From contig CAKUHB010000009.1 of assembly GCA_934655875.1 (NCBI GenBank), forward strand, positions 1 to 64,000: a DNA stretch of 64,000 bases, read 5' to 3'. Both the position numbers and the translations under genes were made by a program. Source of the stretch: an uncultured Oscillospiraceae bacterium. Its GTDB lineage: Bacteria; Bacillota; Clostridia; Oscillospirales; Oscillospiraceae. How positions within the stretch are numbered: the stretch's first letter is position 1; every line of letters begins with the position of its first letter. Under the pieces are notes generated by a model. The model had not been told where the DNA came from, made no database searches, and was given only the letters and a program-made list of their open reading frames with translations. Shown piece by piece: positions 1-64,000 of the stretch.

Positions 1-17
1 TTCATAAAAAGACCTCC

Positions 18-1469
18 TTACGCGTTATATGTGCTCGCGGCGGTATTTCCGCCGCGGCCCGTCCAGTTGGTGTGGAAGAACTGCCCTCTGGGGCTGTCCA
101 GCCGCTCATAGGTATGGGCTCCAAAATAATCGCGCTGCGCCTGCAAAAGATTCGCGGGCAGGCGGTCGGTAGTGTAGCCGTCGAAGTAGCTGAGCGCCGC
201 CGTCATTGCGGGAGCCGGGACACCATAAGAAACAGCCGCTGCTGCAACCTTCCGCCATGCGGGAATGAGTTTTTCCATCGTCTCCTTGAAATACGGATCG
301 AGCAGGAGGTTCGACAGCTCCGGATTCTTGTCATACGCTTCCTTGATCTTGCCGAGGAAGACGGAGCGGATGATGCAGCCGCCGCGCCACATGAGGGCGA
401 TGCCGCCATAATTGAGGTTCCAACCGTAGCTCTTCGCCGCGGTGCGCATGAGGGTGTAGCCCTGTGCGTAGGAAATGATCTTGGACGCATACAGCGCCTG
501 CCGGATGGCTTCGACCATCTCTGCCTTGTCGCCGGTGAAGGCCGGGATTGTGCGTGCGTATTCCTTTGCCGCTTCCACGCGCTCAGACTTCATCGCGGAC
601 AGGCAGCGCGCAAAGACCGCTTCACCGATGAGTGTCAGCGGAACGCCCTCGTCGAGCGCCGCGATGCCCGTCCACTTGCCGGTGCCCTTCTGCCCTGCGG
701 TATCGAGAATTTTTTCCACGATGGGCTGACCGTCGGTGTCCTTGTAGGCCAGAATGTCGCGGGTGATCTCAATTAAGTAGGAATCCAGTTCGGTTTTATT
801 CCATGCGGCGAAAACCTCGTGCATTTCATCGTCCGACATGCCGAGCAGATCGCGCATGAGCTGGTAGGCTTCGCAGATGAGCTGCATATCGCCGTACTCG
901 ATGCCGTTGTGAACCATCTTGACGAAGTGCCCCGCGCCGTTTTCGCCGACCCAGTCGCAGCACGGCGAGCCGTCCTCGACCTTCGCGCAGATTGCCTGAA
1001 AGATGGGCTTGACGGACTCCCACGCGGCGGGGCTGCCGCCGGGCATCATGCTGGGGCCTTTCAGCGCACCCTCCTCGCCTCCGGACACGCCGGTGCCGAT
1101 GTAGAGCTTGCCCTTGGATTCGACGTAAGCCGTTCTGCGGATGGTGTCGGGGAAGTGCGAGTTGCCGCCGTCGATGAGGATATCGCCGTCGTCCAGCAGC
1201 GGCAGAAGCTGCTCGATCATGTCGTCCACGGCGTTGCCGGCTTTGACCATCATGAAGACCTTGCGTGGTTTTTCCAGATTGTCAACCAGTTCTTCAAGGC
1301 TGTGGCAGCCGATGATGTTCTTGCCCGCGGCTCTGCCGGTTACGAATTTGTCCACCTTCTCCGTCGTGCGGTTGAAGACCGCCACGGTGAAGCCTTTGGA
1401 CTCCATGTTCATGACGAGATTTTCGCCCATGACGGCAAGGCCGATCAGACCAATATCTGCTTTTTTCAT
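18..1469 (-). CDS. gnd: 6-phosphogluconate dehydrogenase (decarboxylating)
   Basis: 483-aa ORF. The N-terminal Rossmann motif [12 protein letters not shown] is followed by 6PGDH C-terminal domain signatures. ATGA overlap with the upstream kinase gene indicates translational coupling. Confidence 0.9.
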
Positions 1470-2533
1470 CGCTGTACCCTCGCGTTTCCCTTGTAAATAT
1501 CCCAGACCTGCTTCTCATCGGCAGGCTCGGCGTAGTCGTTAAGGCTCGACGCCGCCAGCACACCGCTCGCCCAGCCGAATTGCAGGCACTGTTCCGGCTC
1601 CCAGCCGTTCAGAACGCCATAGAGCAGGCCGCCGGAGAAGCCGTCGCCGCCGCCGATGCGGTCGAGCACCTGAATCTCACGGGGTTCCTCGACGTACCAC
1701 TTGCCGTCCGCAAGCAAAATTGCGCCCCAGAGGTGCTCGTTCGCCGAAACGACCTGCCGCAGCGTGGTCGCGAACAGCTTCGCGTTCGGATATTTTGCCT
1801 GCACCTGCGAGATCATGCCCTTGAACGATTCAATCTTGGAGGACAGATCTTTGCCGCCCGCTTCGGGACCTTTAAAGCCAAGGCAGAGCTGGAAGTCCTC
1901 CTCGTTGCCGATGAGCACGTCAGCCAGAGACGCAATCTCGCTGAACGCCTTGGACAGTTCTTCCTCGCGGCCCTTCCAGAACGTCGCGCGGTAGTTGAGG
2001 TCGAACGAAACGAGCGTGCCGTACTGCTTCGCGGCTTTTGCCAGCGCAAGGCAGCACTCGGTCGTCTCATGGCTCATGGCCGCAATGAGCCCGGACAGAT
2101 GCAGGATACCGACGCCCTCCTGCCCGAAGATGCGGTCAACATCAAAATCCTCGATGCAAAGCGTTCTGCCGACCTCGCCCGCACGGTCATTCCAGACGCG
2201 CGGCGCTTTCAAGCCAAAACCGGAGTCCGCGATGTTAAACTGATGGCGATAGCCCCACGGCCCGCCCTGCTCCACGTCCAGACCCTCAATGCGGATGTTT
2301 CGCGCGCGCAGCTGCCGCTTGATGAAGTCCGCGACGGGGCTTCCCTTGACGAATTTGGTGAGTGCCAGGCACTCCCGCCCAAGGCTCGACGCGACGTTCA
2401 GGACGTTGGTTTCCGCGCTCGTCGCCTGCATATAAAACTGATTGCTGTTCTGCACCGCCATGCGGTCGGGCGGCGTAATGCGCACGCCCATGCTCGTCGG
2501 GCAGGCAATGGCATATTGATAGATTGCTTTCAT
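1466..2533 (-). CDS. kdgK: PfkB-family carbohydrate kinase, probably 2-dehydro-3-deoxygluconokinase
   Basis: 355 aa with the PfkB signature [12 protein letters not shown] and ribokinase-like fold motifs. It is a same-strand neighbour of the KduD-like SDR gene. Specificity is inferred from context only. Confidence 0.65.
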
Positions 2534-2565
2534 ATATATTCTCCTTAGAAATTAGAACAACGTAG

Positions 2566-3738
2566 TCATCGATGGAGTCCCAACACATATCCACCAGTCT
2601 TGCCGACGACTACGTTGTTTTCCACACGAATCCCGCCGATTCCCGGAATGTACACGCCGGGCTCAATTGCGATGACCATGCCCTCGCGCAGCACGTCCTG
2701 AGAGCCGGGTTCCAGATGCGGGAAACCTTCGCTATGCGCAAACCCGGTACCATGGCCGGCAGGATGTACAAAGTACTGACCGTATCTGCGTTCTTCCAGA
2801 TATGCACGGCAGGCCGCATCTACTTCGGCGCCACGCACACCGTCTTTCGCCATCGCCAGCCCCGCCTGGAACGCGCCGCTGACGGCATCATATGCCTGCT
2901 TCTTTTCACCGCGAAAGCCGCCGACGCAGCCCGTTCGGGTAAGATCTGCCCAATATCCGTCCATGCAGGCACCGATCTCGTACATAGCGACGTCGCCATC
3001 CTGCAATACTCTGCCGCAGCTGAGAATACCATCTGCCCAAGCTACCAGAGAACGCTCCGGCCCGGTGCTCAACTGGCCGAATGGACGCGCAGCGCCGCGC
3101 GCGCCGCGGTAGCCGCAGGCCAGCTTCGTATAATATGCCTGCGTCTCCGCCAGTACGTCGACCTCGCGGATGCCCGGCGTCTGAAGCAGCGTTTCAAAAT
3201 AATCCAGCGCCTTTTGCAGTACTTCGTTGACGAGCTCCAACTTCTCCAGATCGCTCTCATTTTTGATGCTCCGGATATCGCGGATCGCATCTTTTACATA
3301 GATAAAATCGTCGGTATCAAAGCCCTGCTTCAGAATGTTTCGCGTCGTACTGCCGCAAAGCTGCACCTTATTGGCAACGAACGTCGGCGCCATGACGTCT
3401 TCGCCGCCTTCAATCGCGATTTTTGGGTGCACACCAAGCTGATAGCGCGCGGCCAATTCATGGATAACGTTCACAACGTTTTGGATGGGGTCGCCGTCGG
3501 AAAGCAGAACATCGCCAAATCCGATCGCATTGGTGATCCCAACCTCTTTCGTATCCTCCAGCTCAACCATGGGGCAAATCACGACGGGTTCGCCCGAAGC
3601 AGGAACGAAGAGGAATGCAAAACCGTAGCGGGGCCAATACTGGGTAAAGAGCACAAGATTTTCCGGCAGGCGCAGCAGCGCTGCTGCCGCCTTGTTTTCA
3701 CGCAGCCAGCTCTGAAACGCGTCAAGATGTTGATACAT
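2566..3738 (-). CDS. M24-family metallohydrolase (creatinase/prolidase-like), paralog A
   Basis: 390 aa. The M24 metal-ligand motifs are present: DGYWADLTRT, HPAGHGTGF..HSE, IEPG, VENNV. It is clearly paralogous to the ORF at 8291-9451, sharing the N-terminus MYQH..F....LRLPEN..LFTQYWPR. Confidence 0.75.
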   Translation of the reverse strand: MYQHLDAFQSWLRENKAAAALLRLPENLVLFTQYWPRYGFAFLFVPASGEPVVICPMVELEDTKEVGITNAIGFGDVLLSDGDPIQNVVNVIHELAARYQLGVHPKIAIEGGEDVMAPTFVANKVQLCGSTTRNILKQGFDTDDFIYVKDAIRDIRSIKNESDLEKLELVNEVLQKALDYFETLLQTPGIREVDVLAETQAYYTKLACGYRGARGAARPFGQLSTGPERSLVAWADGILSCGRVLQDGDVAMYEIGACMDGYWADLTRTGCVGGFRGEKKQAYDAVSGAFQAGLAMAKDGVRGAEVDAACRAYLEERRYGQYFVHPAGHGTGFAHSEGFPHLEPGSQDVLREGMVIAIEPGVYIPGIGGIRVENNVVVGKTGGYVLGLHR

Positions 3739-3798
3739 GGTGTGTCCTCCTGTAAAAGTGTATATTCAGTTTTTAAAAACGCAGCAGCATGGATACAT

Positions 3799-4575
3799 TT
3801 AAAGCGACGCCTGCCAACCGCCGTCGACATAGACCGTAAAGCCATCCACGTAATCCGACGCCGGTGACGCAAGGAAAATCACGGTACCGACAATGTCCTC
3901 CGGCTTGCCCCAGCGGCCAAGCGGAACCTCTCCGACGACCCAGCTGTTGAACGTCTCGTCCTCTACGAGACATTTCGTCAATTCAGTCTCGATATAACCT
4001 GGGCCGACGGCATTGACGTTCAGGCCAAAGCGGCCCCACTCCGTTGCCATTGATTTCGTGAGCATTTTCAGGCCACCCTTTGCCGCGCTGTAATTGGCGA
4101 TATTTGTGCGTGCCAGCTCCGCATTCAGCGAGGTAACGTTGATGATCTTTCCGTGTTTTCGCGGGATCATATGCTGCGCAACAGCCTGTCCCATCAAAAA
4201 GGCGCTCGTCAGGTTCACATCGATCACGCGCTGCCAGTCTGCCGCCGGCATTTCTGCAAGCGGATGTCTGCGATGGATCCCGGCATTGTTGATCAGCACA
4301 TCAATCGGGCCGATCTCCGACTCGATCTTTTCCACAGCCGCATGCACCTGCGTCTCGTCTGAAACATCGAAGCAAAGGCCATAGGCAGGGAAGCCGTTTG
4401 CGCGGCGCTCTGCGACCACCGCGTCCAGTGTTTCCTGATGCGTGCCGTTCAGAACGACGGTCGCACCCGCGCGCAGGCAGGCATCCGCATATGCCAGTCC
4501 CAACCCACGACTGGAGCCCGTGATCACAACGATCCTGTTCTCCAGAGAAAATAAGCGATTCAAATACTCGTTCAT
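3799..4575 (-). CDS. SDR-family oxidoreductase (KduD / gluconate 5-dehydrogenase-like)
   Basis: 258 aa with the TGSSRGLG glycine-rich NAD(P)-binding motif and the YxxxK catalytic motif (NYSAAKGG). Confidence 0.8.
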   Translation of the reverse strand: MNEYLNRLFSLENRIVVITGSSRGLGLAYADACLRAGATVVLNGTHQETLDAVVAERRANGFPAYGLCFDVSDETQVHAAVEKIESEIGPIDVLINNAGIHRRHPLAEMPAADWQRVIDVNLTSAFLMGQAVAQHMIPRKHGKIINVTSLNAELARTNIANYSAAKGGLKMLTKSMATEWGRFGLNVNAVGPGYIETELTKCLVEDETFNSWVVGEVPLGRWGKPEDIVGTVIFLASPASDYVDGFTVYVDGGWQASL

Positions 4576-4584
4576 AAAAATCTC

Positions 4585-6099
4585 CTAGTCCACCATATAT
4601 TGCAGCAGCAGCGACTTTTTGATATCCGTGCTGTGATTGTCCAGTTCCTTTACGCAGCGGCCCTGCTTGATAATGTAGATCCGGTCGCAAAGCGCAATCA
4701 ACTCATCCAACTCATCCGAAATGTAGAGGATCGCAGTGCCCTGCTCCGCAGCCTGCTGCGTGACCAGTTCGTAGATCTCACTCTTTGCGCCGACGTCGAC
4801 ACCTCTGGTCGGCTGATCCAGAATCAAAAGCTTGGGATCGTTCATCAGACACTTACCGATTGCAACTTTTTGCTGATTGCCGCCGGAAAGATCAGAGATT
4901 ACCTGTTTGGGGCTTGTGCATTTGACAGACATGAAGCGGATCATATCCTGTACCTTGCTGCCAAGCATTTTATAGTTCAGTGCAAATGCTCTTTGAACCT
5001 TTCCGAGATATGACAGCCACATGTTTGTGTTGATCCCAAGCTTCAGAACCAGACCCTCCAGCTTTCGATCCTCCTGCACCATGTTGATGCCCATGTGAAC
5101 GGCCTTCGTTGGGCTGGTGATCTGCACGGTTTTTCCTTCATAGCAAATGCTTCCGGAGCCGACCTTCTCCGCGCCGAAGATCATTTTCGCGATCTCCGAA
5201 CGCCCGGAACCGACAACGCCCGCCAGACCCACGATCTCTCCTTTGCGAATACAGAGCGAAACGTCATGGATCAGATCCCGCGCCGTTGTCAGACCCTTGC
5301 AGTCCAGCAGCACCTCGCGATCCGTTTTCGGCTCACCGATATTTTTCTCAATGGCTGCTTCCCTGCCGATCATCCACTGTACAAGCTGGTTGACCGTGCA
5401 ATCCTTCGTCTCGGCTGTCGCCACGGTCCGCCCGTCTCGCAGTACGGTCAGCCGGTCCGCGACCTCAAAAACCTCTTCCAGATAATGCGAGATATAGATG
5501 ATGCTGATACCCTTTTCCCGTAGCATCCGAATGACCTTGAACAGCTGCTGTGTCTCTGTATGAGAAAGGGAAGAGGTCGGCTCATCCATAACGATCACTC
5601 TGGAATTGCAGGAGACCGTCCGCGCAATCAGTACCAACTGCTGCTGAGCCGGGCTGAGCGTTGAGACCATCGCCGTCGCTGGAATCTGGAATCCAAGCAT
5701 CTGCATCAGCTTCTCGGTTTCCTGATACATCTGTTTTCTATCAAGGATCTTCTGCGCACGATCCCGGAACAGCTCGCGTCCCAGATAAATGTTTTCCGCG
5801 ACATTCCGGCAGCCGACCAGATCGAGTTCCTGATGGATCATCGTAATACCGCAGTTGTACGCATCGCGCGGCGTATGGAAGGACACCGATTTCCCATTGT
5901 ACCGGATCTCGCCGGCTGTCAGTGAATAGATCCCGTTCAGAATCTTCATCAGCGTCGACTTTCCTGCGCCGTTTGCGCCAAGCAGCGCATGCACTTCTCC
6001 CGTACGCAGCTCAAAATTCACTTCGTCGAGCACGCGCACACGGGAAAATTCCTTCACGATGCCGTGCATTTCAAGAATATTTTCACGCAATACAGTCAC
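4585..6099 (-). CDS. Sugar ABC transporter ATP-binding protein (two fused nucleotide-binding domains)
   Basis: 504 aa with a duplicated Walker A (GANGAGKST; a second P-loop-like region) and an LSGGQQQ signature. The architecture is RbsA/MglA-like. Confidence 0.85.
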   Translation of the reverse strand: MTVLRENILEMHGIVKEFSRVRVLDEVNFELRTGEVHALLGANGAGKSTLMKILNGIYSLTAGEIRYNGKSVSFHTPRDAYNCGITMIHQELDLVGCRNVAENIYLGRELFRDRAQKILDRKQMYQETEKLMQMLGFQIPATAMVSTLSPAQQQLVLIARTVSCNSRVIVMDEPTSSLSHTETQQLFKVIRMLREKGISIIYISHYLEEVFEVADRLTVLRDGRTVATAETKDCTVNQLVQWMIGREAAIEKNIGEPKTDREVLLDCKGLTTARDLIHDVSLCIRKGEIVGLAGVVGSGRSEIAKMIFGAEKVGSGSICYEGKTVQITSPTKAVHMGINMVQEDRKLEGLVLKLGINTNMWLSYLGKVQRAFALNYKMLGSKVQDMIRFMSVKCTSPKQVISDLSGGNQQKVAIGKCLMNDPKLLILDQPTRGVDVGAKSEIYELVTQQAAEQGTAILYISDELDELIALCDRIYIIKQGRCVKELDNHSTDIKKSLLLQYMVD

Positions 6100-6120
6100 T
6101 CCCTTCTTCCGCGCAGCGGC

Positions 6121-7068
6121 TTACTCGCGCTTTTTGTTTGCAAAGCTGTCAATGCCGACCGCAACAATCAGGATCACGCCGGTAATGGCATCCTGCCAGA
6201 AGCTCGACACGCCGGACAGCTGCAAAATATTCAGGATGATACCCATAATCATTGTGCCGATGATACAGCCGCCGATGGAGCCGACACCGCCATCCAGCGA
6301 GGTTCCGCCGACGATGCACGCCGACATGACCTTCAACTCATATCCGTCCATGCCATCGGCTGTACACATCAGGATCCGGAGCGTGTAAACCAGCGCGCCG
6401 ATCGAAGCGAACAGGCCACTGATCACAAGCGCCAGCGTCTTGATCACATCAACGTTTACGCCGGACAGCCACGCGGCACGCTTGTTGCCGCCGGTCGCAT
6501 AGATATACTGGCCGAAGCGGGTCTTTCGGAGAATGTACGCCATGACGAGCGCCAGCACGAGCCAGATCAGCGCCGGTACGGGGATCACACCGGCGATCTT
6601 TCCCATGCCGATGATATTAAATGCCCTTGGTATGCCGGTGATCGGCTTTGCGCCGGTAATAATGTAGACAAGGCCACGGACAGATGTCTGTGTGCCGAGC
6701 GTCGTAACGAACGGGTTGATGCCGATTTTTGTTACCAGGAAGCCGTTGATCAGGCCGATCACGATACCGGTCAGAAGTCCGACCAGAATACCGGGCACAA
6801 AGCCGTATTTTACAAACATCATCGTGGACAGGACGCCGGTCAGCGCGCCAGTCGACGAGACAGACATATCAAACGAGCCTGTGACCAATGCGAACACCAT
6901 GCCGAGCGCCATGATGCCGACAATGGCATTCTGCGCAAGCAGATTCATCAGATTGGACAAAGAGAGGAACAAGGGGTTAATGATTACGCTGACCAGCATC
7001 ATGGCTGCAAGCACGATCAGCATGGTCAGTTCTTTGGACTTCAAGATTGGATTCTTTTTTCGCTCCAC
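6121..7068 (-). CDS. ABC transporter permease (ribose/monosaccharide type)
   Basis: 315 aa, polytopic hydrophobic, RbsC-like. It sits between the ATPase and the binding-protein gene. Confidence 0.85.
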   Translation of the reverse strand: MERKKNPILKSKELTMLIVLAAMMLVSVIINPLFLSLSNLMNLLAQNAIVGIMALGMVFALVTGSFDMSVSSTGALTGVLSTMMFVKYGFVPGILVGLLTGIVIGLINGFLVTKIGINPFVTTLGTQTSVRGLVYIITGAKPITGIPRAFNIIGMGKIAGVIPVPALIWLVLALVMAYILRKTRFGQYIYATGGNKRAAWLSGVNVDVIKTLALVISGLFASIGALVYTLRILMCTADGMDGYELKVMSACIVGGTSLDGGVGSIGGCIIGTMIMGIILNILQLSGVSSFWQDAITGVILIVAVGIDSFANKKRE

Positions 7069-7171
7069 TGTGATCCCAACTTTCTAAATATAGATTTGGC
7101 ACGGCAGCAAACGGGGGTAATTGCTGCCGTGCCATTTTCATTCATTGCACGTGCAAATCGTCAGGTGACGC

Positions 7172-8227
7172 TTACCAGGCAACATCGTAATCCTCGCAGT
7201 TTTCCGCGGTCACGATCGGAAGATCGATTGCAGTCAATGCTTCAAATTTTGCGTCCGGGTTCGTAAAGTACTCGTAAACGACCTCCGCTGCCTTCTGGCC
7301 CTGGATTGCGGGGGACTGGTTTACAGTCGCGTAAATATTGCCCGCCAGGATCCCTTCCTTTACGTAGGACGGGTAATCAAACGCAGTGATCTTGCCGAGC
7401 AGCTCTGTGCGTCCGGCTTCGATGCAGGCTTCCGCCACGCCGACGGCATCGTCCGGGCCCTGTGTGATGACAGCGTCGATCTCGCCGGCCTGGAACTTCG
7501 TGAGCATGTTCTGCGCGACCTGAATGGCGGTTGCCTTATCCCAGTCGCTGTTCTGTTCGAAAACAACCTCGATCTCGGGATAGTCCTTCAGATACTCATA
7601 AAAACCTTCGCTCTCCTGCACTTGCGGGCCGGAGCCGAGCGTACCGAGCAGATATGCGATCTTGCCCTTGCCGCCGGTCAGTTCCACTGCCAGCTGCGCT
7701 TCCAGACGACCGGCTTCGACGCAGTCCATGTTGACCTCCGTGATGATGTCAGCACCTTCGCCAAGGGAACGGTTGATGACAACAACGGGAATGTTGGCCT
7801 CATTGCATTCCTGCACGACGGGAACCAGAGAGTTGGACTGGGCCGGAACCAGAATAATCAGATCCTTGCCCTGCGTGATGAAGTTTTCAACGATGGTCGT
7901 CTGCGTAACAGGGTCATCCTTGCCATCCTGCGTGTCTACGTTGAAGCAGCCGTATGCTTCCAGTGCTTCCACGCACTCGTTCATGATGGCGACCTGGAAC
8001 GGCGTGCCGAAATTCGCGCAGCAATAGCCGATCTCCCAGACCTTATCGCTGGTGGCTTCAGCGTCGCTGGTGGCTTCGGCGTCGCTGGCAGCCTGTTCCG
8101 CTACGTCAGTGGTGTCGGTGGGTGTTGCCGCGGTGTCAGCAGGGGTCTGATCGGGGGTGGCTGCACAACCTGTCAGCAGTGCAAATACGAGGATGAGTGC
8201 AAGAGCGAGTGCCAAGATTTTTTTCAT
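7172..8227 (-). CDS. Sugar ABC transporter substrate-binding lipoprotein
   Basis: 351 aa with a signal peptide and lipobox (LLTGCAAT). A low-complexity T/D/A-rich linker precedes a periplasmic-binding-protein fold resembling RbsB/LacI-type binding proteins. Confidence 0.8.
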   Translation of the reverse strand: MKKILALALALILVFALLTGCAATPDQTPADTAATPTDTTDVAEQAASDAEATSDAEATSDKVWEIGYCCANFGTPFQVAIMNECVEALEAYGCFNVDTQDGKDDPVTQTTIVENFITQGKDLIILVPAQSNSLVPVVQECNEANIPVVVINRSLGEGADIITEVNMDCVEAGRLEAQLAVELTGGKGKIAYLLGTLGSGPQVQESEGFYEYLKDYPEIEVVFEQNSDWDKATAIQVAQNMLTKFQAGEIDAVITQGPDDAVGVAEACIEAGRTELLGKITAFDYPSYVKEGILAGNIYATVNQSPAIQGQKAAEVVYEYFTNPDAKFEALTAIDLPIVTAENCEDYDVAW

Positions 8228-8290
8228 TATGTTACATTCCTTTCTCTTTGTGTCATCGTCTTATAGGTTCCTGCTATGTTGCGAAAAACG

Positions 8291-9451
8291 TTACCAGCCA
8301 AACGGTACGCCGCCATGCGGTGTGACCAGAACGTTTAACTCCTTGCGCAGACCGCCGACGCCAGGAACATATAGTCCGGGTTCAATGGCGATCACCATGT
8401 TTTCCTTCAGTACATCCTGTGACGAGGGACTGAGCGTGGGGATTGATTCATGATAATTAAATCCCGTTCCGTGTCCCGCCGGATGCAGATAATACTTTCC
8501 GTAGCCAGCGTCTTCCATGACCTTGCGTGTCGCGCGGTCGATGTCGCTGCCAGTCGCGCCAGGTCTTGCCGCGGCTACGCCGGCCTCAAAGGCCTGATGG
8601 ATCAGATCCAGCATCTTCCTGCTTTCCCCTCGAGCGCCGCCGACGACAGCAGAGCGCGTAATGTCCGCCCAGTAGCCATCCACGCAGAGCCCAAGCTCCA
8701 GCAGGCAACAGTCGCCATCCTGTAGGACGCGTCTGTCGCTGATAACGCCTTCACACGAGGCCACCTCGCCCTTTTTGCCAGTGCTGAGCTGTGCCCATGC
8801 GCGCGCCACGCGTGCACCGCAGAAGCCTGCCGCATTCAGCTGCAGCTGCTTCTCGATCTCCGTCACCACGGCAAGCTCCGTCATGTGCGGCACCTGAATG
8901 AGGTCTTCAAACCGATCCATAGCCTGCGCAGCCAGCTCGTTCACGACCTTCAGCTTCTCAATGTCCTGCTCGTTCTTGATCGCCATGATCGGCGGGATCA
9001 GATCCCGGACGGTGACGAAATGATTGCTCCCAAAGCCCTCTGTGACCAGACGGTATGTATTGCGCCCGACGAGGGAAACCTTTCCCGAGCAGAAGCACGG
9101 CGCGACCATATCGTAATCCAGCTCCAGACCGATTTTCGCGTCCTTTTCCAGACCGTAGGCCTCGGCAAGCTTCCGGAAGACCGCAACGGTCTGCTCATCC
9201 GGATCGCCGCTGGCCATATCGACATCGTTATAGGAATAGATGTTTGTCAGCTCCGCAAGCTCGGCGTCCTCGGTCTCCACCAGTGGGACAACCACTGCCG
9301 GCTTTCCCGTTTCCGGGATCACCAGATAGGAGTTTGCATTTCTCGGCCAGTACTGGGTGAACAGCGTCATGTTCTCCGGCAGCCGCAGGACAGAAAGCGC
9401 AATGCCAGCGCCGCTCATTGCAGCCTGAAATTCTTCAATGTGCTGGTACAT
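8291..9451 (-). CDS. M24-family metallohydrolase (creatinase/prolidase-like), paralog B
   Basis: 386 aa with M24 ligands DGYWADITRS, HPAGHGTGFNYHE, IEPG. It is paralogous to 2566-3738. Confidence 0.75.
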   Translation of the reverse strand: MYQHIEEFQAAMSGAGIALSVLRLPENMTLFTQYWPRNANSYLVIPETGKPAVVVPLVETEDAELAELTNIYSYNDVDMASGDPDEQTVAVFRKLAEAYGLEKDAKIGLELDYDMVAPCFCSGKVSLVGRNTYRLVTEGFGSNHFVTVRDLIPPIMAIKNEQDIEKLKVVNELAAQAMDRFEDLIQVPHMTELAVVTEIEKQLQLNAAGFCGARVARAWAQLSTGKKGEVASCEGVISDRRVLQDGDCCLLELGLCVDGYWADITRSAVVGGARGESRKMLDLIHQAFEAGVAAARPGATGSDIDRATRKVMEDAGYGKYYLHPAGHGTGFNYHESIPTLSPSSQDVLKENMVIAIEPGLYVPGVGGLRKELNVLVTPHGGVPFGW

Positions 9452-9511
9452 ATCTGCATCCTTTCTTATTTTTTATTGATCATTCTCACAGTTTTCCGTG
9501 AACATGTGCAC

Positions 9512-10840
9512 TTACAGCTCTGCCTGCATGGCCTTGAAGATGTCCTCCATGCGGTTGAGCGTGATGTTGATATCCTCCATCGTGTGCTGCGCACTGAAGC
9601 CGTAGTGTGCCGGCGCGGCTGCGCCGCAGTCGTGCATGAACAGGCCGTGCTCGAGCGCCTTCACGAGGAAGCTGTGGGTCATATCCGAACGGTAGCTGTC
9701 GCCGGTCTTTCTCCAGTCGTAATCGTCCTCGGGGTTCTGTACGCCAAAGTAAACGCCGAAGCGTGCGCCGATGCCGCTGACGTGGCCGGGGATGCCGTAC
9801 TGCTGCATCAGCTGATTCATGCCGCCGTAAAGCGCGTCCGCCTTTTCGTTGATCCCGTCATAGAAGCCCGGCTCCATCGCCATCTTCATGCACTCGATCG
9901 AAGCCAGAACCGGCATAAGCGCGCCCGTATATGTTCCGCTCATGATGGTCTTGCCAATGGGGTTCAGGACCTGCATAACCTCACGCTTGCCGCAGAGCGC
10001 TGCAATCGAGAAGCCGCCGCCGATGGCCTTTGCAAATGTACCGAGATCGGGTGTGACACCGTAATAAGCCTGTGCGCAGCCGGGCGCCATCCGCAGGCCG
10101 CAGATGACCTCGTCGAAGATCAGAACGATGCCTTCCTTGGTACACAGATCGCGAACCTTCTCAAGGTATTCTTTTCTTGCCGCGTAGCAGCCGCAGTTAT
10201 AGCTGATCGGCTCCATCATGACCGCAGCGACCTTGCCTTTATTGGCAGCGACAGCCTTCTCCAGCGCGTCAAAGTCATTGAACGGCACATTGCGGACAAC
10301 CTCACTGAAGCATTTCGGCATACCGGCGGTATCCGGAATGTTCTCCACGGTGCCGTCCGCATGAATTTCACCGCGGGCCCCGTTGTGGTTGAACCAGATC
10401 AGCTCGTGCATGCCATGGAAGTGGCCTTCCATTTTGATGATGATGTCCTTCCCGGTGTAGGCGCGCGCCACACGCTCGGCGGCCATCGTGACCTCAGTGC
10501 CGGTGTTGGAAAGGCGGATCATCTCTGCACAGGGAAACATCTTCTGATAGAGCTTTGCCAGCTCTGTGTGATACGGCGTTTCAAAGTTCATGAAGAAGCC
10601 GAGATCCATCGCTTTCTCCGCCGCCGCGCGGAGTCTCGGATGGTTGTGGCCGAAGAAAGCCGCACCGGAACCGGTATGGTAGTCGATGTATTCCTTGCCG
10701 TTGACGTCGTAGATACGGCTTCCATCGGCATGATCCAGATACAGCGGCTGCTGGATGGTGGAATTGAACCGGCCGCCGGCGCTGCCGCCTCCCACGAAGT
10801 ATTTCCGTGCTTCCTCATAAACACTCTTTAACTTATCCAT
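9512..10840 (-). CDS. Class-III (omega) pyridoxal-phosphate aminotransferase
   Basis: 442 aa with the glutamate-1-semialdehyde aminomutase / acetylornithine aminotransferase-like fold, including the FDEVICG..R motif and a PLP-lysine region. It is the first gene of the minus-strand operon. Confidence 0.8.
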   Translation of the reverse strand: MDKLKSVYEEARKYFVGGGSAGGRFNSTIQQPLYLDHADGSRIYDVNGKEYIDYHTGSGAAFFGHNHPRLRAAAEKAMDLGFFMNFETPYHTELAKLYQKMFPCAEMIRLSNTGTEVTMAAERVARAYTGKDIIIKMEGHFHGMHELIWFNHNGARGEIHADGTVENIPDTAGMPKCFSEVVRNVPFNDFDALEKAVAANKGKVAAVMMEPISYNCGCYAARKEYLEKVRDLCTKEGIVLIFDEVICGLRMAPGCAQAYYGVTPDLGTFAKAIGGGFSIAALCGKREVMQVLNPIGKTIMSGTYTGALMPVLASIECMKMAMEPGFYDGINEKADALYGGMNQLMQQYGIPGHVSGIGARFGVYFGVQNPEDDYDWRKTGDSYRSDMTHSFLVKALEHGLFMHDCGAAAPAHYGFSAQHTMEDINITLNRMEDIFKAMQAEL

Positions 10841-10890
10841 TTTACACGCTCCTGCTCCACATTGGAATGGTTTTTGATGTGAAATCTGAG

Positions 10891-10906
10891 ACCTGAAATA
10901 TCAGGT
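10891..10906. promoter_or_regulatory. Candidate GntR-family operator: perfect palindrome ACCTGA-AATA-TCAGGT just downstream of the -10
   Basis: The 6-4-6 inverted repeat acctgaaatatcaggt conforms to the GT..AC core typical of FadR-subfamily GntR operators. It lies between the divergent gntR gene and the catabolic operon. Confidence 0.4.
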
Positions 10907-10916
10907 ATCTGATTTC

Positions 10917-10944
10917 ATTATAATCGACTCGCCAAAAATGTCAA
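10917..10944 (-). promoter_or_regulatory. Sigma-A-type promoter for the catabolic operon (-35 TTGACA, 16-bp spacer, -10 TATAAT on the minus strand)
   Basis: The reverse complement reads ggaaTTGACAtttttggcgagtcgatTATAATgaaatc, about 75 nt upstream of the aminotransferase ATG. Confidence 0.5.
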
Positions 10945-11053
10945 TTCCTTTCCCGAATTTTCTCGGATTTTGGTTGTTTTAACAAAAATCGCGTAAAGCA
11001 ATTGTATATATTTCTTGTTTCGCGCTGCAATCTGATATTTTTTGTTTCAGCTA

Positions 11054-11083
11054 TTGCCTATTTGGGTGTTTCCTGTTATAATA
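11054..11083 (+). promoter_or_regulatory. Putative promoter of the GntR regulator gene (-35 TTGCCT, extended -10 TGtTATAAT)
   Basis: Read from the sequence: ttgcct at 11054-11059, 18-bp spacer, TATAAT at 11078-11083, about 30 nt before the ATG at 11112. Confidence 0.35.
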
Positions 11084-11111
11084 TATAAAATTAGTTTTAT
11101 GGTGGGTTGAT

Positions 11112-11759
11112 ATGGCTATCAATACGGAAAGTCTTACTGAACAGCTTGCGACGCTGATCCTGGAAATGATCATGCGCAGAGAGCTGGTCGCCGGTGAGCA
11201 GATCCCAACGAAAAAAATCGCAGAGGATAACAATGTCAGTGTGACGCCGGTCCGTCTCGCGCTGCGTGAGCTGGCAGACCGCAAGCTCGTTGTAAACAAA
11301 GCCCGTGTCGGATATTTTGTGGCGGAATATTCAACGGCCAAGCTGATCGCAATTTCCAACTGCCGCAAGATGTTTGAGCTTTACTGCATGGAGACGTATT
11401 TCGATTCTCTGGATCTTGACCGGCTGCACCGGCTCTATGACAGCATTGAGGAGAATTTTGCCGGTCATTTTGATGAGGTTCGTTACCAGAAGGACGATAT
11501 TGCGCTCCACGAGAGCTTTGTGCTCGCGTCCCACAATGAATTTATCATCACGCAGTATAGCCAGATCAAGGATCTGATCTCCCTGTTCGTGATTTACGAC
11601 AGCGATAACATGGCGCACAATCATCTTTCGCGCGCAGAGCATCTGCGCCTGCTCAACTATATTTTTGATAAGAAAAAAAATGCGGCAATTTTGGAGTTAA
11701 AGAACCATCTTGACCGCACTGACCGCACCTTGCTGGAACTGGATTCAAAAAAAACATAA
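11112..11759 (+). CDS. GntR-family transcriptional regulator (FadR/FCD subfamily)
   Basis: 215 aa with an N-terminal winged HTH (…IPTKKIAEDNNVSVTPVRLALRELADRKLV) and a C-terminal all-helical FCD-like domain. It is divergent from the catabolic operon. Confidence 0.85.
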   Translation: MAINTESLTEQLATLILEMIMRRELVAGEQIPTKKIAEDNNVSVTPVRLALRELADRKLVVNKARVGYFVAEYSTAKLIAISNCRKMFELYCMETYFDSLDLDRLHRLYDSIEENFAGHFDEVRYQKDDIALHESFVLASHNEFIITQYSQIKDLISLFVIYDSDNMAHNHLSRAEHLRLLNYIFDKKKNAAILELKNHLDRTDRTLLELDSKKT

Positions 11760-11798
11760 ATGCGTGCGCATTTCGTGCCAACTTGGAGCGCAGCTGCA

Positions 11799-11830
11799 AC
11801 CTCCGCATCGAAAGATGCGGAGGTTTTTTG
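11799..11830 (+). terminator. Rho-independent terminator after the gntR-family gene
   Basis: The hairpin acctccgcatc-gaaa-gatgcggaggt is followed by TTTTTT. Confidence 0.65.
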
Positions 11831-11944
11831 CATCTTCCCCCCTTTGACTGTATTATCTCCGCGGATGGTTTTTGTCAAAATAGCTATTTTTTCGGGGCGG
11901 AAATTTATGAAAATGACGATTTCTCTATTATATGTTTATCGGGC

Positions 11945-11973
11945 TTGCAATCAGAATACATTTGTATTACGAT
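11945..11973 (+). promoter_or_regulatory. Putative promoter of the RHH-TIR/RCC1 operon (-35 TTGCAA, 17-bp spacer, -10 TACGAT)
   Basis: This is the only reasonable sigma-A-like pair in the 11831-11996 region, followed by the RBS AAAGGAG at 11981-11987. Confidence 0.3.
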
Positions 11974-11996
11974 GGTAAATAAAGGAGTGATGCTGT

Positions 11997-12188
11997 TTGG
12001 TGGAACCGCGTTTGGAGATTCCGGCGAAGAAATACACCGGCGAATCCGCAGTGATTTCCATGCGATTGCCGCGGGATATGCTGCTGGAAATCGACACAAT
12101 CGCAGCCGATACGGGTCGGACAAGAAATGAAGTTTTAACACTCTGCATGGAGTTCGCATTGAACCATCTCGATAAGGAATCGAAATAA
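11997..12188 (+). CDS. Ribbon-helix-helix (CopG/Arc-like) DNA-binding protein, putative operon regulator
   Basis: 63 aa. The beta-strand ISMRLPRDML is followed by two helices (LEIDTIAADTGRTRNEVLTLCMEFAL). TTG or GTG start 10-13 nt after AAGGAG; the start codon is uncertain. Confidence 0.55.
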   Translation: MVEPRLEIPAKKYTGESAVISMRLPRDMLLEIDTIAADTGRTRNEVLTLCMEFALNHLDKESK

Positions 12189-12209
12189 GGCCGAAAGAGA
12201 GAGAACAGA

Positions 12210-15200
12210 ATGGCGATGATCAAGTGCAAGATGTGCGGCGGGGATTTAAACGTCGAAGAAAACAGCCAGATCGCAGTCTGCGAATACTGCGGGACGCAGC
12301 AGACCGTTCCGAAGCAGGATAACGAGAAGAAGCTGACGCTGTTTGCGCGTGCAAACCGGCTGCGCTTTGCCTGCGAATTTGATAAGGCGGCGGGCGTTTA
12401 TGAGTCCATCGTGGCGGAGTTCCCGGAGGAGGCGGAAGCCTATTGGGGGCTTGTGCTCTGCAAATACGGTATTGAATACGTTGACGATCCGGCGACGGGT
12501 AAAAAGGTTCCGACCTGCCACCGGTCGAGCTTTGACAGCGTTCTGGAGGACGCGAACTTTGAGCTGGTCATGGAATACGCCGACGTAGTCACGCGGAAGC
12601 TTTACCGCGAGGAAGCCAAGGCCATCGAGGAGCTGCGGCGCAGGATCATCGAGGTCTCCAGCCGTGAAGAGCCGTATGACATTTTCATCTGCTATAAAGA
12701 GACGGACGAAAACGGCCAGCGGACACTCGATTCCGTCCTGGCGCAGGATTTATATGACGCGCTGACGGAAAAGGGCTACCGGGTATTTTTCTCCCGCATT
12801 ACGCTGGAGGACAAGCTCGGGCAGGAATACGAGCCGTATATCTTCGCCGCGCTCAACTCCGCGCGCGTCATGCTGGCCGTCGGGACGGACTATGAGTATT
12901 TTAACGCCCCGTGGGTCAAGAACGAGTGGAGCCGGTATTTGCAGCGCATCGCCGCCGGGCAGAAGAAATCGCTCATCCCGTGCTATAAAAATATCGACGC
13001 CTACGACATGCCGAAGGAATTTGCAAAGCTGCAGGCACAGGATCTCGGCAAGGTCGGTGCAACGCAGGATCTACTGCGCGGGATCGACAAGCTGCTGGGG
13101 AAAACAAGCACTCCCGCGGTTCCGGTGCAGCCCGCTCCGATGCAGGCTGCTGCTGCGCCGAATGTTGATTCGCTTCTTCGCCGCGGCAATCTGTTTCTGG
13201 AGGACCGCGACTGGACGAACGCAAAAACCTACTTCGATAAGGTTCTGGATATCGTTCCGGAGTGCGGCGCGGCGTATCTGGGGAAATTTCTTGCTGCAAA
13301 GAAGGCAAAAACGGTCGCGTCGTTTGTCCGGCGCTATGTGGAAGACATTGCGGCCCATGCACCGGCGCGCACCCGGCAGGATGCCTGCAAGCCGGACGAG
13401 ACATTCATCGCTGCCTGTCTCAATAAGTATCAGGTGCCGGAATATCTGGACGCACGCGAAATCCGGTCTCTGCTGCGCTTCGATCTTACGTATCATGCCG
13501 GGCTTGCAGACTATTATCACGACTGCTTCCTGCGCGCGGCGCAGATGCTTGGCAGCGAAAAGGACTTTGTCCGTGCTGAAAAGTATGCTGACGCGGATGT
13601 GCAGACGCAATGCGAGCTGCTGCGCAGCAAAATCCTGAACGATCTTCATGCCCGGCAGCAGGCCGCGGAGCAGGAGGAAGCCGGCGAAAAGCAGCGCATC
13701 ACGGAAGCCTATCATACATTTTTAAAGGAAACCGAATCAACGCTCGCCGCACGGCAGAAGGAAGCGCTTGAAAAGAAGAAAGCGCATGACAAGCTCGCGG
13801 AACGGCTGCGGTTGGAACGGGAAAAGCACGAAAAAGCGGCAGCAATCGAGCGGGAAAAGCAGGAAAAGCTGAGAAAAATCGCCGAGCAGGAGGCAAAACA
13901 AAAGGCCGCAAAGGCCCGGAAGCTCACGATCATCGGCGGCACTGCGGCAGCTGTCATCCTCGCAGCCGTGTTGATCATTACAAAGGTCATGATTCCGTCG
14001 CAGAAATATGCCAACGCCGCAGCGCTGCTGGATGCCGGAAACTATGATGACGCCATTTCAGCCTTTGCCGCATTGGGCGAGTATAAGGATTCTGCTGCCA
14101 TGTGCAGCAGCGCCGCGCACGCAAAAGCCTATGCGGAAGCGGAAACACTGCTGGCCGCCGGAGATTATAAGGGCGCGAGCGCCGCATTCGCTGCATTGCA
14201 GGATTATAAGGACGCGGCAAGCCGCGCAGATGCCGCAAGAAGCCAGCAGCTTGAAGCGGAAAACGCACAGGCCTATGCAAATGCGGAAGCACTGCTGGAT
14301 GCCGGAAACTATGCTGCCGCTGCCAAGGCGTTCCAAGCACTCGGCGACTACAAGGACGCGGCAGAGCGTGCGCAGGACTGCCCGTACATAGAAGCCGAGC
14401 AGCTTCTGGCGCAGGGAAAAACCGCAGAAGCCTCCATTGCGTTTGGAAGAATTGCCGGATATAAGGATGCGCTGGAGCGGAGCTTTGCGCTGAGAGCTTC
14501 CAGCGATCCTACAATTATTGCGAAGGACGATCATATCGTTGCGCTGAAAGAGGACGGTACTGTAGTCGCCATCGGCAATAACGAGTATGGGCAATGCGAT
14601 GTTGCCGACTGGACGAATCTTGTGGCAATCGATGCAGGATTCCTCTATACGGTCGGCCTGAAAGCGGATGGGACTGTGCTTGCTGTGGGCTATAACGATG
14701 ATGGCCGATGCAATGTTTCCGATTGGACGGACATCACAGCGATCCGCGCCGGCAGCTATCACACGGTCGGCCTGAAAACAAATGGAACCGTCGTTGCTGT
14801 AGGAGACAACGACTTGGGTCAATGCGATGTTGCCGACTGGACAGATATTACTGCCATCAGTGCCAGAGAGCATCACACGGTCGGTCTCAAGGCAGATGGC
14901 ACGGTAGTCGCCGTGGGCTATAACAGGTTTGGCCAATGCGATGTTTCCGGCTGGACGGATATCGTGGCGATCAGCACGGGGTATAATCACACGGTCGGCC
15001 TGAAAGCAGACGGAACGGTGGTCGCCGCAGGAAATAACGAGGATGGACAATGCGATGTATCTGATTGGACAGATATTGTAGCAATCAAGGCAGCATACAA
15101 ACACACAGTCGGCTTGAAATCGGACGGAACCGTGGTCGCTGTTGGTTTTAATGAATATGGTCAGTGTGACGTTTCAGATTGGACAGATATGATAGCAATT

Positions 15201-15434
15201 GATGCAGCAACTTATCACACGGTTGGTCTGAAAGCGGATGGAACCGTCGTTGCCACAGGAAATAATGGCGATGGGCAATGCAATGTCTCCGATTGGACAG
15301 ATATCGTTGCGGTGAACGCTGGTGGGTGGAATACCGTCGGCCTGAAAGCAGACGGTACCGTGGTCGTTGTTGGCGGTAACGTCGATGACAAGTGCAATGC
15401 TTCCGGCTGGACGGATATCAGGCTCCCCAACTGA
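12210..15434 (+). CDS. Zinc-ribbon / TIR-domain / TPR / single-TM / RCC1-like beta-propeller protein, paralog 1
   Basis: 1074 aa with these regions: an N-terminal CxxC..CxxC ribbon (KCKMCGG…CEYCG); a TIR-like region (DIFICYKETD…GYRVFFSRITLED…APWVKNEWSRYL) carrying the W-x-x-N-E catalytic-Glu motif; TPR-like helices; an E/K/Q-rich coiled coil; a TM helix (LTIIGGTAAAVILAAVLIITKVMIP) with positive residues on its N side; four ~40-aa repeats (A.ALL.AG.Y..A..AF.ALG.YKDA); and about eight RCC1-like blades (HTVGLKADGTVVAVG.N..GQCDVSDWTDI). It ends in IRLPN. Confidence 0.85.
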   Translation: MAMIKCKMCGGDLNVEENSQIAVCEYCGTQQTVPKQDNEKKLTLFARANRLRFACEFDKAAGVYESIVAEFPEEAEAYWGLVLCKYGIEYVDDPATGKKVPTCHRSSFDSVLEDANFELVMEYADVVTRKLYREEAKAIEELRRRIIEVSSREEPYDIFICYKETDENGQRTLDSVLAQDLYDALTEKGYRVFFSRITLEDKLGQEYEPYIFAALNSARVMLAVGTDYEYFNAPWVKNEWSRYLQRIAAGQKKSLIPCYKNIDAYDMPKEFAKLQAQDLGKVGATQDLLRGIDKLLGKTSTPAVPVQPAPMQAAAAPNVDSLLRRGNLFLEDRDWTNAKTYFDKVLDIVPECGAAYLGKFLAAKKAKTVASFVRRYVEDIAAHAPARTRQDACKPDETFIAACLNKYQVPEYLDAREIRSLLRFDLTYHAGLADYYHDCFLRAAQMLGSEKDFVRAEKYADADVQTQCELLRSKILNDLHARQQAAEQEEAGEKQRITEAYHTFLKETESTLAARQKEALEKKKAHDKLAERLRLEREKHEKAAAIEREKQEKLRKIAEQEAKQKAAKARKLTIIGGTAAAVILAAVLIITKVMIPSQKYANAAALLDAGNYDDAISAFAALGEYKDSAAMCSSAAHAKAYAEAETLLAAGDYKGASAAFAALQDYKDAASRADAARSQQLEAENAQAYANAEALLDAGNYAAAAKAFQALGDYKDAAERAQDCPYIEAEQLLAQGKTAEASIAFGRIAGYKDALERSFALRASSDPTIIAKDDHIVALKEDGTVVAIGNNEYGQCDVADWTNLVAIDAGFLYTVGLKADGTVLAVGYNDDGRCNVSDWTDITAIRAGSYHTVGLKTNGTVVAVGDNDLGQCDVADWTDITAISAREHHTVGLKADGTVVAVGYNRFGQCDVSGWTDIVAISTGYNHTVGLKADGTVVAAGNNEDGQCDVSDWTDIVAIKAAYKHTVGLKSDGTVVAVGFNEYGQCDVSDWTDMIAIDAATYHTVGLKADGTVVATGNNGDGQCNVSDWTDIVAVNAGGWNTVGLKADGTVVVVGGNVDDKCNASGWTDIRLPN

Positions 15435-15455
15435 CGAAGAAAGAAGGACGAGAAG

Positions 15456-18400
15456 ATGGCAATTATTAAATGTAAGATGTGCGGCGGGGATATTGAGATC
15501 TCTGCGGACAAGACGTTTGGGACGTGCGAATACTGCGGCAGCACGATGACGCTGCCCAAAGTGGACGACGAGCAGCGGGCGGCGGCGTTTAACCGCGGCA
15601 ATCACTTTAGGCGCAGCGGCGAGTTTGACAAGGCGCTGGCCGTGTATGAGCGAATCGTTGCCGAGGACGACAACGACGCCGAAGCGCACTGGTGCTGCGC
15701 GCTGTGCCGGTTCGGCATTGAATATGTGGAGGATCCGGCGACGTATGAATGGCTGCCGACGTGCCACCGCGCGAGCTTCGACAGCTTCTTGGAGGACGTG
15801 GACTATCTGGCTGCGGTCGCGCATTCCGACGGCATCACCCGCCGCCAGTACCAGAAGGACGCAGCGAAAATCGCCGAGGTGCAGCGCGGGATTCTCGCCA
15901 CGTCGCAGAACGAGCAGCCGTTCGACGTCTTCCTCTGCTACAAGGAGACCGGCGAGGACGGCCAGCGCACGCGCGACAGCCTGATGGCGCAGGAGGTCTA
16001 TTACGAACTGACCGAGCAGGGCTACCGCGTATTCTTCGCGCGCATCACGCTGGAAGATAAAGCGGGCGCGGAATATGAACCGTATATCTTTGCGGCGCTG
16101 AACTCCGCGAAGGTCATGGTCGTGATCGGCACGAAGCCGGAGCATTTTAACGCCGTCTGGGTCAAGAACGAATGGAGCCGCTTCCTGTCCATGATGAAAA
16201 AGGATCGGAGCAAGCTGCTCCTGCCGTGCTACCGGGACATGGATCCGTATGACCTGCCGGAAGCACTGTCGGTGCTGCAAAGCTATGACATGAGCAAGAT
16301 CGGCTTCATGCAGGATCTGATCCGCGGCGTCAAAAAGGTGCTCGACGCGGGCAAACCGCAGGAGGCTGCGAAAGAAACGGTCAAGGAGACCGTCGTGGTA
16401 CATAACGAGGGCGGCAGCAACGTGCAGGCCCTGCTCAAGCGCGGCAACATGGCGCTGGAGGACGGCGAATGGAGCAAGGCAGACGAGTTCTTTGAGCAGG
16501 TACTCAATCAGGACGCGGAGTGCGGCGCGGCGTATCTGGGGAAGTTTTTGAGCAGCAGAAAAGCAAAAAGCGTGCAGGCGTATTTGCAGAGCTGTTGCAA
16601 AAGAATAGCAAGCAACGCGCCGACCGCACAAAAGAGCAGCGCCTGTGAGGAAGACAGCGCGTTTATCGATGCCTGCGTGAAAAAGTATCAGGTGCCGGAC
16701 TATTACACCCCGGAGGACATTCACAAGGCGCTTACCCATGACCGGCTCTACTGCGCGGATCGCGCGGCGTATTTCCGCGAAGCGCAGAAGGAGTTCAATC
16801 AAGCACTGAGCGCCGACCGGAACTTTGTCCGCGCGGAAAAATTCGCCGACAGCGAAACAAAAGCGCAGTGCGGCACACTGCGCAGCGAGACCATGACTCT
16901 CCTGCGTCAGCAGGAGCAGCAGGCAGAGCAGGAAGCGGCTGCGGAAAAGCAGCGCGTTACCGAGGCCTATCACGCGTTCTTGCGCGAGACTGAGCCAAAG
17001 CTGGCCGAGAAACAGAAGCAAGGTCTTGCGAAGCAGGAAGAGGATCAAAAACGCAAGGAGGAATTTGAACGCCTGCGCGCGGAACAGAAAAAGCGTGCAG
17101 AGGAAGCAGAGAAACTCGCCGCACAGGAAGCAGCGCTAAAGGCTGCAAAGGCAGCAAAGGCGAAAAAGCTTACGCTTATCTGTGCTGCGGTGGCTGCTGC
17201 TGTCATTGCGGTGGTGTTGATCGTCACTCAAGTCATCATCCCATCTGCAAACTATTCCAAGGCTGAGAAGCTGCTGACTGCTGGCGATTATGACAGCGCA
17301 ATCACGGCATTCGCAGCTCTAGGCAATTACAAGGACGCAGCGGAGAAGATTACGCAGGCAAAAGAGCAGAAAGAAAACGAGCGTCTTGCCAAAGAAGCAG
17401 CTGAGGAGGAAGCCAGAAACGCGCAGGCATATGCCGATGCAGAAGCGCTGCTGGCAAGCGGGGATTACGACGGTGCTATCGCTGCTTTTACAGATCTGGG
17501 CGAGTATCAGGATGCTGCCGACCGGGTAAAGGCCATAGAAGCACAGAAAGCCGAGGAAAAAGCCAAAAAGGTGGAAGCGAAAAATGCGCAGGCATATCAG
17601 GAAGCGGTTTCTCTGCTGGAAAGCGGTAATTATTCAAAAGCGTCTGACGCATTTGCTAAACTTGGCAGCTACAAAGATGCGGCTATTCGGCGGAAAGAGT
17701 GCCAGTATCAAATGGCCGACCAGCTTCAAAATGATGGCGATACTGCTGCCGCTGCGGTAACGTTTGGGAAAGCCTGTGGATTCAACGACGCAAAAGAGCG
17801 TAGTCTGGCACTCTGGAATGTCATTGCCAAAAGAGATGTTATTGCGGCAAGCTGGGGATACACCGTTGGAGTGAAAGCAGATGGGACAGTTGTTGCAACC
17901 GGTGAAAATGATGACGGGCAATGCAATGTATCCAAATGGAAAGATATTATCGCCGTAGCAGCTGGATACGGGCACACGGTCGGCTTGAAGGCAGATGGGA
18001 CCGTGGTCGCTACCGGAAATAATGATGATGGTCAATGCAACGTGTCCGGTTGGAGCAACATTGTCGCAGTTGCAGCAGGATCCAGCCACACAGTTGGTCT
18101 GAAAATTGACGGAACTGTTGTTACCGCTGGCAGCACCATATGCGGTGAATCTAATTGGAGCGATATTATTTCTATAGCAGCCAACACCATTGTGACAGTT
18201 GGTCTGAAAACAGACGGGACAGTAGTTGACAAACCTTCTTGGTATAGCATTACCGCAGTGGCAGCCGGCGGCGTACACACAGTTGGGCTTAAAATGGACG
18301 GAACAGTTATTGCCACTGGCAGCAACGACCATCGGCAATGCAACGTATCTGACTGGAATAATATTATCGCGGTGGCAGCAGGCACCGACCACACTGTTGC

Positions 18401-18608
18401 AGTGAAATCAAATGGCACTGTTGTTGCCGCCGGTGAGAACGAAGATGGTCAGTGCAATGTATCTGGTTGGAGTAGTATCATTGCCGTGGCAGCAGGGTTC
18501 GACCACACTGTTGGCTTGAAGTCAGACGGAACTGTCGTTGCGGCCGGTGATAATTATTACGGTCAATGCAACGTTTCCAACTGGAAGAACATCAAGCTCC
18601 CCAATTGA
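15456..18608 (+). CDS. Zinc-ribbon / TIR / TPR / TM / RCC1-like protein, paralog 2
   Basis: 1050 aa with the same architecture. TIR motifs FDVFLCYKETGEDGQRT…VWVKNEWSRFL. TM helix LTLICAAVAAAVIAVVLIVTQVII. The RCC1 blades run to the C-terminus, which ends NIKLPN. The 22-bp junction with paralog 1 (gaaagaaggacgagaagATGGCAATTAT) is near-identical to the next junction. Confidence 0.85.
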   Translation: MAIIKCKMCGGDIEISADKTFGTCEYCGSTMTLPKVDDEQRAAAFNRGNHFRRSGEFDKALAVYERIVAEDDNDAEAHWCCALCRFGIEYVEDPATYEWLPTCHRASFDSFLEDVDYLAAVAHSDGITRRQYQKDAAKIAEVQRGILATSQNEQPFDVFLCYKETGEDGQRTRDSLMAQEVYYELTEQGYRVFFARITLEDKAGAEYEPYIFAALNSAKVMVVIGTKPEHFNAVWVKNEWSRFLSMMKKDRSKLLLPCYRDMDPYDLPEALSVLQSYDMSKIGFMQDLIRGVKKVLDAGKPQEAAKETVKETVVVHNEGGSNVQALLKRGNMALEDGEWSKADEFFEQVLNQDAECGAAYLGKFLSSRKAKSVQAYLQSCCKRIASNAPTAQKSSACEEDSAFIDACVKKYQVPDYYTPEDIHKALTHDRLYCADRAAYFREAQKEFNQALSADRNFVRAEKFADSETKAQCGTLRSETMTLLRQQEQQAEQEAAAEKQRVTEAYHAFLRETEPKLAEKQKQGLAKQEEDQKRKEEFERLRAEQKKRAEEAEKLAAQEAALKAAKAAKAKKLTLICAAVAAAVIAVVLIVTQVIIPSANYSKAEKLLTAGDYDSAITAFAALGNYKDAAEKITQAKEQKENERLAKEAAEEEARNAQAYADAEALLASGDYDGAIAAFTDLGEYQDAADRVKAIEAQKAEEKAKKVEAKNAQAYQEAVSLLESGNYSKASDAFAKLGSYKDAAIRRKECQYQMADQLQNDGDTAAAAVTFGKACGFNDAKERSLALWNVIAKRDVIAASWGYTVGVKADGTVVATGENDDGQCNVSKWKDIIAVAAGYGHTVGLKADGTVVATGNNDDGQCNVSGWSNIVAVAAGSSHTVGLKIDGTVVTAGSTICGESNWSDIISIAANTIVTVGLKTDGTVVDKPSWYSITAVAAGGVHTVGLKMDGTVIATGSNDHRQCNVSDWNNIIAVAAGTDHTVAVKSNGTVVAAGENEDGQCNVSGWSSIIAVAAGFDHTVGLKSDGTVVAAGDNYYGQCNVSNWKNIKLPN

Positions 18609-18629
18609 TAGAGAAAGAAGGACGAGAAG

Positions 18630-21458
18630 ATGGCAATTATGAAATGTAAGATGTGCGGCGGGGATATTGAGATCTCGGCGGACAAGACCTTCGGAACGTG
18701 TGAATACTGCGGCAGCACGATGACGCTGCCGAAGACGGATGACGACCAGCGGCTGAGCTTATTCAACCGCGGCACGCATCTGCGGCGCAACGGTGAATTT
18801 GACAAGGCTGCGGCGATCTATGAGCGGCTGATCGGTGAGAACGACGCGGACGCGGAAGCGCACTGGAACCTGCTGCTCTGCCGGTACGGCATCGAGTATG
18901 TGCAGGATCCGGCCTCCGGCGAGCGTATCCCGACCTGCCACCGCGCGAGCTTTGACAGCATTCTGAACGATGTGGACTATCAGGCCGCGCTGCAATACTC
19001 CGACGGCGTGGCGCGGAGCCTGTATGAAAAGGAAGCGCAGCGCATTGCTGCGCTGCAAAGGGACATTCTGGCGATCTCGCAGAAGGAATCGCCGTTCGAC
19101 GTGTTCATCTGCTACAAAGAATCCGACGAGAACGGCAGGCGCACGAAGGATTCCGCGCTGGCGCAGGATATTTACTACCAGCTCACCGACGCGGGCTATA
19201 AGGTCTTCTTCGCGCGCATCACGCTGGAGGATAAGCTCGGACAGGAATACGAGCCGTATATCTTTGCCGCCCTGCACTCGGCAAAGGTCATGGTTGTGGT
19301 CGGCACGAAGCCGGAATACCTGAACGCTGTCTGGGTCAAAAACGAGTGGAGCCGGTATCTCGCGCTCATGCGCACCGACCGCAGCCGCCTGCTCATCCCC
19401 TGCTACCGCGATATGGATCCGTATGATATGCCGGAAGAGCTCAGCATGCTGCAAAGTCAGGACATGGGGCGGATCGGGTTCATTCAGGATCTCATCCGCG
19501 GCGTCAGAAAAGTCGTAGACGCGGCAAAGCCGCAGCCGGAGCAGCCGTCCGCCGCGGCGGACGCCGGGACGAAGACCGCGCCGCTCCTGCGCCGCGGCAC
19601 GCTCTTTCTGGAGGACGGCGACTGGGCCAACGCAAACCAGTATTTTGAAAAGGTGCTGGACGCCGCGCCGGAGTGCGCGGAAGCGTATCTCGGAAAATTC
19701 CTCGCGCAGAATCACGCAAAGTCCGCCGCGGACTATGCAAACGCCCGTCTTGCGGACATTGTCAGGCACGCGCCGTCCATCAAAAACACGGACGCGTGCG
19801 CGGCGGACGGTGCATTTATCTCCGCCTGCACAGAAAAATATCAGGTCGACGGATATCTGAGCAGTCAGGAGATCACCAGAATGCTTTCCGCCTTTGACCG
19901 GCAGTATTGCAGTCAGGCGGCCTATTACCGCACCGCGGCGGAGACGGCAAGAAGCGAACTGGACACAGACCGCAATCTGACCCGCGCCCGGCAGTTCGGC
20001 TCGGACAAGACCCGCGCCCAATGCCAGAGCATCTGCGACAGCCTGTTCGGCCCGCTGGCGGAAAAGCTCCGCCAGTGCGAAGAGGAAGACGCCCGCCAGG
20101 CGCGCAGCATCCGCGAGGACTACGCCGCCTTTCTGAAAAAGGCGGAGGAAAAAGTCACCGCACGCTCCGAGCAGCTGCGGCAGAAAGAAGCACAGGCACA
20201 GCTCGAGCAGGAGCGGCAGCAGCGCGAAGCGGAGGAAGCGGAGCGCCAGCGCCGTCTGGAGGAGCTTCACCAGCTGGCAAAGGCCCGCCGGAAACAGACG
20301 GCCAAAAAGATCGCCAGGGGCGCGGTCGTTGCCGGGCTGCTGCTGGCCGCGGCTCTCAGCTTTTTGAAGTTTGCGAACCGGAAGTATGATCAGGCGGTGG
20401 CGCTCGCCGCGGAGGGCAGCTATGCGCAGGCCGCGGAAGCGTTCGACGAGCTGAAAACCTACAGAGACAGCAAGGAGCAGTTCGCGGAGAACATGCGTCT
20501 GGCCGGAGAAGCGTATCTGGCGTCGGGCGAGACGGCGCGCGCCGCCATGTGCTACGCAAAGATCGGCGATCCGGAAAGCATGGAAAAAAGCTATGCGCTG
20601 TGGGACACGGTCGCGGTGCGGAAGACGATCTCCGTCGGATATAACTACACCGCCGCGTTGAAAGACGACGGCACGGTCGTATTTACCGACAGGCACGCGT
20701 TTGACTCCTCGCCCGCGGGCTGGCACGACATCATCGCGATCGCCTGCGGCGACGACCATCTGCTCGGCCTGCGGGCAGACGGCAGCGTCTGCGCAGCCGG
20801 ACGGAATACAAAAGGCGAATGCGACGTTTCCGACTGGAAAAACATCGTGGCGATTGCCGCAGGGATGGACTACTCGGTCGGCCTGCGGGCGGACGGAACG
20901 GTCGTCACGGCTGGACGGAAGGACAATGGCAACCACAAGACCGGCGACTGGACAGATATCGTAGCGATCGACGCCAAGAGCCTACAGGCCGTCGCCCTGA
21001 AAGCGGACGGAACCGTGATCATGACCGGGGATACGGATAGTGAGAAGACGCTGGTGGAAAGCTGGACGGATATCAAGGCGATCTCGGCCGGATGGTTCCA
21101 CACGGTCGGGATCAAGCAGGACGGAACAGTCGTTGCGGCGGGACATGACACCGATGGTGCCTGCGACGTCGGCAGCTGGAGCAATATCTGCGCAGCGGTC
21201 GGCGGCGGAAGCACAAAGTTTGACTACACGATCGGTCTGCGGACGGACGGCACGCTGGTCGTGACGCGTCCGGAAAGCGTGGAAGCCGGCTCCGCACGTG
21301 ACATTGCCGGCTGGAGCAGCATTGTCGCAGTTGCGACAGGCACAGATACGGAAAAGCTCACCCTTGGTCTGCGGTCGGACGGCACGGTCGTCGCCGTGGG
21401 CGATACGGACGGCATTGATCTGAGCGAATGGACAAATATCAAGCTCCCAAACAGATAA
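18630..21458 (+). CDS. Zinc-ribbon / TIR / TPR / TM / divergent RCC1-like protein, paralog 3
   Basis: 942 aa. The N-terminal ~300 aa are about 80-90% identical to paralog 2 at the start. TIR motifs FDVFICYKESDENGRRT…VWVKNEWSRYL. TM helix VVAGLLLAAALSFLKFA. There are fewer YKDA repeats, and the propeller blades are degenerate (several lack the GQC motif). It ends NIKLPNR. Confidence 0.85.
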   Translation: MAIMKCKMCGGDIEISADKTFGTCEYCGSTMTLPKTDDDQRLSLFNRGTHLRRNGEFDKAAAIYERLIGENDADAEAHWNLLLCRYGIEYVQDPASGERIPTCHRASFDSILNDVDYQAALQYSDGVARSLYEKEAQRIAALQRDILAISQKESPFDVFICYKESDENGRRTKDSALAQDIYYQLTDAGYKVFFARITLEDKLGQEYEPYIFAALHSAKVMVVVGTKPEYLNAVWVKNEWSRYLALMRTDRSRLLIPCYRDMDPYDMPEELSMLQSQDMGRIGFIQDLIRGVRKVVDAAKPQPEQPSAAADAGTKTAPLLRRGTLFLEDGDWANANQYFEKVLDAAPECAEAYLGKFLAQNHAKSAADYANARLADIVRHAPSIKNTDACAADGAFISACTEKYQVDGYLSSQEITRMLSAFDRQYCSQAAYYRTAAETARSELDTDRNLTRARQFGSDKTRAQCQSICDSLFGPLAEKLRQCEEEDARQARSIREDYAAFLKKAEEKVTARSEQLRQKEAQAQLEQERQQREAEEAERQRRLEELHQLAKARRKQTAKKIARGAVVAGLLLAAALSFLKFANRKYDQAVALAAEGSYAQAAEAFDELKTYRDSKEQFAENMRLAGEAYLASGETARAAMCYAKIGDPESMEKSYALWDTVAVRKTISVGYNYTAALKDDGTVVFTDRHAFDSSPAGWHDIIAIACGDDHLLGLRADGSVCAAGRNTKGECDVSDWKNIVAIAAGMDYSVGLRADGTVVTAGRKDNGNHKTGDWTDIVAIDAKSLQAVALKADGTVIMTGDTDSEKTLVESWTDIKAISAGWFHTVGIKQDGTVVAAGHDTDGACDVGSWSNICAAVGGGSTKFDYTIGLRTDGTLVVTRPESVEAGSARDIAGWSSIVAVATGTDTEKLTLGLRSDGTVVAVGDTDGIDLSEWTNIKLPNR

Positions 21459-21473
21459 GAGAGGAAGAACGCA

Positions 21474-23333
21474 ATGAGCAAATTTGTAATTGAATGCCCC
21501 AAATGCGGGAAATACGCCGAAGCCAGCACCGGCCTGTTTGCAAAACGGAGGATCCCCTGCACGTGCGGGCACGCCATCGACGTGCGTACGGAACGGCTCG
21601 CGACCCGCGAATGCCCGCACTGCGGCAATACCGTCCTCTATGACCAGTCCAAGGGCGAAAAGGCGCTCTGCCCCGTCTGCCATACGCCGGTCAACACGAC
21701 GGCCCTTCAGCTCAAGACCGTGGAATTTTCCTGCGCGCAGTGCGGCATCCAGCTGCACGCGAGCAAGGCGGATACGACCTGCATCTGCCCCGTCTGCGGC
21801 TGCGAGAACGACGTGGAGCAGCGCGTCACGACCGACCGGATCAAAAAGGACGGTCTTGCCAGCATCATCAAATACGAGGGCGACAACGAGACCTTCGTCT
21901 GGAAGCACCCGATCGAGGACTTCAACTTCGGCTCGCAGCTGATCGTCCATGAGAGTCAGGAAGCGATCTTCTTCCGCGACGGGCAGGCACTCGACCTCTT
22001 CGGCGCGGGCCGCTACACGCTGCAAACGCAGCAGCTGCCGCTGCTGGAGAAGATCTACAAGCTCCCGACCGACACCGAGGGCACGTTCCATTCCGAGGTC
22101 TATTTCATCAACCTCGCCACCCAGATGGGCGTCAAATGGGGCACGGACAGCAAAGTCCGGATGTTTGACCCTGCGTCCCACCTGCCGATCGAGATCGGCG
22201 CGTCGGGCGAATTTAATATCCGCGTGACCGACTCGCGCAAGCTTCTTTTGAAGGTCGTCGGCACGACGGGCGGGCTTGGGCAGGAGCAGCTGCTGGGCAT
22301 CGGGAACGGCAAGGGCTTCTTCCGCTCGATGGTCATGACGCAGGTGAAAAGCTACCTTGCGCAGACGATCAAGGAAAACGCCATCGACATTCTGGAGATC
22401 GACGAGCACCTCATGGCGCTCTCCGGCGCGCTGCGCGAGCGGATCAACGCCGCGCTGGATGAATACGGCCTGACGATGCCGGAATTTTACGTCAGCCGTA
22501 TCGTAACGCCGGACGACGACCCCAATTTCCGCCGCATGAAGGAGCAGCACGCCGAGCAGTATCTGCTCGTCCGGCAGGAGAACATCCGCAAAGCCGAAGC
22601 CGAAGCCGCGGCAGGCCGCAAGGCGGTCGAAGCGCAGACGGCTGCCCACCTGAAGATCATCGGCGCGCAGGGCGACGCGGAAGCACTCAAGATCCAGAAG
22701 CAGGCCGAAGCCGAAGCCTATCGCATGCAGGCCGAAGCCGAAGCCGCCGAAATGCACATGAAGGGCTACAGCTATCAGCAGGAGTCCGCCCGGCAGGTCG
22801 GTCTGGAAGCGATGAAAAATGGCCTTGGCGGCGGCGCGAATGCTGCGGGCGCGCTGGGCGATCTCGCGGGGCTTGGTGTAAGTCTTGGCGCAATGGGCAG
22901 TGTCATCGGCATGACGAAGGATGCGCTGAACCCCATGACGCAGGACGCCGCGCAGATGGGCGCGGCCGTCGGTGCAGCCGGCACAGGCGGCTGGGACTGC
23001 CCGGCGTGCGGACACAAAAACATCACCACGAACTTCTGCCCCGACTGCGGCGGCAAAAAGCCCGAAGCAAAAACCGGCTGGGACTGCGCACAGTGCGGCA
23101 CAAAGAACATCCAGAGCAGATTCTGCCCGAACTGCGGCGCAAAGAAGCCGGAGGAGCCGAAGGGCTGGATCTGCCCGGACTGCGGCACGAAAGATATCAC
23201 GACGAACTTCTGCCCCAACTGCGGCACGAAGAAGCCGGAGGCGCCAAAGGGCTGGATCTGCCCGGACTGCGGCACGAAGGATATCATGACGAACTTCTGC
23301 CCGAACTGCGGACGGAAGAAGGAGGAGACATAA
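21474..23333 (+). CDS. SPFH/band-7 (YdjI-like) protein with three N-terminal and four C-terminal zinc ribbons
   Basis: 619 aa. N-terminal CPKCG…CTCGH, CPHCGN…CPVCH and CAQCG…CPVCGC ribbons precede a central SPFH-like domain (…FVWKHPIEDFNFGSQLIVHESQEAIFFRDGQALD…) and an A/E/Q-rich coiled coil. Four tandem 29-aa repeats GW(D/I)CP.CG.K.I...FCP.CG.KKPE, about 87 bp each, make up the 22985-23330 DNA region. Confidence 0.8.
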   Translation: MSKFVIECPKCGKYAEASTGLFAKRRIPCTCGHAIDVRTERLATRECPHCGNTVLYDQSKGEKALCPVCHTPVNTTALQLKTVEFSCAQCGIQLHASKADTTCICPVCGCENDVEQRVTTDRIKKDGLASIIKYEGDNETFVWKHPIEDFNFGSQLIVHESQEAIFFRDGQALDLFGAGRYTLQTQQLPLLEKIYKLPTDTEGTFHSEVYFINLATQMGVKWGTDSKVRMFDPASHLPIEIGASGEFNIRVTDSRKLLLKVVGTTGGLGQEQLLGIGNGKGFFRSMVMTQVKSYLAQTIKENAIDILEIDEHLMALSGALRERINAALDEYGLTMPEFYVSRIVTPDDDPNFRRMKEQHAEQYLLVRQENIRKAEAEAAAGRKAVEAQTAAHLKIIGAQGDAEALKIQKQAEAEAYRMQAEAEAAEMHMKGYSYQQESARQVGLEAMKNGLGGGANAAGALGDLAGLGVSLGAMGSVIGMTKDALNPMTQDAAQMGAAVGAAGTGGWDCPACGHKNITTNFCPDCGGKKPEAKTGWDCAQCGTKNIQSRFCPNCGAKKPEEPKGWICPDCGTKDITTNFCPNCGTKKPEAPKGWICPDCGTKDIMTNFCPNCGRKKEET

Positions 23334-25010
23334 ATGGCGGCAAAGCTGGAATGTGAAATCTGCGGCGGCAAGCTGATCGGCAAGCCCGGCGGCATCTTCG
23401 AGTGCGATTCCTGCGGCATGGAGTATTCCACCGAATGGGCCAAGGCCAAAATTCAGGAAATCAAAGGCACGGTCAAGGTCGAGGGCACGGTCGAGGTCAC
23501 CGGCAAGGTACAGGTCGAAGGCGGCACAGTGCAGGTCGAGGGCGCGGTGACAAAAGAGAGTCTTCTCAAGCGCGCGGAGATGTGCTGCGCGGAGAAGGAC
23601 TGGGGCAAAGCAAAGGCGCTGATTGAACAGGTTCTGAATATCGACCCGGAGTGCGGCGAAGCGTATCTGACCTCGGTGATGGTAGAGCGGGTCATGCAGT
23701 CAAAAGAAGACCTCCACGCATACTGCACCAACGCCATCCTTCCTCTGCCGCAAGGGAAAAACATGGAGCGCGCACAGCAGTTCCTGCCGGAGCTTTTTGC
23801 ACAATGGAAAGAAGAAAAAGAGCGCAACTACGCAGCGTATCTTAAGAAATACGAGGAAAGCGGCGCAGCGCAGCTGCGTGCGCGCTATGCAAAGACAGAT
23901 GGACTGCTGGTCTGTGGGTATCCCGGCCTGCTCGGGATTCGAACAGACGGAACTGTTCTGGTATCGGCAACAGAAACGCGGGAGCCGGACGCCGCCGCGA
24001 TCCGGCAGTGGGATGAGATCACAACAATTGCTTGCGGCGTGAATCATACAGTTGGCCTTCGGGCAGACGGCACAGTCGTCGCCGTTGGAAAAAATGGTAG
24101 CGGCCAGTGCAATGTTGAGAAATGGCGAAACATCACAGCAATTGCTTGCGGCGGGAATCATACAGTTGGCCTTCGGGCAGACGGTACGGTCGTTGCTGTC
24201 GGAGCAAATGAAAATGGACAGTGCAATGTCAGGGACTGGCGGGACGTCACAGCAATTGCTTGCGGCGATAGCCATACGGCTGGTCTTCGGGCAGACGGTA
24301 CGGTCGTTGCAGCCGGATGCAATGAAGAGCAGTGCAATGCCATCAAGGGCTGGCGGGATATTACCGCAATCGCCTGTAGCGGATCCCATACCGTCGGTCT
24401 CCGGGCAGACGGCACAGCGGCTGCGACAGACTATCCGAATTGTGAAAACTGGCGCGACGTTGTCTCGCTTGTGTGCAATGGCGAGTATGGTCTGCGGAAG
24501 AACGGGACGCTTGCGCCGAGCTGGGGCAATCTGTGCTGCGGCTGGTCGGACATTATCGCCGTTTCGGGTTATGGCAGTCATATCTCCGCGCTGCGCAGCG
24601 ACGGAACGGTTATATGCGCTGGCGGCGGAGAAAGCCAAAAGTGGACGGATATCGTCAGCATTTGCAGCATCCTCGATAAGGTGTATGGCATACGGAAAGA
24701 CGGTACCGTCGTGGCGGCTGGCGAATCTCATAGAGATGTTTCCGGCTGGCGCTTATTTAACAGTATTGATACCTTGGAACAGGAGCGCACGAAAGGACTG
24801 GCACGTGCCCGGGCCGAACACCTTGCAAAGGAAAAGGCCAAAGCTGATCGCATCGCACAGAAAAAAGCAGAGCTTCAGGCTGAACGGGACGAACTGCAAG
24901 CAGAGCTTTCGCAGCTCAAGGGGCTGTTTTCCGGCAAGCGCCGAAAAGAAATTGAACTTCTGCTGACCGTCAACCGGTATGAGCTTCAGGAATTGGAGGA
25001 ACAGGCATGA
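23334..25010 (+). CDS. Soluble zinc-ribbon / TPR / RCC1-like repeat protein (no TIR, no TM)
   Basis: 558 aa with an N-terminal CEICGG…CDSCG ribbon, a (K/T)VEGTV repeat, one TPR-like unit, at least 7 RCC1-like blades (NHTVGLRADGTVVAVG.N..GQCNV..W.DITAIACG) and a C-terminal coiled coil. The start overlaps the preceding stop (TAAATGG). Confidence 0.8.
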   Translation: MAAKLECEICGGKLIGKPGGIFECDSCGMEYSTEWAKAKIQEIKGTVKVEGTVEVTGKVQVEGGTVQVEGAVTKESLLKRAEMCCAEKDWGKAKALIEQVLNIDPECGEAYLTSVMVERVMQSKEDLHAYCTNAILPLPQGKNMERAQQFLPELFAQWKEEKERNYAAYLKKYEESGAAQLRARYAKTDGLLVCGYPGLLGIRTDGTVLVSATETREPDAAAIRQWDEITTIACGVNHTVGLRADGTVVAVGKNGSGQCNVEKWRNITAIACGGNHTVGLRADGTVVAVGANENGQCNVRDWRDVTAIACGDSHTAGLRADGTVVAAGCNEEQCNAIKGWRDITAIACSGSHTVGLRADGTAAATDYPNCENWRDVVSLVCNGEYGLRKNGTLAPSWGNLCCGWSDIIAVSGYGSHISALRSDGTVICAGGGESQKWTDIVSICSILDKVYGIRKDGTVVAAGESHRDVSGWRLFNSIDTLEQERTKGLARARAEHLAKEKAKADRIAQKKAELQAERDELQAELSQLKGLFSGKRRKEIELLLTVNRYELQELEEQA

Positions 25011-25702
25011 AACAGGACAAAGGAAAAACCCAGACGCTTCTGATCCTCGCCATTGTGCTGGCGGCGTATCTGGTGCTGGCATTCGTGATCCCATTTGCAA
25101 AGACCGGCGTGTTCTGGCTGGCGCTGGTGTTTACGCTGGCGGCGTTCGGCTTGCAGCTGTATGTGATGAAGCTGTCGTTTACAAAGGGCAAGGACGCGCG
25201 AAGCAAGTTCTACGGCTTCCCGATTGCCCGCGTCGGCGCGGTGCACCTGATCGTGCAGCTCGTGCTGAGCTTCCTGTTCATGGCGCTCGCCGCATACTGC
25301 CCGGCATGGGTCGCCGCCGTCATCTTTGTGGTGCTGCTGGCCGCCGCTGCCGTCGGCGTTGTTGCGGCAGACGCAATGCGCGACGAGGTCGAGCGGCAGG
25401 ACGTGCAGCTCAAAACGGACGTGGCCGCCATGCGCACGCTGCAATCGCGCGCGGCAGCGCTGGTTGCCCGCTGCGAGGACGCGGCACTGCGGGCTGACGC
25501 GCAGAAGCTTTCGGACGCGTTCCGGTACAGCGATCCCGTGACAAATCCCGCAACGAGCGCCGCAGAGCACGAGCTTTCCGCCTGCATGGACGAGCTGGAG
25601 CGCGCCGCGCTTGACGGCGATGTTGAAAACGCAAAGACGCTGATCCGGCGCACCGCCGCCCAGCTCTCAGAGCGCAACCGCCTGTGCAAGCTGAATAAAT
25701 AA
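25007..25702 (+). CDS. Four-TM membrane protein with a C-terminal cytoplasmic helical domain (last gene of the operon)
   Basis: 231 aa with four hydrophobic helices in the first 130 aa followed by an A/R/D-rich helical tail. ATGA overlap with the upstream gene. Confidence 0.7.
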   Translation: MKQDKGKTQTLLILAIVLAAYLVLAFVIPFAKTGVFWLALVFTLAAFGLQLYVMKLSFTKGKDARSKFYGFPIARVGAVHLIVQLVLSFLFMALAAYCPAWVAAVIFVVLLAAAAVGVVAADAMRDEVERQDVQLKTDVAAMRTLQSRAAALVARCEDAALRADAQKLSDAFRYSDPVTNPATSAAEHELSACMDELERAALDGDVENAKTLIRRTAAQLSERNRLCKLNK

Positions 25703-25746
25703 CCCCGCGCAGCAAACCGCTCCTGCACCTTTCAAGCATAACCTGC

Positions 25747-25790
25747 GGCGGGCCTGATATTCCGGGAATATCAGGCCCGCTTTGTGCTTC
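25747..25790 (+). terminator. Rho-independent terminator of the TIR/RCC1 operon
   Basis: Perfect hairpin gcgggcctgatatt-ccggg-aatatcaggcccgc followed by TTTGTGCTTCTT. Confidence 0.75.
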
Positions 25791-25870
25791 TTCTCTCCCG
25801 TGCCGTGGCAGCCCGCCGAAAAATGTTCAAAAAGCCAGGAAAAAAGCAGCAAAATGCATGTAGTAAACAC

Positions 25871-25899
25871 TTGCTTTGCATAGATATGCATGTTATAGT
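25871..25899 (+). promoter_or_regulatory. Putative promoter of the SLH surface-protein gene (-35 TTGCTT, 17 bp, extended -10 TGtTATAGT)
   Basis: Read from the sequence. Three ATGCAT/GCAT motifs lie within and around the spacer. Confidence 0.35.
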
Positions 25900-25977
25900 A
25901 GAACCAGATAGCGGAAAAAGGGGAAATATGATACCAATTCTCCCTCTGCTGTCAAAAAAGAAGATGGAGAGAAAGCT

Positions 25978-28900
25978 ATGAAGAGAAGCAAACGTCTACT
26001 TTCCCTGCTGCTTTGTATCGTGATGCTCCTCGGCATGCTGCCCGTGTCGGTGCTGGCAGCGGAAAACGAAACGCCGGAGACGCTGAAGCGGTACACCGTG
26101 CTCGTGCTGGATACGTCGAACACGGCGAGCTTCACAGCCGACGGTAAGCCGATCTATACGGCGGATACCGCGGTCGAATACGTGAAAAAAGCGGCGAAAA
26201 AGTTCATTTCGTCGCTGGTCAACGCGGACGGGAGCAACTACGTCGCCGTTGTCTCCTTTAAGTCGACCGCTTCGGTGGTATCCGGCTTTACGGATGACAT
26301 ACAGGCGCTGCATGAAAAAGTGGAAGCGCTGACGGCCGATGAGGTCATCCGGGATATCTCCGCCGGACTGGAGAGCGCGGACACGCTGATCTCCGCGATT
26401 CCGGACGGCGAGAACGTGCGGAAGAATGTCGTGCTGTTCACCACCGGCATGACCAACCACGGCGATTACAGCTATTCCGGCAAGTATGACGATCAGACGG
26501 TCGGCAGCTCGTGGTACCGCACCGATACGGGTATCCGTCTGTATGCCTACGCGAACCACGCGATCGCCGCCGCCGAAGCGCTGAAGCAGAAGGCCACGCT
26601 CTACACCATCGGCCTTTTCCAGACCATGGACGGCATGCCCGAGCGGGGCAAGGATATTGTCGAGTTCTTCAAGCTGACGACAAAGGATCTGGCCACGTCG
26701 GAGGAGTATTACTATCCCGTCGACGATCCGGACGATCTGGAATTTACCTTCGGCGATGTGGCCGGAGATATTGTCAATAAGAAAAAAATCATAACAAGCA
26801 AATTCAAGTGGCACGGTTCGATCGCAAGCGGCAGAGATCAGGAGGGCACCTGCTACTACTCGGACGATTACTTCCTGGAGACCTCCACGATTGAAAACAC
26901 GCACCGCAGAACGATGTCGCTCGCCTTTGTGCTGTCAGGCTTTGCAAGCAAAGACGGCAGCACCGACTGGGATCAGGGTGTGGACGAGAACGGAGTCAGG
27001 AACAACGATAAAGACCCGAAATGGAAAAACGCAAAAAATCTGCTGTGTGGGATTGACGGTAGCGAGGACTATCCCGGTCTGGGTTTTGATGAGGAGACCT
27101 TCCAGGTCAATGACTTCTGGCTGCGCAAGCCGACCAGAGATTCTATCGGCGTGCTGGCCGCAAATAAGACGCTGCGCGACGGCAGCAGACTCGTCGCTCT
27201 GGCGATCCGCGGCGGCGGCTATGAGCAGGAATGGGCCAGCAACTTCACCATCGGTCTCTGGGACGAACACGAGGGCTTCGCCAAGGCGAAGCGGGATACG
27301 TTGAGCTTCCTCGACAGCTATCTGACCGAAATGCAGATCACGGGGCCGATCAAGCTCTGGATCGTCGGCTACAGCCGCTCGGGCGTTACCGCCAACATGG
27401 TCGGCGGCGCGCTTGACTCGGGATACCAGCTTGCAAACGGCGCGACCGTTGCATTTGACGACCTGTTCGTCTACGCCTTTGAGCCGCCGCAGGGCTCCAT
27501 GCGGGAGCAGGTGCGCGGAAATTATTCCAACATTCATAACATCGTAAACCCGAACGACCCCGTCGCAATGGTCGCACCGTCGGCGTGGAACTTTGCACGG
27601 TACAGCAACGATGCATGGATCCCCAGCGCCGCCGCTACCAAGGACTTTGCAAAATACCAGACCAACATGCTCCTGACGCTTGCCGACTTCGACGGCATGG
27701 AGTCGGTCGGTAAATTTTATAAAGTCCGGGAGCGTCTCCCGCTGACCCGCATCAAAGTAGACTGGAGTGCGATCCTGCCGTTCGGAGATCCGTTTATTTC
27801 AAGAGAGACTTATTATATTTCGACACACTCCGCACTTTCCACGCTCGTGGGCACTCTGGCAAATGACATTCTGGATTCCCGGGCGACCTATGTCGCAGAC
27901 TGGCAGGCCGGTGTCCGGACGATCATGTCGCTCGTCGAGGGCGGCGGCATTGCGGATATGTTCGGCGAGAGAATGTCTGCACAGGAGTTTTTCTCTGATT
28001 TCTTCAGCAAGCTGACGTTTGAACGCCTTCTGGAGATCCTCGACCCCGCATTCAGTCTGAATCCGTTCTATTCGTTTGCCGAACGTCAGAAGGACATTGA
28101 AAGGAATGTCAAGGCGTTCGTAGCGGAAGCACTGTCCAACTATGATTTCCTGGCAACTACCGAATGGATTCTTAATCTGACAGATGCTCTGAGCGATCTG
28201 ATCACGCGATTCCTGATTTTTGCAGCCAAAGACATCGTTCTGCACCAGAGCACCAGATTGCAGCTGGTCTGGGATCTGATCTACATGATCGTAGAGAAGA
28301 GCGCCGCCCAGCCCCATTTCCCGGATATCACGCTTGCTTGGATCATGTCGATGGACTCCTATTACGGCGCGGACGATATCACGAAGTCCAATCAGCTGAC
28401 GCGCGTCGTACATATCAACTGCCCGGTCGATATCAGCGTCTATGACAGCAGCGGTGCGCTCGTGGCGTCGATCGTCGGCGACGAGCCGCAGACTGTGGAC
28501 GGCAGCATGATCCCGGCGTTCATCAACACAGACGGCGAGAAGATCGTCATGCTCCCGCCGGATGAGACCTACGAGCTTCATGCCGACGCGACAGCCGACG
28601 GCAGCGTGAACCTTGCGATTCAGGAATATTATTTCAGCACCTCCTCCGTCAACCGTCTGCTGGACTATTTCAACATCCCCGTCCAGACGGGCGAGCAGAT
28701 CAAGGTGCTCCTGCCGGAGCTGACCGAGCAGGAAATGACGTTTGTTTCCCCGAGCGGCTCCTCCGCGCAGTATCAGGTGCTGCATAACGCCGCGGCGCTT
28801 GCGCCGTCGGACAGCTATACCGGCGAAGACGCCCAGCGCAGCTATGAGGTCACCGTCACCGTCGACGGTGAAAACGGTATGGTGAACGGCGGCGGCACGT

Positions 28901-29919
28901 TCGCGCACGGCACCTTTGCGCAGCTGGAAGCCTTCCCGGCCAACGGCGCAGCGTTCCTTGGCTGGTATCTGGGCGAGACGCTCGTCTCGACGGAGCTTAC
29001 CTACCGGTTTGCTGTGACCGAGGATCTGGCGTTTACCGCGAAGTTTGGTGACGCGGCAGAGCTTTATACGTTACAGGTCTCCGCAGGCATCGGCGGCAGC
29101 GTCAAAAATATAACGCTCCACGTCCCGGCGAATGTACGGGTCAACCTCGTCGCCGTCGCGGATGAAGGCTACACGTTCGCTTCGTGGCGAACCGATGCCG
29201 GTACGATTGAGAACGCAGGCGAAGCCGACACGTGGTTCACAATGCCGGCGCGCAGCGCGCACGTCTTTGCTTCCTTTACAAAGGACGGCGGCGGCGAACT
29301 CCCGAAGCCGCCGGTCACGCCGTCCAGCCCCAGCGGCACGCTGTCGCAGCCGGCGGGTGAGGAAGCCTGCCCCAGTCGGAGCTTTACAGATGTCGATACA
29401 AGCCTGTGGTATCACGAAGCGATTGACTATGTGCTGGAAAAAGGCTATATGAACGGAACCGGCCGGACGCTGTTTGAGCCGAACGGCAAGCTTACACGCG
29501 CCATGCTCGTGCAGATCCTCTACAATATGGAGGGCAAACCCGCTGTTACCGGGACTGTCAGCTTCAAGGATGTCCCGGACGGTGCCTGGTATCAGGACGC
29601 GCTGGCATGGGCCGCCGCGAACGAGATCGTTCTGGGCTACAGCGACGGCACATTCCACCCCGGTGATCCGATCAGCAGAGAGCAGCTTGCCGCGATCCTG
29701 TTCCGGTATCACGGCTATAAGGGCAGAGACATCTCGCACAGACAGAGCCTTGCATTCACGGATACAGAAGCCGTCTCGGCATGGGCGCAGGACGCCATGC
29801 AGTGGGCGGTCGCAGAAAAGATCGTCAACGGCAAGGGGCAGGGGCTCCTTGACCCGCATGGAAAAACCACCCGCGCACAGGCCGCGCAGATGCTGATGAA
29901 CTACCAGAAGAGCCTGTAA
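25978..29919 (+). CDS. Secreted cell-wall protein with a VWA-like N-terminal domain, a large central domain and three C-terminal SLH domains
   Basis: 1313 aa. It has a signal peptide (MKRSKRLLSLLLCIVMLLGMLPVSVLAAE) and a VWA-like domain (VLVLDTSNTASF…VAVVSFKST…). The central domain contains a GYSRSG nucleophile-elbow-like segment. Three S-layer-homology repeats close the protein (FTDVDTSLWYHEAIDYV…, FKDVPDGAWYQDALAWA…, FTDTEAVSAWAQDAMQWA…). Confidence 0.8.
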   Translation: MKRSKRLLSLLLCIVMLLGMLPVSVLAAENETPETLKRYTVLVLDTSNTASFTADGKPIYTADTAVEYVKKAAKKFISSLVNADGSNYVAVVSFKSTASVVSGFTDDIQALHEKVEALTADEVIRDISAGLESADTLISAIPDGENVRKNVVLFTTGMTNHGDYSYSGKYDDQTVGSSWYRTDTGIRLYAYANHAIAAAEALKQKATLYTIGLFQTMDGMPERGKDIVEFFKLTTKDLATSEEYYYPVDDPDDLEFTFGDVAGDIVNKKKIITSKFKWHGSIASGRDQEGTCYYSDDYFLETSTIENTHRRTMSLAFVLSGFASKDGSTDWDQGVDENGVRNNDKDPKWKNAKNLLCGIDGSEDYPGLGFDEETFQVNDFWLRKPTRDSIGVLAANKTLRDGSRLVALAIRGGGYEQEWASNFTIGLWDEHEGFAKAKRDTLSFLDSYLTEMQITGPIKLWIVGYSRSGVTANMVGGALDSGYQLANGATVAFDDLFVYAFEPPQGSMREQVRGNYSNIHNIVNPNDPVAMVAPSAWNFARYSNDAWIPSAAATKDFAKYQTNMLLTLADFDGMESVGKFYKVRERLPLTRIKVDWSAILPFGDPFISRETYYISTHSALSTLVGTLANDILDSRATYVADWQAGVRTIMSLVEGGGIADMFGERMSAQEFFSDFFSKLTFERLLEILDPAFSLNPFYSFAERQKDIERNVKAFVAEALSNYDFLATTEWILNLTDALSDLITRFLIFAAKDIVLHQSTRLQLVWDLIYMIVEKSAAQPHFPDITLAWIMSMDSYYGADDITKSNQLTRVVHINCPVDISVYDSSGALVASIVGDEPQTVDGSMIPAFINTDGEKIVMLPPDETYELHADATADGSVNLAIQEYYFSTSSVNRLLDYFNIPVQTGEQIKVLLPELTEQEMTFVSPSGSSAQYQVLHNAAALAPSDSYTGEDAQRSYEVTVTVDGENGMVNGGGTFAHGTFAQLEAFPANGAAFLGWYLGETLVSTELTYRFAVTEDLAFTAKFGDAAELYTLQVSAGIGGSVKNITLHVPANVRVNLVAVADEGYTFASWRTDAGTIENAGEADTWFTMPARSAHVFASFTKDGGGELPKPPVTPSSPSGTLSQPAGEEACPSRSFTDVDTSLWYHEAIDYVLEKGYMNGTGRTLFEPNGKLTRAMLVQILYNMEGKPAVTGTVSFKDVPDGAWYQDALAWAAANEIVLGYSDGTFHPGDPISREQLAAILFRYHGYKGRDISHRQSLAFTDTEAVSAWAQDAMQWAVAEKIVNGKGQGLLDPHGKTTRAQAAQMLMNYQKSL

Positions 29920-29936
29920 TATCCATAACAGCAGCA

Positions 29937-29975
29937 AAGCGCCCGGGCACAATGTGCCCGGGCGCTTGTTTGTCA
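29937..29975. terminator. Bidirectional rho-independent terminator between the SLH gene and the convergent TfoX-like gene
   Basis: The hairpin aagcgcccgggcac-aat-gtgcccgggcgctt is flanked by an A-tract on its left and TGTTTGTC on its right. Confidence 0.65.
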
Positions 29976-30080
29976 AAGGTTCTCCTGCGTCAGTGCGTCA
30001 AGCAGGGTCATGCCGCGACAGACGCTCCCGCGCGGCCGCCAGCATGCGTGTAAACTGCAACTTCTGCTCCATGGCGACCC

Positions 30081-30416
30081 TCAGAGCGAACACACGTCCG
30101 GCTGCCGCCTGCGCTTCGGTGCTAGCAGCTCGGGCTCCATCGCCTGTATCAGATCGGTCAGAAATTCCTTCCGGTCGACCTCCTCGACGAGCAGCATCGG
30201 CTTTGCGCCTGCATACGGCAGCTCGCGCGGCGCGTCCGGCATTCTGTCCATGGCTGCCTTTACCGGCTTTACCAGCAGCCGGTCATCGTAGATCCCACCG
30301 AAGAGCTTTCCCCGGTAATACAGAAGATACTCCCCCATCATGGGCTGATAGCGCACGCCGTCCAGCCCGGACAGCTGCTCAAGAATAAACTCCAGATACG
30401 CCTCCCGTGATGCCAT
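30081..30416 (-). CDS. TfoX N-terminal-domain family protein
   Basis: 111 aa. The segment …VRYQPMMGEYLLYYRGKLFGGIYDDRLLVKP… matches the TfoX_N fold motif (MFGgyglY..g.mFa.i.dd.LylK). Confidence 0.55.
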   Translation of the reverse strand: MASREAYLEFILEQLSGLDGVRYQPMMGEYLLYYRGKLFGGIYDDRLLVKPVKAAMDRMPDAPRELPYAGAKPMLLVEEVDRKEFLTDLIQAMEPELLAPKRRRQPDVCSL

Positions 30417-30464
30417 GACTGCTTCCTCCCTCTTCGTTTTTATATTCTGATGTACAGGTGTCCG

Positions 30465-31394
30465 TCATTTCCGATTCCCGCCCGCTTCTATGATCATCGC
30501 TTCCAGCTCCTTTGCGGCGACGCTGAGGGGCTGGTCTTTTCGTTTGACGAGACAGACGCTGCGCAGCGGGAGCGGATCGGCGAGGTCGATCACGCGCACG
30601 TTGTCGGACGGACGGATAAAATCCCGCGGGACAATGCCGACGCCAAGGCCGGATTCGACCATCGGCAGGATCTGGTCGGCGGTGAACGCTTCAATATCCG
30701 GGCGGAACGGCAGGCCGTGGGCGGCAAAGAAGCCAGTATAGAGCGCATAGGACTGTGTGTCCGCGCCAAGCGTGATGAGCGGATGGCGGCGCAGCTCGTC
30801 CAGCGTGACCTTGCGCCCCAGAAGATCCCCGAACGCCGGCGCGCAGACCGCGACCTCCTGGATCTGCCGGATATTGATTTGCACATAGGCAGCCGCGCGC
30901 AGCACCGGCGTTGTGACCACGGCAAAATCGGCGGTCGTCCCGCGCAGGGCGGCGATGGCCTGCGGGGTCGAGTAATTGCTGATGCGCAGGCGCACGCCCG
31001 GATAGCGCGCGCGGAACGACTCCAATACCGGCAGGAGCAGGCAGCGCAGCGCGCCCTCGCTCGCGGCAAGAAACACCGTGCCGGTCTGCAAAGACCGGCT
31101 CTGCGCCAGCTCCGCTTCTCCGGCTTCGAGCTGCTCGACGGCAATTCTGACGTGCCGGTAGAGCTGCTCGCCCTCCGGCGTCAGCTTCATGCCGCGGTTC
31201 GTCCGGGAAAAGAGCGTACAGCCCAGCTCTGCTTCGAGATTTTTGATCGAACGCGTCAGGTTCGGCTGATTATTGACCAGCTCTCTTGCCGCCTGCGAGA
31301 GATTCCCGCACTTCGCAACATAATAGAAAATCCTGTAATACTCATAATTTACGTCCATGTGTGTCTCCTCCGGTATATCAAACGCATATGCCAA
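30465..31394 (-). CDS. LysR-family transcriptional regulator
   Basis: 309 aa with the N-terminal HTH YYRIFYYVAKCGNLSQAARELVNNQPNLTRSIKNLEAELGCTLFSR and a C-terminal substrate-binding fold. It is divergent from the atp operon. Confidence 0.85.
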   Translation of the reverse strand: MAYAFDIPEETHMDVNYEYYRIFYYVAKCGNLSQAARELVNNQPNLTRSIKNLEAELGCTLFSRTNRGMKLTPEGEQLYRHVRIAVEQLEAGEAELAQSRSLQTGTVFLAASEGALRCLLLPVLESFRARYPGVRLRISNYSTPQAIAALRGTTADFAVVTTPVLRAAAYVQINIRQIQEVAVCAPAFGDLLGRKVTLDELRRHPLITLGADTQSYALYTGFFAAHGLPFRPDIEAFTADQILPMVESGLGVGIVPRDFIRPSDNVRVIDLADPLPLRSVCLVKRKDQPLSVAAKELEAMIIEAGGNRK

Positions 31395-31411
31395 CCATAT
31401 TTATTTCGGAT

Positions 31412-31440
31412 TTTACACATATTTGTATGCGCATTATAAT
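31412..31440 (+). promoter_or_regulatory. Putative atp operon promoter (-35 TTTACA, 17 bp, -10 TATAAT)
   Basis: Read from the sequence, about 60 nt upstream of the small membrane-protein gene. Confidence 0.4.
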
Positions 31441-31501
31441 ATGGGCGCTTCGGGAAGTCAAGACAGCGTTCAACTGCTTTCCGAAAGAAAGGGAAACCAA
31501 A

Positions 31502-31768
31502 ATGGCACTTACAATAGAGGCGCTGGCCGCAGCCGTCATCGATCTTGTCCTGCTTCGCGTCATGCTCCGTCTGGAAAATGAACCGGGCGCAGATCACCCG
31601 AAGGAGCGGCGCTGGATGCTGGCCGCGGGCGTTTTACTTCTCGTGGGCTGCATCGCGGAGATCGCACTGCGCGGCGCGCACATCATGCAGATCCTGCTGG
31701 GGATCGGCTTCAATCTCGCGTTTGTCACCTACTTTTTCAGCTTCCGCGCCGCTGAACAGGAAGCCTGA
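31502..31768 (+). CDS. Small two-TM membrane protein at the head of the atp operon (AtpZ/AtpI-like)
   Basis: 88-aa frame beginning MALTIEALAAAVIDLVLL, about 10 nt after AAGGGAAACC. It has two hydrophobic helices. Its position is equivalent to atpI/atpZ in Firmicutes atp operons. Confidence 0.4.
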   Translation: MALTIEALAAAVIDLVLLRVMLRLENEPGADHPKERRWMLAAGVLLLVGCIAEIALRGAHIMQILLGIGFNLAFVTYFFSFRAAEQEA

Positions 31769-31806
31769 CCGGCGCACGGAAAGCTCCGGAGAAAAGGAGG
31801 ATCCAT

Positions 31807-32628
31807 ATGAGCAAAAAGCGTAAGATCCTTTCGCTTGTGGTTCTCGGCGTTCTGCTGCTCGCTTCGCTGGCGCTCAGTCTGCTGTGCGGCAGGAGCGGCG
31901 CGAAGGAATCGCTGCAAACGATCATGCGGGACGCAGTTCTGCATGAGGACAATAAAATCAGCCTGTTCGGGCTGATGGACGTGAATCCGGCCGTCGTTTC
32001 CGGATTGATCGTCACGGGCGTGCTGCTGGTTCTGGCAGCGCTGGCGCGGCTCTTTGTGATCCCGCGATTTCAGTATAAGCCCGGAAAGCTTCAGCTGCTA
32101 TTAGAGGAGCTTGTGACGTTCTTCCGGAACCTTGCACAGACGAACAGCCCGCACCGCAATGGATTTCTGGGCGCGTATCTGTTCGGCGCGGGCGTCTATG
32201 TATTCTTCGGTACGCTCTTTGAGCTGTTCGGCCTGCAGGCCGTGACGACGGCCGGCGGCTCCATTTCCCTTCCCGCGCCGCTGTCGGATATCAACGCAGC
32301 CGTCAGTGTCGGCTGCATGTCCTATCTTGTGATCCTTGGCGGCGGCATCGCGGCAAATAAGCTCCGGGGCGCTGCCAACACGCTCAAGGATTTCTCACTT
32401 CCCATCTCCATGAGCTTCCGTCTGTTCGGCGCGCTGCTGAGCGGTCTGCTTGTCACGGAGCTTGTTTATTATTCGCTCAGCCTGAGCTTCGTGCTGCCGG
32501 TGTTCGTGGGCGTCATGTTCACGCTCCTGCACGCGCTCATCCAGACGTATGTCCTGACGACGCTCGTGTCGATCTTCTACGGTGAGGTCACGGAGCCGCA
32601 TATCAAAAAAGCCAAGCAGAACGCTTGA
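31807..32628 (+). CDS. atpB: F0F1 ATP synthase subunit a
   Basis: 273 aa, polytopic, with the conserved arginine motif ISMSFRLFGALLSG. Confidence 0.9.
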   Translation: MSKKRKILSLVVLGVLLLASLALSLLCGRSGAKESLQTIMRDAVLHEDNKISLFGLMDVNPAVVSGLIVTGVLLVLAALARLFVIPRFQYKPGKLQLLLEELVTFFRNLAQTNSPHRNGFLGAYLFGAGVYVFFGTLFELFGLQAVTTAGGSISLPAPLSDINAAVSVGCMSYLVILGGGIAANKLRGAANTLKDFSLPISMSFRLFGALLSGLLVTELVYYSLSLSFVLPVFVGVMFTLLHALIQTYVLTTLVSIFYGEVTEPHIKKAKQNA

Positions 32629-32647
32629 CAGATGGAGGAACGGAAAA

Positions 32648-33010
32648 ATGAAACTGACTGCAAAACGAATGGTATCCCTGATGCTTGTCATGCTGCTCGT
32701 CTGTGCGCTGCTCGCCGTATCGGCCAGCGCGGCAGATACCGCGGACACCGCACCTGCCGCAGAGGCCGCAGCTGCGGCTGAAAACTCGACCGGTGCAAAA
32801 GCGATCGCCGCAGCGATCGTTGTCGGTCTTGTTGCAACGGCCGGCGCACTTGGCATGGCCATCGCCATCGGCAAGAGCGCCGAGGGCATGTCCCGCCAGC
32901 CGGAGGCCTCCGGCAGCATCCGGTCCTCGATGATGCTGGGTCTGGTCTTTATTGAGACCGCCATCATTTATGCCCTGATCGTCGCCATTCTGATCATCTT
33001 CGTGCTGTAA
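32648..33010 (+). CDS. atpE: F0F1 ATP synthase subunit c with an N-terminal ~45-aa signal-like extension
   Basis: The core GAKAIAAAIVVGLVATAGALGMAIAIGKSAEGMSRQPEASG…GLVFIETAIIYALIVAILIIF is a typical c-subunit hairpin with the carboxylate in IETA. The ATG at 32648 follows GGAGGAACGG. The extension reads MKLTAKRMVSLMLVMLLVCALLAVSASAAD. Confidence 0.8.
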   Translation: MKLTAKRMVSLMLVMLLVCALLAVSASAADTADTAPAAEAAAAAENSTGAKAIAAAIVVGLVATAGALGMAIAIGKSAEGMSRQPEASGSIRSSMMLGLVFIETAIIYALIVAILIIFVL

Positions 33011-33022
33011 AGGAGAAATAGT

Positions 33023-33502
33023 ATGGGAGTACCGCTGAATATCGACTGGCAGCAGATCCTGCTGCACGCATTTAATCTGATCATCCTGACGGGCGGACTG
33101 TATTTCCTTCTGTATCAGCCCGTCACCGCATTTATGAAAAAACGGCAGGACTATTATGCCGGTCTGGAAGCTGACGCACAAGCAAAGCTGCGCGAAGCCG
33201 AGCAGAAGGTCCAGCAGGCCGACGCCCGTCTTTCCGGCATGCAGGCAGAAGCGGAGCAGCTGCGCGCGGACGCCATAAAGCAGGCCGACGCGGAAGCCGC
33301 CGCCCGTCTTGCAGGCGCGGAAGCGGAAAAGCAGAAGATCCTCGCCGCCGCAAAGGCGCAGGCCGCGCGGGAGAAGGACGCCATGCTGCGCGAAGCCAAC
33401 GAGCAGATCGGCGCGCTGGTCTCCAACGCGGTCGACAAGCTGGTCTCCGACGCGGACGATCCGTATGCAGACTTTCTGCACGCAGTCAAGCGGGGAGCAT
33501 AA
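33023..33502 (+). CDS. atpF: F0F1 ATP synthase subunit b
   Basis: 159 aa with an N-terminal TM helix followed by a long A/E/K/Q-rich helix. Confidence 0.8.
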   Translation: MGVPLNIDWQQILLHAFNLIILTGGLYFLLYQPVTAFMKKRQDYYAGLEADAQAKLREAEQKVQQADARLSGMQAEAEQLRADAIKQADAEAAARLAGAEAEKQKILAAAKAQAAREKDAMLREANEQIGALVSNAVDKLVSDADDPYADFLHAVKRGA

Positions 33503-33505
33503 CGC

Positions 33506-35271
33506 ATGAACGAGCAGAAGCTGCAGGCCCGCGTATACAGCCGCACCGCTCCGACCGAGGAGCAGCTTGCGCAGCTGCGCGACTTCCTGCATCAGAAATA
33601 CCAGCGTCCGGTCAGCCTGCATTGGGAGCGGGACGAGCGGATGAAGGACGGCTTCCGGCTGGAGCTTGGTGAGGGCAATCGCCGCGAGCTGGTCTATGAC
33701 TGGAGCAGCTCCGGCAAGAGCCGCCAGCTGAAGGATAAGATCGCCGCCGCCATCCGCAGCCGGAGCGACGTCATCCCGCTGCTCCGGAAAACGCTGGAGG
33801 AGTTCCGCCCGGAAGCAGCCGCAACCGAGATCGGCACCGTCCTCTCCTACGGCGACGGCATCGCCGAAGTCAGCGGTCTGCCGGGCGCGGAATACGGCGA
33901 GATCCTGATTTTTGAAAACGGCGTGTGCGGCATGGTGCTTGATCTGAAGGAGAAAAGCATCGGCTGCGTCGTTTTTGCAGGTGAAGCCGCCGTACAGGCT
34001 GGCAGTACCGTTCTGCGCAGCGGCAGATCTGCCGGTATCCCGGTCGGCGACGCGTTTCTCGGCCGCGTGATCGACCCGCTCGGCGCGCCGATCGACGGCA
34101 AGGGCGAGATCGCAGAGTCGGACTACTACCCCATCGAATCCCCTGCCCCCGGCATCATCGACCGGCAGCCGGTCGACAAGCCCATGCAGACGGGGCTTCT
34201 TGCCATCGATTCTATGTTCCCCATCGGCCGCGGCCAGCGCGAACTTATCATCGGCGACCGGCAGACCGGCAAGACAGCCATTGCGCTCGATACGATCCTC
34301 AACCAGAAGGATCAGAACGTCGTGTGCATCTATGTCGCCATCGGCCAGAAGGCGTCCTCCGTTGCGCAGCTCGTGCAGACGCTGCGGGCGCATGACGCGC
34401 TGCGCTATACCATCGTTCTGTGCGCGGCGGCCAGCGATTCCGCGCCGTTGCAGTACATCGCGCCCTATGCGGGCTGCGCGATGGGCGAATATTTCATGCA
34501 TCAGGGCCGCGACGTGCTGATCGTATATGACGATCTTTCCAAGCACGCGGTCGCGTACCGCGCATTGAGCCTGCTTCTAAAGCGTTCCCCAGGCCGTGAA
34601 GCCTATCCCGGCGACGTGTTTTACCTGCATTCGCGTCTTCTTGAGCGCGCAGCACATCTGGCCGACCACTTAGGCGGCGGCAGCATGACAGCGCTGCCGA
34701 TCGTCGAGACGCAGGCAGGCGACGTCTCCGCCTATATTCCGACCAACATCATCTCCATCACGGACGGCCAGATCTTTCTGGAGAGCAGCCTGTTCTTCGC
34801 GGGCCAGCGGCCTGCCGTCAACGTCGGTCTGTCTGTGTCCCGTGTCGGCGGGGCGGCGCAGACAAAGGCCATGAAAAAGGCCGCGGGCGCGATCCGTCTG
34901 GAGCTGGCGCAGTACCGCGAGATGGAGGTCTTCATGCAGTTCTCCAGCGATCTGGACGACGCGACGCGCCGCCAGCTTGCCTACGGACAAGGCCTCATGC
35001 AGCTGCTCCGGCAGGAGCAGTCCCACCCATATTCCCAGCACGCGCAGGTGCTTCTGCTTGTGAGCGCGCTCGGCCATGCCTTTCTGCCCGTGCCGCCTGC
35101 GCAGGTGCGCTCCGTCGCGCAGCGGATGCTCTCCTGTCTGGAGCAGGAGCTTTCCGCCCTTTGCAGCCGGATCGACACGACCGGCCAGCTGACAGACCGG
35201 GACTGCGCGCAGATCCTTGACGCTGCAAAGCGGTTTGTCTCGCAGCATCTGAACCTGGACGGTGAGCATAA

Positions 35272-35275
<4 letters not shown>
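33506..35275 (+). CDS. atpA: F0F1 ATP synthase alpha subunit with an N-terminal fused delta (OSCP) C-terminal-domain remnant
   Basis: 589 aa. Residues ~95-589 are canonical alpha, including the Walker A GDRQTGKT. Residues ~8-85 ([67 protein letters not shown]) align with the C-terminal domain of delta subunits (…VYS..PLSEQEL..L…G..V…G.R..DGSVSGQL). No separate atpH ORF lies between atpF and atpA. Confidence 0.85.
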
Positions 35276-37984
<2,709 letters not shown>

Positions 37985-37997
37985 CTTCGCTTCCTCC

Positions 37998-38050
37998 GCC
38001 GGTGTATGGGTGGTGAACCGGACCGCTTGTGCACCGGCAATCTTATTTTC
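37998..38050 (+). terminator. Possible, irregular terminator after atpC
   Basis: gccggtg…caccggc encloses an internal hairpin and is followed by aatcttattttctg. The structure is imperfect. Confidence 0.3.
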
Positions 38051-38816
38051 TGATATATTTATATCATTTTCGGTATATTGAAACAGGAATCGGCATTGTT
38101 CTTTTTTCCACGCCTGTGGTAAACTGAAAAAAAGAGAATACCGGGCAGCTCGCGCAAGCCATGCGCTTGCAGGTGGAATGGGGTGAGACGCCCCGCGAGT
38201 CGGTCACTGTGATACCTGCTTTGTCAGGATAAGTCAGGTCTTCCGAGAGCTGCCCCGTGCCTTGCCATGACCGGGGCCGAACCGTACAGCGCTTATCAGC
38301 AGGATAGGGGCTTTGTTTTCGTGCGGCCGGTGCAGGCAGCACGGTTTTTTGTTTGTACCCGCGGCAGCGGACAGTCCGCGGTGCAATACGGAAGTGTGTG
38401 CTTCCGCTTTTCCTCCGGCGGCCCAATCCGCCTTCCCTTCCTGCCGGGCGTCCGGATCTCCTACCGGGCGTCCGGCAATCCTATGCCCCCACCAAACACT
38501 CCCGCACCGATCAAACAGCCCCATCCCGAACACACCCGTGTTCGGGATGGATTTGCTCTTGGCAGGTCGTGATATATTAAACACCGCAACAGTTTCTCCC
38601 ATCTGCGACTATCTGAATAGAAGCATTTACAGCCAAGGAGGATCCGCAGATGGGCGGGCCGTATGGATCGCTCGACCATGTGGAGAAACCGGTTAGGGCG
38701 TGTATGGAAGCAGGAGAACTGATGTCCCGCGTGAGCTTATATATGATCGAACAATACGGCTGAGGGGCGCTCTGCGCCGGTTTTGGCACCGGGACGGCGC
38801 GCGGCGAATATGAAAA

Positions 38817-38860
38817 CCCCGGCGGCGGATACAGGCTTTGTATCTGCCGCCGGGGTTTTT
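38817..38860. terminator. Bidirectional rho-independent terminator at the 3' end of the GLUG surface-protein gene
   Basis: AAAA-ccccggcggcggatacaggctttgtatctgccgccgggg-TTTTT is a perfect 16-bp stem flanked by an A-tract and a T-tract, 10 nt beyond the stop of the minus-strand gene. Confidence 0.75.
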
Positions 38861-38869
38861 ATGGATTCT

Positions 38870-41800
38870 TTATTGCAGCTTTTCCTGCACTGCGGCCGGG
38901 ATGGCGCAGTTGTCCTTCGTCAGGTCGCTGCGGAAGTCGAAGGAGGCGGAGATGGAGATCTGGGTATCGACGATGCTGACCTGTACGCTGCCGCCGACCG
39001 AGGCGCGCAGGGCCGTGATTTTCCCATCCTGCACATCCAACTCGATCGTGCCGGGCAGATACTGCACATTGAGCTTCTCCGCGTCCGGCGCGATGGCGAT
39101 GGCCGCCTGCCGCGTGCGTTCCTCGCTGAGGGTCAGCGTGTAGGTATAGCCGCTCTGGGTCTGCGTGCTGCTCGCTGCGCCCTCCAGGCACGCGCGATAG
39201 GCAATGTCCATGAGATCCGCGCAGCGCACGAGCGTCTGCTCGCTGGCCGTCGGCGTTTTGCCGTCCTTCGTCCAGACCTGCTCGCCCACGAAATAGAGCT
39301 CCAGCGCGCCCGCACGCAGGCAGCTGACCGTTCTTCCGTCCTGCACGGTGCGGAAGTAGTCGAGCGAGGTATCGAAGATCACGGGGCCGCAGTTGGCGCT
39401 GAGCTTTACGCGTGCGGCCAGCGGGTCGCGCTTGCCAAGCTCCGACACAGCGGACAGCACCCGCAGCAGATCCTCGGTCAGCTCCAGCTTCCCCTGATAG
39501 CCGCCGTTCGCCATGGCGTCGGTCACGGCCTTGGGGACGCTGTGCACGGTCTGCGCGTCCTCCTCGATCGTCAGCTCGGCCCAGACGGTCATCGACTGGG
39601 TCTGGCCGTCGCTTCCCGCGGCTTTTCCGCTGCCGGAAGCTTCGATGGAGCGGATCGCACCGTCCGTCACGTGCATGCACAGGTCGATGCTCTCGACTGC
39701 GGTCAGAGAATCGGCGATCGTCGGCGTCAGCAGCGACAACGCCTGCTCCGCGTCCGAACCATAGGCCGTCACGGAATAGACCTCTTCCCCGCTCTCGCGG
39801 GCATAGGTCACGTCGGTCGCGTTATACAGCTCGAGAATATGCTCGCCCAGTGTGGAATAATCCGGGAACAGGCCGCTCGTGCGGTACGCGCTGCCGTTTT
39901 CGAGATAGATCGAGCCGTCATAATAATACAGCTGCACGCCGTTTTCCTCGATGCAGAGGATCTGCTTGCCGTCGGCCTGCGTGCGGAACAGATGCGCGTC
40001 CGTTTGCAGTGTCTCGCTGCCGAGCTCCATCTGTACGGAAGCGCTCATGTCCAGCTCTTTTCTGGCGGACAGATTTTTGAGCAGCAGCAGGGCGTCCACG
40101 CTGCTCTTGAGACTGGCGCGGTAGATGAGGATACCCGCCGCAGCCAGAGCCACAACAGCCAGCGCGATGATCCACCAGAGTCTGTGCTTCTTTTTCTTTT
40201 CTGCGGACAGCAGCTGCTCCTCCTCGGAAGGCACCTGCCCTGCGCCCTCGGACATGACCGCGTTGTTGGCGTTCTGCTCGGCCTGCATGGCACTGCGCAG
40301 CGCCTGCATCTGGCGTCTTCTTGCCTTGCCGAGCTTGTGAATAAGGTGGATGATCAGCAGCACCAGCAGCGCCGCGAGCCCTGCCAGCACGATCCAGAGC
40401 CACCAGACCTGGAACGTCGACAGTGCCGCCAGCTGCACCGTCTGTCCTTCCGCCTGGAAGGACAGATAGCTGCCGACCTGCGTGGTCTTGACCTTTTTCC
40501 AGACGCCGTTTTCGTTCTGCAAATAGATATCCAGCTTCCCCTTCTGGCCGTCCGGCGCGCGGTAGCGGATGGTATGCGTCTGCGCGCCGTCGTCCGGCAG
40601 GCGCAGCTGCCACTGCTCGACAACGGACTTGGCAACATGCGCCGCAGGCGCATGGCCGTCGGAGATATTCTCAAAGTATTTCCGGATCGCTTCCGGGATG
40701 CTGGCGGAGATCTCGCCGAATGCGGACGGTGTGATCGCCTGCGGCTGCGCTTGCAGCCGGTCGGTGTCCGTATACGCGCCCTCGGCAAAGAAGACCGGGC
40801 GGCCGTCGCCGCGGGCCGCTTCGCTGGTCAGCGCATCCACACAGGTGTGGTATTCCGCCGTGACGGTGGTGTCAAAGCGGATGTTTTGCAGGCTCCGGAT
40901 ATCCCAGACGCCGTACTGGCCGTCCACCGCGGGGATCTCCGGATAGACGGAATCGTCAAGCGAGTCGCCATAGTCCACCGCGACGGTCTTCAGGATCTCG
41001 CCGTCTGCCACGAACTGCACCGTAAAGGTCTTGAACGCGTCCGGGAGCGCTTCGTTCTCCAGAAGCGACCGGTAGGAGACCGGCTCCGCCTGCGTGCTGA
41101 CGCTCACGCCGTCAAGACCCGCCAGCGTGTCAGAGACGAAGCGGTTGTCTGCGAATGTCCCGGCATTGCTGCCCGCGATCGCACCGGCGTACTGCTCGCA
41201 GTCCGTGATGGTCACGAGCGACGTGCAGCCGGTGACGGTGCTGCCGTCTCCTGTCAGGCTGTCCGTCACGCCGGAGCCGACGATGCCGCCAAGATACCGG
41301 CTGCCGGACAGCGCGCACTTGGCATAGCTGTCCTGCACCGCGGCGGCGCAGATCCCGGCAATGCCGCCGACATAGCTGCCGCTCTCACTGTTTACGCTGC
41401 CGTAGGCTTCGCAGCTGTCGATCAGGCCCAGATCCATCCGGCCGCAGATCGCCGCCGCGCAGTCCTTTTTGGCCGTGACGCTGCCGGTATTGACGCAGCT
41501 CTGCAAAACGGCCTTCAGCTCATACTGCTTGCGCTCCTGCGTGGAAAGGCTTTCGGAGACGTCGCTCTCGGGGTCGACGTCATATTCCAGCGCCATCGCG
41601 CCGGCAATGCCGCCGACGTTGCGGTCGGCCTGCACGCTGCCGCTGTTTTTGCAGCCGCGCAGCGCGCCGAGCGTCACCGCGTCCGCCGCATCCTGCGACG
41701 TATCCGAGATCACATCCTGATTCTCCACGGCGTCCATGGCATCGAACACCGTCTGGCTGATCTCATCGAGCTTGTCGCTGACGGCTTGCAGATCGCCGGT

Positions 41801-43285
41801 CAGCGTCGCAGAGAGGTTGGCTGTTTGGGAGCCGATGGCGCGCATCTGTGCGCCCATGCCGCTCAGTGCGGAAGCAAGCTCCGGCAAAGACGCGTCGGCG
41901 TTCATTTGCAGCGACGCGCTGATCGCGCCTGCGCCGTCTGTGCCGCCGGACAGCGACACATCCGAGGGATCCACATAGCCGCCCGCACCGACGCCCGCAC
42001 CAATGCCGTGCGAGGTATCGATCTCGATCGGGTGACTGGAAATGCTGACGCTGCTGTCCGTCCCCGCGCCCGCCGCAACTCCGGCGCCCGCAGTGGCTTC
42101 GCCGATCTCCAGCTCTGCGCCGCCCGAAATGCCGCCGTTTGCCAGTGCGCTGCCGTCAATCGTGGCGCTGGCCTTGAGGTTATTGGCCGCGTTCGACGCG
42201 CTGTCCAGATACGAGCCCATCCCGGCCAGCTGCGAACCGATGGCGCTGGCCGCGCCGCCGGCGTCTTCGGTTGCCTTGTCGGTCAGCGTTTTGAGCTCCT
42301 GCAGCTGCCGCTGGAGCTGATCTTTCGTGCTTTCCGAGACGATGATCGCCACATACGGCTCTGCCTGTCCGGCGATGCCGCCGACGTCCTTGCGGCCGAA
42401 GATCGTGCCGGTGTTGGTATTGTTGAGCAGATACCCGCTCGTGCTGCCGGCGATGCCGCCGACGTTATAGCCCACATGCTCATAGCCGACCGTGCCCTCG
42501 TTCGTGCAGCCGACGATCATGCCGGTGTTGCTCCCGGCGATGCCGCCGGTGGAGGTCGTCGTGAGAAGGGTCTGGGACTTGTTCAGATTGGCAAGATCGA
42601 AGGTCAGATCGATCTGAATGTCGGTCAGGTTCAGCGCGGCGTCCACGCTGTTGGGGTTGACGCTGCCGCTGTTGGTGCAGTGGCGGATCACGCCGCTGTT
42701 CCGTCCGGCGATGCCGCCGGTGGCGTTCGTCGCCTGCACCATGCCGGTAAACGTGCTGCTGATGATCTCGCCGGACAGCTCGTTGCAGCCGACAAGACCG
42801 CCGATCTGCGCGTCGCCCTGCACCATGCCGGTGAAGCTGCAGCAGACGATGCGGCCGTAGTTTTCGCCTGCAATGCCGCCGCAGACCGTCTGGTCGCCGC
42901 CCGCGGCGACAGAGCCTGTCACGTTCAGATTTTCCACCTGCCCGGAGGGCTGGATGGTGCCGAAGAGGCCGGCCGGGCTGTAGCTGCCTGTCAGATCAAA
43001 GTCGGAAATGGTATGCCCGCCGCCGTCAAACGTCCCGCCGAAGGACGCCGCAGGCGCGCAGTCCATGCCCGCCAGCGAAATATCCGTCCGCAGCACGACC
43101 GTCTTTCCCTGTGACCAGGTATCGAGCGCACAGTTTTTGACAAAGGCTTCAAAATCGCTTGCAGAATCGATATAAACGGTATCCGTGCCGTCCGCCGCGG
43201 CGGCGCACAGCACCGACGGCAGGCACAGACACAGAGCCAGAAGCAGCACCAGAAGGCGTCTGGCAAGAAGCGTTCTCTTATTCAT
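38870..43285 (-). CDS. Large surface protein with GLUG-type (GGIAG) repeats, two TM helices and a large C-terminal extracytoplasmic domain
   Basis: The start was trimmed to the ATG at 43285 (MNKRTLLARRLLVLLLALCLCLPSVLCAAAAD, a signal peptide, preceded by AAGGAGG). The Arg/Ser-rich 98-aa upstream extension of the ORF is judged spurious. Numerous GG(I/L)AG(S/R)N repeats are present, with TM helices (WWLWIVLAGLAALLVLLII and LWWIIALAVVALAAAGILIY). It is 1471 aa from the trimmed start. Confidence 0.7.
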   Translation of the reverse strand: MNKRTLLARRLLVLLLALCLCLPSVLCAAAADGTDTVYIDSASDFEAFVKNCALDTWSQGKTVVLRTDISLAGMDCAPAASFGGTFDGGGHTISDFDLTGSYSPAGLFGTIQPSGQVENLNVTGSVAAGGDQTVCGGIAGENYGRIVCCSFTGMVQGDAQIGGLVGCNELSGEIISSTFTGMVQATNATGGIAGRNSGVIRHCTNSGSVNPNSVDAALNLTDIQIDLTFDLANLNKSQTLLTTTSTGGIAGSNTGMIVGCTNEGTVGYEHVGYNVGGIAGSTSGYLLNNTNTGTIFGRKDVGGIAGQAEPYVAIIVSESTKDQLQRQLQELKTLTDKATEDAGGAASAIGSQLAGMGSYLDSASNAANNLKASATIDGSALANGGISGGAELEIGEATAGAGVAAGAGTDSSVSISSHPIEIDTSHGIGAGVGAGGYVDPSDVSLSGGTDGAGAISASLQMNADASLPELASALSGMGAQMRAIGSQTANLSATLTGDLQAVSDKLDEISQTVFDAMDAVENQDVISDTSQDAADAVTLGALRGCKNSGSVQADRNVGGIAGAMALEYDVDPESDVSESLSTQERKQYELKAVLQSCVNTGSVTAKKDCAAAICGRMDLGLIDSCEAYGSVNSESGSYVGGIAGICAAAVQDSYAKCALSGSRYLGGIVGSGVTDSLTGDGSTVTGCTSLVTITDCEQYAGAIAGSNAGTFADNRFVSDTLAGLDGVSVSTQAEPVSYRSLLENEALPDAFKTFTVQFVADGEILKTVAVDYGDSLDDSVYPEIPAVDGQYGVWDIRSLQNIRFDTTVTAEYHTCVDALTSEAARGDGRPVFFAEGAYTDTDRLQAQPQAITPSAFGEISASIPEAIRKYFENISDGHAPAAHVAKSVVEQWQLRLPDDGAQTHTIRYRAPDGQKGKLDIYLQNENGVWKKVKTTQVGSYLSFQAEGQTVQLAALSTFQVWWLWIVLAGLAALLVLLIIHLIHKLGKARRRQMQALRSAMQAEQNANNAVMSEGAGQVPSEEEQLLSAEKKKKHRLWWIIALAVVALAAAGILIYRASLKSSVDALLLLKNLSARKELDMSASVQMELGSETLQTDAHLFRTQADGKQILCIEENGVQLYYYDGSIYLENGSAYRTSGLFPDYSTLGEHILELYNATDVTYARESGEEVYSVTAYGSDAEQALSLLTPTIADSLTAVESIDLCMHVTDGAIRSIEASGSGKAAGSDGQTQSMTVWAELTIEEDAQTVHSVPKAVTDAMANGGYQGKLELTEDLLRVLSAVSELGKRDPLAARVKLSANCGPVIFDTSLDYFRTVQDGRTVSCLRAGALELYFVGEQVWTKDGKTPTASEQTLVRCADLMDIAYRACLEGAASSTQTQSGYTYTLTLSEERTRQAAIAIAPDAEKLNVQYLPGTIELDVQDGKITALRASVGGSVQVSIVDTQISISASFDFRSDLTKDNCAIPAAVQEKLQ

Positions 43286-45779
43286 CTGCCTGCGCCTCCT
43301 TTCCTGCATCCTCTGTATCCGGCGGCGTTTCGGGCGGAGCATCCGGTGCCTCCGGCTCCTCCTCTTCCGTGCCGGAGAGCAGGCTGACGTTGACATCGCC
43401 GTCCACGTACGCATGCACAACGCCGTGGATCTGGCCGCGGATCTCGCCGCGGACCATGCCGTCGATGCGGATGCGGCCGCTCGCCTGCCGCTGTGAAACA
43501 GCGGTCGGCATGTCGAAGGAGGTCTTATCGATGACCTTCTCGCCCAGCAGCAGGATCTGCGGGAGGATGAACATGACAATGATAATGGTAATGATCGTGC
43601 CGCGGCCCAGACTGTCGCCGATTCCGGCGATGGCCGCGTTGGAGGTCATCTGGCCGATCAGGATACCGGCAATGACCATCATAAGGCCCGAGGTGATGAT
43701 CGTCGGGAATGCGAGGTTCATCGTCTCGATGATCGCGTCCTTCTTTGGCATTTTGTCCTTAAATTCCATGAAGCGGCTGGTCGTCACGATGGCATAGTCG
43801 ATGTTCGCGCCCATCTGGATGGACGAGACAACCAGATAGCTGAGGAAGAACAGGGGGCTGTTCGTGATGGTGGGAATGCCGTAGTTGATCCAGATACTGC
43901 CCTGAATGACGAGGATCAGCAGGACCGGGATACCGGCCGATTTGAACGTGAACAGCAGGACCACAAGGACAATGAGGATGGACAGCACCGACACGACCAC
44001 GTTGTCGCGCGAGAACGACGCCTTGAAATCCTGCTCGGACGAGGAATCGCCCACGACATACACGTCGCCGTCCGGGTAATAGCTTTTCGTGACGAGCCGG
44101 ATCTGATCCAAGAACTCATACGTCTCGTCGCCGCCGACCGGCAGATTCAGATAGACCAGCATACGGCTGTAGCTGTCGGACTGCAGCTGCTTTTTCGCGT
44201 TCTGGATCTGCGTGTTGGCGTCCTCCAGCGTCTTGGTCATGTCATCGTCCAGAGAGACATAGCCCTGCTGCATCTCGTCGTAGAGGAACGAGAACATATC
44301 AATGAGCGGCACGGAATAGTTCGGCAGGCCACCGATGATCTTGCCGTAATTTTCGGTGTCTGCGGCATATGCCGCGTAGAGAAGCTCCGCGACCTCATAG
44401 TCGAGGTCGGTCAGCTCGGAGAACTGCCGCGGGTTCAGCGCGTCCGTCAGCATGTAGTCTCCCATGGCCTCCACATTGGAAAGGCCCAGCGTGGAATCGA
44501 CCTCGTCATAGGTCTCCAGCTCATCCAGAAGCTTCTTTTCCGACGGGTAATCCCCGGACGGGACCACGACGGCCACCATATTGGTCGAGCCGAAGGTCTC
44601 GTCGATCAGATTTTCCGCGATCTGCTGGTCGGACTGCTTCGCGGTCTTCAGATAGCTGAAGCCGTAGACATACGGGCAGTTCTGCGCGAAGATCATCGCG
44701 ACGATGATGACAGCAAGGAAGACCGGCGGGATGATCTTTTTGGTCGCATAGGCGAATCTGCCGACGAAGGGGATTTTCGGGACAAAGTTTTTGTGGCGCG
44801 TGGCGTCGATCTTCTTGCCGAACAGCATGAGAAGCCCCGGCATCAGGAAGAAGACGGAAAACAGCGAGAAGAAGATGGACTTGATCAGGCAGATACCGAG
44901 GTCAAAGCCCAGCCGGAACTCCATGAACAGCATCGCCACCAGACCGCCGATCGTCGTGAGACTGCTGCCGCAGATCTCCGGCACGGCCTTGCTGAGCGCG
45001 ACGATGACCGCCTCCCGGATGGGAAGCGTCTCATGCTCCTCCTTATAGCGGTTGCAGAGAATGATCGCATAGTCGACCGACAGCGCCAGCTGCAGAACGA
45101 TCGTGACGGAGTTCGACACGAACGAAATCGTGCCCAGCAGGAAGTTCGTGCCCATGTTCAGAAGCGCCGCCGCAACGAACGTGATCAGCAGCACCGGCAC
45201 CTCGGCATACGTCTGCGAGGTCAGAATCAGAACCGACACGACGACGATCGCCACGATGATGACGATGACGCCGATCTCCTGCGCGAGGACCTTGGACGCC
45301 GTATCGCCGAAGGTCGCGGAGACGTACATATCATAGTCTGCAAGACGCTCCTCCACCTCGTTCAGGACGGTCTCGCAGCGCTCGTCGTCCTCGGAATAGT
45401 CGAAGGTGATATCGTACAGCGCGGAAGCGTTCGTATAGTGCGCATCCGTGTCGTCAAACGTCACGCCCTGCACGCCGTCGATGTCCGCGAGCTGCTCGCG
45501 GATCGCTTCCGCTTCATCGTAGGAGACGTTGACGAGCATGATCTGCGCCGTGCCGAACGTCGTAAATTCGTCCTCCATAAGCTGCAGGCCCCGATACGTC
45601 TCGGAGTCCTTCGGCAGGTAGGCGGAAAGCTGATTTTCCACCTGCACCCAGTTGCGCGAGAAAACCGAAAAGATCAGCCCAATTGCAACGATCAGGAAGA
45701 TCAGGTTTCGCTTATCAACGATAAAGCTGGCAAATTTGTACATAAAGCCTTCATTCTGGTTCTTTGCATTCTGGCTCAT
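43278..45779 (-). CDS. MMPL/RND-superfamily membrane transporter
   Basis: 833 aa with two hydrophobic 6-TM bundles, each followed by a large loop (MMPL topology), and an acidic P/E-rich C-terminal tail. Its stop overlaps the downstream gene start (ATGAATAA). Confidence 0.8.
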   Translation of the reverse strand: MSQNAKNQNEGFMYKFASFIVDKRNLIFLIVAIGLIFSVFSRNWVQVENQLSAYLPKDSETYRGLQLMEDEFTTFGTAQIMLVNVSYDEAEAIREQLADIDGVQGVTFDDTDAHYTNASALYDITFDYSEDDERCETVLNEVEERLADYDMYVSATFGDTASKVLAQEIGVIVIIVAIVVVSVLILTSQTYAEVPVLLITFVAAALLNMGTNFLLGTISFVSNSVTIVLQLALSVDYAIILCNRYKEEHETLPIREAVIVALSKAVPEICGSSLTTIGGLVAMLFMEFRLGFDLGICLIKSIFFSLFSVFFLMPGLLMLFGKKIDATRHKNFVPKIPFVGRFAYATKKIIPPVFLAVIIVAMIFAQNCPYVYGFSYLKTAKQSDQQIAENLIDETFGSTNMVAVVVPSGDYPSEKKLLDELETYDEVDSTLGLSNVEAMGDYMLTDALNPRQFSELTDLDYEVAELLYAAYAADTENYGKIIGGLPNYSVPLIDMFSFLYDEMQQGYVSLDDDMTKTLEDANTQIQNAKKQLQSDSYSRMLVYLNLPVGGDETYEFLDQIRLVTKSYYPDGDVYVVGDSSSEQDFKASFSRDNVVVSVLSILIVLVVLLFTFKSAGIPVLLILVIQGSIWINYGIPTITNSPLFFLSYLVVSSIQMGANIDYAIVTTSRFMEFKDKMPKKDAIIETMNLAFPTIITSGLMMVIAGILIGQMTSNAAIAGIGDSLGRGTIITIIIVMFILPQILLLGEKVIDKTSFDMPTAVSQRQASGRIRIDGMVRGEIRGQIHGVVHAYVDGDVNVSLLSGTEEEEPEAPDAPPETPPDTEDAGKEAQADE

Positions 45780-45989
45780 ACGTCACACTCCCGTTGTTCT
45801 GCTCCTTAAAAATTCAATCCAGTTTAGCACAAAATTACTTCATTTGGCAATATGCAAACCGCCGAAGTTGACCAAGCAAAATCGTCACTTCTCCCAGCAG
45901 ATCAACGCCCCGCCGAGCACAAAAACGAGGGCCTTTATGCAAAGCATAAAAGCCCTCTCACCCCACACACTCCGCAGCGAACCGCCCGC

Positions 45990-46390
45990 TCCAGCCGCTT
46001 ATGGATCAACTAAAAACAAAATCGCAATCCAGCGTCAGCGATTGCGATTTTGAAGCGAAGAAACGCCCCGTCCGGCTAAGAAGCCTCGCCGCAAGGCGGG
46101 GATTCGTGCCGTAAGGGGCGTTTCTGCGCTGTGTTGTGCGAATACGATGATCAATTCCCAAGTTGGCAGCACAAAACTGTGACCCAGCGAAGCGGTCACA
46201 GTTTTGAAGCGAGGAGCAGCGGAGCAAGTGAGAGATGACTTTTTATGCAGCGCATAAAAAGTCGTCGCGAACTTGCGCAGTTCGCGACGAGCTGTGTCAT
46301 GTGAACACTATGGATCAACTATCAGATTTGAAGCACAAACCCGCAATCCAGCGAAGCGATTGCGGGTTTGAACGAAGAAAGACCTTTGCT
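45990..46390. repeat. Cluster of three paralogous ~70-bp hairpin repeat units, plus additional GC-rich hairpins
   Basis: Each of the three units has ATGGATCAACT / ATGATCAATT, then a 12-bp stem with conserved loop CAGCG(A/T)(A/C)GCG flanked by an A-tract and TTTT, then GAAGCGAAG. The unit starts are 46001, ~46147 and 46310, with hairpins at 46017-46052, 46172-46206 and 46335-46370. The stems differ but keep complementarity (compensatory changes). There are also a nested 10-bp stem gaaacgcccc…ggggcgtttc (46060-46124) and hairpins at ~46230 and 46262-46286. Confidence 0.55.
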
Positions 46391-46443
46391 GTCGAGATGA
46401 ACGCGCTTGCGCGGTCATCTGACATACAAAGGTCATTTCTGAG

Positions 46444-46530
46444 TGGTGCCGGTGGCCGGACTCGAACCGGCACGCCATCGCTGGCGGTGGATTTTGAGTC
46501 CACTACGTCTACCAATTCCATCACACCGGC
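46444..46530 (-). tRNA. tRNA-Leu (anticodon CAA), CCA-encoded
   Basis: The reverse complement gccggtgtgatggaattggtagacgtagtggactCAAaatccaccgccagcgatggcgtgccggttcgagtccggccaccggcacca has a 7-bp acceptor stem, a D-arm with GG, the anticodon loop ctCAAaa, a long variable arm and a T-loop GGTTCGAGTCC. Confidence 0.88.
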
Positions 46531-46588
46531 GTTGCTGGCAGTTATTATACAGCATGGAACGTGGAAATTCAAGACAAACTTCTCTTGA

Positions 46589-47230
46589 TTATTCCGCTTC
46601 TGCCTTCATCTGTTCGTTGAGGTGCTTGCACAGCAGCGCCAGAGACGCGGCCATGTTCTCGTTCTGCACCAGAATATGCTCCGGGACGTTCAGATGCTTC
46701 GGAGCAAAGTTCCAGATGGCAAGAATGCCGTTGCTGATGAGAAGATCGCACACGGCCTGCGCCTGCTCGGCGGGAACAGTGATGATGCCGATCTTGATCT
46801 TGTCGCGCTGGCAGATCTCGCCCAGCCGCGACAGGTGCATGATGGGCTTGCCGCTCTTGTAAGTGCCGATGAGCGCGTCGTTCTCGTCGAACGCCGCAAC
46901 GATATTGAGGCCGTATTCCGCGAAGCCGGAATAGCCCAGCAGCGCGCGGCCAAGCTTGCCCGCGCCGATGAGGACGGCGTCGTTGGAGTTGCCGTAGCCG
47001 AGGAACTGCTCGATATCCGTGATGAGCGCGGCGCGGTTATAGCCGATCTTCGGTCGGCCGCCGCTCGAGACGAGCGCCAGATCCTTCCGCACCTGCACCT
47101 CGCCCATATGCAGACCTGCTGCCAGCGCCGTCGCGGAAATATTCGCGCCGCTGTTTTCCGGCAGTCCCTTGAGATAGGACAGATAGGTCGGCAGACGTTT
47201 GAGTGTTGCACGGGAGATTTCTTTTTCCAT
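46589..47230 (-). CDS. rex: Redox-sensing transcriptional repressor Rex
   Basis: 213 aa with an N-terminal winged HTH (ISRATLKRLPTYLSYL) and a Rossmann NADH-binding domain (AVLIGAGKLGRALLGY). Confidence 0.85.
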   Translation of the reverse strand: MEKEISRATLKRLPTYLSYLKGLPENSGANISATALAAGLHMGEVQVRKDLALVSSGGRPKIGYNRAALITDIEQFLGYGNSNDAVLIGAGKLGRALLGYSGFAEYGLNIVAAFDENDALIGTYKSGKPIMHLSRLGEICQRDKIKIGIITVPAEQAQAVCDLLISNGILAIWNFAPKHLNVPEHILVQNENMAASLALLCKHLNEQMKAEAE

Positions 47231-47249
47231 GGGCTCATGTCCTCTTTCC

Positions 47250-47274
47250 GATATCGATAATTTGTATCGATATC
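47250..47274. promoter_or_regulatory. Perfect inverted repeat GATATCGATA-atttg-TATCGATATC in the rex 5' region / sigE 3' flank
   Basis: 10-bp arms seen directly in the sequence. It could be a Rex or other regulator operator, or a weak AT-rich terminator for sigE. Confidence 0.3.
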
Positions 47275-47325
47275 TTTATACCATAACTGTTTTTCATTTT
47301 CAAGCCCTAATTTCTATGTTCTTAC

Positions 47326-48033
47326 TCAGCTGTAGATCTGCCGGGAGATCTCCCGCCGCAAGCGGAGCATAATGCGTTTTTCCAGCCGGGAAATATACGA
47401 CTGGGAAATCCCCATCAGGTCGGCGACCTCCTTCTGCGTCTTCTCCTGCCGCCCGCCAAGCCCGAAGCGCATGGAGACGATCTGCTTTTCCCGCTCCGGC
47501 AGCCGCAGCAGCGCCTGCCGCAGGAGCTGATGGTCCACATCGTCCTCCAGAGGGCGCATGACCACGTCGCTGTCGGTGCCGAGCACATCGGACAGCAGCA
47601 GCTCATTGCCGTCCCAGTCCGTATTGATCGGTTCGTCGAGCGAGACCTCCGTCTTCTGATTTGCGATCTTCCGGATGTGCATTAAGATCTCATTTTCAAT
47701 GCAGCGCGAGGAATACGTCGCCAGCTTGATGTTCCGGTCCGGCCGGAAGGTTCCCACGGCCTTGATGAGACCAATGGTGCCGATGGAGATGAGATCCTCC
47801 AGATTGACCCCTGTGTTTTCAAAGCGCCGCGCGATATAAACGACCAGACGCAGATTGTGCTCGATCAGCGTCTGCCGGGCGGCTTCGTCGCCCTCCTGCA
47901 ATCGCTGCAATGCCTGCCGCTCCTGCTCCTGTGTGAGCGGCGCAGGCAGCACGTCGCTGCCGCCGATGTACATGATTTTTCCCGGCTGCAAAAGCCCCAG
48001 CTTCTGTAAGATCTGTTCCAGCTTCAAGATCAT
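47326..48033 (-). CDS. sigE: Sporulation sigma factor E (pro-sigma-E)
   Basis: 235 aa. The pro-sequence followed by [22 protein letters not shown]…[42 protein letters not shown]…[19 protein letters not shown] matches B. subtilis SigE almost motif-for-motif. ATGA overlap with spoIIGA. Confidence 0.88.
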
Positions 48034-48878
48034 CCGTCTCCTCCTGTCAGTGCGTCATAATTTCCACCATCCGAAACGGGCGTCGGGGAAAACGCCGCAA
48101 GGCAGCTTCTGCGCCGCCCATTCGCCGCAATTGTCTCGCACCGCAGCGCCAGCAAAAGCCCCGCCTGCGTGCCCACGCTCCGGTAGGAGAGCAGCCGCAG
48201 CGGCAGCTGCGGATCCTTTGCATGCAGCCGCAGCATCAGCGCTGCCGGATCCCGCAGCTCCGCCGCGCGGATGGCTTCTCCGGGCAAAAGCACCTGCAAG
48301 GCCCCTGCTTCCGCCACGAGAGCACGCTCGCCCGTGACGGGATCGCAGAGCGTGCAGCCGGTGTCCCGCAGCGCGCGGATCGGCACGCTGGCTGCCCCAT
48401 ATGCCAGCCGGAGCGGCACGATCCCTCCGCCGCCGTGGCGCGCCGTACAGGCAAAGACCGTGTAGCACAGCAGATACGCAAGCCCCGCCAGCAGCAGAAG
48501 GCCGAGAAGACTCACCGCGTAATATGCTCCGCCCGGCAGAACCAGCACGCCTGTCCCGAAGATCTGCGCCGCAGCCAGCGCCATGCCGCCGAACGCGCAC
48601 ACCGCCGCCAGGAACAAAAGTCCCGCGCGCAGCGTATGCCGTCCGACCCCGTAGGCCAGCAGCAGCATTGCCGCAAGGCTTGCCAGTTTCATGGGCAGCG
48701 CCTGCAAAAACGCGAGCCGCGGCGCGAGCGCCGCCGCAGCATACAGGCCTCCGAACGCCGCTGCGAGCGCGAACCGCAGCCGCAGCAGCCGCCCGCCGCC
48801 GAGCTTTGCTCCGCAGATGAGCAGCAGATAGTCCACAGCCGCGTTCAGCAAAAACGCTTCATCGGCATATACCGTCAT
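48030..48878 (-). CDS. spoIIGA: Sigma-E processing peptidase SpoIIGA
   Basis: The start was trimmed to the ATG at 48878 ([20 protein letters not shown]…), preceded by GAGGGGGA. The multi-TM N-terminal half and the aspartic-protease motif [16 protein letters not shown] (compare DSGNQLYDPLT in the B. subtilis protein) are present. 282 aa. Confidence 0.8.
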
Positions 48879-48994
48879 CCGCAGTCCCCCTCGTCCGTTC
48901 CGATGGACAAAGCTTACACCCGGCGGGCAGAAAAAAGCGGTCGCAATTCCATGCGGAATTGCGGCCGTTCGTTCGTCAGGTTTTCCTTGCAATG

Positions 48995-49186
48995 TCAAAT
49001 CGGCTTCCCCTCACGCAGAATCTGGCGGATGCTCTTTTCCGCCTTGCTGCGCGGGATCATCAGCTCATGCCCGCAGCCGTCGCAGCGCAGGCGGAAATCC
49101 ATTCCGCTGCGCAGCACGTGCCACTGCTTTGAGCCGCAGGGATGCTCCTTTTTCATGACAAGAATATCGCCGACCTGTACGTCCAT
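48995..49186 (-). CDS. Small conserved zinc-ribbon protein (DUF951-like)
   Basis: 63 aa from the ATG at 49186, preceded by AAGGAG: MDVQVGDILVMKKEHPCGSKQWHVLRSGMDFRLRCDGCGHELMIPRSKAEKSIRQIL. The upstream 10 codons of the ORF-track frame are judged an extension. Confidence 0.5.
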   Translation of the reverse strand: MDVQVGDILVMKKEHPCGSKQWHVLRSGMDFRLRCDGCGHELMIPRSKAEKSIRQILREGKPI

Positions 49187-49245
49187 ACTGCATCTCCTTC
49201 TTTCCCCCGTCTGCATATATTGGAGGAGAAACGGGGGAATGATCT

Positions 49246-50139
49246 ATGATTTGTTATCTGCCGGAAGGGCTGCATCCGCAGCCGGAGGGGTATACCAAAG
49301 AGGAACTGCGGCTCGCCATGGCGCAGCGCCGCGTTTTGCAGGCCACAGCCGTCCGGTGCGACGAGCGGCACGATCTGCACGTGCAGCTCGGCTGCTGCGA
49401 GGGGCTCATCCCGAGAGCGGAGGCCGCGCGCGGCATTACCGGCGGCCAGACGCGGGACATTGCCATTTTATCGCGGGTCGGCCGCCCGGTCTGCTTTCAC
49501 GTGACCGGCTTTCTTTCGGATGGCCGCGCGGTCTTATCACGCCGCAGTGCACAGGAGCAGGCGCTGGATCACATCCTGCAAAGCTGCCGCCCCGGCGATA
49601 TTTTGCCCGCGGTCGTGACGGGGCTTGCGCCCTTCGGTGCGTTCTGCGATATCGGCTGCGGCGCGCCGGCGCTTCTCGGGCTGCGGGAGATCTGCGTCAG
49701 CCGCATCCAGCATCCGTCCGACTGCCTGCATATCGGCCAGCAGCTCTATGCTGTGCTTCGCTCGCTGGATCCTGTCCGGCGGCGCGTACAGCTGACGCAA
49801 AGAGAGCTGCTCGGCACGTGGGAGGAGAACGCCGCGCGCTTCCGTCCCGGCCAGACCGTTGCGGGCGTTGTCCGCGCCCGGCAGCCATATGGCGTTTTTA
49901 TCTCGCTCACGCCGAACCTCTCGGGTCTGGCCGACCCGGACGATACGCTGCGGCCCGGCCAGCCGGTCTGCGTCTTCATCAAGGCCATCCAGCCCGAAAC
50001 GCTCAAGATCAAGCTGTGCGTCCTGCATACGCTCGATTCCCTGCCCGCGCAGCCGCTCCGGTACACGAAAACGGAGGGCCATCTCGACACCTGGCGCTAC
50101 GGAAGCCCGGCGCTGGCAAAGATCCTGACTATTTTTTGA
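49246..50139 (+). CDS. S1-like RNA-binding domain protein (two S1-type OB folds)
   Basis: 297 aa with two segments of S1 pattern: GDILPAVVTGLAPFGAFCDIGCGAPALLGLREI and GQTVAGVVRARQPYGVFISLTPNLSGLA. Confidence 0.5.
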   Translation: MICYLPEGLHPQPEGYTKEELRLAMAQRRVLQATAVRCDERHDLHVQLGCCEGLIPRAEAARGITGGQTRDIAILSRVGRPVCFHVTGFLSDGRAVLSRRSAQEQALDHILQSCRPGDILPAVVTGLAPFGAFCDIGCGAPALLGLREICVSRIQHPSDCLHIGQQLYAVLRSLDPVRRRVQLTQRELLGTWEENAARFRPGQTVAGVVRARQPYGVFISLTPNLSGLADPDDTLRPGQPVCVFIKAIQPETLKIKLCVLHTLDSLPAQPLRYTKTEGHLDTWRYGSPALAKILTIF

Positions 50140-51388
50140 TCTCGTCCCAATAGCGCTTGGCCGCCTGCTCGGTCTTATTATCGCCGTATACATAGTACGT
50201 CCGGTCTTTGATCGCGTCCGGCAAATACTGCTGCCGGACCCAGTGGCCGGGATAATTGTGCGGATACAGATAGCCCTGCTCGCGCTCAAAGCCCGTGCCG
50301 TCCGCGTGGACGTTTTGCAGCTCCCGCGGCACAGGGCCGGTCCGGCCCGCCTTGACGTCTGCCATGGCGGCATCAATCGCCATGCAGCCGGAGTTGGATT
50401 TCGGCGCGGTCGCGAGCAGAAGCACCGCGTCTGCCAGCGGCAGCCGCGCTTCCGGCAGGCCGAGCTGCAAGGCGCTGTCGACACAGGCCTTGACAATGGG
50501 GATGGCCTGCGGATAGGCAAGGCCGATGTCCTCTGCCGCGGAGCAGAGGATCCGGCGGCAGGCCGACGGCAGGTCGCCCGCTTCGAGAAAGCGCGCCAGA
50601 TAGTGCACCGCCGCGTCCGGGTCGGAGCCGCGGATGGACTTCATGAGCGCGGAAAGATCGTCATAATGATCGTCTCCGGCCTTGTCGTAGCGCATGGCCG
50701 AGCGCTGCGACACCTGCTTCGCGTCCGCCAGCGTCAGGCGCAGGACACCGTTTTCCGGCCTTGTGGCGGCGTAAAGGAACTCGATGGCGTTCAGGGCCTT
50801 TCGGATATCGCCGCCGCAGGCCTGCGCGATATGGCCGGTCACACCCGGCTCCGGCAGAATGGTCACGCTGTCGCGTGCTTCGAGGTAATTGAGCGCCCGC
50901 TCGACCGCACGCTGCGCTTCTTCCTTCTCCACGGGCTTGAACTCAAAGACCGTCGAGCGCGACAGGATGGCGTTATAGACATAGAAATACGGATTTTCCG
51001 TTGTAGATGCGATCAGTGTGATCTTGCCGTTTTCGATGTATTCCAGCAGCGTCTGCTGCTGCTTTTTGTTGAAATACTGGATCTCGTCGAGGTAGAGAAG
51101 CACGCCGTTCGGCGCGAGGAACGTGTCGAGTTGGGCGTAGATCTCCTTGATGTCGGCGGAGGACGCCGTGGTCGCGTTGAGCTTGCATAGCTTCCGCTGC
51201 GTCTTTTTCGCGATCAGGTTCGCGACCGTCGTCTTGCCCGTGCCGGACGGCCCGTAGAAGATGAGATTCGGCACGCTGCCGGATTCGATGATACGGCGCA
51301 GCAGGCCGTTTTCGCCCAGAATATGCTGCTGTCCGCAGACGTCTGAAAGTTCCTGCGGACGAAGCGCATCCGCGAGGGGCTGGTACAT
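50129..51388 (-). CDS. rarA: Replication-associated recombination protein A (AAA+ ATPase)
   Basis: 419 aa with Walker A GPSGTGKTT, and the MgsA/RarA N-terminal (ALRPQELSDVCGQQHILG) and C-terminal domains. Confidence 0.85.
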   Translation of the reverse strand: MYQPLADALRPQELSDVCGQQHILGENGLLRRIIESGSVPNLIFYGPSGTGKTTVANLIAKKTQRKLCKLNATTASSADIKEIYAQLDTFLAPNGVLLYLDEIQYFNKKQQQTLLEYIENGKITLIASTTENPYFYVYNAILSRSTVFEFKPVEKEEAQRAVERALNYLEARDSVTILPEPGVTGHIAQACGGDIRKALNAIEFLYAATRPENGVLRLTLADAKQVSQRSAMRYDKAGDDHYDDLSALMKSIRGSDPDAAVHYLARFLEAGDLPSACRRILCSAAEDIGLAYPQAIPIVKACVDSALQLGLPEARLPLADAVLLLATAPKSNSGCMAIDAAMADVKAGRTGPVPRELQNVHADGTGFEREQGYLYPHNYPGHWVRQQYLPDAIKDRTYYVYGDNKTEQAAKRYWDEIKK

Positions 51389-51515
51389 TCCGCCCGCCTC
51401 CTTTTTGTGTTTTCCTGTATTATACCGGCTGCCGCCGGTAATTACAAGCGGCCTGTTCCCTTTGCCGCGCTTTTATGCTATAATTCGTGTGATCAGGAAG
51501 AAAGGAGGCGCACAC

Positions 51516-52151
51516 ATGGAAACTGCCGAACGCGTGGAGGGCATTCTTGCCGCTCTGAAGCAGGAATACCCGGATTCGGTCTGCGCGCTGCATTACAAAA
51601 AGGACTACGAGCTGATGATCGCGGTGCGGCTGTCTGCGCAGTGCACCGACGCGCGGGTCAATCTGGTGACGCCCGCGCTCTTTGCGCGCTATCCGACGCT
51701 GGACGCCTTTGCAGAAGCCGATATTTCGGAGGTAGAGGGCTATGTCCACTCCTGCGGCTTCTACAAGCACAAGGCGGAGGACATCGTCCTCGCCTGTCGG
51801 ATGCTGCGTGACGACTACGGCGGAAAGGTTCCCGGCACGATGGAGGAGCTTCTGCGCCTGCCCGGCGTGGGCCGGAAGACGGCAAACCTTCTGCTGGGCG
51901 ATATTTATAAAACGCCCGGCTCCGTCGTCTGTGACACGCACTGCATCCGGATCTGCGGCCTTCTCGGCCTGTCCGAAGGCAAGGATCCGGCGAAGGTCGA
52001 GCAGCAGCTGCGAAAGATCCTGCCGCCGGAGGAATCGTCCGATTTCTGCCACCGGATCGTCCTGCACGGGAGAGCTGTGTGCGTGGCGCGGCGGCCGGCA
52101 TGCGAGCGCTGCTGTCTTGCGCCGTACTGCAAAAGCTTCTCCGGCAGCTGA
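51516..52151 (+). CDS. nth: Endonuclease III (DNA glycosylase/AP lyase)
   Basis: The start at ATG 51516 follows AAAGGAGG. It has the HhH-GPD motif LPGVGRKTANLLL and the [4Fe-4S] cluster ligands C..C..C…C near the C-terminus. 211 aa. Confidence 0.85.
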   Translation: METAERVEGILAALKQEYPDSVCALHYKKDYELMIAVRLSAQCTDARVNLVTPALFARYPTLDAFAEADISEVEGYVHSCGFYKHKAEDIVLACRMLRDDYGGKVPGTMEELLRLPGVGRKTANLLLGDIYKTPGSVVCDTHCIRICGLLGLSEGKDPAKVEQQLRKILPPEESSDFCHRIVLHGRAVCVARRPACERCCLAPYCKSFSGS

Positions 52152-52250
52152 CCGGCGGCAGCGTTCGCCGATTGCAAACGGCGCGCAGATTGCTCAAAAA
52201 TCCCCGGTGAAGTTTGTAAAAAATGGCGGGCAAAAAAATTTGTAAGTGCA

Positions 52251-52279
52251 TTGCAATTTTTTTGTCCGCCATTTATAAT
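52251..52279 (+). promoter_or_regulatory. Near-consensus promoter upstream of ssnA-ygfK (-35 TTGCAA, 17 bp, -10 TATAAT)
   Basis: Read from the sequence. It overlaps the right arm of a 20-bp inverted repeat (52221-52240 / 52255-52274). Confidence 0.45.
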
Positions 52280-52436
52280 GAAACTACAATCTAAGATTGG
52301 TAGCTGTAAGGAAGTGTTTCGCACACGGGCTGCAACTATCACTCGGCTTGCACGGCAGAGTGTTTCAGATGAAGAATCTGAAGCACTTTTGTTATATGCA
52401 AATACCCGGTGATCATCACGAAAAGGAGGATTATCC

Positions 52437-53780
52437 ATGTATTTACTCACAAACGGACGCGTCATCACCCGCGATGCGGGCGGCAAGGGCTACTATGAAA
52501 AAGGCGCCGTTGCCTACGAGGGCACCAAGATCGTCGAGGTCGGCGAAGAGACCGCGCTGCGCGCAAAGTATCCGCAGGCCGAGATCATCGACGCCAAAGG
52601 CGGCGTCATCATGCCGGCCTTCATCAACGCCCACACCCACATCTATTCCGCACTGGCGCGCGGCCTGTCCATCGTCGGCAACAACCCCACGAACTTCTAT
52701 GAGGTGCTCGACGGCACGTGGTGGGCCATGGACCGCAAGCTGACGCTCGAGGGCTCCCGCGCATCCGCCGACGCACTGTACATCGACTGCATCAAGCAGG
52801 GCGTCACCACGATCTTCGATCATCATGCCGCCTACTGTGAGATCCCCGGCTCCCTGTTCCAGATCGGCGAGAGCGCCAAGAAGTTCGGCATCCGCTCCTG
52901 CCTGTGCTACGAGGTCTCCGACCGCGACGGCGAAGAGAAGTGCTTACAGGCCATCAAGGAGAACGCCGACTGGATTACCTACTGTCAGGAAAAGAAGGAT
53001 CCGATGCTCGCCGCCATGTTCGGCGGTCACGCCCTGTTCACCATCTCCGATAAGACGTTTGACCGCATGGTCGAGGCCAACAACGGCCGCACCGGCTATC
53101 ATATCCACGTCTCCGAGGGCATGAACGACGTCTATGACTCCCTGCAGAACTATGGCCGCCGTCCGGTGCAGCGCCTGCACGACCACGGCATCCTGGGTGA
53201 CAAGACCATCCTCGGCCACTGCATCCACGTGAACCCGGCAGAGATCGAGCTGATCCAGACCACCAACACCATGGTCGTCAACAACCCCGAGTCCAACATG
53301 TCCAACGCCGTCGGCGTCTGCCCGGTGCTGCCGCTGTCCAAGGCGGGCATCCTCCTCGGTCTCGGCACCGACGCATGGACGAACGACATGATTGAGTCGC
53401 TCAAGGCCGCGCTCTGCGTCCAGCGTCTGAACGCCTGCCTGCCGAACGTCGCCTGGTGCGAGGTCACGGACATGCTCTTCAAGAACAACGCAAAGATCGG
53501 CGCGAAGTATTTCCCGGACGAGCTGGGTGTCCTCAAGGCCGGCGCAGCCGCCGACATCATCGTCATGGACTACAAGCCGTACACCCCGTTCTCCGATGAA
53601 AATATCGACGGCCACATCCTCTTCGGCATGACCGGCAAGCTCTGCCGCACGACCATCGCCAATGGCAAGCTCCTCATGAAGGATCGCGAGCTCATTGGCA
53701 TCGACGAGGAAGCCGAAAACGCCCACATTCTCGAAGCCGCCAAGAAGCTCTGGGGCGCGCTGAACCATCGGGAATATTAA
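52437..53780 (+). CDS. ssnA: Amidohydrolase-superfamily protein, SsnA-like (putative aminohydrolase of selenium-dependent purine/pyrimidine catabolism)
   Basis: 447 aa with the metal-binding HxH (FINAHTHIYS) and the conserved pattern …LDGTWWAMDRKLT… of SsnA/chlorohydrolase-type enzymes. It lies immediately upstream of a ygfK homolog, as in enterobacterial loci. Confidence 0.7.
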   Translation: MYLLTNGRVITRDAGGKGYYEKGAVAYEGTKIVEVGEETALRAKYPQAEIIDAKGGVIMPAFINAHTHIYSALARGLSIVGNNPTNFYEVLDGTWWAMDRKLTLEGSRASADALYIDCIKQGVTTIFDHHAAYCEIPGSLFQIGESAKKFGIRSCLCYEVSDRDGEEKCLQAIKENADWITYCQEKKDPMLAAMFGGHALFTISDKTFDRMVEANNGRTGYHIHVSEGMNDVYDSLQNYGRRPVQRLHDHGILGDKTILGHCIHVNPAEIELIQTTNTMVVNNPESNMSNAVGVCPVLPLSKAGILLGLGTDAWTNDMIESLKAALCVQRLNACLPNVAWCEVTDMLFKNNAKIGAKYFPDELGVLKAGAAADIIVMDYKPYTPFSDENIDGHILFGMTGKLCRTTIANGKLLMKDRELIGIDEEAENAHILEAAKKLWGALNHREY

Positions 53781-53857
53781 GATATCACCGCTGTCTGCAT
53801 GGCGGACGGAGCCGTCCGCCATGCAAAAGGCCGCAAATGAAAACAGGAGGAACTTAC

Positions 53858-56809
53858 ATGTCTGAAAAAATGTATCCGATCCCGTTCCGGTCTCTGATGA
53901 ACTGGATCGTTACCGAATATGCCCGCGAGGGTGAGATTTTCGGCGTCCATACCCCATATTACGCCACCGGCAAGACCCTGCCGATCTTCGGCGAGACCAT
54001 CGAGACCCCGTTCGGCCCGGCCGCCGGCCCCAACAGCCAGCTGGCGCAGAACATCATCGCCGCCTATTTTGCAGGCGCACGCTTCTTCGAGGTCAAGACC
54101 GTGCAGAAGATGGACGGCGAAGAGCTGGCCCGCTGCGTGCCGCGTCCGTGCATTCTGGCAAACGACGAGGGCTACAACCAGGAATGGTCGACCGAGCTGG
54201 AGGTGCCGCAAGCGCAGAACGAGTATATCAAGGCCTGGTGCGCACTGAAGGTTCTGTCCAAGGTCTATGGCCTTGGCTCGCCGGACGGCTTCGTGTTCAA
54301 CATGTCCGTCGGCTATGACCTCGAGGGCATCAAGGGCGAAAAGGTCAACAGCTACATCGACAACATGATGGACGCGTCCAATACTGCGCAGTTCCAGGAG
54401 TGCCTTGCCGTTCTCACCGAGCTGTTCCCGCAGGAAAAGGACTTCATCGCTTCCATCTCCCCGCGCGTCAGCCGCAGCGTCACCGTTTCCACGCTCCACG
54501 GCTGTCCTCCGCAGGAGATTGAGCGCATCGCGTCGTATCTGCTGACCGAGAAGGGTCTGCACACCTTCGTCAAGTGCAATCCGACCATTCTCGGCTACAA
54601 GACCGCCCGCACCATCCTCGACTCCATGGGCTATGACTACATCGTCTTTGACGAGCATCACTTCAACGAAGACCTTCAGTGGGTCGACGCCGTGCCGATG
54701 TTCGAGCGTTTGCAGGCGCTGGCCGATTCCAAGGGTCTGGAATTTGGTCTCAAGCTCTCCAACACCTTCCCGGTCGACACCACCCGGAACGAGCTGCCCG
54801 GCACCGAGATGTACATGTCCGGCCGCAGCCTGTTCCCGCTGACCATTGAAATGTGCAATCGCATCAGCCGCCAGTTTAACGGCAAAATGCGCATCTCCTT
54901 TGCCGGCGGCGCAGAGTATTTCAACTGCGACAAGCTGTTCGCGGCTGGCATCTGGCCCATCACCGTGGCTACCACCATTCTCAAGCCCGGCGGATACAAC
55001 CGTCTGGCCCAGATGGTCGAAAAGACCGAAAAGCTGCCGTATCACGCATTCAGCTGCACGGATTCTGCCGCCATCAGCGACATGTCCACGGCCAGCCACA
55101 CCGATTTCCACCACCTGAAGCCCATCAAGCCGCTGCCCGCACGCAAGAGTGAGGACAAGGTTCCCCTCATCGACTGCTTCACCGCACCCTGCAAGGGCGG
55201 CTGCCCGATTCATCAGGACATTCCGGAGTACATGGAGCTCTGCCGCCGCGGTCTGTTCGGCCCGGCTCTGAAGCTCATCACGGAGAAGAACGCCCTGCCG
55301 TTCATCACCGGCACCATCTGCGCGCACCGCTGCCAGAACAAGTGCTCGCGCAACTTCTATGACGAATCCGTCCACATCCGCGACACCAAGCTCATCGCAG
55401 CCAACCATGGCTACGAAGCGCTCATGGCCACGCTGAAGCCGACCGCCAAGGTTCCCGGCAAGAAGGCGGCCATCATCGGCGGCGGCCCGACCGGCATTGC
55501 GGCGGCCTATTTCCTCGCCCGCGGCGGCGTGGATACCACGATCTTTGAGCGCGAAGAGAAGCTCGGCGGCGTGCCGCGCTACGTCATCCCCGCGTTCCGT
55601 ATCCCCGATGAAGCCATCGACAAGGATATCTCCATCATGGAGCGTCTCGGCGTCACGGTCAAGTGCGGCGCGCCCGCACCCAGCGTGGAAGAGCTGAAAA
55701 AACAGGGCTACACCCACATCCTGATGGCCACCGGCGCATGGCAGGCGGGCGAGCTGGGCATCCCCGGCAACGTCAAGGGCGTCATCGGCTGGATGAAGGA
55801 AATGAAGACGCAGGTCAAGCCGTGCCTGGAGGGCCATGTGGTCGTCGTCGGCGCGGGCAACACCGCGATGGACGCCGCCCGCGTCGCCAAGCGCATGGGC
55901 GCTGCTTCCTCCGCCCTCGTCTACCGCCGCACGAAGAAGGAAATGCCCGCCGACGAGCATGAGCTGAAGCTCGCCATCGACGAGGGCGTTCAGCTGGTCG
56001 AGCTGGCTGCTCCGGTCGAGCAGAAGGACGGCAAGCTGATCTGCAACAAGATGAAGCTCGGCGAGCCTGACACTTCCGGCCGCCGCAGCCCGGTCGCCAC
56101 CGGCGAAACGTTTGAGATCCCGTGCGATCTCGTCATCTCCGCCATCGGCGAGAAGGTCGACGCGAAGCTCATGGCCGACAACGGCATCGAAATGGGCCGC
56201 AAGGGCCCGGCGTTCAAGACCAACGTTGAAAACGTCTGGTCCGCCGGTGACGCGCACAGAGGCCCTGCCACTGTCGTCGAGGGCATTGCCGACGCAGCCG
56301 CCTTCGCGGAAGCTGTCATCGGCGAAGCGCACACCTACGAGATCCCCGAGCAGGCCTATCCCACCAAGGCCGACGCCATCGCCAAGAAGGGCATTCTCAA
56401 GATGGCGAAGGACGCCTGCTGCGAGGGCAGCCGCTGCCTGAACTGCAACACGGTCTGCGAAAACTGCGCCGATTCCTGCCCGAACCGTGCGAACGTCATC
56501 GTGAAGCTGGCTGACGGCCGCCACGAGATCGTCCACGTCGACAAGATGTGCAACGAGTGCGGCAACTGCACGCAGTTCTGCCCGTATGCATCCGAGCCGT
56601 GCCACGACAAGTTCACGCTCTTCCAGACCGAAAAGGACATGAACGAGAGCGAGAACAAGGGCGTTCTGTTCCTCGGCGGCGACGCCATCCGCGTCCGTCT
56701 GGACGAGGACAAGACCTACGATCTGTCCCAGCCGAACGACCTGCCGAAGGAGATTGAGACCCTGATCCTCACCATCCGCAGCAAGTACGCGTATCTGTAC
56801 ACCGAATAA
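53858..56809 (+). CDS. ygfK: YgfK-like FAD/NAD(P)-dependent iron-sulfur oxidoreductase (putative selenate-reductase subunit family)
   Basis: The start at ATG 53858 follows AGGAGG. It has a dihydropyrimidine-dehydrogenase-like N-terminal barrel region, a glutamate-synthase-small-subunit-like FAD/NAD domain (KKAAIIGGGPTGIAAAYFLARGG…EREEKLGG) and several Cys clusters (CAHRCQNKC; CLNCNTVCENCADSCP; CNECGNCTQFCP). 983 aa. Confidence 0.7.
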   Translation: MSEKMYPIPFRSLMNWIVTEYAREGEIFGVHTPYYATGKTLPIFGETIETPFGPAAGPNSQLAQNIIAAYFAGARFFEVKTVQKMDGEELARCVPRPCILANDEGYNQEWSTELEVPQAQNEYIKAWCALKVLSKVYGLGSPDGFVFNMSVGYDLEGIKGEKVNSYIDNMMDASNTAQFQECLAVLTELFPQEKDFIASISPRVSRSVTVSTLHGCPPQEIERIASYLLTEKGLHTFVKCNPTILGYKTARTILDSMGYDYIVFDEHHFNEDLQWVDAVPMFERLQALADSKGLEFGLKLSNTFPVDTTRNELPGTEMYMSGRSLFPLTIEMCNRISRQFNGKMRISFAGGAEYFNCDKLFAAGIWPITVATTILKPGGYNRLAQMVEKTEKLPYHAFSCTDSAAISDMSTASHTDFHHLKPIKPLPARKSEDKVPLIDCFTAPCKGGCPIHQDIPEYMELCRRGLFGPALKLITEKNALPFITGTICAHRCQNKCSRNFYDESVHIRDTKLIAANHGYEALMATLKPTAKVPGKKAAIIGGGPTGIAAAYFLARGGVDTTIFEREEKLGGVPRYVIPAFRIPDEAIDKDISIMERLGVTVKCGAPAPSVEELKKQGYTHILMATGAWQAGELGIPGNVKGVIGWMKEMKTQVKPCLEGHVVVVGAGNTAMDAARVAKRMGAASSALVYRRTKKEMPADEHELKLAIDEGVQLVELAAPVEQKDGKLICNKMKLGEPDTSGRRSPVATGETFEIPCDLVISAIGEKVDAKLMADNGIEMGRKGPAFKTNVENVWSAGDAHRGPATVVEGIADAAAFAEAVIGEAHTYEIPEQAYPTKADAIAKKGILKMAKDACCEGSRCLNCNTVCENCADSCPNRANVIVKLADGRHEIVHVDKMCNECGNCTQFCPYASEPCHDKFTLFQTEKDMNESENKGVLFLGGDAIRVRLDEDKTYDLSQPNDLPKEIETLILTIRSKYAYLYTE

Positions 56810-56855
56810 GACAAAAAGCTGCCCGCCGATTAGATGGTGGTCATAAAACAGTTAT

Positions 56856-56893
56856 GGAGCGTATCGATACCGATACGCTCCATTTCTCATGTT
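56856..56893 (+). terminator. Rho-independent terminator after ygfK
   Basis: Perfect 11-bp stem ggagcgtatcg-atac-cgatacgctcc followed by ATTTCTCATGTT. Confidence 0.5.
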
Positions 56894-57056
56894 GGGCCTT
56901 GGCTCTCCCTCCGGGAGAACTGTCACCGCAGGCGACTGAGAGGGCATTTGCGGTCTTCTTCAGCATTTCCCCTCTCCGTCCTCGCTGCGCTCGGCCACCT
57001 CTCCCAAAGGGAGAGGCAAGGGATGTCCGCACGAAATCAAATCATAACAGGAACAG

Positions 57057-57080
57057 GCACAGCAGATGATCCTGCTGTGC
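57057..57080 (-). terminator. Hairpin terminator downstream of icd
   Basis: The 9-bp perfect stem gcacagcag-atgatc-ctgctgtgc sits 17 nt after the icd stop and is followed on the minus strand by a T-rich stretch. Confidence 0.45.
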
Positions 57081-57096
57081 CTGCCAACTGTCCAAA

Positions 57097-58302
57097 TTAC
57101 GCTTCCATCCGGCTGCGGATGGCCTGGAGGAACTCCAGGCTGGTCACGGCCTGCGCGGGGCCGTCTTCGACAAGACCGACCAGATCCTTCGTCATGATGC
57201 CGGCCTTCAGGGTATCCATGCAGGCGGTCTCCAGACGATCTGCAAACTGCTCCAGCTCCGGCAGCTTGTCCAGCTGGCCGCGCTTTCTGAGCGCGCCGGT
57301 CCAGGCAAAGATCGTCGCCATCGGGTTGGTCGAGGTCTGTTCGCCCTTGAGGTATTTGTAATAGTGTCGCGTGACGGTGCCGTGCGCGGCCTCATACTCC
57401 GTCGTGCCGTCCGGCGCGACGAGCACCGACGTCATCATCGCGAGCGACCCGAACGCCGTGGAGACCATGTCGCTCATCACGTCGCCGTCGTAGTTCTTGC
57501 AGGCCCAGATGAAGCCGCCCTCGCTGCGGATGACACGCGCGACCGCGTCGTCGATGAGCGTATAGAAATACGTCAGGCCGAGCGCTTCGAACTGCGCCTT
57601 GTAACGCTGCTCGTACTCCTCCTCAAAGATCCGCTTGAACGCGCCGTCATAGACCTTGGCGATGGTATCCTTCGTGGAGAACCAGAGATCCTGCTTTGTG
57701 TCGATCGCGTACTGGAAGCAGGCTTTGGCAAACGAGCGGATGCTCGATTCCTTGTTGTGCTCGCCCTGGAAGACGGCCGGGCCGTCGACCTTCTGGACAA
57801 GAACGGTCTTCTCCTCACCCGATGCGCCGCGGAACGTCATGGTGCATTCGCCCGGCTCGTTCGTCTCAAAGCTGACCGATTTATAGACATCGCCATAGGC
57901 GTGACGGGCAATGGTGATCGGCTTTTTCCAGTTGCGCACGACCGGCTTGATGGAGTCCAGCAGAATGGGCGCGCGGAAGACCGTTCCATCGAGAATGGAG
58001 CGGATCGTGCCGTTCGGACTTTTCCACATCTGCGTCAGCTGCGGATACTCGATCATCCGCTGCGCGTTCGGCGTGATCGTCGCGCATTTGACGGCGACGC
58101 CATATTTTTTCGTGGCCAAGGCCGCGTCGATTGTGACCTGATCCTCCGTCTCATTGCGGTGCAGCAGGCCCAGATCGTAGTATTCCGTCTTCAGCTCGAC
58201 GAACGGGCAGATCAGCTCGTCCTTGATCATCTGCCAGAGGACTCTTGTCATTTCGTCGCCGTCCATCTCGACGAGCGGCGTTTTCATTTTGATCTTTTCC
58301 AT
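57097..58302 (-). CDS. icd: NADP-dependent isocitrate dehydrogenase (dimeric, eukaryotic-like subfamily)
   Basis: 401 aa with conserved IDH motifs (…TIRSILDGTVFRAPI…, …NYDGDVMSDMV…). Confidence 0.9.
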   Translation of the reverse strand: MEKIKMKTPLVEMDGDEMTRVLWQMIKDELICPFVELKTEYYDLGLLHRNETEDQVTIDAALATKKYGVAVKCATITPNAQRMIEYPQLTQMWKSPNGTIRSILDGTVFRAPILLDSIKPVVRNWKKPITIARHAYGDVYKSVSFETNEPGECTMTFRGASGEEKTVLVQKVDGPAVFQGEHNKESSIRSFAKACFQYAIDTKQDLWFSTKDTIAKVYDGAFKRIFEEEYEQRYKAQFEALGLTYFYTLIDDAVARVIRSEGGFIWACKNYDGDVMSDMVSTAFGSLAMMTSVLVAPDGTTEYEAAHGTVTRHYYKYLKGEQTSTNPMATIFAWTGALRKRGQLDKLPELEQFADRLETACMDTLKAGIMTKDLVGLVEDGPAQAVTSLEFLQAIRSRMEA

Positions 58303-58314
58303 AGCGCTCTCCTT

Positions 58315-60549
58315 TTATCCGCGGGCTGCGTAATAGTTCATCAGGCAGCCGTCCAGCAAAATCTCCGTTTCGTCCTGCGTCAGGCCCTTGACGTGCAGCA
58401 GGATCGGCTGCGTGCTTCCGTCCGCGCGGACGACCGTCGCGTGGAAGTCCTCACAGCCGTCAGACAGCAGGCTGCGCACATTCGGCACGAAGACAAAGTC
58501 GCCCGGTGCGTAGTCAAAGGCGGTATCTGCGTCCAGCGTGAACGGCAGCATGCCCCAGTTGATGCAGTTGCTGCGGTAGCGCTTGGTGGCGAACTCATAG
58601 CAGATATTCGCAAAGCCGCCCAGCACCTTCTGGCACGAGGCCGCCTGCTCGCGCGCGGAGCCGTCGCCCGGCTTGTTGGCGAACACGCAGGAGCCGAACT
58701 GCGTCGTCGGCAGGAGGGCGTCCGCGTCGCCGGCCGCGGCCAGCACCTTCCGCAGCACGTCCGGCGCCGCGCCTGCGCGGCGTCCGGCTTCCACCTCTGC
58801 GATCTTCTTTGCGCGCGGCACATAGTCCGGCACGCGGCGCGAGAGCGTGAACTCCGCCAGCCGCAGCGGGTTCGAGCGGTAAGAGGACGTCTCGCCGGAC
58901 GGGATCAGCTCGTCCGTCGTGGTCACAGGGTCGTGGATGACGGCGGCCAGCTCAAGGAGCAGGTTCTCGCCGAGGGCATACATCTTCGGCCAGTCGGTGA
59001 TGTTCGGGCCCATGATGAGCTTCGTCTCGGGCTGCGGATGGCCAAAGCCGTTGTAGACGCGGCGGGCATAGACGGTCTCGTCAAACTGATACGGATGGCG
59101 CTCCGGCGCATAGTCCAGCTCGTCCGCCGGCGTGATGCGGCCGCCGTTTTTCGCCGTCGCCGCGATGGAGCGCGCGTCCATCAGGCACACGCCTGCGAAC
59201 TGCCCCTCACCGGGCTTGGAGCCCTCGCGGTTCGGGAAGTTGCGCGTCGTATGGCGCAGGGACAAGCCGTTGTTGGCCGGAACGTCGCCCGCGCCGAAGC
59301 ATGGACCGCAGAAGCTCGGCTTGATGATCGTGCCGGTCTCCAGCAGCCGCTCCGTCACGCCCATGCGCGTCAGCGCAAGGCTGACCGGCACGGACGTGGG
59401 ATAGACGTTCATGGTAAAATAGCTGCTGCCGATCGAGCCGCCGTCCATGATCTGCGCAGCTTCGTCAATATTATCGAACATGCCGCCCGCGCAGCCGGCA
59501 ATGATGCCCTGATCGGCCCAGACCGCGCCGTCATGGATCTTGTCCAGCAGATGCACGTCTGCCTTCGGCCAGCGCTTTTTCGCCTCCGCTTCGACCCCGG
59601 CGAGCAGCTCCTCCGCATTCGCCAAAAACTCGCGGATGGTATACGCGTTCGACGGGTGGAACGGCAGGGCGATCATCGGCTCGACCGTGGACAGGTCAAG
59701 CTCGATCATGCGGTCATAATATGCGCCATCGAACGGGTGCAGGGGCTTGTAGGCCTCCGGGCGGCCGTGGATCTCAAAGAAGCGCTTCGTCTCCTCGTCC
59801 GTCTCCCAGATGGAGGACAGGCAGGTGGTCTCGGTCGTCATGACGTCGATGCCGTTGCGGAAGTCGATCGGAAGGGACGCGATGCCGGGGCCGGCAAACT
59901 CCAGCACGCGGTTTTTGACAAAGCCGCTGGCAAACGTCTGCTTGACCAGCGCGATCGCCACGTCATGCGGGCCGACGCCGCGGCGGGGCTTGCCTGTCAG
60001 ATAGACCAGCACGACCTCGGGCAGATCCGCGTCCCACGTGTGCTTCAGAAGCTGCTTGGCAAGCTCCGGCCCGCCCTCGCCCACGGCCATGGTGCCGAGC
60101 GCGCCGTAGCGCGTGTGCGAATCGGAGCCGAGGATCATCGCGCCGCAGGCGGCCATCTGCTCGCGCGCGTAGGAGTGGATGACGCTCTGGTTGGCAGGAA
60201 CGTAGATGCCGCCGTATTTCTTCGCCGCGGACAGGCCGAAGACGTGGTCGTCCTCGTTGATCGTGCCGCCGACCGCGCAGAGACTGTTATGGCAGTTTGT
60301 CAGCGCATACGGGATGGGAAATTCCTTCATGCCGGACGCGCGCGCCTGCTGGATGATGCCGACATAGGTGATATCATGCGACAGCATCGCATCAAACCGG
60401 ATCTGCAACTTATCCGGGCTTCCGGACTGGTTATGCGCCTGCAGAATGCGGTAGGCCATCGTTCTGGTTCTGCCCGCTTCTTTGGAAATGGGAGCGGTAT
60501 CGTGCGGCGCGCCGCCGCAGAGAAAAACGCCGTGCTCAGTTGTTTTCAT
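58315..60549 (-). CDS. Aconitate hydratase (aconitase family)
   Basis: The start was chosen at ATG 60549 (MKTTEHGV…), which follows GGAGAGGAGAG; the MAYRIL start 30 codons downstream is possible instead. It has Fe-S cluster Cys ligands and aconitase catalytic motifs (…GSDSHT…, …FCGPCFG…, swivel-domain SRRV). It forms an operon with icd, 12-nt gap. 744 aa. Confidence 0.85.
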   Translation of the reverse strand: MKTTEHGVFLCGGAPHDTAPISKEAGRTRTMAYRILQAHNQSGSPDKLQIRFDAMLSHDITYVGIIQQARASGMKEFPIPYALTNCHNSLCAVGGTINEDDHVFGLSAAKKYGGIYVPANQSVIHSYAREQMAACGAMILGSDSHTRYGALGTMAVGEGGPELAKQLLKHTWDADLPEVVLVYLTGKPRRGVGPHDVAIALVKQTFASGFVKNRVLEFAGPGIASLPIDFRNGIDVMTTETTCLSSIWETDEETKRFFEIHGRPEAYKPLHPFDGAYYDRMIELDLSTVEPMIALPFHPSNAYTIREFLANAEELLAGVEAEAKKRWPKADVHLLDKIHDGAVWADQGIIAGCAGGMFDNIDEAAQIMDGGSIGSSYFTMNVYPTSVPVSLALTRMGVTERLLETGTIIKPSFCGPCFGAGDVPANNGLSLRHTTRNFPNREGSKPGEGQFAGVCLMDARSIAATAKNGGRITPADELDYAPERHPYQFDETVYARRVYNGFGHPQPETKLIMGPNITDWPKMYALGENLLLELAAVIHDPVTTTDELIPSGETSSYRSNPLRLAEFTLSRRVPDYVPRAKKIAEVEAGRRAGAAPDVLRKVLAAAGDADALLPTTQFGSCVFANKPGDGSAREQAASCQKVLGGFANICYEFATKRYRSNCINWGMLPFTLDADTAFDYAPGDFVFVPNVRSLLSDGCEDFHATVVRADGSTQPILLHVKGLTQDETEILLDGCLMNYYAARG

Positions 60550-60788
60550 GCTGCACTCTCCTCTCCGGCCATGCGGCCGGAAGCTGTCATAAAGTTGTGT
60601 ATACTGTACCACAAAATGACGTTTTTGAAAAGTCTTCTTTCAAAAATTCAAAAATTCAGCATTTTTCATAATATGTGCTTTTTCCCGCACGCTTTCTGCA
60701 AGTTTCTGTGCGTCATCTTTCATGTTTTCCGCTTGCCGCAGCGCGGTTTTTCATGTATGATACCAGTATAAACATTCAGGAGGGCGTC

Positions 60789-61403
60789 ATGGCGCAGTAT
60801 TACATGCTCAATAAGCCGCGCGGGCTGCTGACGGCCCGGCGTGACGCGCGGCGGGAAACCGTCATGGTCTGCTTTCCGGAGGCGCTGCGCGAGGTGCTGC
60901 ACCCCGTCGGACGGCTGGACCGGGACAGTGAAGGGCTGCTTCTGTTCACGGACGACGGCATGCTGGATCACGCGCTGCTGCGGCCGGAGCATCACGTGGA
61001 GAAGGAATACGAATACCGCGCCTTCGGCACGCTGGACGAGGACGCGATCGGCCAAATGGAGACGGGCGTACCGATCCTCTCGGGGCGCGAGATCTCCCGC
61101 CCAGCGCGCGCGGTGCTCCTCTGCCACACCACCATCGGTGAGAGCGAAGCCTATCTTCCGGAGCGCTTCCGGGAAAAATATCTGAAAAATCCCACGCGGC
61201 CCGTCACGGCCGGAAAGCTCTGGATCACGGAGGGACGCAAGCACCAGGTGCGGATGATGGTCAAGGCCGTCGGCGGGCATGTGTTTTATCTCAAGCGGCT
61301 GGCCATCGGCCCGCTGCGGCTGGATGAAACGCTTCTGCCCGGGGAATATCGCCCGCTGCGGCCCGCAGAGCTGCAAGCGCTTCTGTCCGCAGCCAGACAG
61401 TAA
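60789..61403 (+). CDS. RsuA/RluF-family pseudouridine synthase (no S4 domain)
   Basis: The start at ATG 60789 follows AGGAGG. The catalytic-Asp motif HPVGRLDRDSEGLLLFTDDG is present. 204 aa. Confidence 0.8.
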   Translation: MAQYYMLNKPRGLLTARRDARRETVMVCFPEALREVLHPVGRLDRDSEGLLLFTDDGMLDHALLRPEHHVEKEYEYRAFGTLDEDAIGQMETGVPILSGREISRPARAVLLCHTTIGESEAYLPERFREKYLKNPTRPVTAGKLWITEGRKHQVRMMVKAVGGHVFYLKRLAIGPLRLDETLLPGEYRPLRPAELQALLSAARQ

Positions 61404-61406
61404 AAA

Positions 61407-61448
61407 GCACCGGCGTACTGGATCCAGTACGCCGGTGCCTGATTTTTT
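61407..61448. terminator. Bidirectional rho-independent terminator between the convergent pseudouridine-synthase and ricT genes
   Basis: The 16-bp stem gcaccggcgtactgga-tc-cagtacgccggtgc is flanked by TAAAAA on its left and CTGATTTTTT on its right. Confidence 0.7.
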
Positions 61449-62961
61449 ATCCTTCCGCCTTGGGCGGCTGGCCCTCGCCTGCGGGCTTGCGGCCGCTTCC
61501 GGGGCGGCGTCTGCGGCGGCGGGGCTTCGGCGCCTGTCCGTCGGCTGCTTCGGGCTTGTCCGTCCGCTCGGGCTTGTCGGCGGCCGGCTTGCGCTCCTGC
61601 GGGGGACGCTCCTTTTTCGGGCGCTCGCGCCGGGGCTGCTCCTGCCGGGGCTGGTCGGGTCTGGCGGGCTTTTCGGCTGCTTGCTCTGCCGGACGCTCGC
61701 CGGGAGCCTTCGGCTTTCTGCCGCCGCGGCGGCGGCGACGGTTCGCGCTCTTGGCGGGATCGCCCGCACTCTGCGCCTGCGGCGGCTGCTCGCCGGTCTG
61801 CGCTTCCGGCTCGATCACAGCGACTGTGTCCGTATAAATGACCTCCGGCAGCTCCTCAAAGAAAGCCTCCTTTTTGGCCGCGGGACGCGGTCTGGACGAG
61901 ATGGGTGCAAAATCCTTCGGGATGGGCGGGTCGTTCTTGCGCGCCTTTCCGTTGCGGATGACGTAAATATCCGCATTTTTATAGCTCCCGATCGTCTCCG
62001 GGTGATCCTCCATGCGCACCTTGACGCTCTGCCGGAGCAAATTCACCTCAACGACCGTTCCGCGTCCGTCCGGCGTGTCGACGAAGGACTCCGCCTTCGG
62101 CGCGGTCTTGATCAGATCCTCATACGCTTCCTGCTCGTATTTCAGGCAGCACATGAGCCTGCCGCAGGTGCCGGATATCTTCGTCGGGTTCAGGCTCAGA
62201 TTCTGCGTTTTGGCCATCTTGATGGAGACCGGCTGGAAATCGTCGAGAAATTCCTTGCAGCAGAAGGGTCTGCCGCACACGCCGAGACCGCCGACCATCT
62301 TGGCCTTGTCCCGCACGCCGATCTGCCGCAGCTCGATCCGGGTGCGGAAAACGGACGCCAGATCCTTGACCAGCTCGCGGAAGTCCACGCGGCCCTCCGC
62401 CGTGAAGAAGAACAGGAGCTTGCTGCCGTCAAAGGCACACTCCGCCGAGACGAGCTGCATCTCCAGCCCGTGCGCGGCGATCTTCTGCTGGCAGACCTCA
62501 AAGGCACGCTTCTCCTTCTCCTGATTGTCCGCGTTGACGCGCTCATCCTGCGCCGTCGCCACGCGCAGAACCTTGCGCAGCGGCAGAACCAGCTCCCGCT
62601 GCGAAACCTCGTGGCAGCCGGACGCACACGTACCAAATTCGTCGCCGCGGGCCGTATCGATGATGACGTGCATCCCGGCGGTGAGCGTCATGCCGTCCGG
62701 GTCAAAGAAATAGGACTTTGCATTGTTCCGGAAGCGGATATCCACGACCGTGACCGGCTGCGGCTGGCTGTCCGGCTGCGGCTCGTCTGCGGGCTGCGCG
62801 GGTTCAGCTTCCTCCGCCTTTTCGGATGTATCGGGCTGCGGCTGCTGCGGCAGCTCCTCCGGCTGCCGGATCTCTTCGGCGGCCTGCGCTTCCGCTTCCT
62901 GTGCAGGCTCCTGCTGCTCCAGAACGGATTCGGGTGTCAATTCTTGCATGGTTCTCTCCAA
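61447..62961 (-). CDS. ricT: PSP1-domain protein RicT/YaaT homolog with long low-complexity N- and C-terminal extensions
   Basis: 504 aa. The central ~270 aa carry the PSP1 C-terminal domain (…IDTARGDEFGTC…RELVKDLASVFRTRIELRQIG…CGRPFCCKEFL…CGRLMCCLKYEQE…). It is adjacent to holB, as in Bacillus. The N-terminus is E/Q/P-rich and the C-terminus R/K/P-rich. Confidence 0.75.
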   Translation of the reverse strand: MERTMQELTPESVLEQQEPAQEAEAQAAEEIRQPEELPQQPQPDTSEKAEEAEPAQPADEPQPDSQPQPVTVVDIRFRNNAKSYFFDPDGMTLTAGMHVIIDTARGDEFGTCASGCHEVSQRELVLPLRKVLRVATAQDERVNADNQEKEKRAFEVCQQKIAAHGLEMQLVSAECAFDGSKLLFFFTAEGRVDFRELVKDLASVFRTRIELRQIGVRDKAKMVGGLGVCGRPFCCKEFLDDFQPVSIKMAKTQNLSLNPTKISGTCGRLMCCLKYEQEAYEDLIKTAPKAESFVDTPDGRGTVVEVNLLRQSVKVRMEDHPETIGSYKNADIYVIRNGKARKNDPPIPKDFAPISSRPRPAAKKEAFFEELPEVIYTDTVAVIEPEAQTGEQPPQAQSAGDPAKSANRRRRRGGRKPKAPGERPAEQAAEKPARPDQPRQEQPRRERPKKERPPQERKPAADKPERTDKPEAADGQAPKPRRRRRRPGSGRKPAGEGQPPKAEG

Positions 62962-62995
62962 TCTGCCGCACGCGGCGGCAAGGTAAAATCTTGAT

Positions 62996-63973
62996 TCAGC
63001 GAAGCTTCATCGCCAGCCAGCCGATCACAGCGCCGGCCGACGCATTCGCGTCCAGACTGTCGATGGCCGTCTGTAGATCGCAGGCCGCCTGTAAAAGCTC
63101 CGCGCCGGAGCGGCTGGCCACCATCTGCGCGGCGCTCTGCATCGCGGTATCCAGCCCGCTGCGCTGCTCCATCGCGGCACAGACGCTCTCGCGCAGCTGC
63201 CGCAGCACCTGCGTCAGCTGCTCGCGCTTGTATTTTTCCATCGGCAGCAGCGCGCGCAGCAGCGCCATCCGGTCGCGTGCGGCATAGGCCGCCGCAAGTC
63301 CGGCCACAGCCGGGTCTTCCTCGGTCTGCAAAAGCGTCAGTGCCTGCCCCAGAAAGCCTCCCGCGCGCAGATAGGCCGCGCGCAGCGTATTTTGCGGTTT
63401 CTCCGGACAGCGCGCCTGCAAAAATGCGAGCGCTTCCGGCTCTTCGACCGGCCCCAGCTGCAATTCGGCGCAGCGGCTGCGGATCGTCGGCAGCAGCCGC
63501 TCCGCGCTCGTCGTCAGGATCAGAAACGCACCGTAATCCGGCGGCTCCTCCAGGATCTTCAGAAGCGCGTTCTGCGCGCTCTCGTTCATATCCTGCCCGC
63601 GCGGAATGATATAAATTTTGCGCAGGCCCTCGTTTGGCCGGATGAACATGTCGCTTCTGGCCGCGCGGATCGGGTCGACAGTCATGGCCTTATGCTCGGT
63701 GTCGTCGACGGTGATGATATCGGGATGGATGCCCGCGAGCGCCTTCCGGCAGCCCGAGCAGACGCCGCACGGGACGGTTCTTTTCTCTCCGGTGCACTCC
63801 ATCGCGGCGCTTAAAAGCCGGGCGAGCGTATGCCGTCCGGAGCCTTCCGGCCCGCAGATCAGGTAACTGTGCGCCACACGGCCGCTGGCAAACGCACCGG
63901 TCAGCCGCCGCTTGATCGCGTCGTTGCCCAGAAATCCGGTAAAATCCATGCTCTGCGTTCCTTTCCCGGCCAA
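62996..63973 (-). CDS. holB: DNA polymerase III subunit delta'
   Basis: 325 aa with an AAA+ clamp-loader fold: Walker A-like GPEGSGRHT, a zinc module (CGVCSGCRK), an SRC-like motif (TIRSRCAELQL) and a C-terminal helical domain. Confidence 0.85.
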   Translation of the reverse strand: MAGKGTQSMDFTGFLGNDAIKRRLTGAFASGRVAHSYLICGPEGSGRHTLARLLSAAMECTGEKRTVPCGVCSGCRKALAGIHPDIITVDDTEHKAMTVDPIRAARSDMFIRPNEGLRKIYIIPRGQDMNESAQNALLKILEEPPDYGAFLILTTSAERLLPTIRSRCAELQLGPVEEPEALAFLQARCPEKPQNTLRAAYLRAGGFLGQALTLLQTEEDPAVAGLAAAYAARDRMALLRALLPMEKYKREQLTQVLRQLRESVCAAMEQRSGLDTAMQSAAQMVASRSGAELLQAACDLQTAIDSLDANASAGAVIGWLAMKLR

Positions 63974-64000
63974 TACTTCGCCTGATAGTATAGTATAACA

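Follow-up and report, generated by a model that had tools for sequence, protein, structure and literature searches.

A putative GntR-controlled operon for the uptake and catabolism of an amide-masked amino sugar acid in an uncultured Oscillospiraceae bacterium

What compound would a gut bacterium import and degrade with two prolidase-type hydrolases, a class-III aminotransferase, a sugar ABC transporter, and gluconate enzymes encoded side by side? The question is raised by one end of the window, the whole 64,000-nucleotide stretch of DNA analyzed here, where nine co-directional open reading frames on the minus strand (18-10840) are divergent from an FCD-type GntR gene (11112-11759); open reading frames and domain searches agreed with the gene list of an earlier note on this DNA. 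In coordinate order, the operon encodes 6PGD, PfkB, M24, SDR, ABC ATPase, permease, Peripla_BP_4, M24, and Aminotran_3 domains. Since spacing ranges from a 4-nt overlap (-4) to a 103-nt gap, a single consensus promoter is present, and no convincing minus-strand terminator was found within the operon, the sequence supports one transcription unit. The nine genes stand, but the set is not complete within the window, as the operon extends past the left edge and a tenth gene is cut there. Its ATG lies at 5-3, 13 nt past the gnd stop and behind an AAGGAGG ribosome-binding site (19-13), with the first codons alone (1-5, minus strand) in the window. Contig L095 reaches 69 nt beyond gnd and shows the start of this gene; the N terminus, MNLPLNTDLTGKVAVITGAGGVL, is identical at 16 of 23 residues to the D-mannonate-oxidoreductase-type SDR (SDR2) of lineage L089. 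All assemblies of the window's organism end just after gnd, leaving most of SDR2 and the epimerase discussed below out of view.

A near-consensus promoter followed by a perfect palindrome had been described upstream of the operon. The promoter (TTGACA-16 nt-TATAAT, 10917-10944, minus strand) matches the sigma-70 consensus at 12 of 12 positions and is the only such match within 1-12300. The 16-mer ACCTGAAATATCAGGT (10891-10906), starting 10 nt downstream of the -10 hexamer, is also real but falls short of perfection, with perfect 6-bp arms (ACCTGA/TCAGGT), an AATA core, and seven of eight pairs complementary. Together with an abutting 13/16 site (10877-10892), it forms a putative operator region (10877-10906) that would span roughly +5 to +34 of the transcript. 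The 16-mer is more than a chance occurrence, because no other site in the 64-kb window matches the consensus of other lineages as well (14/16) and because two further sites, the 13/16 site (one of the four next-best consensus matches in 64 kb) and a 12/16 site (11030-11045), share its 271-bp intergenic region. Seven diverged lineages have the 16-mer AT[C/G]TGAWATWTCAGAT ahead of the aminotransferase gene, namely, L005, L097, and L089, where it follows the -10 box, and L010, L092, L008, and L091; it also precedes the gene for M24-A (see below) where that gene stands separate. Conservation beside the promoter across these lineages makes the palindrome a very probable operator of a GntR-controlled catabolic unit, in line with its earlier designation.

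The FadR-subfamily (FCD) regulator itself (215 aa, 11112-11759, plus strand) scored 45.4 bits on PF00392 and 33.2 on PF07729, each above its cut-off, and orthologues with 36-72% identity occur in all M24-type lineages but L093. Its promoter (TTGCCT-17 nt-TGtTATAAT, 11054-11082, plus strand) is a 10/12 match with a TG-extended -10 box. The weak 12/16 site just upstream of its -35 box may possibly serve autoregulation; the window's own evidence for this is weak, and L005, L097, and L089 carry better second sites at the equivalent position.

Our leading explanation, which we consider to have about an even chance of being correct, is that a GntR(FCD) repressor controls this operon and that its products import and break down an amino-hexonate whose amine is masked as an amide (an amino sugar acid, or the lactam of one). 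Uptake would be through a lipoprotein-anchored importer of the CUT2 ABC type, and cytoplasmic M24 metallohydrolases would cut the amide bond, either in a delta-lactam ring or to an N-acyl group, to expose a primary amine, clades A and B probably each handling one of two stereoisomers. A HemL-like class-III aminotransferase would then move the amine onto 2-oxoglutarate, regenerated by glutamate dehydrogenase in relatives, to yield a keto-hexonate with its ketone beside the terminal CH2OH, namely, D-fructuronate (5-keto-D-mannonate) and/or its C2 epimer 5-keto-D-gluconate. Reduction by SDR1 and SDR2 would give D-gluconate and D-mannonate; a nickel-pincer-dependent hexonate epimerase, seen in relatives and in this organism presumably encoded just past the window edge, would convert mannonate to gluconate; and the PfkB kinase and 6PGD would lead to 6-phosphogluconate and then ribulose 5-phosphate. 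The repressor would bind at roughly +5 to +20 of the consensus promoter, where the 16-bp palindrome lies, with release presumably by a pathway intermediate. The enzymatic steps, nitrogen position, effector, and substrate are predictions from gene content and order, family assignments, and conservation of the operator motif and neighborhood.

The import and breakdown of an N-substituted or amino sugar acid had been proposed before, and the general idea fits because hexonate enzymes show a conserved pairing with an aminotransferase, a metallo-amidohydrolase, a sugar transporter, and, in many cases, glutamate dehydrogenase. A glycated amino acid (Amadori compound), one of the substrates then named, seems an unlikely candidate, as neither a deglycase nor an amadoriase is encoded and the amine would be lost through transamination. 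The absence of a textbook match was borne out, as Frl, Doe, and Kdu all fail by curated family cut-offs, and we found no published description of the pathway in the literature.

Homolog neighborhoods showed the gene set to be conserved, with rearrangements, in seven or more diverged lineages that share the operator motif. The core comprises GntR, the HemL-like class-III aminotransferase, an M24 hydrolase, and a sugar transporter, joined in many cases by glutamate dehydrogenase; the exceptions are L010 and L092, which have no transporter, and L093, whose short contig lacks both the aminotransferase and GntR. The back end follows one of two mannonate routes, either gluconate-5-dehydrogenase-like and mannonate-oxidoreductase reductases with the nickel-dependent epimerase, PfkB kinase, and 6PGD, or UxuA with a mannitol-dehydrogenase-family enzyme. 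L010 and L092 keep the epimerase and lack SDR2, so a simple two-branch scheme leaves them unexplained. In commoner gut sister operons, an MlrC-like M81 metallopeptidase takes the place of the M24 enzyme; their aminotransferases are 59-60%, PfkB kinases 69-83%, and 6PGDs 79-86% identical to the window proteins, and their SDR2 and epimerase are 63-76% and 71-72% identical to those of L089.

The transporter genes specify a CUT2-type ATPase (504 aa, 4585-6099, minus strand; start at 6090 in public gene calls) with two ATP-binding cassettes (PF00005 matched twice), which scored 482-485 bits on xylose and ribose ATPase models, under their cut-offs; a CUT2 permease (315 aa, 6121-7068, minus strand; PF02653) resembling AraH and RbsC, also with scores under their cut-offs; and a Peripla_BP_4 solute-binding lipoprotein (351 aa, 7172-8227, minus strand; PF13407, 177 bits) with the lipobox signal MKKILALALALILVFALLTGC, whose nearest structures are ribose-binding proteins (E 6e-34). 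An Oscillibacter variant (L178) has a TRAP transporter, which implies an anionic substrate and makes a neutral lactam a poor fit.

The M24 metallohydrolases M24-A (390 aa, 2566-3738, minus strand; PF00557, 147 bits) and M24-B (386 aa, 8291-9451, minus strand; PF00557, 158 bits) are 47% identical and belong to separate orthologous clades. An alignment that includes M24-A (alignment A1) shows little or no variation in the five metal-ligand columns, and E252, D263, H327, E357, and E371 of M24-B align to D209, D220, H284, E313, and E327 of Pyrococcus furiosus prolidase (1pv9). Because all five positions are kept and sister operons substitute an MlrC-like M81 enzyme, the M24 step would be an amide cleavage. 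The M24-B family is rare, as about 22 of 5.8 billion proteins exceed 40% identity. The two clades track the type of back end: clade-B-only lineages (L005 and L097) use the mannonate and UxuA route, and clade A adjoins SDR1 in the window, L010, and L092.

The aminotransferase (442 aa, 9512-10840, minus strand; PF00202, 207 bits), encoded by the first operon gene, scored 338.8 bits on TIGR00713 (hemL) against a cut-off of 527, and its orthologues, at 59-88% identity, adjoin a metallo-amidohydrolase gene in every case. Glutamate dehydrogenase in four lineages (L089, L097, L008, and L091) argues for a true 2-oxoglutarate-dependent transaminase rather than an aminomutase. We know of no abundant natural 5-amino-5-deoxy-hexonate, which counts against our leading explanation, and found no characterized relatives of the amide-removing and amine-removing enzymes that open the pathway. 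In ectoine catabolism, the M24 ring-opening hydrolase DoeA works with the class-III aminotransferase DoeD, a chemical precedent for the pairing. The transaminase GabT1 reportedly acts on the C2 ketone of fructose 6-phosphate. Further chemical precedents are a caprolactamase paired with an omega-aminotransferase (PMC6061476) and azasugar biosynthesis, which begins with GabT1 transamination (PMC8466323).

The exit route ends with gnd (18-1469, minus strand), whose NADP-dependent decarboxylating 6-phosphogluconate dehydrogenase (483 aa) scored 764.5 bits on TIGR00873 (cut-off, 426.7) and has homologues at 72-86% identity in the same cluster of L010, L089, L092, L178, and L179. The PfkB-family sugar-acid kinase (355 aa, 1466-2533, minus strand; PF00294) falls below every curated equivalog cut-off, with Thermotoga KDG kinase as its nearest solved structure (2afb, E 4e-33); the end of its gene and the start of gnd overlap by 4 nt, its homologues always adjoin gnd, and it may be a gluconate 6-kinase. 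SDR1 (258 aa, 3799-4575, minus strand) had been called KduD-like. It is indeed an SDR, but it resembles gluconate 5-dehydrogenase (IdnO/Gno) more closely, scoring 303.6 bits on NF005488 (cut-off, 369) and 301.2 on NF005983 (cut-off, 408) versus 233 on KduD, no curated cut-off being reached; the solved structures that match it best are those of hexonate or gluconate 5-dehydrogenases (E 3e-81 to 3e-75). Among relatives, L089 SDR2 scored 419 bits on NF006132 (mannonate oxidoreductase; cut-off, 281), the epimerase 614 on NF052594 (cut-off, 500), and UxuA of L005 and L097, accompanied by the mannitol-dehydrogenase-family enzyme, 405 on TIGR00695 (cut-off, 200); the L091 cluster has a transaldolase/FSA-family gene. 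SDR1, SDR2, the mannitol-dehydrogenase-family enzyme with UxuA, and transaldolase/FSA are four independent types of downstream enzyme that act on a ketone next to CH2OH, which is where that of the keto-hexonate would lie. The description of the operon as KDG-pathway-like did not hold: KduI, a dehydratase, and KDPG aldolase are absent from it, and this, the kinase-6PGD overlap, and the relatives' oxidoreductase and epimerase point to an exit through gluconate and 6-phosphogluconate into the pentose phosphate pathway. Nor is the back end unusual, as it matches the fructuronate-mannonate-gluconate-6-phosphogluconate route already proposed for Thermotoga and LarA-homologue group 18 (PMC7583248). 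Elsewhere, genes for an SDR, 6PGD, a ribokinase-family kinase, and glucuronate isomerase are associated with group 18 (PMC7583248, Table S1), so that fructuronate feeds the module in those genomes, and epimerization of mannonate to gluconate into the pentose phosphate pathway has been demonstrated for GntE2.

An amine at C2 would imply a different substrate, N-acyl-D-glucosaminate or D-glucosaminate (2-amino-2-deoxy-hexonate, e.g., from oxidized chitin or glucosamine), and we regard this as unlikely. An M24 aminoacylase and the aminotransferase would yield 2-keto-D-gluconate, a KguK-like PfkB kinase and a reductase would give 6-phosphogluconate, and 6PGD would decarboxylate it. Glucosaminate is a known natural alpha-amino acid and an ordinary transaminase substrate, a 2-ketogluconate route of this kind, through a kinase and a reductase, operates in Pseudomonas, the M24 and M81 enzymes resemble peptidases or aminoacylases, and D-2-hydroxyacid dehydrogenases adjoin M24 relatives in L093, L094, and L013. 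However, the cluster's reductases come from families for a ketone beside CH2OH (gluconate-5-dehydrogenase-like, mannonate oxidoreductase, and mannitol dehydrogenase), none of which, to our knowledge, is a known 2-ketogluconate reductase. The C2 epimerase would also be superfluous, because an achiral C2 ketone could be reduced straight to gluconate, and UxuA of L005 and L097 needs mannonate. The experimentally established Pseudoalteromonas GlcNAc1A route combines a deacylase, a PLP enzyme, and a PfkB kinase (PMC9537276), but OngB-type and OngC-type enzymes are absent here.

Placing the amine at C6, as an N-acylated 6-amino-6-deoxy-hexonate or its 1,6-lactam, seems quite improbable to us, as the reductase families present act on penultimate-carbon ketones and are not known uronate reductases, group 18 modules elsewhere are fed via glucuronate isomerase, i.e., fructuronate, and we know of no natural source of such hexonates. 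The aminotransferase would form a C6 aldehyde (D-mannuronate or L-guluronate), the SDRs would produce D-mannonate or D-gluconate, and the kinase would act on the same C6 hydroxyl. Class-III HemL-like enzymes mostly use terminal CH2-NH2 groups or alpha-amino aldehydes, so that conversion of a C6 amine to a uronate aldehyde, the commonest class-III chemistry, would be equally natural, a point against our leading explanation, and the aminotransferase's solved-structure matches include C-6' aminotransferases of aminoglycoside pathways and omega-transaminases. On stereochemical grounds, reduction of mannuronate to mannonate and of guluronate to gluconate would, moreover, explain two reductases and a C2 epimerase, and the logic parallels the caprolactam pathway (PMC6061476).

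More doubtful still is a conjugate, an amide of a uronic or hexonic carboxylate with an amine or amino acid, from which M24 would free the sugar acid for the back end while the aminotransferase deaminated the freed amine and not the sugar. M24 and MlrC are peptidase families that cut acyl-amino-acid bonds, the L178 TRAP transporter suits a carboxylate-bearing conjugate, and sugar-acid clusters that hold M24 relatives (30-38% identity) but no aminotransferase are known, so that release of an amine need not be part of the clade's reaction, which also counts against our leading explanation. Yet no aldehyde dehydrogenase or other disposal enzyme for the deaminated amine is present in any lineage examined, the keto-reductases would be idle if gluconate or mannonate were released, release of glucuronate would need a uronate isomerase, which no cluster has, and the aminotransferase is the back-end module's most conserved partner. 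Strongly disfavored is a fortuitous mosaic, in which a pair of ordinary prolidase-type peptidases and an extra HemL paralogue sit amid genes for sugar transport and gluconate use and belong to no common pathway: the best named matches are Xaa-Pro dipeptidases and HemL, and the few publicly named homologues are called Xaa-Pro aminopeptidase/dipeptidase or glutamate-1-semialdehyde aminomutase, but the set recurs across the diverged lineages with a common operator motif, scores lie far under the equivalog cut-offs (PepQ, 128-130 versus 630 for both M24 proteins; HemL, 339 versus 527), and the genes follow one promoter at close spacing.

Two RNA features complete the locus. An intrinsic terminator (11798-11825, plus strand), with a 12-bp stem containing seven G-C pairs followed by a T-run, lies after gntR. 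Between the binding-protein and permease genes, a G+C-rich 14-bp hairpin without a T-run (7097-7134, minus strand) may stabilize the mRNA or attenuate read-through; the minus strand of 7060-7180 folds at -40.9 kcal/mol (z, -2.9), better than all 200 shuffles.

The operon is a sugar-acid operon with uncharacterized feeder enzymes and, as judged from sequence, is a real, coherent, GntR-controlled catabolic unit with a conserved operator motif. Its nine open reading frames lie on the minus strand of 18-10840, with spacing from a 4-nt overlap to a 103-nt gap. The class-III aminotransferase gene (9512-10840; PF00202 Aminotran_3, 207.5 bits) is transcribed first, followed by M24 hydrolase B (8291-9451), a Peripla_BP_4 binding protein with a lipoprotein signal (7172-8227; PF13407), a BPD_transp_2 permease (6121-7068; PF02653), a double ABC ATPase (4585-6099; two PF00005 matches), the short-chain dehydrogenase SDR1 (3799-4575), M24 hydrolase A (2566-3738), a PfkB kinase (1466-2533), and 6-phosphogluconate dehydrogenase (6PGD, gnd; 18-1469; TIGR00873, 764.5 bits versus a cutoff of 426.7). 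SDR1 and the kinase were assigned by Pfam and NCBIfam, both hydrolases match PF00557 (M24-A with 147 and M24-B with 158 bits), and 6PGD alone among the nine proteins reaches a curated NCBIfam equivalog cutoff. The importer has the components of a CUT2 (ribose/xylose-type) ABC system (Peripla_BP_4, BPD_transp_2, and a fused double ATPase), and its proteins reach no substrate-specific equivalog cutoff. The divergent regulator gene (11112-11759; PF00392, 45.4 bits, cutoff 27; PF07729, 33.2 bits, cutoff 24.3) encodes the N-terminal winged helix and C-terminal FCD effector domain of the FadR (FCD) subfamily of the GntR superfamily; an extended -10 promoter of its own precedes it, and a strong terminator follows at 11798-11825. 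The operon promoter, TTGACA-16-TATAAT at 10944-10917, is the sole 12/12 match within 12.3 kb, and a scan of the minus strand of the operon found no convincing intrinsic terminator. A 14-bp G+C-rich hairpin without a T-run (7097-7134, minus strand; z of -2.9) lies between the binding-protein and permease genes, and we suspect that it raises binding-protein mRNA over that of the transporter genes.

These domain assignments bear out the gene list of the earlier note, as well as its layout of nine genes divergent from gntR, but the operon is not complete in the window. L095, a public contig from this strain, shows a tenth gene beginning 13 nt past the 6PGD stop (ATG at window 5-3), and its 23 N-terminal residues there resemble a D-mannonate-oxidoreductase-type SDR (419 bits versus a cutoff of 281) of the related locus L089; we refer to this gene as SDR2. 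The remainder of the operon was sought in public assemblies, every one of which ends within about 70 nt after gnd. The window's own contig and three independent metagenome assemblies stop at gnd or no more than about 70 nt past it, inside the next SDR gene (ends compared: window 1-20, L095 9453-9533, and the ends of L176 and L177). Because independent assemblies all end here, the break suggests repeated or strain-variable sequence, e.g., a second mannonate-oxidoreductase copy or a mobile element. Operons identical to the window's occur in several human gut assemblies, one of them from a Hadza sample.

A 16-mer, ACCTGAAATATCAGGT, occupies 10891-10906 and begins 10 nt past the -10 box. Previously described as a perfect palindrome, it has an AATA core that breaks the symmetry inside 6-bp perfect arms, leaving seven of eight pairs complementary. 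The stretches between the regulator and aminotransferase genes were oriented alike for the window, L005, and L089, three diverged lineages with regulators 61 to 72% identical. The same element appeared just past the -10 hexamer in each, as ATCTGAAATATCAGAT in L005 and L089 and as ACCTGATATTTCAGGT in the window (transcribed strand). A degenerate search also found it, in some lineages with one or two mismatches, ahead of the aminotransferase gene in L097, L010, L092, L008, and L091 and upstream of M24-A genes where these are separately transcribed. The lineages sharing the element include ones whose regulators are only 36 to 38% identical, and in seven lineages the conserved 16-mer adjoins the promoter. 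With all 16-mers of the 64-kb window scored against the cross-lineage consensus, 10891-10906 was the single top site (14/16); four sites scored 13/16, one of which (10877-10892) abuts the main site, and 25 scored 12/16, one of them (11030-11045) at the gntR promoter. This phylogenetic footprint is good evidence that a candidate repressor site lies around +5 to +20. Another 16-mer resembling the operator, ACCAGAATAATCAGAT, differs from it by one mismatch; it occurs at 7848-7863 (plus strand) within the binding-protein coding sequence and may be either a chance match or an internal regulatory site.

Comparison of homologue neighborhoods yielded several gene-set variants around the aminotransferase and M24 genes. 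In L089/L090, genes for glutamate dehydrogenase (GDH), M24-A, and GntR lie on one strand, and those for the aminotransferase, M24-B, ABC transporter, SDR1, PfkB, 6PGD, SDR2, a homologue of LarA, and a HAD hydrolase lie on the other. L005 and L097 have the aminotransferase, M24-B, ABC transporter, in part GDH, UxuA, and a mannitol-dehydrogenase-family enzyme, with GntR divergent. A Christensenellaceae metagenome-assembled genome (L010/L092) encodes an aldo-keto reductase, a PHP-domain protein, the aminotransferase, M24-A, and SDR1, and then M24-B, GntR, PfkB, 6PGD, and the LarA homologue. L008 combines M24-A, GntR, an MFS transporter, the aminotransferase, a CUT1 ABC transporter, Gfo/Idh/MocA and GMC oxidoreductases, and GDH, and L091 combines M24-A, a transaldolase/FSA-family gene, ABC transporter, GDH, the aminotransferase, and GntR. 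The mannonate/UxuA route is that of the lineages carrying clade B alone; in three lineages, clade A stands beside SDR1. In L093, genes for a homologue of delta-aminolevulinate dehydratase (ALAD) and for a D-2-hydroxyacid dehydrogenase (36-1964) come directly before the M24-B and ABC genes; the pairing of this HemB-like gene with the HemL-like gene elsewhere may be a coincidence or may hint at an amino-ketone intermediate.

The two M24 proteins belong to separate orthologous clades, A and B, resolved by a neighbor-joining tree. All five positions that bind metal in prolidase are kept in both clades, although Glu takes the place of the first Asp (in M24-B, the 1pv9 ligands align with E252, D263, H327, E357, and E371). 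Scores fall far below the cutoffs for Xaa-Pro dipeptidase (PepQ)/aminopeptidase P (NF040821, 130 and 128 bits versus 630; NF008131, 35 and 44 versus 465) and the ectoine hydrolase DoeA (34 to 57 versus 575 to 613; TIGR02993, 37.5 and 56.8 versus 613). Few of these proteins bear a public name, and those that do are called Xaa-Pro peptidases. Relatives of M24-B are scarce: about 22 proteins among 5.8 billion exceed 40% identity, nearly all of them metagenomic; the closest in a genome-collection scan was from a Christensenellaceae metagenome-assembled genome (51% identity), and a metagenome scan added only two further close loci. M24 relatives at 30 to 38% identity are found in sugar-acid clusters lacking the aminotransferase, which hold DUF4432, LarA-like, RraA-like, KDPG aldolase, KDG kinase, 2-hydroxyacid dehydrogenase, or two SDR genes. 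DUF4432, LarA-like, RraA-like, and 2-hydroxyacid dehydrogenase genes lie near the M24 relative in L013 (5387-14740, which additionally has a KDPG aldolase and a PfkB kinase) and L094 (2189-14052), and no dehydratase is evident in either cluster. In L016 (5232-17885), the neighbors are Gfo/Idh/MocA, a TIM-barrel isomerase, two SDRs, and a 706-aa Oxidored_FMN plus Pyr_redox_2 enzyme. The wider M24 clade is carbohydrate-linked and need not always free an amine.

The strongest argument concerning the M24 step comes from operons in which an unrelated enzyme takes its place. Compared with the M24 clade, the aminotransferase family is far larger; it has thousands of members, hundreds of them at 55 to 63% identity, and two neighborhoods were examined from this side. 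Oscillibacter sp. PC13 (L178) has a regulator, a TRAP transporter, an MlrC-like M81 protein, the aminotransferase, PfkB, 6PGD, SDR2, and the LarA homologue; a common gut lineage (L179/L180) has a regulator, the MlrC-like M81 protein, the aminotransferase, and a CUT1 ABC transporter, followed by a second LarA-type protein, PfkB, 6PGD, SDR2, and the LarA homologue. The MlrC-like gene (DUF1485 plus MlrC_C) stands in the place of M24 at 8490-9980 in L178, 7154-8683 in L179, and 3643-5172 in L180. The aminotransferase beside it is 59 to 60% identical to that of the window, and the PfkB and 6PGD proteins are 69 to 83% and 79 to 86% identical, respectively. Since an M81 metallo-amidohydrolase replaces M24 beside the same aminotransferase and back end, the M24 step is probably an amide hydrolysis coupled to transamination, and MlrC homologues may have a carbohydrate-linked role apart from microcystin. 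A dehydratase or isomerase role for M24, an idea raised by the distant clusters lacking an obvious dehydratase, was rejected for this clade on account of the substitution by an unrelated metallopeptidase family in sister operons. An obligate M24-A/M24-B heteromer was rejected because several lineages carry a single clade. As to the aminotransferase, it falls short of HemL (TIGR00713, 338.8 bits versus 527.3), and its context is catabolic, with GDH in relatives. The presence of GDH genes in four lineages supports a 2-oxoglutarate/glutamate transaminase and disfavors a true aminomutase role for this HemL-like enzyme.

The back end of the operon resembles a module that converts fructuronate to mannonate, gluconate, and 6-phosphogluconate. 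SDR2 of L089 is a D-mannonate oxidoreductase by NCBIfam, and the LarA homologue of the same locus is a "nickel-dependent putative hexonate epimerase" (NF052594, 614 bits versus 500), with homologues at 49 to 72% identity in L010, L092, L178, and L179. The window has no copy elsewhere, and since all contigs of its organism end after gnd, before the expected epimerase position, the epimerase cannot be shown there. The 6PGD of the module is represented by the TIGR00873 match, and the 4-nt overlap between the kinase gene and that of 6PGD is a reason to take 6-phosphogluconate as what the PfkB kinase makes. SDR1 is nearest to gluconate 5-dehydrogenases, although below the IdnO cutoffs (301 to 304 bits versus 369 to 408). 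UxuA of L005 and L097 is a mannonate dehydratase by NCBIfam, and the variant with UxuA and the mannitol-dehydrogenase-family enzyme, as predicted from these families, likewise runs via mannonate. The LarA homologues GntE1 and GntE2 epimerize D-mannonate to D-gluconate, by which mannonate enters the pentose phosphate pathway in Thermotoga (PMC7583248). The relatives' epimerase belongs to LarA-homologue group 18, whose activity is predicted and whose genes are associated with SDR (36%), 6PGD (32%), ribokinase-family kinase (16%), and glucuronate isomerase (12%) genes (PMC7583248, Table S1). This last link indicates that elsewhere the module is fed by fructuronate; uronate isomerase is absent here, and by gene position the aminotransferase and hydrolase occupy the feeder position.

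The simplest reading of this gene content is transamination of a 5-amino-5-deoxy-hexonate. Amide hydrolysis by M24 would unmask the amine, and the aminotransferase would then remove it, yielding D-fructuronate (5-keto-D-mannonate) and/or its C2 epimer 5-keto-D-gluconate, with the two M24 clades and the two SDRs serving the two epimers. All enzymatic steps are inferred. The position of the ketone is suggested by the reductase families and the transaldolase/FSA-family gene of L091, whose substrates have in common a ketone next to a terminal CH2OH. Retention of the epimerase without SDR2 in L010 and L092 complicates this model, as do the distant M24 relatives in clusters lacking an aminotransferase and the assembly break after gnd, which hides any epimerase in the window's organism. 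Candidate substrates are N-acyl 5-amino-hexonates, e.g., from reduced hexosaminuronic acids, and sugar delta-lactams (oxidized nojirimycin or mannojirimycin), which as neutral pyranose mimics suit a ribose-type ABC importer. Rival candidates place the nitrogen elsewhere: at C2, in N-acyl-glucosaminate; at C6, in 6-amino-hexonates; or in a conjugate, as uronoyl or hexonoyl amides. The lactam can be extended to a more specific proposal, in which enzymes of the M24-A and M24-B clades would hydrolyze sugar delta-lactams (azasugar-lactams), making the operon the first pathway for the breakdown of azasugars of the nojirimycin family; we consider this unlikely. Neutral D-glucono- or D-mannono-delta-lactam would be imported by the ribose-type system and opened to 5-amino-5-deoxy-hexonates, whose transamination would give 5-ketogluconate and fructuronate for the pentose phosphate pathway, by analogy reversing the step that GabT1 catalyzes in the biosynthesis of deoxynojirimycin. 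Fructose 6-phosphate is transaminated by GabT1 at its C2 ketone, which would be a precedent for the proposed regiochemistry. Azasugar biosynthesis begins with a transamination by GabT1 (PMC8466323). A further complication is the TRAP transporter of Oscillibacter: it implies that the substrate of that operon is anionic and so speaks against a lactam as the substrate in all variants. Pseudomurein talosaminuronic acid was rejected, as its stereochemistry would give 5-keto-D-galactonate and no gluco/manno product.

The earlier note was right in spirit to propose catabolism of a nitrogen-bearing sugar acid, and its statement that the operon is not Frl, Doe, or Kdu agrees with curated models for all three; a KDG-like route and an Amadori compound, like the perfect palindrome, did not stand, and the operon is truncated by the window. 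For Kdu/KDG, the operon has no KduI or aldolase, and its proteins fall below the cutoffs for KduD (233 bits versus 339 to 369) and KDG kinase (33 to 92 versus 400 to 440). A glycated amino acid is disfavored by the absence of a SIS-domain protein from the operon and by a FrlD score of 23.9 bits versus 247 (NF007321). Ectoine degradation uses the M24 ectoine hydrolase DoeA, DoeB, the class-III aminotransferase DoeD, and DoeC, and it similarly has an M24 hydrolase that opens or unmasks a nitrogen compound, a class-III enzyme that removes the amine, and a GntR-superfamily regulator; DoeB- and DoeC-type genes are absent from 1-11759, the importer here is of the sugar-type CUT2 class, and products would go to gluconate and the pentose phosphate pathway instead of aspartate metabolism. 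In the L-idonate/5-ketogluconate (GntII/Idn) system of Escherichia coli, an IdnO-type SDR reduces 5-ketogluconate to gluconate, which passes via 6-phosphogluconate to Gnd. The operon would share 5-ketogluconate reduction, phosphorylation to 6-phosphogluconate, and Gnd with that system but lacks IdnD and an IdnK-type kinase, and its 5-keto acid would come from transamination rather than idonate oxidation.

The Thermotoga kinase that serves the mannonate route is of the GntK type, whereas that of the window is of the PfkB type. In that route, an SDR-type UxuB converts fructuronate to mannonate, the LarA homologue GntE converts mannonate to gluconate, and a kinase and Gnd follow; the kinase and 6PGD, together with the predicted mannonate-oxidoreductase SDR and, in relatives, the nickel-pincer epimerase, are alike here and in the group 18 module, in the same chemical order (PMC7583248). 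The feeder differs, being a metallo-amidohydrolase and HemL-like aminotransferase here and glucuronate isomerase there, and the operon adds a gluconate-5-dehydrogenase-like SDR and a second M24 enzyme. The oxidative chitin (GlcNAc1A) pathway, with the deacetylase OngB, the deaminase OngC, and KdgK, also acts on an N-acylated amino-hexonate by amide hydrolysis, a PLP enzyme, and a PfkB kinase under repressor control (PMC9537276). It uses a D-aminoacylase where the operon has M24 and a D-amino-acid deaminase where the operon has a class-III transaminase, it carries its nitrogen at C2 rather than at the predicted C5, and it ends in conversion of KDG to KDG-6-P, whereas the operon would end in 6-phosphogluconate. 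Caprolactam/valerolactam catabolism likewise opens a lactam ring and transaminates the freed amine with a class-III enzyme, but its lactamases are ATP-dependent and oxoprolinase-like, and its substrates are not carbohydrates (PMC6061476). Aldehyde dehydrogenase comes next in the caprolactam route, in contrast to the reductases of the operon. Full-text literature searches on M24, aminotransferase, ketogluconate, azasugar-lactam, and glucosaminate themes found no description of the present pathway, and solved-structure searches returned generic neighbors only (prolidases, HemL, ribose-binding proteins, KDG kinase, and gluconate 5-dehydrogenases).

If the 5-amino-hexonate model holds, it would define an unrecognized entry for nitrogen-bearing sugar acids into the hexonate/pentose phosphate metabolism of gut Bacillota and place the group 18 nickel-pincer hexonate epimerases, whose activity is predicted, in a physiological setting. 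It would also explain what a large family of "HemL-like" aminotransferases does and assign a first non-peptidase, carbohydrate-linked role to an M24 clade and, by replacement, to M81/MlrC-like enzymes. The azasugar proposal, if true, would add a new non-peptidase function of the M24 fold and imply that gut Clostridia can feed on glycosidase inhibitors from plants or from other microbes. Through the conserved operator, regulator, and binding protein, the substrate is open to experimental study.

Beyond the operon, a 63-aa open reading frame without a Pfam match (11997-12188, plus strand) lies between gntR and three tandem paralogous giant genes; five public contigs of the strain cover this position, and the frame is called in three of them. 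The giant proteins (1,074, 1,050, and 942 aa) each have a TIR domain and C-terminal RCC1 repeats, with N-terminal TPR repeats in the second and third only. After them come an SPFH/Band-7 protein that has zinc ribbons (21474-23333) and another protein with RCC1 repeats (23334-25010). These genes (12210-25010, plus strand) could form a TIR-based defense or signaling island, and the first of them stands beside gntR in every public contig of the strain that reaches that far. Farther on, a 1,313-aa surface protein (25978-29919, plus strand) bears three SLH domains in addition to VWA and InlB-type B-repeat domains, which suggests that surface proteins are anchored to the cell envelope through SLH domains.

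Follow-up and report, generated by a model that had tools for sequence, protein, structure and literature searches.

A conserved gene set of TIR-head, SPFH-zinc ribbon and four-TM proteins that resembles a surveillance or immune-type module not yet described

A gene set that combines TIR-head proteins with an SPFH-zinc ribbon protein and a 4-TM protein, present in an uncultured Oscillospiraceae bacterium, matches no named system and, judged from its sequence, resembles a surveillance or immune-type module that has yet to be described. The conserved unit consists of one or more head proteins together with the SPFH-zinc ribbon and 4-TM proteins, with or without a ribbon-helix-helix (RHH) regulator. 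In the window (the whole stretch of 64,000 nt analysed here, forward strand of contig CAKUHB010000009.1, assembly GCA_934655875.1), it takes the form of seven co-directional genes, g1 to g7, which occupy positions 11997-25702 of the plus strand between two strong terminators (Table 1). The observation made in the first-pass annotation of this DNA was confirmed in its domain identities, membrane topology and operon structure, and the synteny is conserved.

Seven same-strand genes had been called at 11997-25702, and we recovered every one of these open reading frames with its coordinates unchanged. The successive gaps from g1 to g7 are 21, 21, 21, 15, 0 and -4 nt. The tight packing that had been described therefore holds, as does the overlap of g6 with g7, but the reported spacings of 22 and 16 bp are each one too many and the supposed overlap of g5 with g6 does not exist: these two genes abut. 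Terminators had been placed at 11799-11830 and 25747-25790, and the two strongest terminator-like hairpins of the region do lie there (Table 1). Upstream neighbours encode 6PGD, a PfkB kinase, M24 peptidases, a sugar ABC transporter, an aminotransferase and the GntR protein; downstream lie genes for VWA-SLH, TfoX, LysR and ATP synthase. These neighbours are metabolic or core genes, and mobile-element genes are absent from the flanks, as had been claimed.

Table 1. Features of the g1-g7 locus. Positions are those of the window or, where marked aa, of the protein.
Feature	Position	Strand	Details
Upstream GntR+FCD gene	11112-11759		identified by Pfam
Terminator of upstream gntR-family gene	11798-11825	+	12-bp stem, 7 GC pairs, then T run; upstream boundary of the unit
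Conserved promoter	11945-11973	+	-35 TTGCAA, 11945-11950; -10 TACGAT, 11968-11973
Palindrome	11955-11968		AATACA-TT-TGTATT, AATACATTTGTATT; in the -35/-10 spacer, overlapping the first base of the -10
g1	11997-12188	+	63-aa ribbon-helix-helix-like regulator; TTG start after AAGGAG ribosome-binding site
g2	12210-15434	+	1074 aa; zinc ribbon, TPR-like helices, TIR, TPR/coiled coil, TM, stalk, RCC1 propeller
g2 zinc ribbon cysteines	aa 6, 9, 24, 27		C6, C9, C24, C27
g2 TIR	aa 157-296		WxxxE at 235-239 (WVKNE)
g2 Glu codon	12924-12926
g2 TM helix	13923-13979		aa 572-590
g2 predicted ectodomain			three TPR-like stalk repeats, then 7-blade RCC1 propeller, aa ~780-1070
g3	15456-18608	+	1050 aa; g2-like architecture with RCC1 propeller, 48% identity to g2
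g3 Glu codon	16170-16172
g3 TM helix	17169-17225		aa 572-590
g4	18630-21458	+	942 aa; third paralog, 42-45% identity to g2 and g3; RCC1 propeller more degenerate
g4 Glu codon	19344-19346
g4 TM helix	20310-20366		aa 561-579
g5	21474-23333	+	619 aa; SPFH-zinc ribbon; Band_7_1 E 1.7e-36; DZR, Zn_ribbon_3
g5 N-terminal ribbons	aa 8-110		three
g5 SPFH	aa ~149-378		Band_7_1
g5 coiled coil and low-complexity segment	aa ~440-500 (segment)		after SPFH; segment Gly/Ala-rich
g5 C-terminal ribbons	aa 507-612		four, W-x-C-x2-C...C-x2-C
g6	23334-25010	+	558 aa; soluble derivative of the TIR-head family (Pfam, similarity to g2-g4); zinc ribbon, family TPR motif, RCC1 propeller, coiled coil ending in GLFSGKRRKEIE motif
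g7	25007-25702	+	231 aa; 4-TM protein, N-in, C-in
Intrinsic terminator closing the unit	25747-25781	+	16-bp stem, 9 GC pairs; strongest of the region

The three large paralogs g2, g3 and g4 are TIR proteins. Each exceeds the Pfam TIR_2 cut-off of 28 bits (48.4 bits, E 1.6e-12; 39.8 bits, E 7.6e-10; and 48.2 bits, E 1.8e-12, respectively), and an AF2 model of g2 aa 1-310 (pLDDT 79) has the strand/helix alternation of a TIR over aa 158-296. When this head model was compared with the PDB by Foldseek, the top 30 matches were all TIR domains at probability 1.0; the best matches include the NAD-processing AbTir+3AD, the plant L7 and Roq1 TIRs and SPARTA (target-normalised TM 0.48-0.70). The WxxxE glutamate is residue 239 in all three paralogs, within WVKNE at 235-239, and the g2 motif aligns with WPARE of Brucella TcpB. 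Mutation of WxxxE abolishes the function of ThsB (10.64898/2026.01.22.701046). The TIR assignment with its catalytic-glutamate motif, proposed from the letters alone, is thus borne out by profile, fold and the conservation of E239. Beyond the head, each paralog has one hydrophobic helix (at aa 572, 572 and 561), and RCC1_2 is matched by g2 (E 2.4e-55, seven stretches), g3 (3.6e-46, six), g4 (1.4e-26) and also g6 (2.1e-33), with six or seven blade motifs in each of these four proteins. From hydropathy and the positive-inside rule, g2-g4 are predicted to be type II, N-in/C-out proteins with the propeller outside the membrane, in agreement with the single TM helix and extracytoplasmic RCC1 propeller that had been described. 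Overall, the profile searches recovered the expected TIR_2, RCC1_2, Band_7_1 and zinc-ribbon models.

The 295-aa head (zinc ribbon-TPR-TIR) is far more widespread than this locus. It occurs in more than 3000 proteins of Oscillospirales, Lachnospirales, Christensenellales and Erysipelotrichales, with at least 585 genomic matches in data holding one genome per species, and is 65-80% identical across orders. In 112/112 homologs, W235, E239, the beta-A YKE residues and the four ribbon cysteines do not vary. What follows the head varies. Among 98 tails we found RCC1 (28), C-lectin-like DUF6273 (25), BspA-type LRR (5), MORN (3), LRR_8 (3) and WG repeats (1). About 60% of family members are soluble, with no TM helix, and about 40% are membrane-anchored; RCC1 tails occur in both settings (20 soluble, 11 after a TM helix), and all 37 single-TM members examined have a Lys/Arg excess on the N-terminal side. 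The membrane-spanning propeller highlighted in the first-pass annotation is therefore real, but it is one of many tails and does not define the family. Between close relatives, heads are 94-99% identical and tails are 20-70% identical or replaced outright, the break falling directly after aa ~300; tail lengths and gene complements differ as well. Third-codon identity in the heads is 72-86%, which shows purifying selection rather than mere recent transfer. The family evolves, in other words, with a constant head and a variable tail.

The partner genes also proved to be as described. In g5, the Band_7_1 match and the cysteine pattern confirm an SPFH/band-7 protein with seven Cys4 zinc ribbons, three N-terminal and four C-terminal; no TM helix was found in it at a hydropathy threshold of 1.7. 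The soluble zinc ribbon-RCC1 protein g6 has neither TIR nor TM, and is a variable accessory gene that is present, absent or divergent in close relatives. The 4-TM protein g7 carries a conserved cytoplasmic helical bundle of ~100 aa with the motifs RDEVERQD, FRYSDPV and ERNRLCKLNK. It belongs to no Pfam, NCBIfam, PADLOC or PHROG family: its fold matches are generic helical ones, and its sole NCBIfam match is the unrelated DUF1145 family (16.5 bits vs a 118-bit cut-off). Finally, g1 scores 16.7 bits against Pfam RHH_1, below the 20.5 cut-off, and matches a PHROG transcriptional repressor at E 1e-4. Its homologs (41-66% identity) precede a TIR or SPFH gene at a distance of 15-62 nt, or 255 nt in one case. 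The promoter/palindrome block can be aligned upstream of the genes at distant loci; the window holds a single copy of the motif, where 0 are expected by chance, and at other fetched loci it sits just upstream of the RHH gene, once just upstream of a TIR gene. The palindrome is a candidate RHH operator.

To what extent do these genes belong together? Across 79 TIR-head loci from different species, each with 1-5 head paralogs, the only families shared besides the heads are the SPFH-zinc ribbon protein (42/79), g7 (39/79) and the RHH gene, which opens the cluster in 19/79. The SPFH-zinc ribbon and g7 genes are always adjacent, and they are co-directional. Conversely, loci anchored on g7 contain SPFH in 59/59 cases and a TIR head in 43/43 cases where the flank allows. 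The gene set is more than chance, because the same set recurs in the genomes of ~40 other species. Cultured carriers are Pseudoflavonifractor capillosus An827, whose gene order equals that of the window, Blautia sp. HCP3S3_H10_2, Lachnospiraceae bacterium NE2001 and Ruminococcaceae bacterium YRB3002. Roughly half of the head-carrying loci have no SPFH and g7 within the available sequence, and even close relatives differ in g6 and in how many TIR paralogs they have. Of the dedicated seven-gene system that had been suggested, the strong co-occurrence of g5 and g7 with the heads stands, but the seven genes are not all conserved together.

Our best explanation, to which we give about an even chance, is a dedicated, conserved TIR surveillance system of gut Firmicutes that resembles Thoeris, has multiple sensors and includes a membrane platform or effector. 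Each TIR protein would pair a constant head (zinc ribbon, helical domain and TIR with its invariant WxxxE) with a swappable ligand-binding tail, which would be cytosolic or, in g2-g4, held outside on a type II helix as a TPR-like stalk and RCC1 propeller; the membrane-anchored members would thus be organised like Toll-like receptors. A ligand on the tail, presumably a component of phage or another invader, would bring the heads together and so activate the TIRs, with NAD+ cleavage, an ADP-ribose-derived signal or both as the result. Soluble g5 and its invariable 4-TM partner g7 may form a sub-membrane platform that organises the heads or a membrane effector, and g1 would autoregulate the operon through the promoter palindrome. 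Enzymatic activity, activation by ligand and the roles of g5 and g7 are the postulates of this model; the NAD+ depletion with an antiphage or envelope-stress function proposed in the first-pass annotation likewise stays at the level of inference.

If the surveillance reading is true, a large unnamed TIR-based system would be standard in the commensal Clostridia that dominate human and animal guts. Its fixed catalytic head and rapidly exchanged tails would be the evolutionary signature of pattern-recognition receptors; some of its TIR proteins would have their sensor outside the cell; and an SPFH scaffold with a novel membrane protein as output or platform would link membrane-microdomain biology to TIR signalling. 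Because the loci do not lie in defence islands, the system would have fallen into a blind spot of guilt-by-association defence discovery. Strain-level tail variation could shape phage-host range in key gut taxa, and the conserved head offers a clean target for biochemical tests. More tentatively, gut Firmicutes may possess true receptor-type TIR proteins. A type II membrane protein would use its propeller, LRR or lectin ectodomain to read an extracellular ligand, for example a host factor, a wall fragment or a phage that adsorbs to the cell, and would pass the message across the membrane to a catalytic TIR that signals inside an SPFH-organised microdomain; soluble siblings with this same head would survey the cytoplasm. 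Hundreds of commensal species would then have a bacterial version of Toll-like receptor logic, fitted with a new SPFH/4-TM output module.

Of the alternatives, a non-immune module for envelope or cell-surface signalling and membrane homeostasis survives best, though we think it rather unlikely. In this view, the tails would respond to cues from the wall, the membrane or the environment (host or glycan), and the TIR heads would either produce an NAD-derived second messenger or tune NAD+ locally. Membrane remodelling or protection would fall to the YdjI-like SPFH protein and its membrane partner, as in PspA-YdjGHI of B. subtilis. [quoted passage not shown] This defining layout is shared by g5, which has no anchor of its own and is likewise encoded next to an integral membrane partner. 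SPFH-NfeD pairs (QmcA-YbbJ, stomatin-NfeD) show the same strict adjacency to a small membrane-protein gene, which by analogy suggests an SPFH assembly that may enclose or regulate its membrane partner; unlike these pairs, g5 belongs to the TM-less Band_7_1 branch and g7 has four TM helices and a helical bundle in place of an NfeD OB-fold. The homeostasis reading also fits the ordinary chromosomal contexts, a head as strongly conserved as that of a housekeeping signalling module, and, for a role at the cell surface, the stalk and propeller outside the cell and the VWA-SLH surface protein encoded nearby.

Several of these features speak against surveillance. Immune proteins are typically far less conserved than this head, the g5 relative YdjI works in membrane-stress protection, about half of the loci have no SPFH/g7, and there is no recognisable signal-binding effector domain (SLOG, Macro, SAVED, CARF etc.). 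Nor are the flanks of the 79 loci enriched for defence genes: in a rough test with no formal background, 139 proteins flanking the first 67 of the 79, taken in scan order, gave only isolated PADLOC hits, a handful of single and mostly generic matches with each family hit by one member, and the flanks in the window are core metabolism.

Against homeostasis stands the company that g5 keeps. Pfam finds no PspA, TPM or NTF2-like domain in the operon, and the 79 loci have no further conserved family; no cluster contains pspA, a YdjG-like (zinc ribbon-NTF2-TM) gene or a YdjH-like (TPM-domain) gene. Compared with YdjI, g5 carries three additional ribbons at the N terminus and four in tandem at the C terminus, and its associates are TIR proteins. 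Moreover, about 60% of tails are cytosolic, and tail replacement and hypervariation at strain level are more usual in conflict systems than in homeostatic sensors. To our knowledge, all well-characterised bacterial TIRs with WxxxE serve in immunity or are NAD+-consuming effectors.

A second alternative, that the TIR heads are non-catalytic assembly modules comparable to animal TIR adaptors, we regard as improbable. Heads that perform no NAD+ chemistry would tether variable binding proteins, such as surface adhesins or cytosolic clients, to an SPFH microdomain. Animal TIR domains are indeed primarily oligomerisation scaffolds, the zinc ribbons common to g2-g6 suggest a common protein-protein interface, and the very high conservation of the entire head would suit multiple binding interfaces. 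A pure scaffold, however, needs neither the invariant W235/E239 nor the invariant beta-A YKE, and nothing indicates how soluble tails profit from tethering.

Membership of a named system (Thoeris types I-XI, a CBASS/Pycsar effector, Avs, SPARTA or PDC-S66) is very improbable, since the similarity is weak and confined to the TIR (PADLOC PDC-S66 at 20.7-22.4 bits on the TIR segment of g2 and g4, none for g3; NCBIfam Thoeris type III ThcB4 at ~21 bits vs a cut-off of 220), and no g1-g7 protein reaches a PADLOC or NCBIfam family cut-off. PADLOC hits are absent for g5-g7, and NCBIfam hits for g5 and g6. By Pfam, PADLOC and NCBIfam, the operon has no SLOG, Macro, caspase, SIR2, STING, SAVED, CARF, pAgo or STAND NTPase domain, and g1 and g5-g7 have no SIR2-SLOG, TM-Macro, SLOG-nuclease, caspase, DUF2270, DUF6650, SLATT or CMP hydrolase effector. 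The text and part of the supplements of a 2025 TIR-system survey, which lists 29 putative Thoeris types, mention no SPFH, Band_7, RCC1 or zinc ribbon. As far as these sources extend, the absence of a match to any named defence system agrees with the first-pass annotation.

The surveillance reading nevertheless draws on Thoeris as a parallel. There too, WxxxE TIRs often occur as several divergent paralogs beside one non-TIR partner set, multiple thsB genes corresponding to the 1-5 head paralogs here, and some types have membrane-spanning effectors. The partners differ, being an SPFH-zinc ribbon protein and a novel 4-TM protein with none of the Thoeris effector domains; the TIR proteins here are large and join a fixed zinc ribbon/TPR head to repeat tails that would act as sensors, and 40% are membrane-anchored; and there is no defence-island association. 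TIR-STING, TIR-SAVED, SPARTA TIR-APAZ and Avs/bNACHT-TIR resemble the present proteins in joining sensor and TIR in one polypeptide, and by analogy NAD+ depletion triggered by oligomerisation would be the expected chemistry. Their nucleotide-binding sensor, Argonaute or STAND NTPase is replaced here by propeller, LRR, lectin-like or MORN repeats, and a conserved obligate SPFH/4-TM partner set is added. Toll-like and other animal and plant TIR receptors share a repeat ligand-binding domain outside, one TM helix and a cytoplasmic TIR, with a constant signalling domain and a variable recognition domain (LRR in some homologs, a propeller here). The orientation here is opposite, type II with the TIR at the N terminus, and most family members are soluble; the resemblance is one of convergent domain assembly, not orthology. 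The TIR here keeps the enzymatic WxxxE glutamate typical of bacterial, plant and SARM1 TIRs.

Seven co-directional ORFs, g1 to g7, were found at exactly the coordinates assigned to them by the first-pass annotation, with intergenic gaps of 21, 21, 21, 15, 0 and -4 nt. The region's two best terminator-like hairpins flank them, consistent with the bounded transcription unit proposed there, and no Rfam element lies within the cluster.

Features of the seven-gene cluster and nearby sequence in the window
Feature	Coordinates	Strand	Details
Terminator-like hairpin, upstream	11798-11825		brackets g1-g7
-35 TTGCAA	11945-11950		upstream of g1; read from sequence
Perfect palindrome AATACA-TT-TGTATT	11955-11968		in -35/-10 spacer; overlaps first base of -10
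-10 TACGAT	11968-11973		upstream of g1; 17 nt spacing from -35
g1, RHH-like	11997-12188	+	ORF
g2, TIR paralog	12210-15434	+	ORF
g3, TIR paralog	15456-18608	+	ORF
g4, TIR paralog	18630-21458	+	ORF
g5, SPFH-zinc ribbon	21474-23333	+	ORF
g5 C-terminal ribbons	22995-23318		aa 507-612; four in tandem, W-x-C-x2-C-x3-[ND]-x5-C-x2-C
g6, soluble RCC1	23334-25010	+	ORF
g6 C-terminal motif	24921-24953		aa 530-540; G[LFM]F[ST]GK[KR]RKE[IL]
g7, 4-TM	25007-25702	+	ORF
Terminator-like hairpin, downstream	25747-25781		brackets g1-g7
VWA-SLH surface protein	25978-29919		1313 aa
Long ORF	38870-43579	-	no Pfam match at E 1e-5
Long ORF	48222-50153	+	no Pfam match at E 1e-5
Long ORF	61279-62994	+	no Pfam match at E 1e-5

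The chromosomal setting of the cluster is unremarkable. On the 5' side lie genes for 6-phosphogluconate dehydrogenase, a PfkB kinase, a pair of M24 peptidases, a sugar ABC transporter, an aminotransferase and a GntR regulator; the 3' side has a VWA-SLH surface protein, TfoX and LysR genes and the ATP synthase operon, with aconitase, isocitrate dehydrogenase and the delta' subunit of DNA polymerase III farther out. Human-gut metagenome contigs, Hadza samples included, carry identical proteins in conserved gene order. The secreted surface protein (VWA, Flg_new_2 and SLH domains), directly past the terminator and with its own promoter-like region, adjoins the cluster in the same species only and not in relatives; it is probably unrelated. 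Because the sequence is 58-64% GC, some of the long ORFs without Pfam matches may be non-coding shadow frames of opposite-strand genes. No serine recombinase accompanies the window copy, in agreement with the earlier statement that mobile-element genes are absent around it. Large serine recombinases (Resolvase + Recombinase + Zn_ribbon_recom) do stand beside the cluster in about five of 79 homologous loci (L058 included), each from a different species, which hints that it is sometimes carried on integrative elements. Two IMG/VR contigs classed as viral (L164, L165) hold head genes of 55-57% identity and an SPFH gene near a contig end, with g7 in one; these may be either host DNA next to a prophage or genuine phage cargo.

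The paralogs g2, g3 and g4 share a constant N-terminal head of 295 aa, made up of a zinc ribbon, TPR and TIR. TIR_2 is recognized at aa 158-282 over Pfam's curated cut-off (E 1.6e-12, 7.6e-10 and 1.8e-12, respectively). In a structure model, residues 1-310 of g2 (pLDDT 79) run from the ribbon through paired helices, a beta-hairpin and two long helices to strands and helices that alternate as in a TIR. The solved structures that match this model best are TIR domains without exception, each at probability 1.0: plant L7, MAL, Roq1, AbTir with the NAD analogue 3AD, SNC1 and SPARTA. A sequence search of solved structures pairs WVKNE of g2 with WPARE of Brucella TcpB, and the glutamate of this WxxxE motif is aa 239 in all three paralogs. 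The claim of genuine TIR domains with an intact catalytic-glutamate motif holds. All of 112 complete family proteins retain W235, E239, the beta-A YKE residues and the four ribbon cysteines unchanged; the function of ThsB, the Thoeris sensor, depends on its WxxxE motif (10.64898/2026.01.22.701046).

A single hydrophobic helix lies at aa 572, 572 and 561 of g2, g3 and g4, with five to six Lys/Arg before it and two to three after, a bias shared by 37 of 37 single-helix homologs. This bias implies that the zinc ribbon-TIR half is cytoplasmic and that the C-terminal 360-480 residues, which comprise TPR-like stalk repeats and a propeller, are outside. Such stalk repeats are nearly confined to positions after a TM helix (eight of nine homologs carrying them).

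A query with g2 aa 1-298 returned 3030 proteins, and a pattern scan, with one genome per species, confirmed at least 585 relatives. The best 80 of these (64-79% identity) originate in the guts of humans, ruminants, horses and birds and belong to Oscillospiraceae, Ruminococcaceae, Acutalibacteraceae, Lachnospiraceae (Blautia, Roseburia), Christensenellales and Erysipelotrichales. In the family alignment, a conserved TPR motif comes after about 295 constant residues, and beyond it the sequences are unrelated. RCC1_2 repeats (Pfam, E 2e-55 to 1e-26) form the C termini of g2-g4 and occur in g6; among 98 complete homologs the tails are RCC1 (28), DUF6273 (25), BspA-type LRR_5 (5), MORN (3), LRR_8 (3), WG repeats (1) and others. 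The C-type-lectin-like DUF6273 scaffold is known from DGR-diversified receptor-binding proteins of gut phages (PMC10743442); a search of the homologous loci L005-L083 for a DGR template/variable repeat pair found none. TM helices number none in 67 of the 112 complete proteins, one in 35 and several in 10, and RCC1 tails are soluble in 20 cases and come after a TM helix in 11. The membrane-spanning propeller emphasized by the first-pass annotation is thus present in g2-g4 but is one variant of a modular family rather than its general trait. The motif that ends g6 is part of a terminal coiled coil. Seven of 65 soluble head proteins (L006, L007, L010, L023, L030, L043, L078) also have it at or close to their C terminus, as against none of 44 with TM helices, and it may replace the helix by serving for docking or membrane association.

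Close relatives, on contigs whose g7 and SPFH proteins are 79-85% and 81-95% identical to those of the window, separate the two modules sharply. Their g2-, g3- and g4-type heads are 94-99% identical to the window heads, and identity drops at about aa 300 to 20-70%. Lengths range over 883-1027 aa (g3-type) and 913-1113 aa (g4-type), most g2-type genes have a wholly different 335-aa tail, and the g2/g3/g4/g6 complement varies from contig to contig. Head DNA is 89-95% identical, with third codon positions at 72-86% compared with 63-69% for g7, implying that the heads have diverged synonymously under strong purifying selection while tails were replaced or diversified. Together with the one to five head paralogs per locus, this constant/variable pattern is the signature of recognition receptors under conflict.

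What accompanies the heads is also conserved. g5 matches Band_7_1 (E 1.7e-36) and zinc-ribbon models in Pfam, and its Cys4 ribbons, three at the N terminus and four at the C terminus, give the seven originally counted; close relatives have a 649-aa form with one extra repeat. The C-terminal pattern would be one residue short of the eukaryotic RanBP2-type zinc-finger pattern, probably a coincidence within this RCC1-rich operon. g7 has four helices, with a second loop rich in Lys/Arg, and a conserved helical bundle in the cytoplasm; in Pfam, NCBIfam, PADLOC and PHROGs it stays below every family cut-off, its sole match being the NCBIfam DUF1145 family (16.5 bits versus a cut-off of 118). g1 matches RHH_1 below the Pfam threshold and, weakly, a phage repressor family.

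When the 79 head-anchored loci were searched with the window proteins by tblastn, SPFH-zinc ribbon homologs appeared in 42 and g7 homologs in 39, always co-directional. g7 starts about 1.0-1.7 kb past the start of the SPFH-domain match, that is, immediately downstream; the single exception is a window-like locus with a g6-type gene in between. An RHH homolog stands first in 19 of the 79, 15-62 nt (once 255 nt) before a head or SPFH gene. Clustering all 937 ORFs of these loci yielded no further shared family, the next commonest neighbours being generic ABC ATPases, with the recombinases in five. A g7-anchored metagenome search returned close relatives only; where upstream sequence sufficed, SPFH was present in 59 of 59 loci and a head gene in 43 of 43. 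About half of the head-anchored loci have no SPFH or g7 gene in the available sequence, eight with large flanks among them, and locally orphan head genes therefore exist.

The g1 promoter was not picked up by a generic promoter scan. Nevertheless, the promoter/palindrome block is alignable upstream of loci whose RHH proteins are only 54-66% identical, and the motif has a single occurrence in the window, where chance alone predicts zero. In the other loci analysed it lies directly 5' of the RHH gene and once 5' of a head gene: in L041 (9947-9964) the palindrome/-10 block precedes a head gene with no RHH gene before it, the RHH gene of that locus being 2 kb downstream. This arrangement suggests that RHH regulates more than one promoter in trans. 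The conserved block supports putative autoregulation of the operon by g1 through the palindrome.

Overall, the first-pass observation of one operon is confirmed, and its interpretation as a membrane-spanning TIR-propeller and SPFH system is supported in part and sharpened. The reading we place first, with about even confidence, is a Thoeris-like, multi-sensor TIR system. Architecture, fold, motif, topology, synteny and the head/tail evolutionary contrast are observed; chemistry, activation, output and ligands are inferred as follows. Ligand binding by the tails, on the outer side of the membrane for g2-g4 and otherwise in the cytoplasm, would cluster the heads, whose TIR domains would cleave NAD+ or make an ADPR-derived signal; the SPFH-zinc ribbon/4-TM pair would act as a sub-membrane platform or effector; and RHH would set expression. 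The main rival, possible if rather unlikely, is an envelope or surface signalling module that has no immune role and centres on a membrane protector like YdjI, an SPFH protein of B. subtilis; in its favour are the ordinary genomic setting and how extremely conserved the heads are. That the TIR serves purely as a scaffold is decidedly improbable, given the invariant WxxxE.

It is very unlikely that the cluster belongs to an already named system: the best PADLOC score among its proteins is 21-22 bits (PDC-S66, TIR segment only), and the NCBIfam match to Thoeris type III ThcB4 scores 21 bits where 220 is the cut-off. What defines a Thoeris type is its effector (SIR2-SLOG, TM-Macro, SLOG-nuclease and caspase; more recently DUF2270, DUF6650, SLATT, CMP hydrolase and others), whereas the window cluster has none of the described effector domains. 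The text and part of the supplements of a 2025 TIR survey (29 putative Thoeris types) make no mention of SPFH, Band_7, RCC1 or zinc ribbon. TIR clusters were picked there by closeness to known defence genes, and the head family would fall outside such a selection. The 139 proteins examined from the flanks of homologous loci include isolated PADLOC matches only, one member per family. The nearest characterised relative of g5 is YdjI, which recruits PspA and depends on two membrane proteins, YdjG and YdjH (PMC8581546, PMC11237479); unlike that module, the cluster has no pspA, TPM domain or NTF2-like domain. The window locus exemplifies a TIR/SPFH/4-TM cluster that is widespread in gut Firmicutes and apparently undescribed, with receptors of constant head and variable tails. 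Read as a form of TIR-based surveillance, it has a real chance of being a receptor-type system unprecedented in bacteria.

Follow-up and report, generated by a model that had tools for sequence, protein, structure and literature searches.

In a gut bacterium of the Clostridia, three adjacent genes encode tandem TIR-domain paralogs (p1, p2 and p3) that belong to a very large, apparently unstudied family, in which a hyper-conserved zinc ribbon-TPR-TIR head is joined to hypervariable tails. The paralogs are probably an array of receptors with a TIR output, for conflict or immunity. The reading that we favour, with a probability of about 0.55, draws on sequence and structural models: the receptors would span the membrane with the head inside and the tail outside (N-in/C-out), would cleave NAD+ when triggered by a ligand, and would have the products of two genes of the same operon, g4 and g6, as partners. 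The literature searched contained no paper on this TIR family or its architecture, which is not proof of absence, and no biochemical or genetic data on any family member.

Organization of the operon

The window (the whole stretch of DNA that was analysed, 64,000 nucleotides) contains three open reading frames (ORFs) of 1074, 1050 and 942 residues, which lie head to tail on the + strand and are followed by g4, g5 and g6. The six genes form an operon of 13.5 kb, and the gaps between them are, in order, 21, 21, 15, 0 and -4 nucleotides. The operon and its borders comprise the following elements.

11798-11825, + strand: terminator-like hairpin of the upstream GntR gene (12-bp stem plus T run)
11827-11856, + strand: promoter-like site 3' of the GntR hairpin (9/12 promoter match)
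12210-15434, + strand: p1, 1074 residues (ORF, Pfam matches and full-length AF2 model)
15456-18608, + strand: p2, 1050 residues, architecture as p1 (TIR domain ~15921-16337, WVKNE motif 16158-16172, transmembrane helix ~17169-17240)
18630-21458, + strand: p3, 942 residues, architecture as p1 with a single YKDA-type repeat (TIR domain ~19095-19511, WVKNE motif 19332-19346, transmembrane helix ~20310-20375)
21474-23333, + strand: g4, soluble SPFH (Band_7_1) protein with zinc ribbons at the N- and C-terminus
23334-25010, + strand: g5, TIR-less protein with a zinc ribbon, TPR-like part, RCC1 propeller and C-terminal coiled coil, no transmembrane helix
25007-25702, + strand: g6, 231-residue membrane protein with a C-terminal helical tail
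25747-25781, + strand: terminator-like hairpin 45 nucleotides past g6 (16-bp stem)

The hairpin and promoter-like site at 11798-11856 are the likely 5' boundary of the operon, and the hairpin at 25747-25781 its likely 3' boundary. An origin of these reading frames by chance or as ORF artefacts is ruled out, as several independent contigs encode exactly these proteins and the family runs to thousands.

The genes around the operon in the window are metabolic or housekeeping (a GntR regulator, an aminotransferase, ATP synthase), with no obvious defence island. None of 11 flank genes of the window has a counterpart near the gene cluster in any of 77 related loci. The genomic context thus varies, which may reflect a mobile island or ordinary rearrangement. 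PADLOC identified no known defence system in the window, with weak TIR-level matches only (PDC-S66, E ~1e-5) and none for g4-g6, and searches of the operon genes with PADLOC, PHROGs and NCBIfam linked none of them to a known phage family or defence system. Matches to PDC-S66, ThcB4, YbgF, LysW and DUF1145 were below threshold and were dismissed.

The conserved head and its TIR domain

From the N-terminus, p1 consists of a zinc ribbon, TPR-like helices, the TIR domain, a TPR/alpha-beta domain, a helix of ~100 residues, a transmembrane (TM) helix, YKDA repeats and an RCC1 propeller. The full-length AF2 model of p1 has a pLDDT of 80.8. The segments of p1 are located as follows.

12225-12290, + strand: N-terminal zinc ribbon, C6-x2-C9 ... 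C24-x2-C27
12675-13090, + strand: TIR domain, residues 156-294 (Pfam TIR_2 match at residues 158-282; model fold; Foldseek)
12912-12926, + strand: W235-V-K-N-E239, WxxxE motif with the putative catalytic glutamate
13923-13994, + strand: TM helix, residues 572-595 (19-residue hydropathy 2.58; five K/R before, two after)
13995-14498, + strand: juxtamembrane YKDA-type helical repeats, residues 596-763, predicted to be outside
14514-15431, + strand: RCC1-like beta-propeller, residues 769-1074, predicted to be outside

The zinc ribbon folds into beta hairpins in the AlphaFold model of p1, and its four cysteines are retained by p1, p2 and p3 alike and conserved across the family samples. In family sample A5, C6, C9 and C27 never vary and C24 is kept in at least 90% of sequences; in samples A1, A2 and A7, C24 is invariant.

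The TIR domain is recognized by Pfam TIR_2 (PF13676) at residues 158-282 of p1, 158-281 of p2 and 158-279 of p3, with scores of 48.4, 39.8 and 48.2 bits (E 1.6e-12, 7.6e-10 and 1.8e-12), all above the gathering score of 28 bits. Every relative in three samples (50/50, 50/50 and 58/58) matches the same profile. The secondary structure of the AF2 model alternates between beta and alpha elements over residues 158-296, in the flavodoxin-like order betaA-alphaA-betaB-BB loop-alphaB-betaC-alphaC-betaD-alphaD-betaE-alphaE of the TIR superfamily, and Foldseek superposes the model on solved TIR domains with a probability of 1.0 and a target TM-score of 0.5-0.65 (ROQ1, MAL, L6, MyD88, PdTIR, BtTir, AbTir, TcpB and SPARTA). 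The domain has the TIR_2 fold and flexible BB loop common to bacterial TIR NADases and immune TIRs (BtpA/TcpB, AbTir, PdTIR, ThsB and the SPARTA TIR-APAZ protein), the loop being disordered in the AlphaFold model, while its sequence identity to solved TIRs is only 15-23%. Unlike the known bacterial TIRs, it sits in a conserved head of ~560 residues made of zinc ribbon and TPR elements, and is followed by hypervariable tails of repeats, some with a TM helix and some lacking one. An earlier note on this DNA had placed the domain at 12675-13090, which corresponds to residues 156-294 of p1, and had located its equivalents in p2 and p3 correctly to within ~10 nucleotides. The sequence motifs that it quoted are also present, namely (D/F)(I/V)F(I/L)CYKE at residue 157 (nucleotides 12678, 15924 and 19098), GY(R/K)VFF(S/A)RITLEDK and WVKNEWSR(Y/F)L.

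The WVKNE motif occupies residues 235-239 in each of p1, p2 and p3, in agreement with the earlier claim of a TIR domain with this invariant element in all three. E239 lies in the first turn of alphaC (helix 234-248), after betaC, in the AlphaFold model. phmmer aligned W235-V-K-N-E239 with W-P-A-R-E of Brucella BtpA/TcpB, where W213/E217 is the catalytic WxxxE motif and NAD loss is abolished by E217A (PMC7188309). E239 of the paralogs is thus in register with E217 of BtpA, at the active-site position. A TIR-only family profile searched against the PDB, used for motif register only, placed WVKNE on W-C-L-M-E of flax L6/L7 and W-C-Q-Y-E of TLR15/TLR2, in a consistent register; the E-values were weak (0.08-0.7), as a family this uniform does not yield a sensitive profile. 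A whole-head profile was swamped by TPR and low-complexity matches and was uninformative on the TIR domain. The motif is WVKNE in 148 of 150 cluster representatives and WVRNE in the other two; among 107 genomic paralogs, the counts are 103 WVKNE, three WVRNE and one WTKNE. Judged from alignment and model, the glutamate of WVKNE occupies the catalytic position of NADase-type TIRs. Its designation as the element with the putative catalytic glutamate is supported, but the 'W-C-x-N-E' signature to which it had been likened is no recognised motif, the canonical form being WxxxE. A retained glutamate is necessary, not sufficient, for TIR NADase activity.

The family comprises 7245 clusters at E<=1e-3 and 4087 at E<=1e-30, and occurs in many copies in Clostridia of the rumen and other animal guts. 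The head is ~77% identical across Clostridia families, and g4 and g6 are ~58-60% and ~43% identical in the same loci. The tails consist of unrelated binding repeats, which include RCC1, DUF6273, BspA-type LRR, LRR_8, Ank, MORN and WG repeats. A locus contains one to five paralogs, and TM and soluble forms are mixed in 19 of the 29 loci with more than one. The size of the family, its TM-less members and the operon partners (the SPFH gene and the 4-TM gene) had been missed by the earlier note.

Operon partners and their bearing on function

The g4 protein matches Pfam Band_7_1 (E 1.7e-36), Zn_ribbon_3 and DZR, and has no TM helix. The g6 protein contains about four hydrophobic helices by reading of the sequence, two of which pass the 19-residue hydropathy scan, and it has no family match in Pfam, PADLOC, PHROG or NCBIfam; we therefore do not claim it as a homologue of YdjH or NfeD. 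Homologues of g4 and g6 are found in 49-51 and 45-47, respectively, of the 77 related loci, and g6 lies directly 3' of g4 in nearly all loci with both, whereas g5 is located between them here. This g4-g6 pair, in ~60% of the 77 loci, is the sole other recurrent family. Its pairing with the paralogs differs from known TIR systems, which are paired with ThsA, STING, SAVED or Argonaute. The g5 protein has an RCC1_2 match (E 2e-33, Pfam), and its N-terminal part matches the TIR paralogs and TIR-less ORFs of related loci.

A SIR2-like gene, absent from the window, is present in eight of the 77 loci, and in six of these eight it lies between a TIR paralog and g4. Its protein resembles LmuA in PADLOC (matches in 4/6 members, best 3.7e-8) and ThsA (8.5e-7; PDB ThsA 6lhx, E 0.022). 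In Thoeris, ThsB TIR proteins signal to ThsA, and an analogous pathway can be envisaged here, in which the TIR domain would make a nucleotide messenger (a cADPR isomer or similar) for the SIR2-like protein, for g4/g6 or for an unlinked effector. The SIR2-like gene inside the operon in these eight loci would fit such a pathway, as would the conserved partners g4 and g6 and the weak NCBIfam similarity of the TIR domain to type III ThcB4. We nonetheless regard it as rather doubtful, since the SIR2-like gene is missing from the window and from ~90% of the loci, its product of ~300 residues has no detectable SLOG or Macro domain, and profile searches detected none of the sensors of TIR-made nucleotides (SLOG, Macro, STING, SAVED) in g4-g6. 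Membership in Thoeris itself is rejected: PADLOC matched neither ThsB nor ThsA in the window, the ThcB4 match, at 20.6 bits, lies far below its cutoff of 220, and the SIR2-like gene is confined to 8/77 loci.

The g4 protein is also similar to the SPFH protein of the B. subtilis YdjI/SamI module (pspA-ydjGHI), as both are soluble and of Band_7_1 type with zinc-ribbon and low-complexity C-terminal parts; we take YdjI to belong to PF13421. The SPFH protein YdjI carries a zinc finger at its C-terminus; membrane proteins recruit it, and it acts in the Psp response to membrane stress (PMC8581546; PMC9239133). It is encoded with the membrane proteins YdjG and YdjH, much as g4 is near the small membrane-protein gene g6, and YdjI-type SPFH partners have been linked to membrane stress, not immunity (PMC8581546). 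The paralog operon differs from this module in that it has no PspA gene and that g4 has extra N-terminal zinc ribbons, and the literature searched did not connect the YdjI/SamI module with TIR proteins. By this comparison, the paralogs could serve in housekeeping surveillance or scaffolding of the membrane with a YdjI-like SPFH protein, the TIR head being an interaction module whose glutamate is regulatory or otherwise not that of an NADase. Such a role would agree with the constant association with a zinc-ribbon SPFH protein of Band_7_1 type, the extreme conservation of the head, the very wide distribution of the family in Clostridia and the lack of a PADLOC defence call. It is unlikely given that the W and E of the catalytic motif are near-invariant, that recognition under conflict typically involves hypervariable tails and arrays of paralogs, that some operons contain a SIR2-like gene of abortive-infection type, and that the genomic context varies; moreover, homologues of PspA, YdjG and YdjH were not seen among the operon genes scanned.

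Membrane topology, tails and comparison with known receptors

Each paralog contains a single hydrophobic segment (residues 572-590 in p1 and p2, 561-579 in p3) with scores of 2.1-3.1, where a TM helix was called at a 19-residue Kyte-Doolittle hydropathy above 1.6. As the earlier note had observed, K/R residues are concentrated just N-terminal of this helix, with 5-6 in the 15 residues before it versus 2-3 after, and no signal peptide is present in p1-p3, whose N-terminus is instead the CxxC...CxxC zinc ribbon. The same positive-inside bias is seen in nearly all of 50 single-TM relatives. The YKDA repeats, modeled by AF2 as helical hairpins in p1, sit between the TM helix and the propeller. They follow the TM helix in 32 of the 50 single-TM relatives, versus 18 of 81 TM-less ones, and start 15-29 residues past it in 30 of these 32. 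The RCC1_2 match is strongest in p1 (E 2.4e-55, seven stretches; 4e-46 in p2 and 1e-26 in p3, Pfam), and the beta blades of p1 at residues 769-1017 have pLDDT above 90.

Independent evidence on the topology comes from the relatives of the C-terminal half. Of the kinases among its best 120 matches, 22 of 23, all of Hanks type, have the order kinase-TM-(YKDA)-RCC1, with 50-68% identity to the p1 tail over up to 92% of its length. In a further 33 relatives, the propeller is preceded by an N-terminal signal or anchor segment. The predicted N-in/C-out arrangement, with the head in the cytoplasm and the YKDA repeats and propeller outside, is thus well supported computationally by the single TM helix, the K/R bias, the lack of a signal peptide, the folded zinc ribbon at the N-terminus and the occurrence of the same cassette after Hanks-type kinases. 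This is the arrangement that the earlier note had predicted.

Cysteine content was considered as a further test of topology. It is lower in post-TM regions (1.5%) than in TM-less tails (2.3%, p 6e-4), which is the expected direction, yet the post-TM parts are still Cys-rich: those of the paralogs contain 1.7-2.1% cysteine (one per blade), versus 0.31% in the adjacent secreted SLH protein g7. In addition, ~55% of 150 sampled cluster representatives have no TM helix and carry the same types of tail domain, RCC1 included; the tails of these members are presumably cytoplasmic. Since the same tail types occur without a TM helix in these proteins and in g5, these tails need not lie outside the cell to function.

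The hydrophobic segment might then anchor the protein while the propeller is poorly exported or acts at the cytoplasmic face, with no outside-in sensing. The Cys-rich post-TM part, the low AlphaFold confidence of the TM segment, and the presence of the same propeller on TM-less paralogs and on g5 point in this direction, as does the absence of a TM helix from 8 of the 11 TIR-bearing proteins nearest to the p1 propeller. We consider this quite unlikely: a single helix with a hydropathy of 2.1-3.1 puts the two ends on opposite sides, export of a zinc-ribbon head without a signal is implausible, the positive-inside bias extends across 50 relatives, the YKDA module goes together with the TM helix, and the very same cassette is found behind Hanks-type kinase domains as well as behind signal peptides. 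A role as host-directed effectors like BtpA/TcpB or TcpC, acting on host TLR signalling or NAD+, is highly improbable, even though Brucella TcpB is the best PDB sequence match and the bacteria are gut-associated, as these proteins of 600-1300 residues have no secretion signal, have the TIR domain on the cytoplasmic side of the TM helix, are arrayed with SPFH and 4-TM partners, and are also encoded in many copies by Clostridia of the rumen and other animal guts.

In the preferred reading, that of N-in/C-out receptors with a TIR output, a ligand (a phage particle, another surface-contacting non-self entity or an envelope cue) would bind the hypervariable tail. Binding would alter the oligomeric state of the cytoplasmic head, relayed through the long helix, and gather the TIR domains into an active assembly that cleaves NAD+, resulting in NAD+ depletion or an ADP-ribose-derived signal. 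At the membrane, the receptors may be joined by the co-transcribed g4 (SPFH/zinc-ribbon) and g6 proteins, in the role of a scaffold, a regulator or an effector. The array of tandem paralogs and the mixture of membrane and soluble forms in related loci would represent receptors of differing specificity that face outside and inside. More tentatively, hypervariable ectodomains of RCC1, LRR, DUF6273 and other types might detect phage particles, neighbour cells or host factors at the surface of gut Clostridia and switch on a TIR NADase with an SPFH scaffold, with soluble paralogs watching the cytoplasm.

PknB/PknD-type bitopic Ser/Thr kinases have an N-in/C-out topology. The paralogs have the same predicted polarity and logic, and the layout of p1-p3 would be that of a bacterial receptor Ser/Thr kinase in which a TIR domain replaces the kinase as output. 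Such a kinase is a closer analogue of the paralogs than the animal Toll-like receptors (TLRs). Like TLRs, the paralogs are predicted to combine an ectodomain built of repeats with a single TM helix and a TIR domain inside the cell, and some family members have LRR tails. TLRs, however, are type I proteins with N-terminal LRRs and a C-terminal TIR, whereas the paralogs are predicted to be type II, with the TIR at the N-terminal side within a large extra cytoplasmic head. The LRR horseshoe of TLRs is replaced by the RCC1 propeller and YKDA repeats in the window paralogs, and the output, through adaptors in TLRs, is likely enzymatic here. The TLR-like layout described in the earlier note thus holds as an analogy for p1-p3; it does not define the family, given the ~55% of sampled members without a TM helix, the proteins as a whole are not homologous to TLRs, and nothing points to a shared origin of the full architecture.

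To our knowledge, all characterised bacterial TIR systems (Thoeris, TIR-STING, TIR-SAVED, SPARTA and AbTir-like) act on intracellular cues. If the outside-in reading is correct, these paralogs would be the first prokaryotic TIR system to sense extracellular ligands across the membrane, a functional analogue of TLRs on the chassis of bacterial receptor kinases, and the layout of repeat sensor, one TM helix and TIR domain would have arisen independently of animal TLRs. With thousands of members, the family would bring bacterial surface sensing into the scope of TIR biology, and abundant gut commensals would offer many natural pairs of receptor and ligand. Cultured relatives include Pseudoflavonifractor capillosus An827, Eubacterium xylanophilum ATCC 35991 and Lachnospiraceae bacterium NE2001, and with an operon as compact as this one the hypotheses are therefore directly testable.

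Three TIR paralogs and the position of their glutamate

The three paralogs (p1, p2 and p3) are arranged head to tail on the + strand and align over their full length, p2 and p3 being 52% and 46% identical to p1, respectively.

The paralogs and their WVKNE motifs (window coordinates)
12210-15434, + strand: p1, ORF of 1074 aa
15456-18608, + strand: p2, ORF of 1050 aa
18630-21458, + strand: p3, ORF of 942 aa
12912-12926, + strand: WVKNE sequence motif of p1
16158-16172, + strand: WVKNE sequence motif of p2
19332-19346, + strand: WVKNE sequence motif of p3

Pfam identifies a TIR_2 domain at residues 158–282 of p1, 158–281 of p2 and 158–279 of p3, with scores of 48.4, 39.8 and 48.2 bits, respectively (gathering score of 28 bits). 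TPR-type repeats flank this domain on both sides, and RCC1_2 repeats occupy the C-terminal part (E-values of 2e-55 for p1, 4e-46 for p2 and 1e-26 for p3). The region that the earlier note had singled out, 12675-13090, corresponds to residues 156–294 of p1 and is the TIR domain; all of the motifs quoted there were found, with WVKNE at residues 235–239 in each paralog. p1–p3 are members of the TIR superfamily, and the catalytic-type features that can be checked by computation are present.

The best phmmer matches of the p1 TIR region among all PDB sequences are to Brucella TcpB/BtpA (4lzp and 4lqc, E-values of 0.003–0.006), with "fnapWvknEwsr" of p1 paired with "fskqWparEldg". W213 and E217 of BtpA form a "conserved catalytic WxxxE motif", and the E217A mutation abolishes both toxicity and NAD loss (PMC7188309). 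A profile of the family TIR region pairs WVKNE with W-C-L-M-E of flax L6/L7 and W-C-Q-Y-E of TLR15/TLR2; these matches are weak (E-values of 0.08–0.7) and their register is identical. The glutamate of the L6 motif is the catalytic E135. SARM1 has W-V-H-K-E, in which the glutamate is E642.

The AlphaFold2 model of p1 residues 1–330 (70-sequence alignment, mean pLDDT of 78.7) consists of strands βA (158–163), βB (192–197), βC (220–225) and βD (254–259), and helices αA (173–187), αB (208–217), αC (234–248) and αE (284–296), with a BB loop (198–206) of low confidence. The predicted order of these elements is the canonical TIR succession and, given the extent of αC, W235 and E239 would be located in its first turn. 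Foldseek matches to the PDB are almost exclusively TIR domains (ROQ1, MAL, L6, MyD88, PdTIR, SPARTA TIR-APAZ, BtTir, AbTir and TcpB), with a probability of 1.0 and target TM-scores of 0.5–0.65. The phmmer and profile alignments, the model and Foldseek thus agree on the catalytic position proposed earlier for the WVKNE glutamate, while the signature invoked for it, W-C-x-N-E, should read WxxxE, which is the recognised motif. We are highly confident that p1–p3 contain a TIR domain with a catalytic-type glutamate; its retention is necessary for NADase activity, yet no proof of it.

Three residues of p1, C84, C103 and H104 (residues 84–104, window 12459-12521), are invariant across the family and adjoin a β-hairpin (88–103) of the helical domain at the N-terminus. 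In βA, C161 is invariant or nearly so, varying with the sample. Together these residues may constitute a second site for metal binding or a cluster sensitive to redox state beside the TIR domain.

A conserved head with diverse tails

The first 480 residues of p1 match at least 8000 clusters of the 90% database, and an HMMER scan, exhaustive over 1.84 billion 50%-identity representatives, gives a family of 7245 proteins at E≤1e-3, of which 4087 remain at E≤1e-30. Judged by sequence identity, the head (the zinc ribbon-TPR-TIR part) is extraordinarily conserved: residues 1–300 of p1 are 60–83% identical to representatives that, by construction, are <50% identical overall. Across 77 related genomic loci, the median identity to the p1 head is 77%, with lower values for two partner genes of the operon, g4 (SPFH protein, 58–60%) and g6 (small membrane protein, 43%). 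WVKNE is found in 148 of the 150 cluster representatives sampled, the remaining two having WVRNE; of 107 genomic paralogs, 103 have it. Head identity is 54–56% between p1 and either of the other two paralogs and 73% between p2 and p3, so that the array holds two head subtypes. The p1 head (12210-13109) is of a "mainstream" type, with up to 95% identity to other genomes; close counterparts of the p2 and p3 heads (15456-16355 and 18630-19529) occur in near relatives only.

The tails (C-terminal parts), by contrast with the heads, are mutually unrelated. In three sets of 50, 50 and 58 members, Pfam assigns RCC1_2 to ∼16–26% of members, DUF6273 to ∼16–20%, and BspA-type LRR_5 and LRR_8 to ∼6–10% each, with Ank, FNIP, MORN and WG repeats, Flg_new and RHS being rarer. 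DUF6273 is terminal in, for example, family member P0123, which lies outside the window. Papers describe, to judge by their titles, DUF6273 in phage receptor-binding proteins and in DGR-rich Faecalibacterium prophages, a link through which diversity-generating retroelements might act on some TIR receptors.

Among the 150 representatives, the distribution of maximum hydropathy has two clear modes; 83 of the proteins lack a TM helix, 50 carry a single one and 17 carry more than one. Presence of a TM helix is optional across the family, and the tail repertoire is essentially equal in the sets with and without it. Hosts include Oscillospiraceae, Lachnospiraceae, Ruminococcus, Acutalibacteraceae, Christensenellales and Solobacterium, with sources in the human gut, the rumen and the guts of other animals; the closest genome match (78% identical) is from an uncultured Oscillospiraceae bacterium. 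No source that we checked gives these proteins a name.

Predicted membrane topology

Each of p1–p3 has only one segment above the threshold of 1.6 in a 19-residue Kyte-Doolittle scan (residues 572–590 in p1 and p2, and 561–579 in p3; scores of 2.1–3.1). The 15 residues preceding this TM helix contain 5–6 Lys/Arg, compared to 2–3 in those following it, and the N-terminus is a zinc ribbon (C6xxC9...C24xxC27), which bears out the earlier description of proteins that lack a signal peptide and carry basic residues N-terminal of a single TM helix. A single TM helix places the two ends on opposite sides of the membrane and, since export of a 560-residue zinc-binding head without a signal is implausible, N-in/C-out is the only reasonable topology, which we consider probable for p1–p3.

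The family agrees with this assignment. In nearly all of the 50 single-TM representatives, the N-terminal flank contains 4–11 Lys/Arg and the C-terminal flank 0–4. Helical repeats of the YKDA type (pattern Y..A...F..L..Y.D) follow the TM helix in 32 of the 50, starting 15–29 residues past it in 30 of these 32, and are present in just 18 of 81 TM-less members, a frequency and spacing by which TM helix and YKDA repeats behave as a single cassette.

Independent support is strongest from relatives of the C-terminal half. Hanks-type Ser/Thr kinases account for 23 of the 120 closest relatives of p1 residues 596–1074; in 22 of them, the kinase is followed by a single TM helix, (YKDA repeats) and the RCC1 propeller. 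Another 33 start with a signal or anchor segment, after which comes the propeller, often together with surface repeats of the Flg_new_2 type, and a further 35 have an internal TM helix ahead of it. Receptor kinases of the PknB/PknD type are N-in/C-out. In layout, p1–p3 resemble a bacterial receptor kinase whose output domain has been replaced, the TIR domain taking the position of the kinase. They are not TLRs, from which they differ by their opposite polarity and by the kind of ectodomain.

The rival to this topology would be a propeller that does not function outside the cell. Among the 11 TIR-bearing proteins most closely related to the p1 propeller, eight lack a TM helix; g5, a gene of the p1–p3 operon itself, likewise combines a zinc ribbon and an RCC1 propeller without one. 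The post-TM regions of p1–p3 still contain 1.7–2.1% Cys, compared to a very low 0.31% in g7, a secreted VWA/SLH protein encoded 3' of the operon. Across the family, median Cys is 1.5% in post-TM regions versus 2.3% in TM-less tails (Mann-Whitney p = 6e-4).

In the AlphaFold2 model of full-length p1 (30 sequences, mean pLDDT of 80.8), a TPR and small α/β domain C-terminal of the TIR (319–458, pLDDT >90) is followed by a single unbroken helix (462–561) rich in Glu, Lys, Arg and Ala, a TM segment modeled at low confidence, helical hairpins corresponding to the YKDA repeats (594–763), and, from residue 769, a β-propeller with regular three-stranded blades (pLDDT >90). The long helix, predicted to lie directly before the membrane, is an obvious candidate to transmit or enforce oligomerisation.

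Operon, partner genes and proposed mechanism

The gaps between successive genes from p1 to g6 are 21, 21, 15, 0 and -4 nt.

Other features of the operon (window coordinates)
11798-11856: 12-bp terminator-like hairpin and promoter-like site, upstream of the operon
21474-23333: g4, soluble SPFH protein (Band_7_1, E-value 1.7e-36) with a zinc ribbon at each end
23334-25010: g5, TIR-less relative with zinc ribbon, RCC1 propeller and C-terminal coiled coil; no TM helix
25007-25702: g6, 231-aa membrane protein with about four hydrophobic helices (by eye) and a helical tail; no family match found
25747-25781: 16-bp hairpin, 3' of g6

Searches by phmmer and all-against-all clustering recover only three recurrent families in the 77 loci: TIR proteins (77 loci, 1–5 copies each), g4 (49–51) and g6 (45–47), the latter two accompanying TIR paralogs in ∼60% of loci. 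In nearly every locus with both, g6 is immediately 3' of g4 on the TIR-gene strand; one or two cluster genes intervene in the window, where the gene is g5, and in at least three loci (L011, L013 and L036). Of the 29 loci that have two or more complete paralogs, 19 combine membrane-spanning and soluble ones. g5 also has a G/V/E-rich β stretch, a "PECGxAYL" TPR-like element common to the TIR paralogs and 4.1% Cys; similar TIR-less genes adjoin g6 in several loci (e.g. L013, L025, L028, L046, L054 and L071).

A SIR2-like gene of ∼300 aa lies within the cluster in eight of the 77 loci, between a TIR paralog and g4 in six of the eight; the window lacks it.

SIR2-like genes in related loci (locus, coordinates)
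L071: 12450-13367
L027: 4893-5765
L018: 12725-13651
L006: 13376-14407
L005: 1829-2734
L033: 8553-9530

SIR2_2 and AbiH of Pfam fall below threshold in this gene, four of six members match LmuA in PADLOC (best E-value 3.7e-8; ThsA 8.5e-7), and a profile search of the PDB finds ThsA 6lhx with an E-value of 0.022. Its presence in some loci ties the cluster to NAD+ biology of the abortive-infection type.

We propose that p1–p3 form a ligand-driven receptor array with TIR output and g4/g6 as partners, a picture to which we assign a probability of roughly 55%. The tail would bind a ligand, outside the cell for p1–p3 and inside it for soluble relatives; the heads would then cluster or rearrange so that the TIR domains assemble into an active oligomer, whose cleavage of NAD+ would lead to NAD+ depletion or signal production, with g4 and g6 organising or executing the response at the membrane. 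For a role in immunity or conflict, the odds seem about even. Thoeris-like second-messenger signalling is the nearest rival: the ThsA-related matches occur in related loci, and the window itself does not qualify as Thoeris, with no ThsB or ThsA match there, the ThcB4 model scoring 20.6 bits compared to the 220 required. A non-enzymatic membrane-stress scaffold with SPFH could account for g4, which resembles YdjI/SamI of the B. subtilis PspA membrane-stress operon, a soluble SPFH protein that carries a zinc finger at its C-terminus and is recruited by the membrane proteins YdjG/YdjH in the PspA response (PMC8581546; PMC9239133); the conserved glutamate argues for the enzymatic receptor array. 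A host-directed effector, compatible with gut habitats, fits poorly with heads predicted to stay in the cytoplasm and ranks last.

A literature search of incomplete coverage, such that an earlier description is possible, returned no account of the TIR family of p1–p3, of a bacterial TIR-RCC1 or TIR-SPFH linkage, or of membrane-spanning bacterial TIR receptors. Outside-in TIR signalling, proposed here from sequence, would be striking if true.

None of the 11 genes flanking the operon recurs near the cluster in the 77 loci. Past the terminator-like hairpin, 25978-29919 encodes g7 (1313 aa), an S-layer-anchored protein that comprises a signal peptide, a VWA domain, Flg_new/InlB B-repeats and three SLH domains; it has a match near the cluster in one of the 77 loci by phmmer and in none by blastp, and is not conserved there. 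Further downstream, an ATP synthase α-subunit ORF (33506-35275, 589 aa) has a weak N-terminal OSCP/δ-subunit match (residues 3–77, E-value 8e-4), and is either a δ-α fusion or an ORF whose start was called too far upstream.
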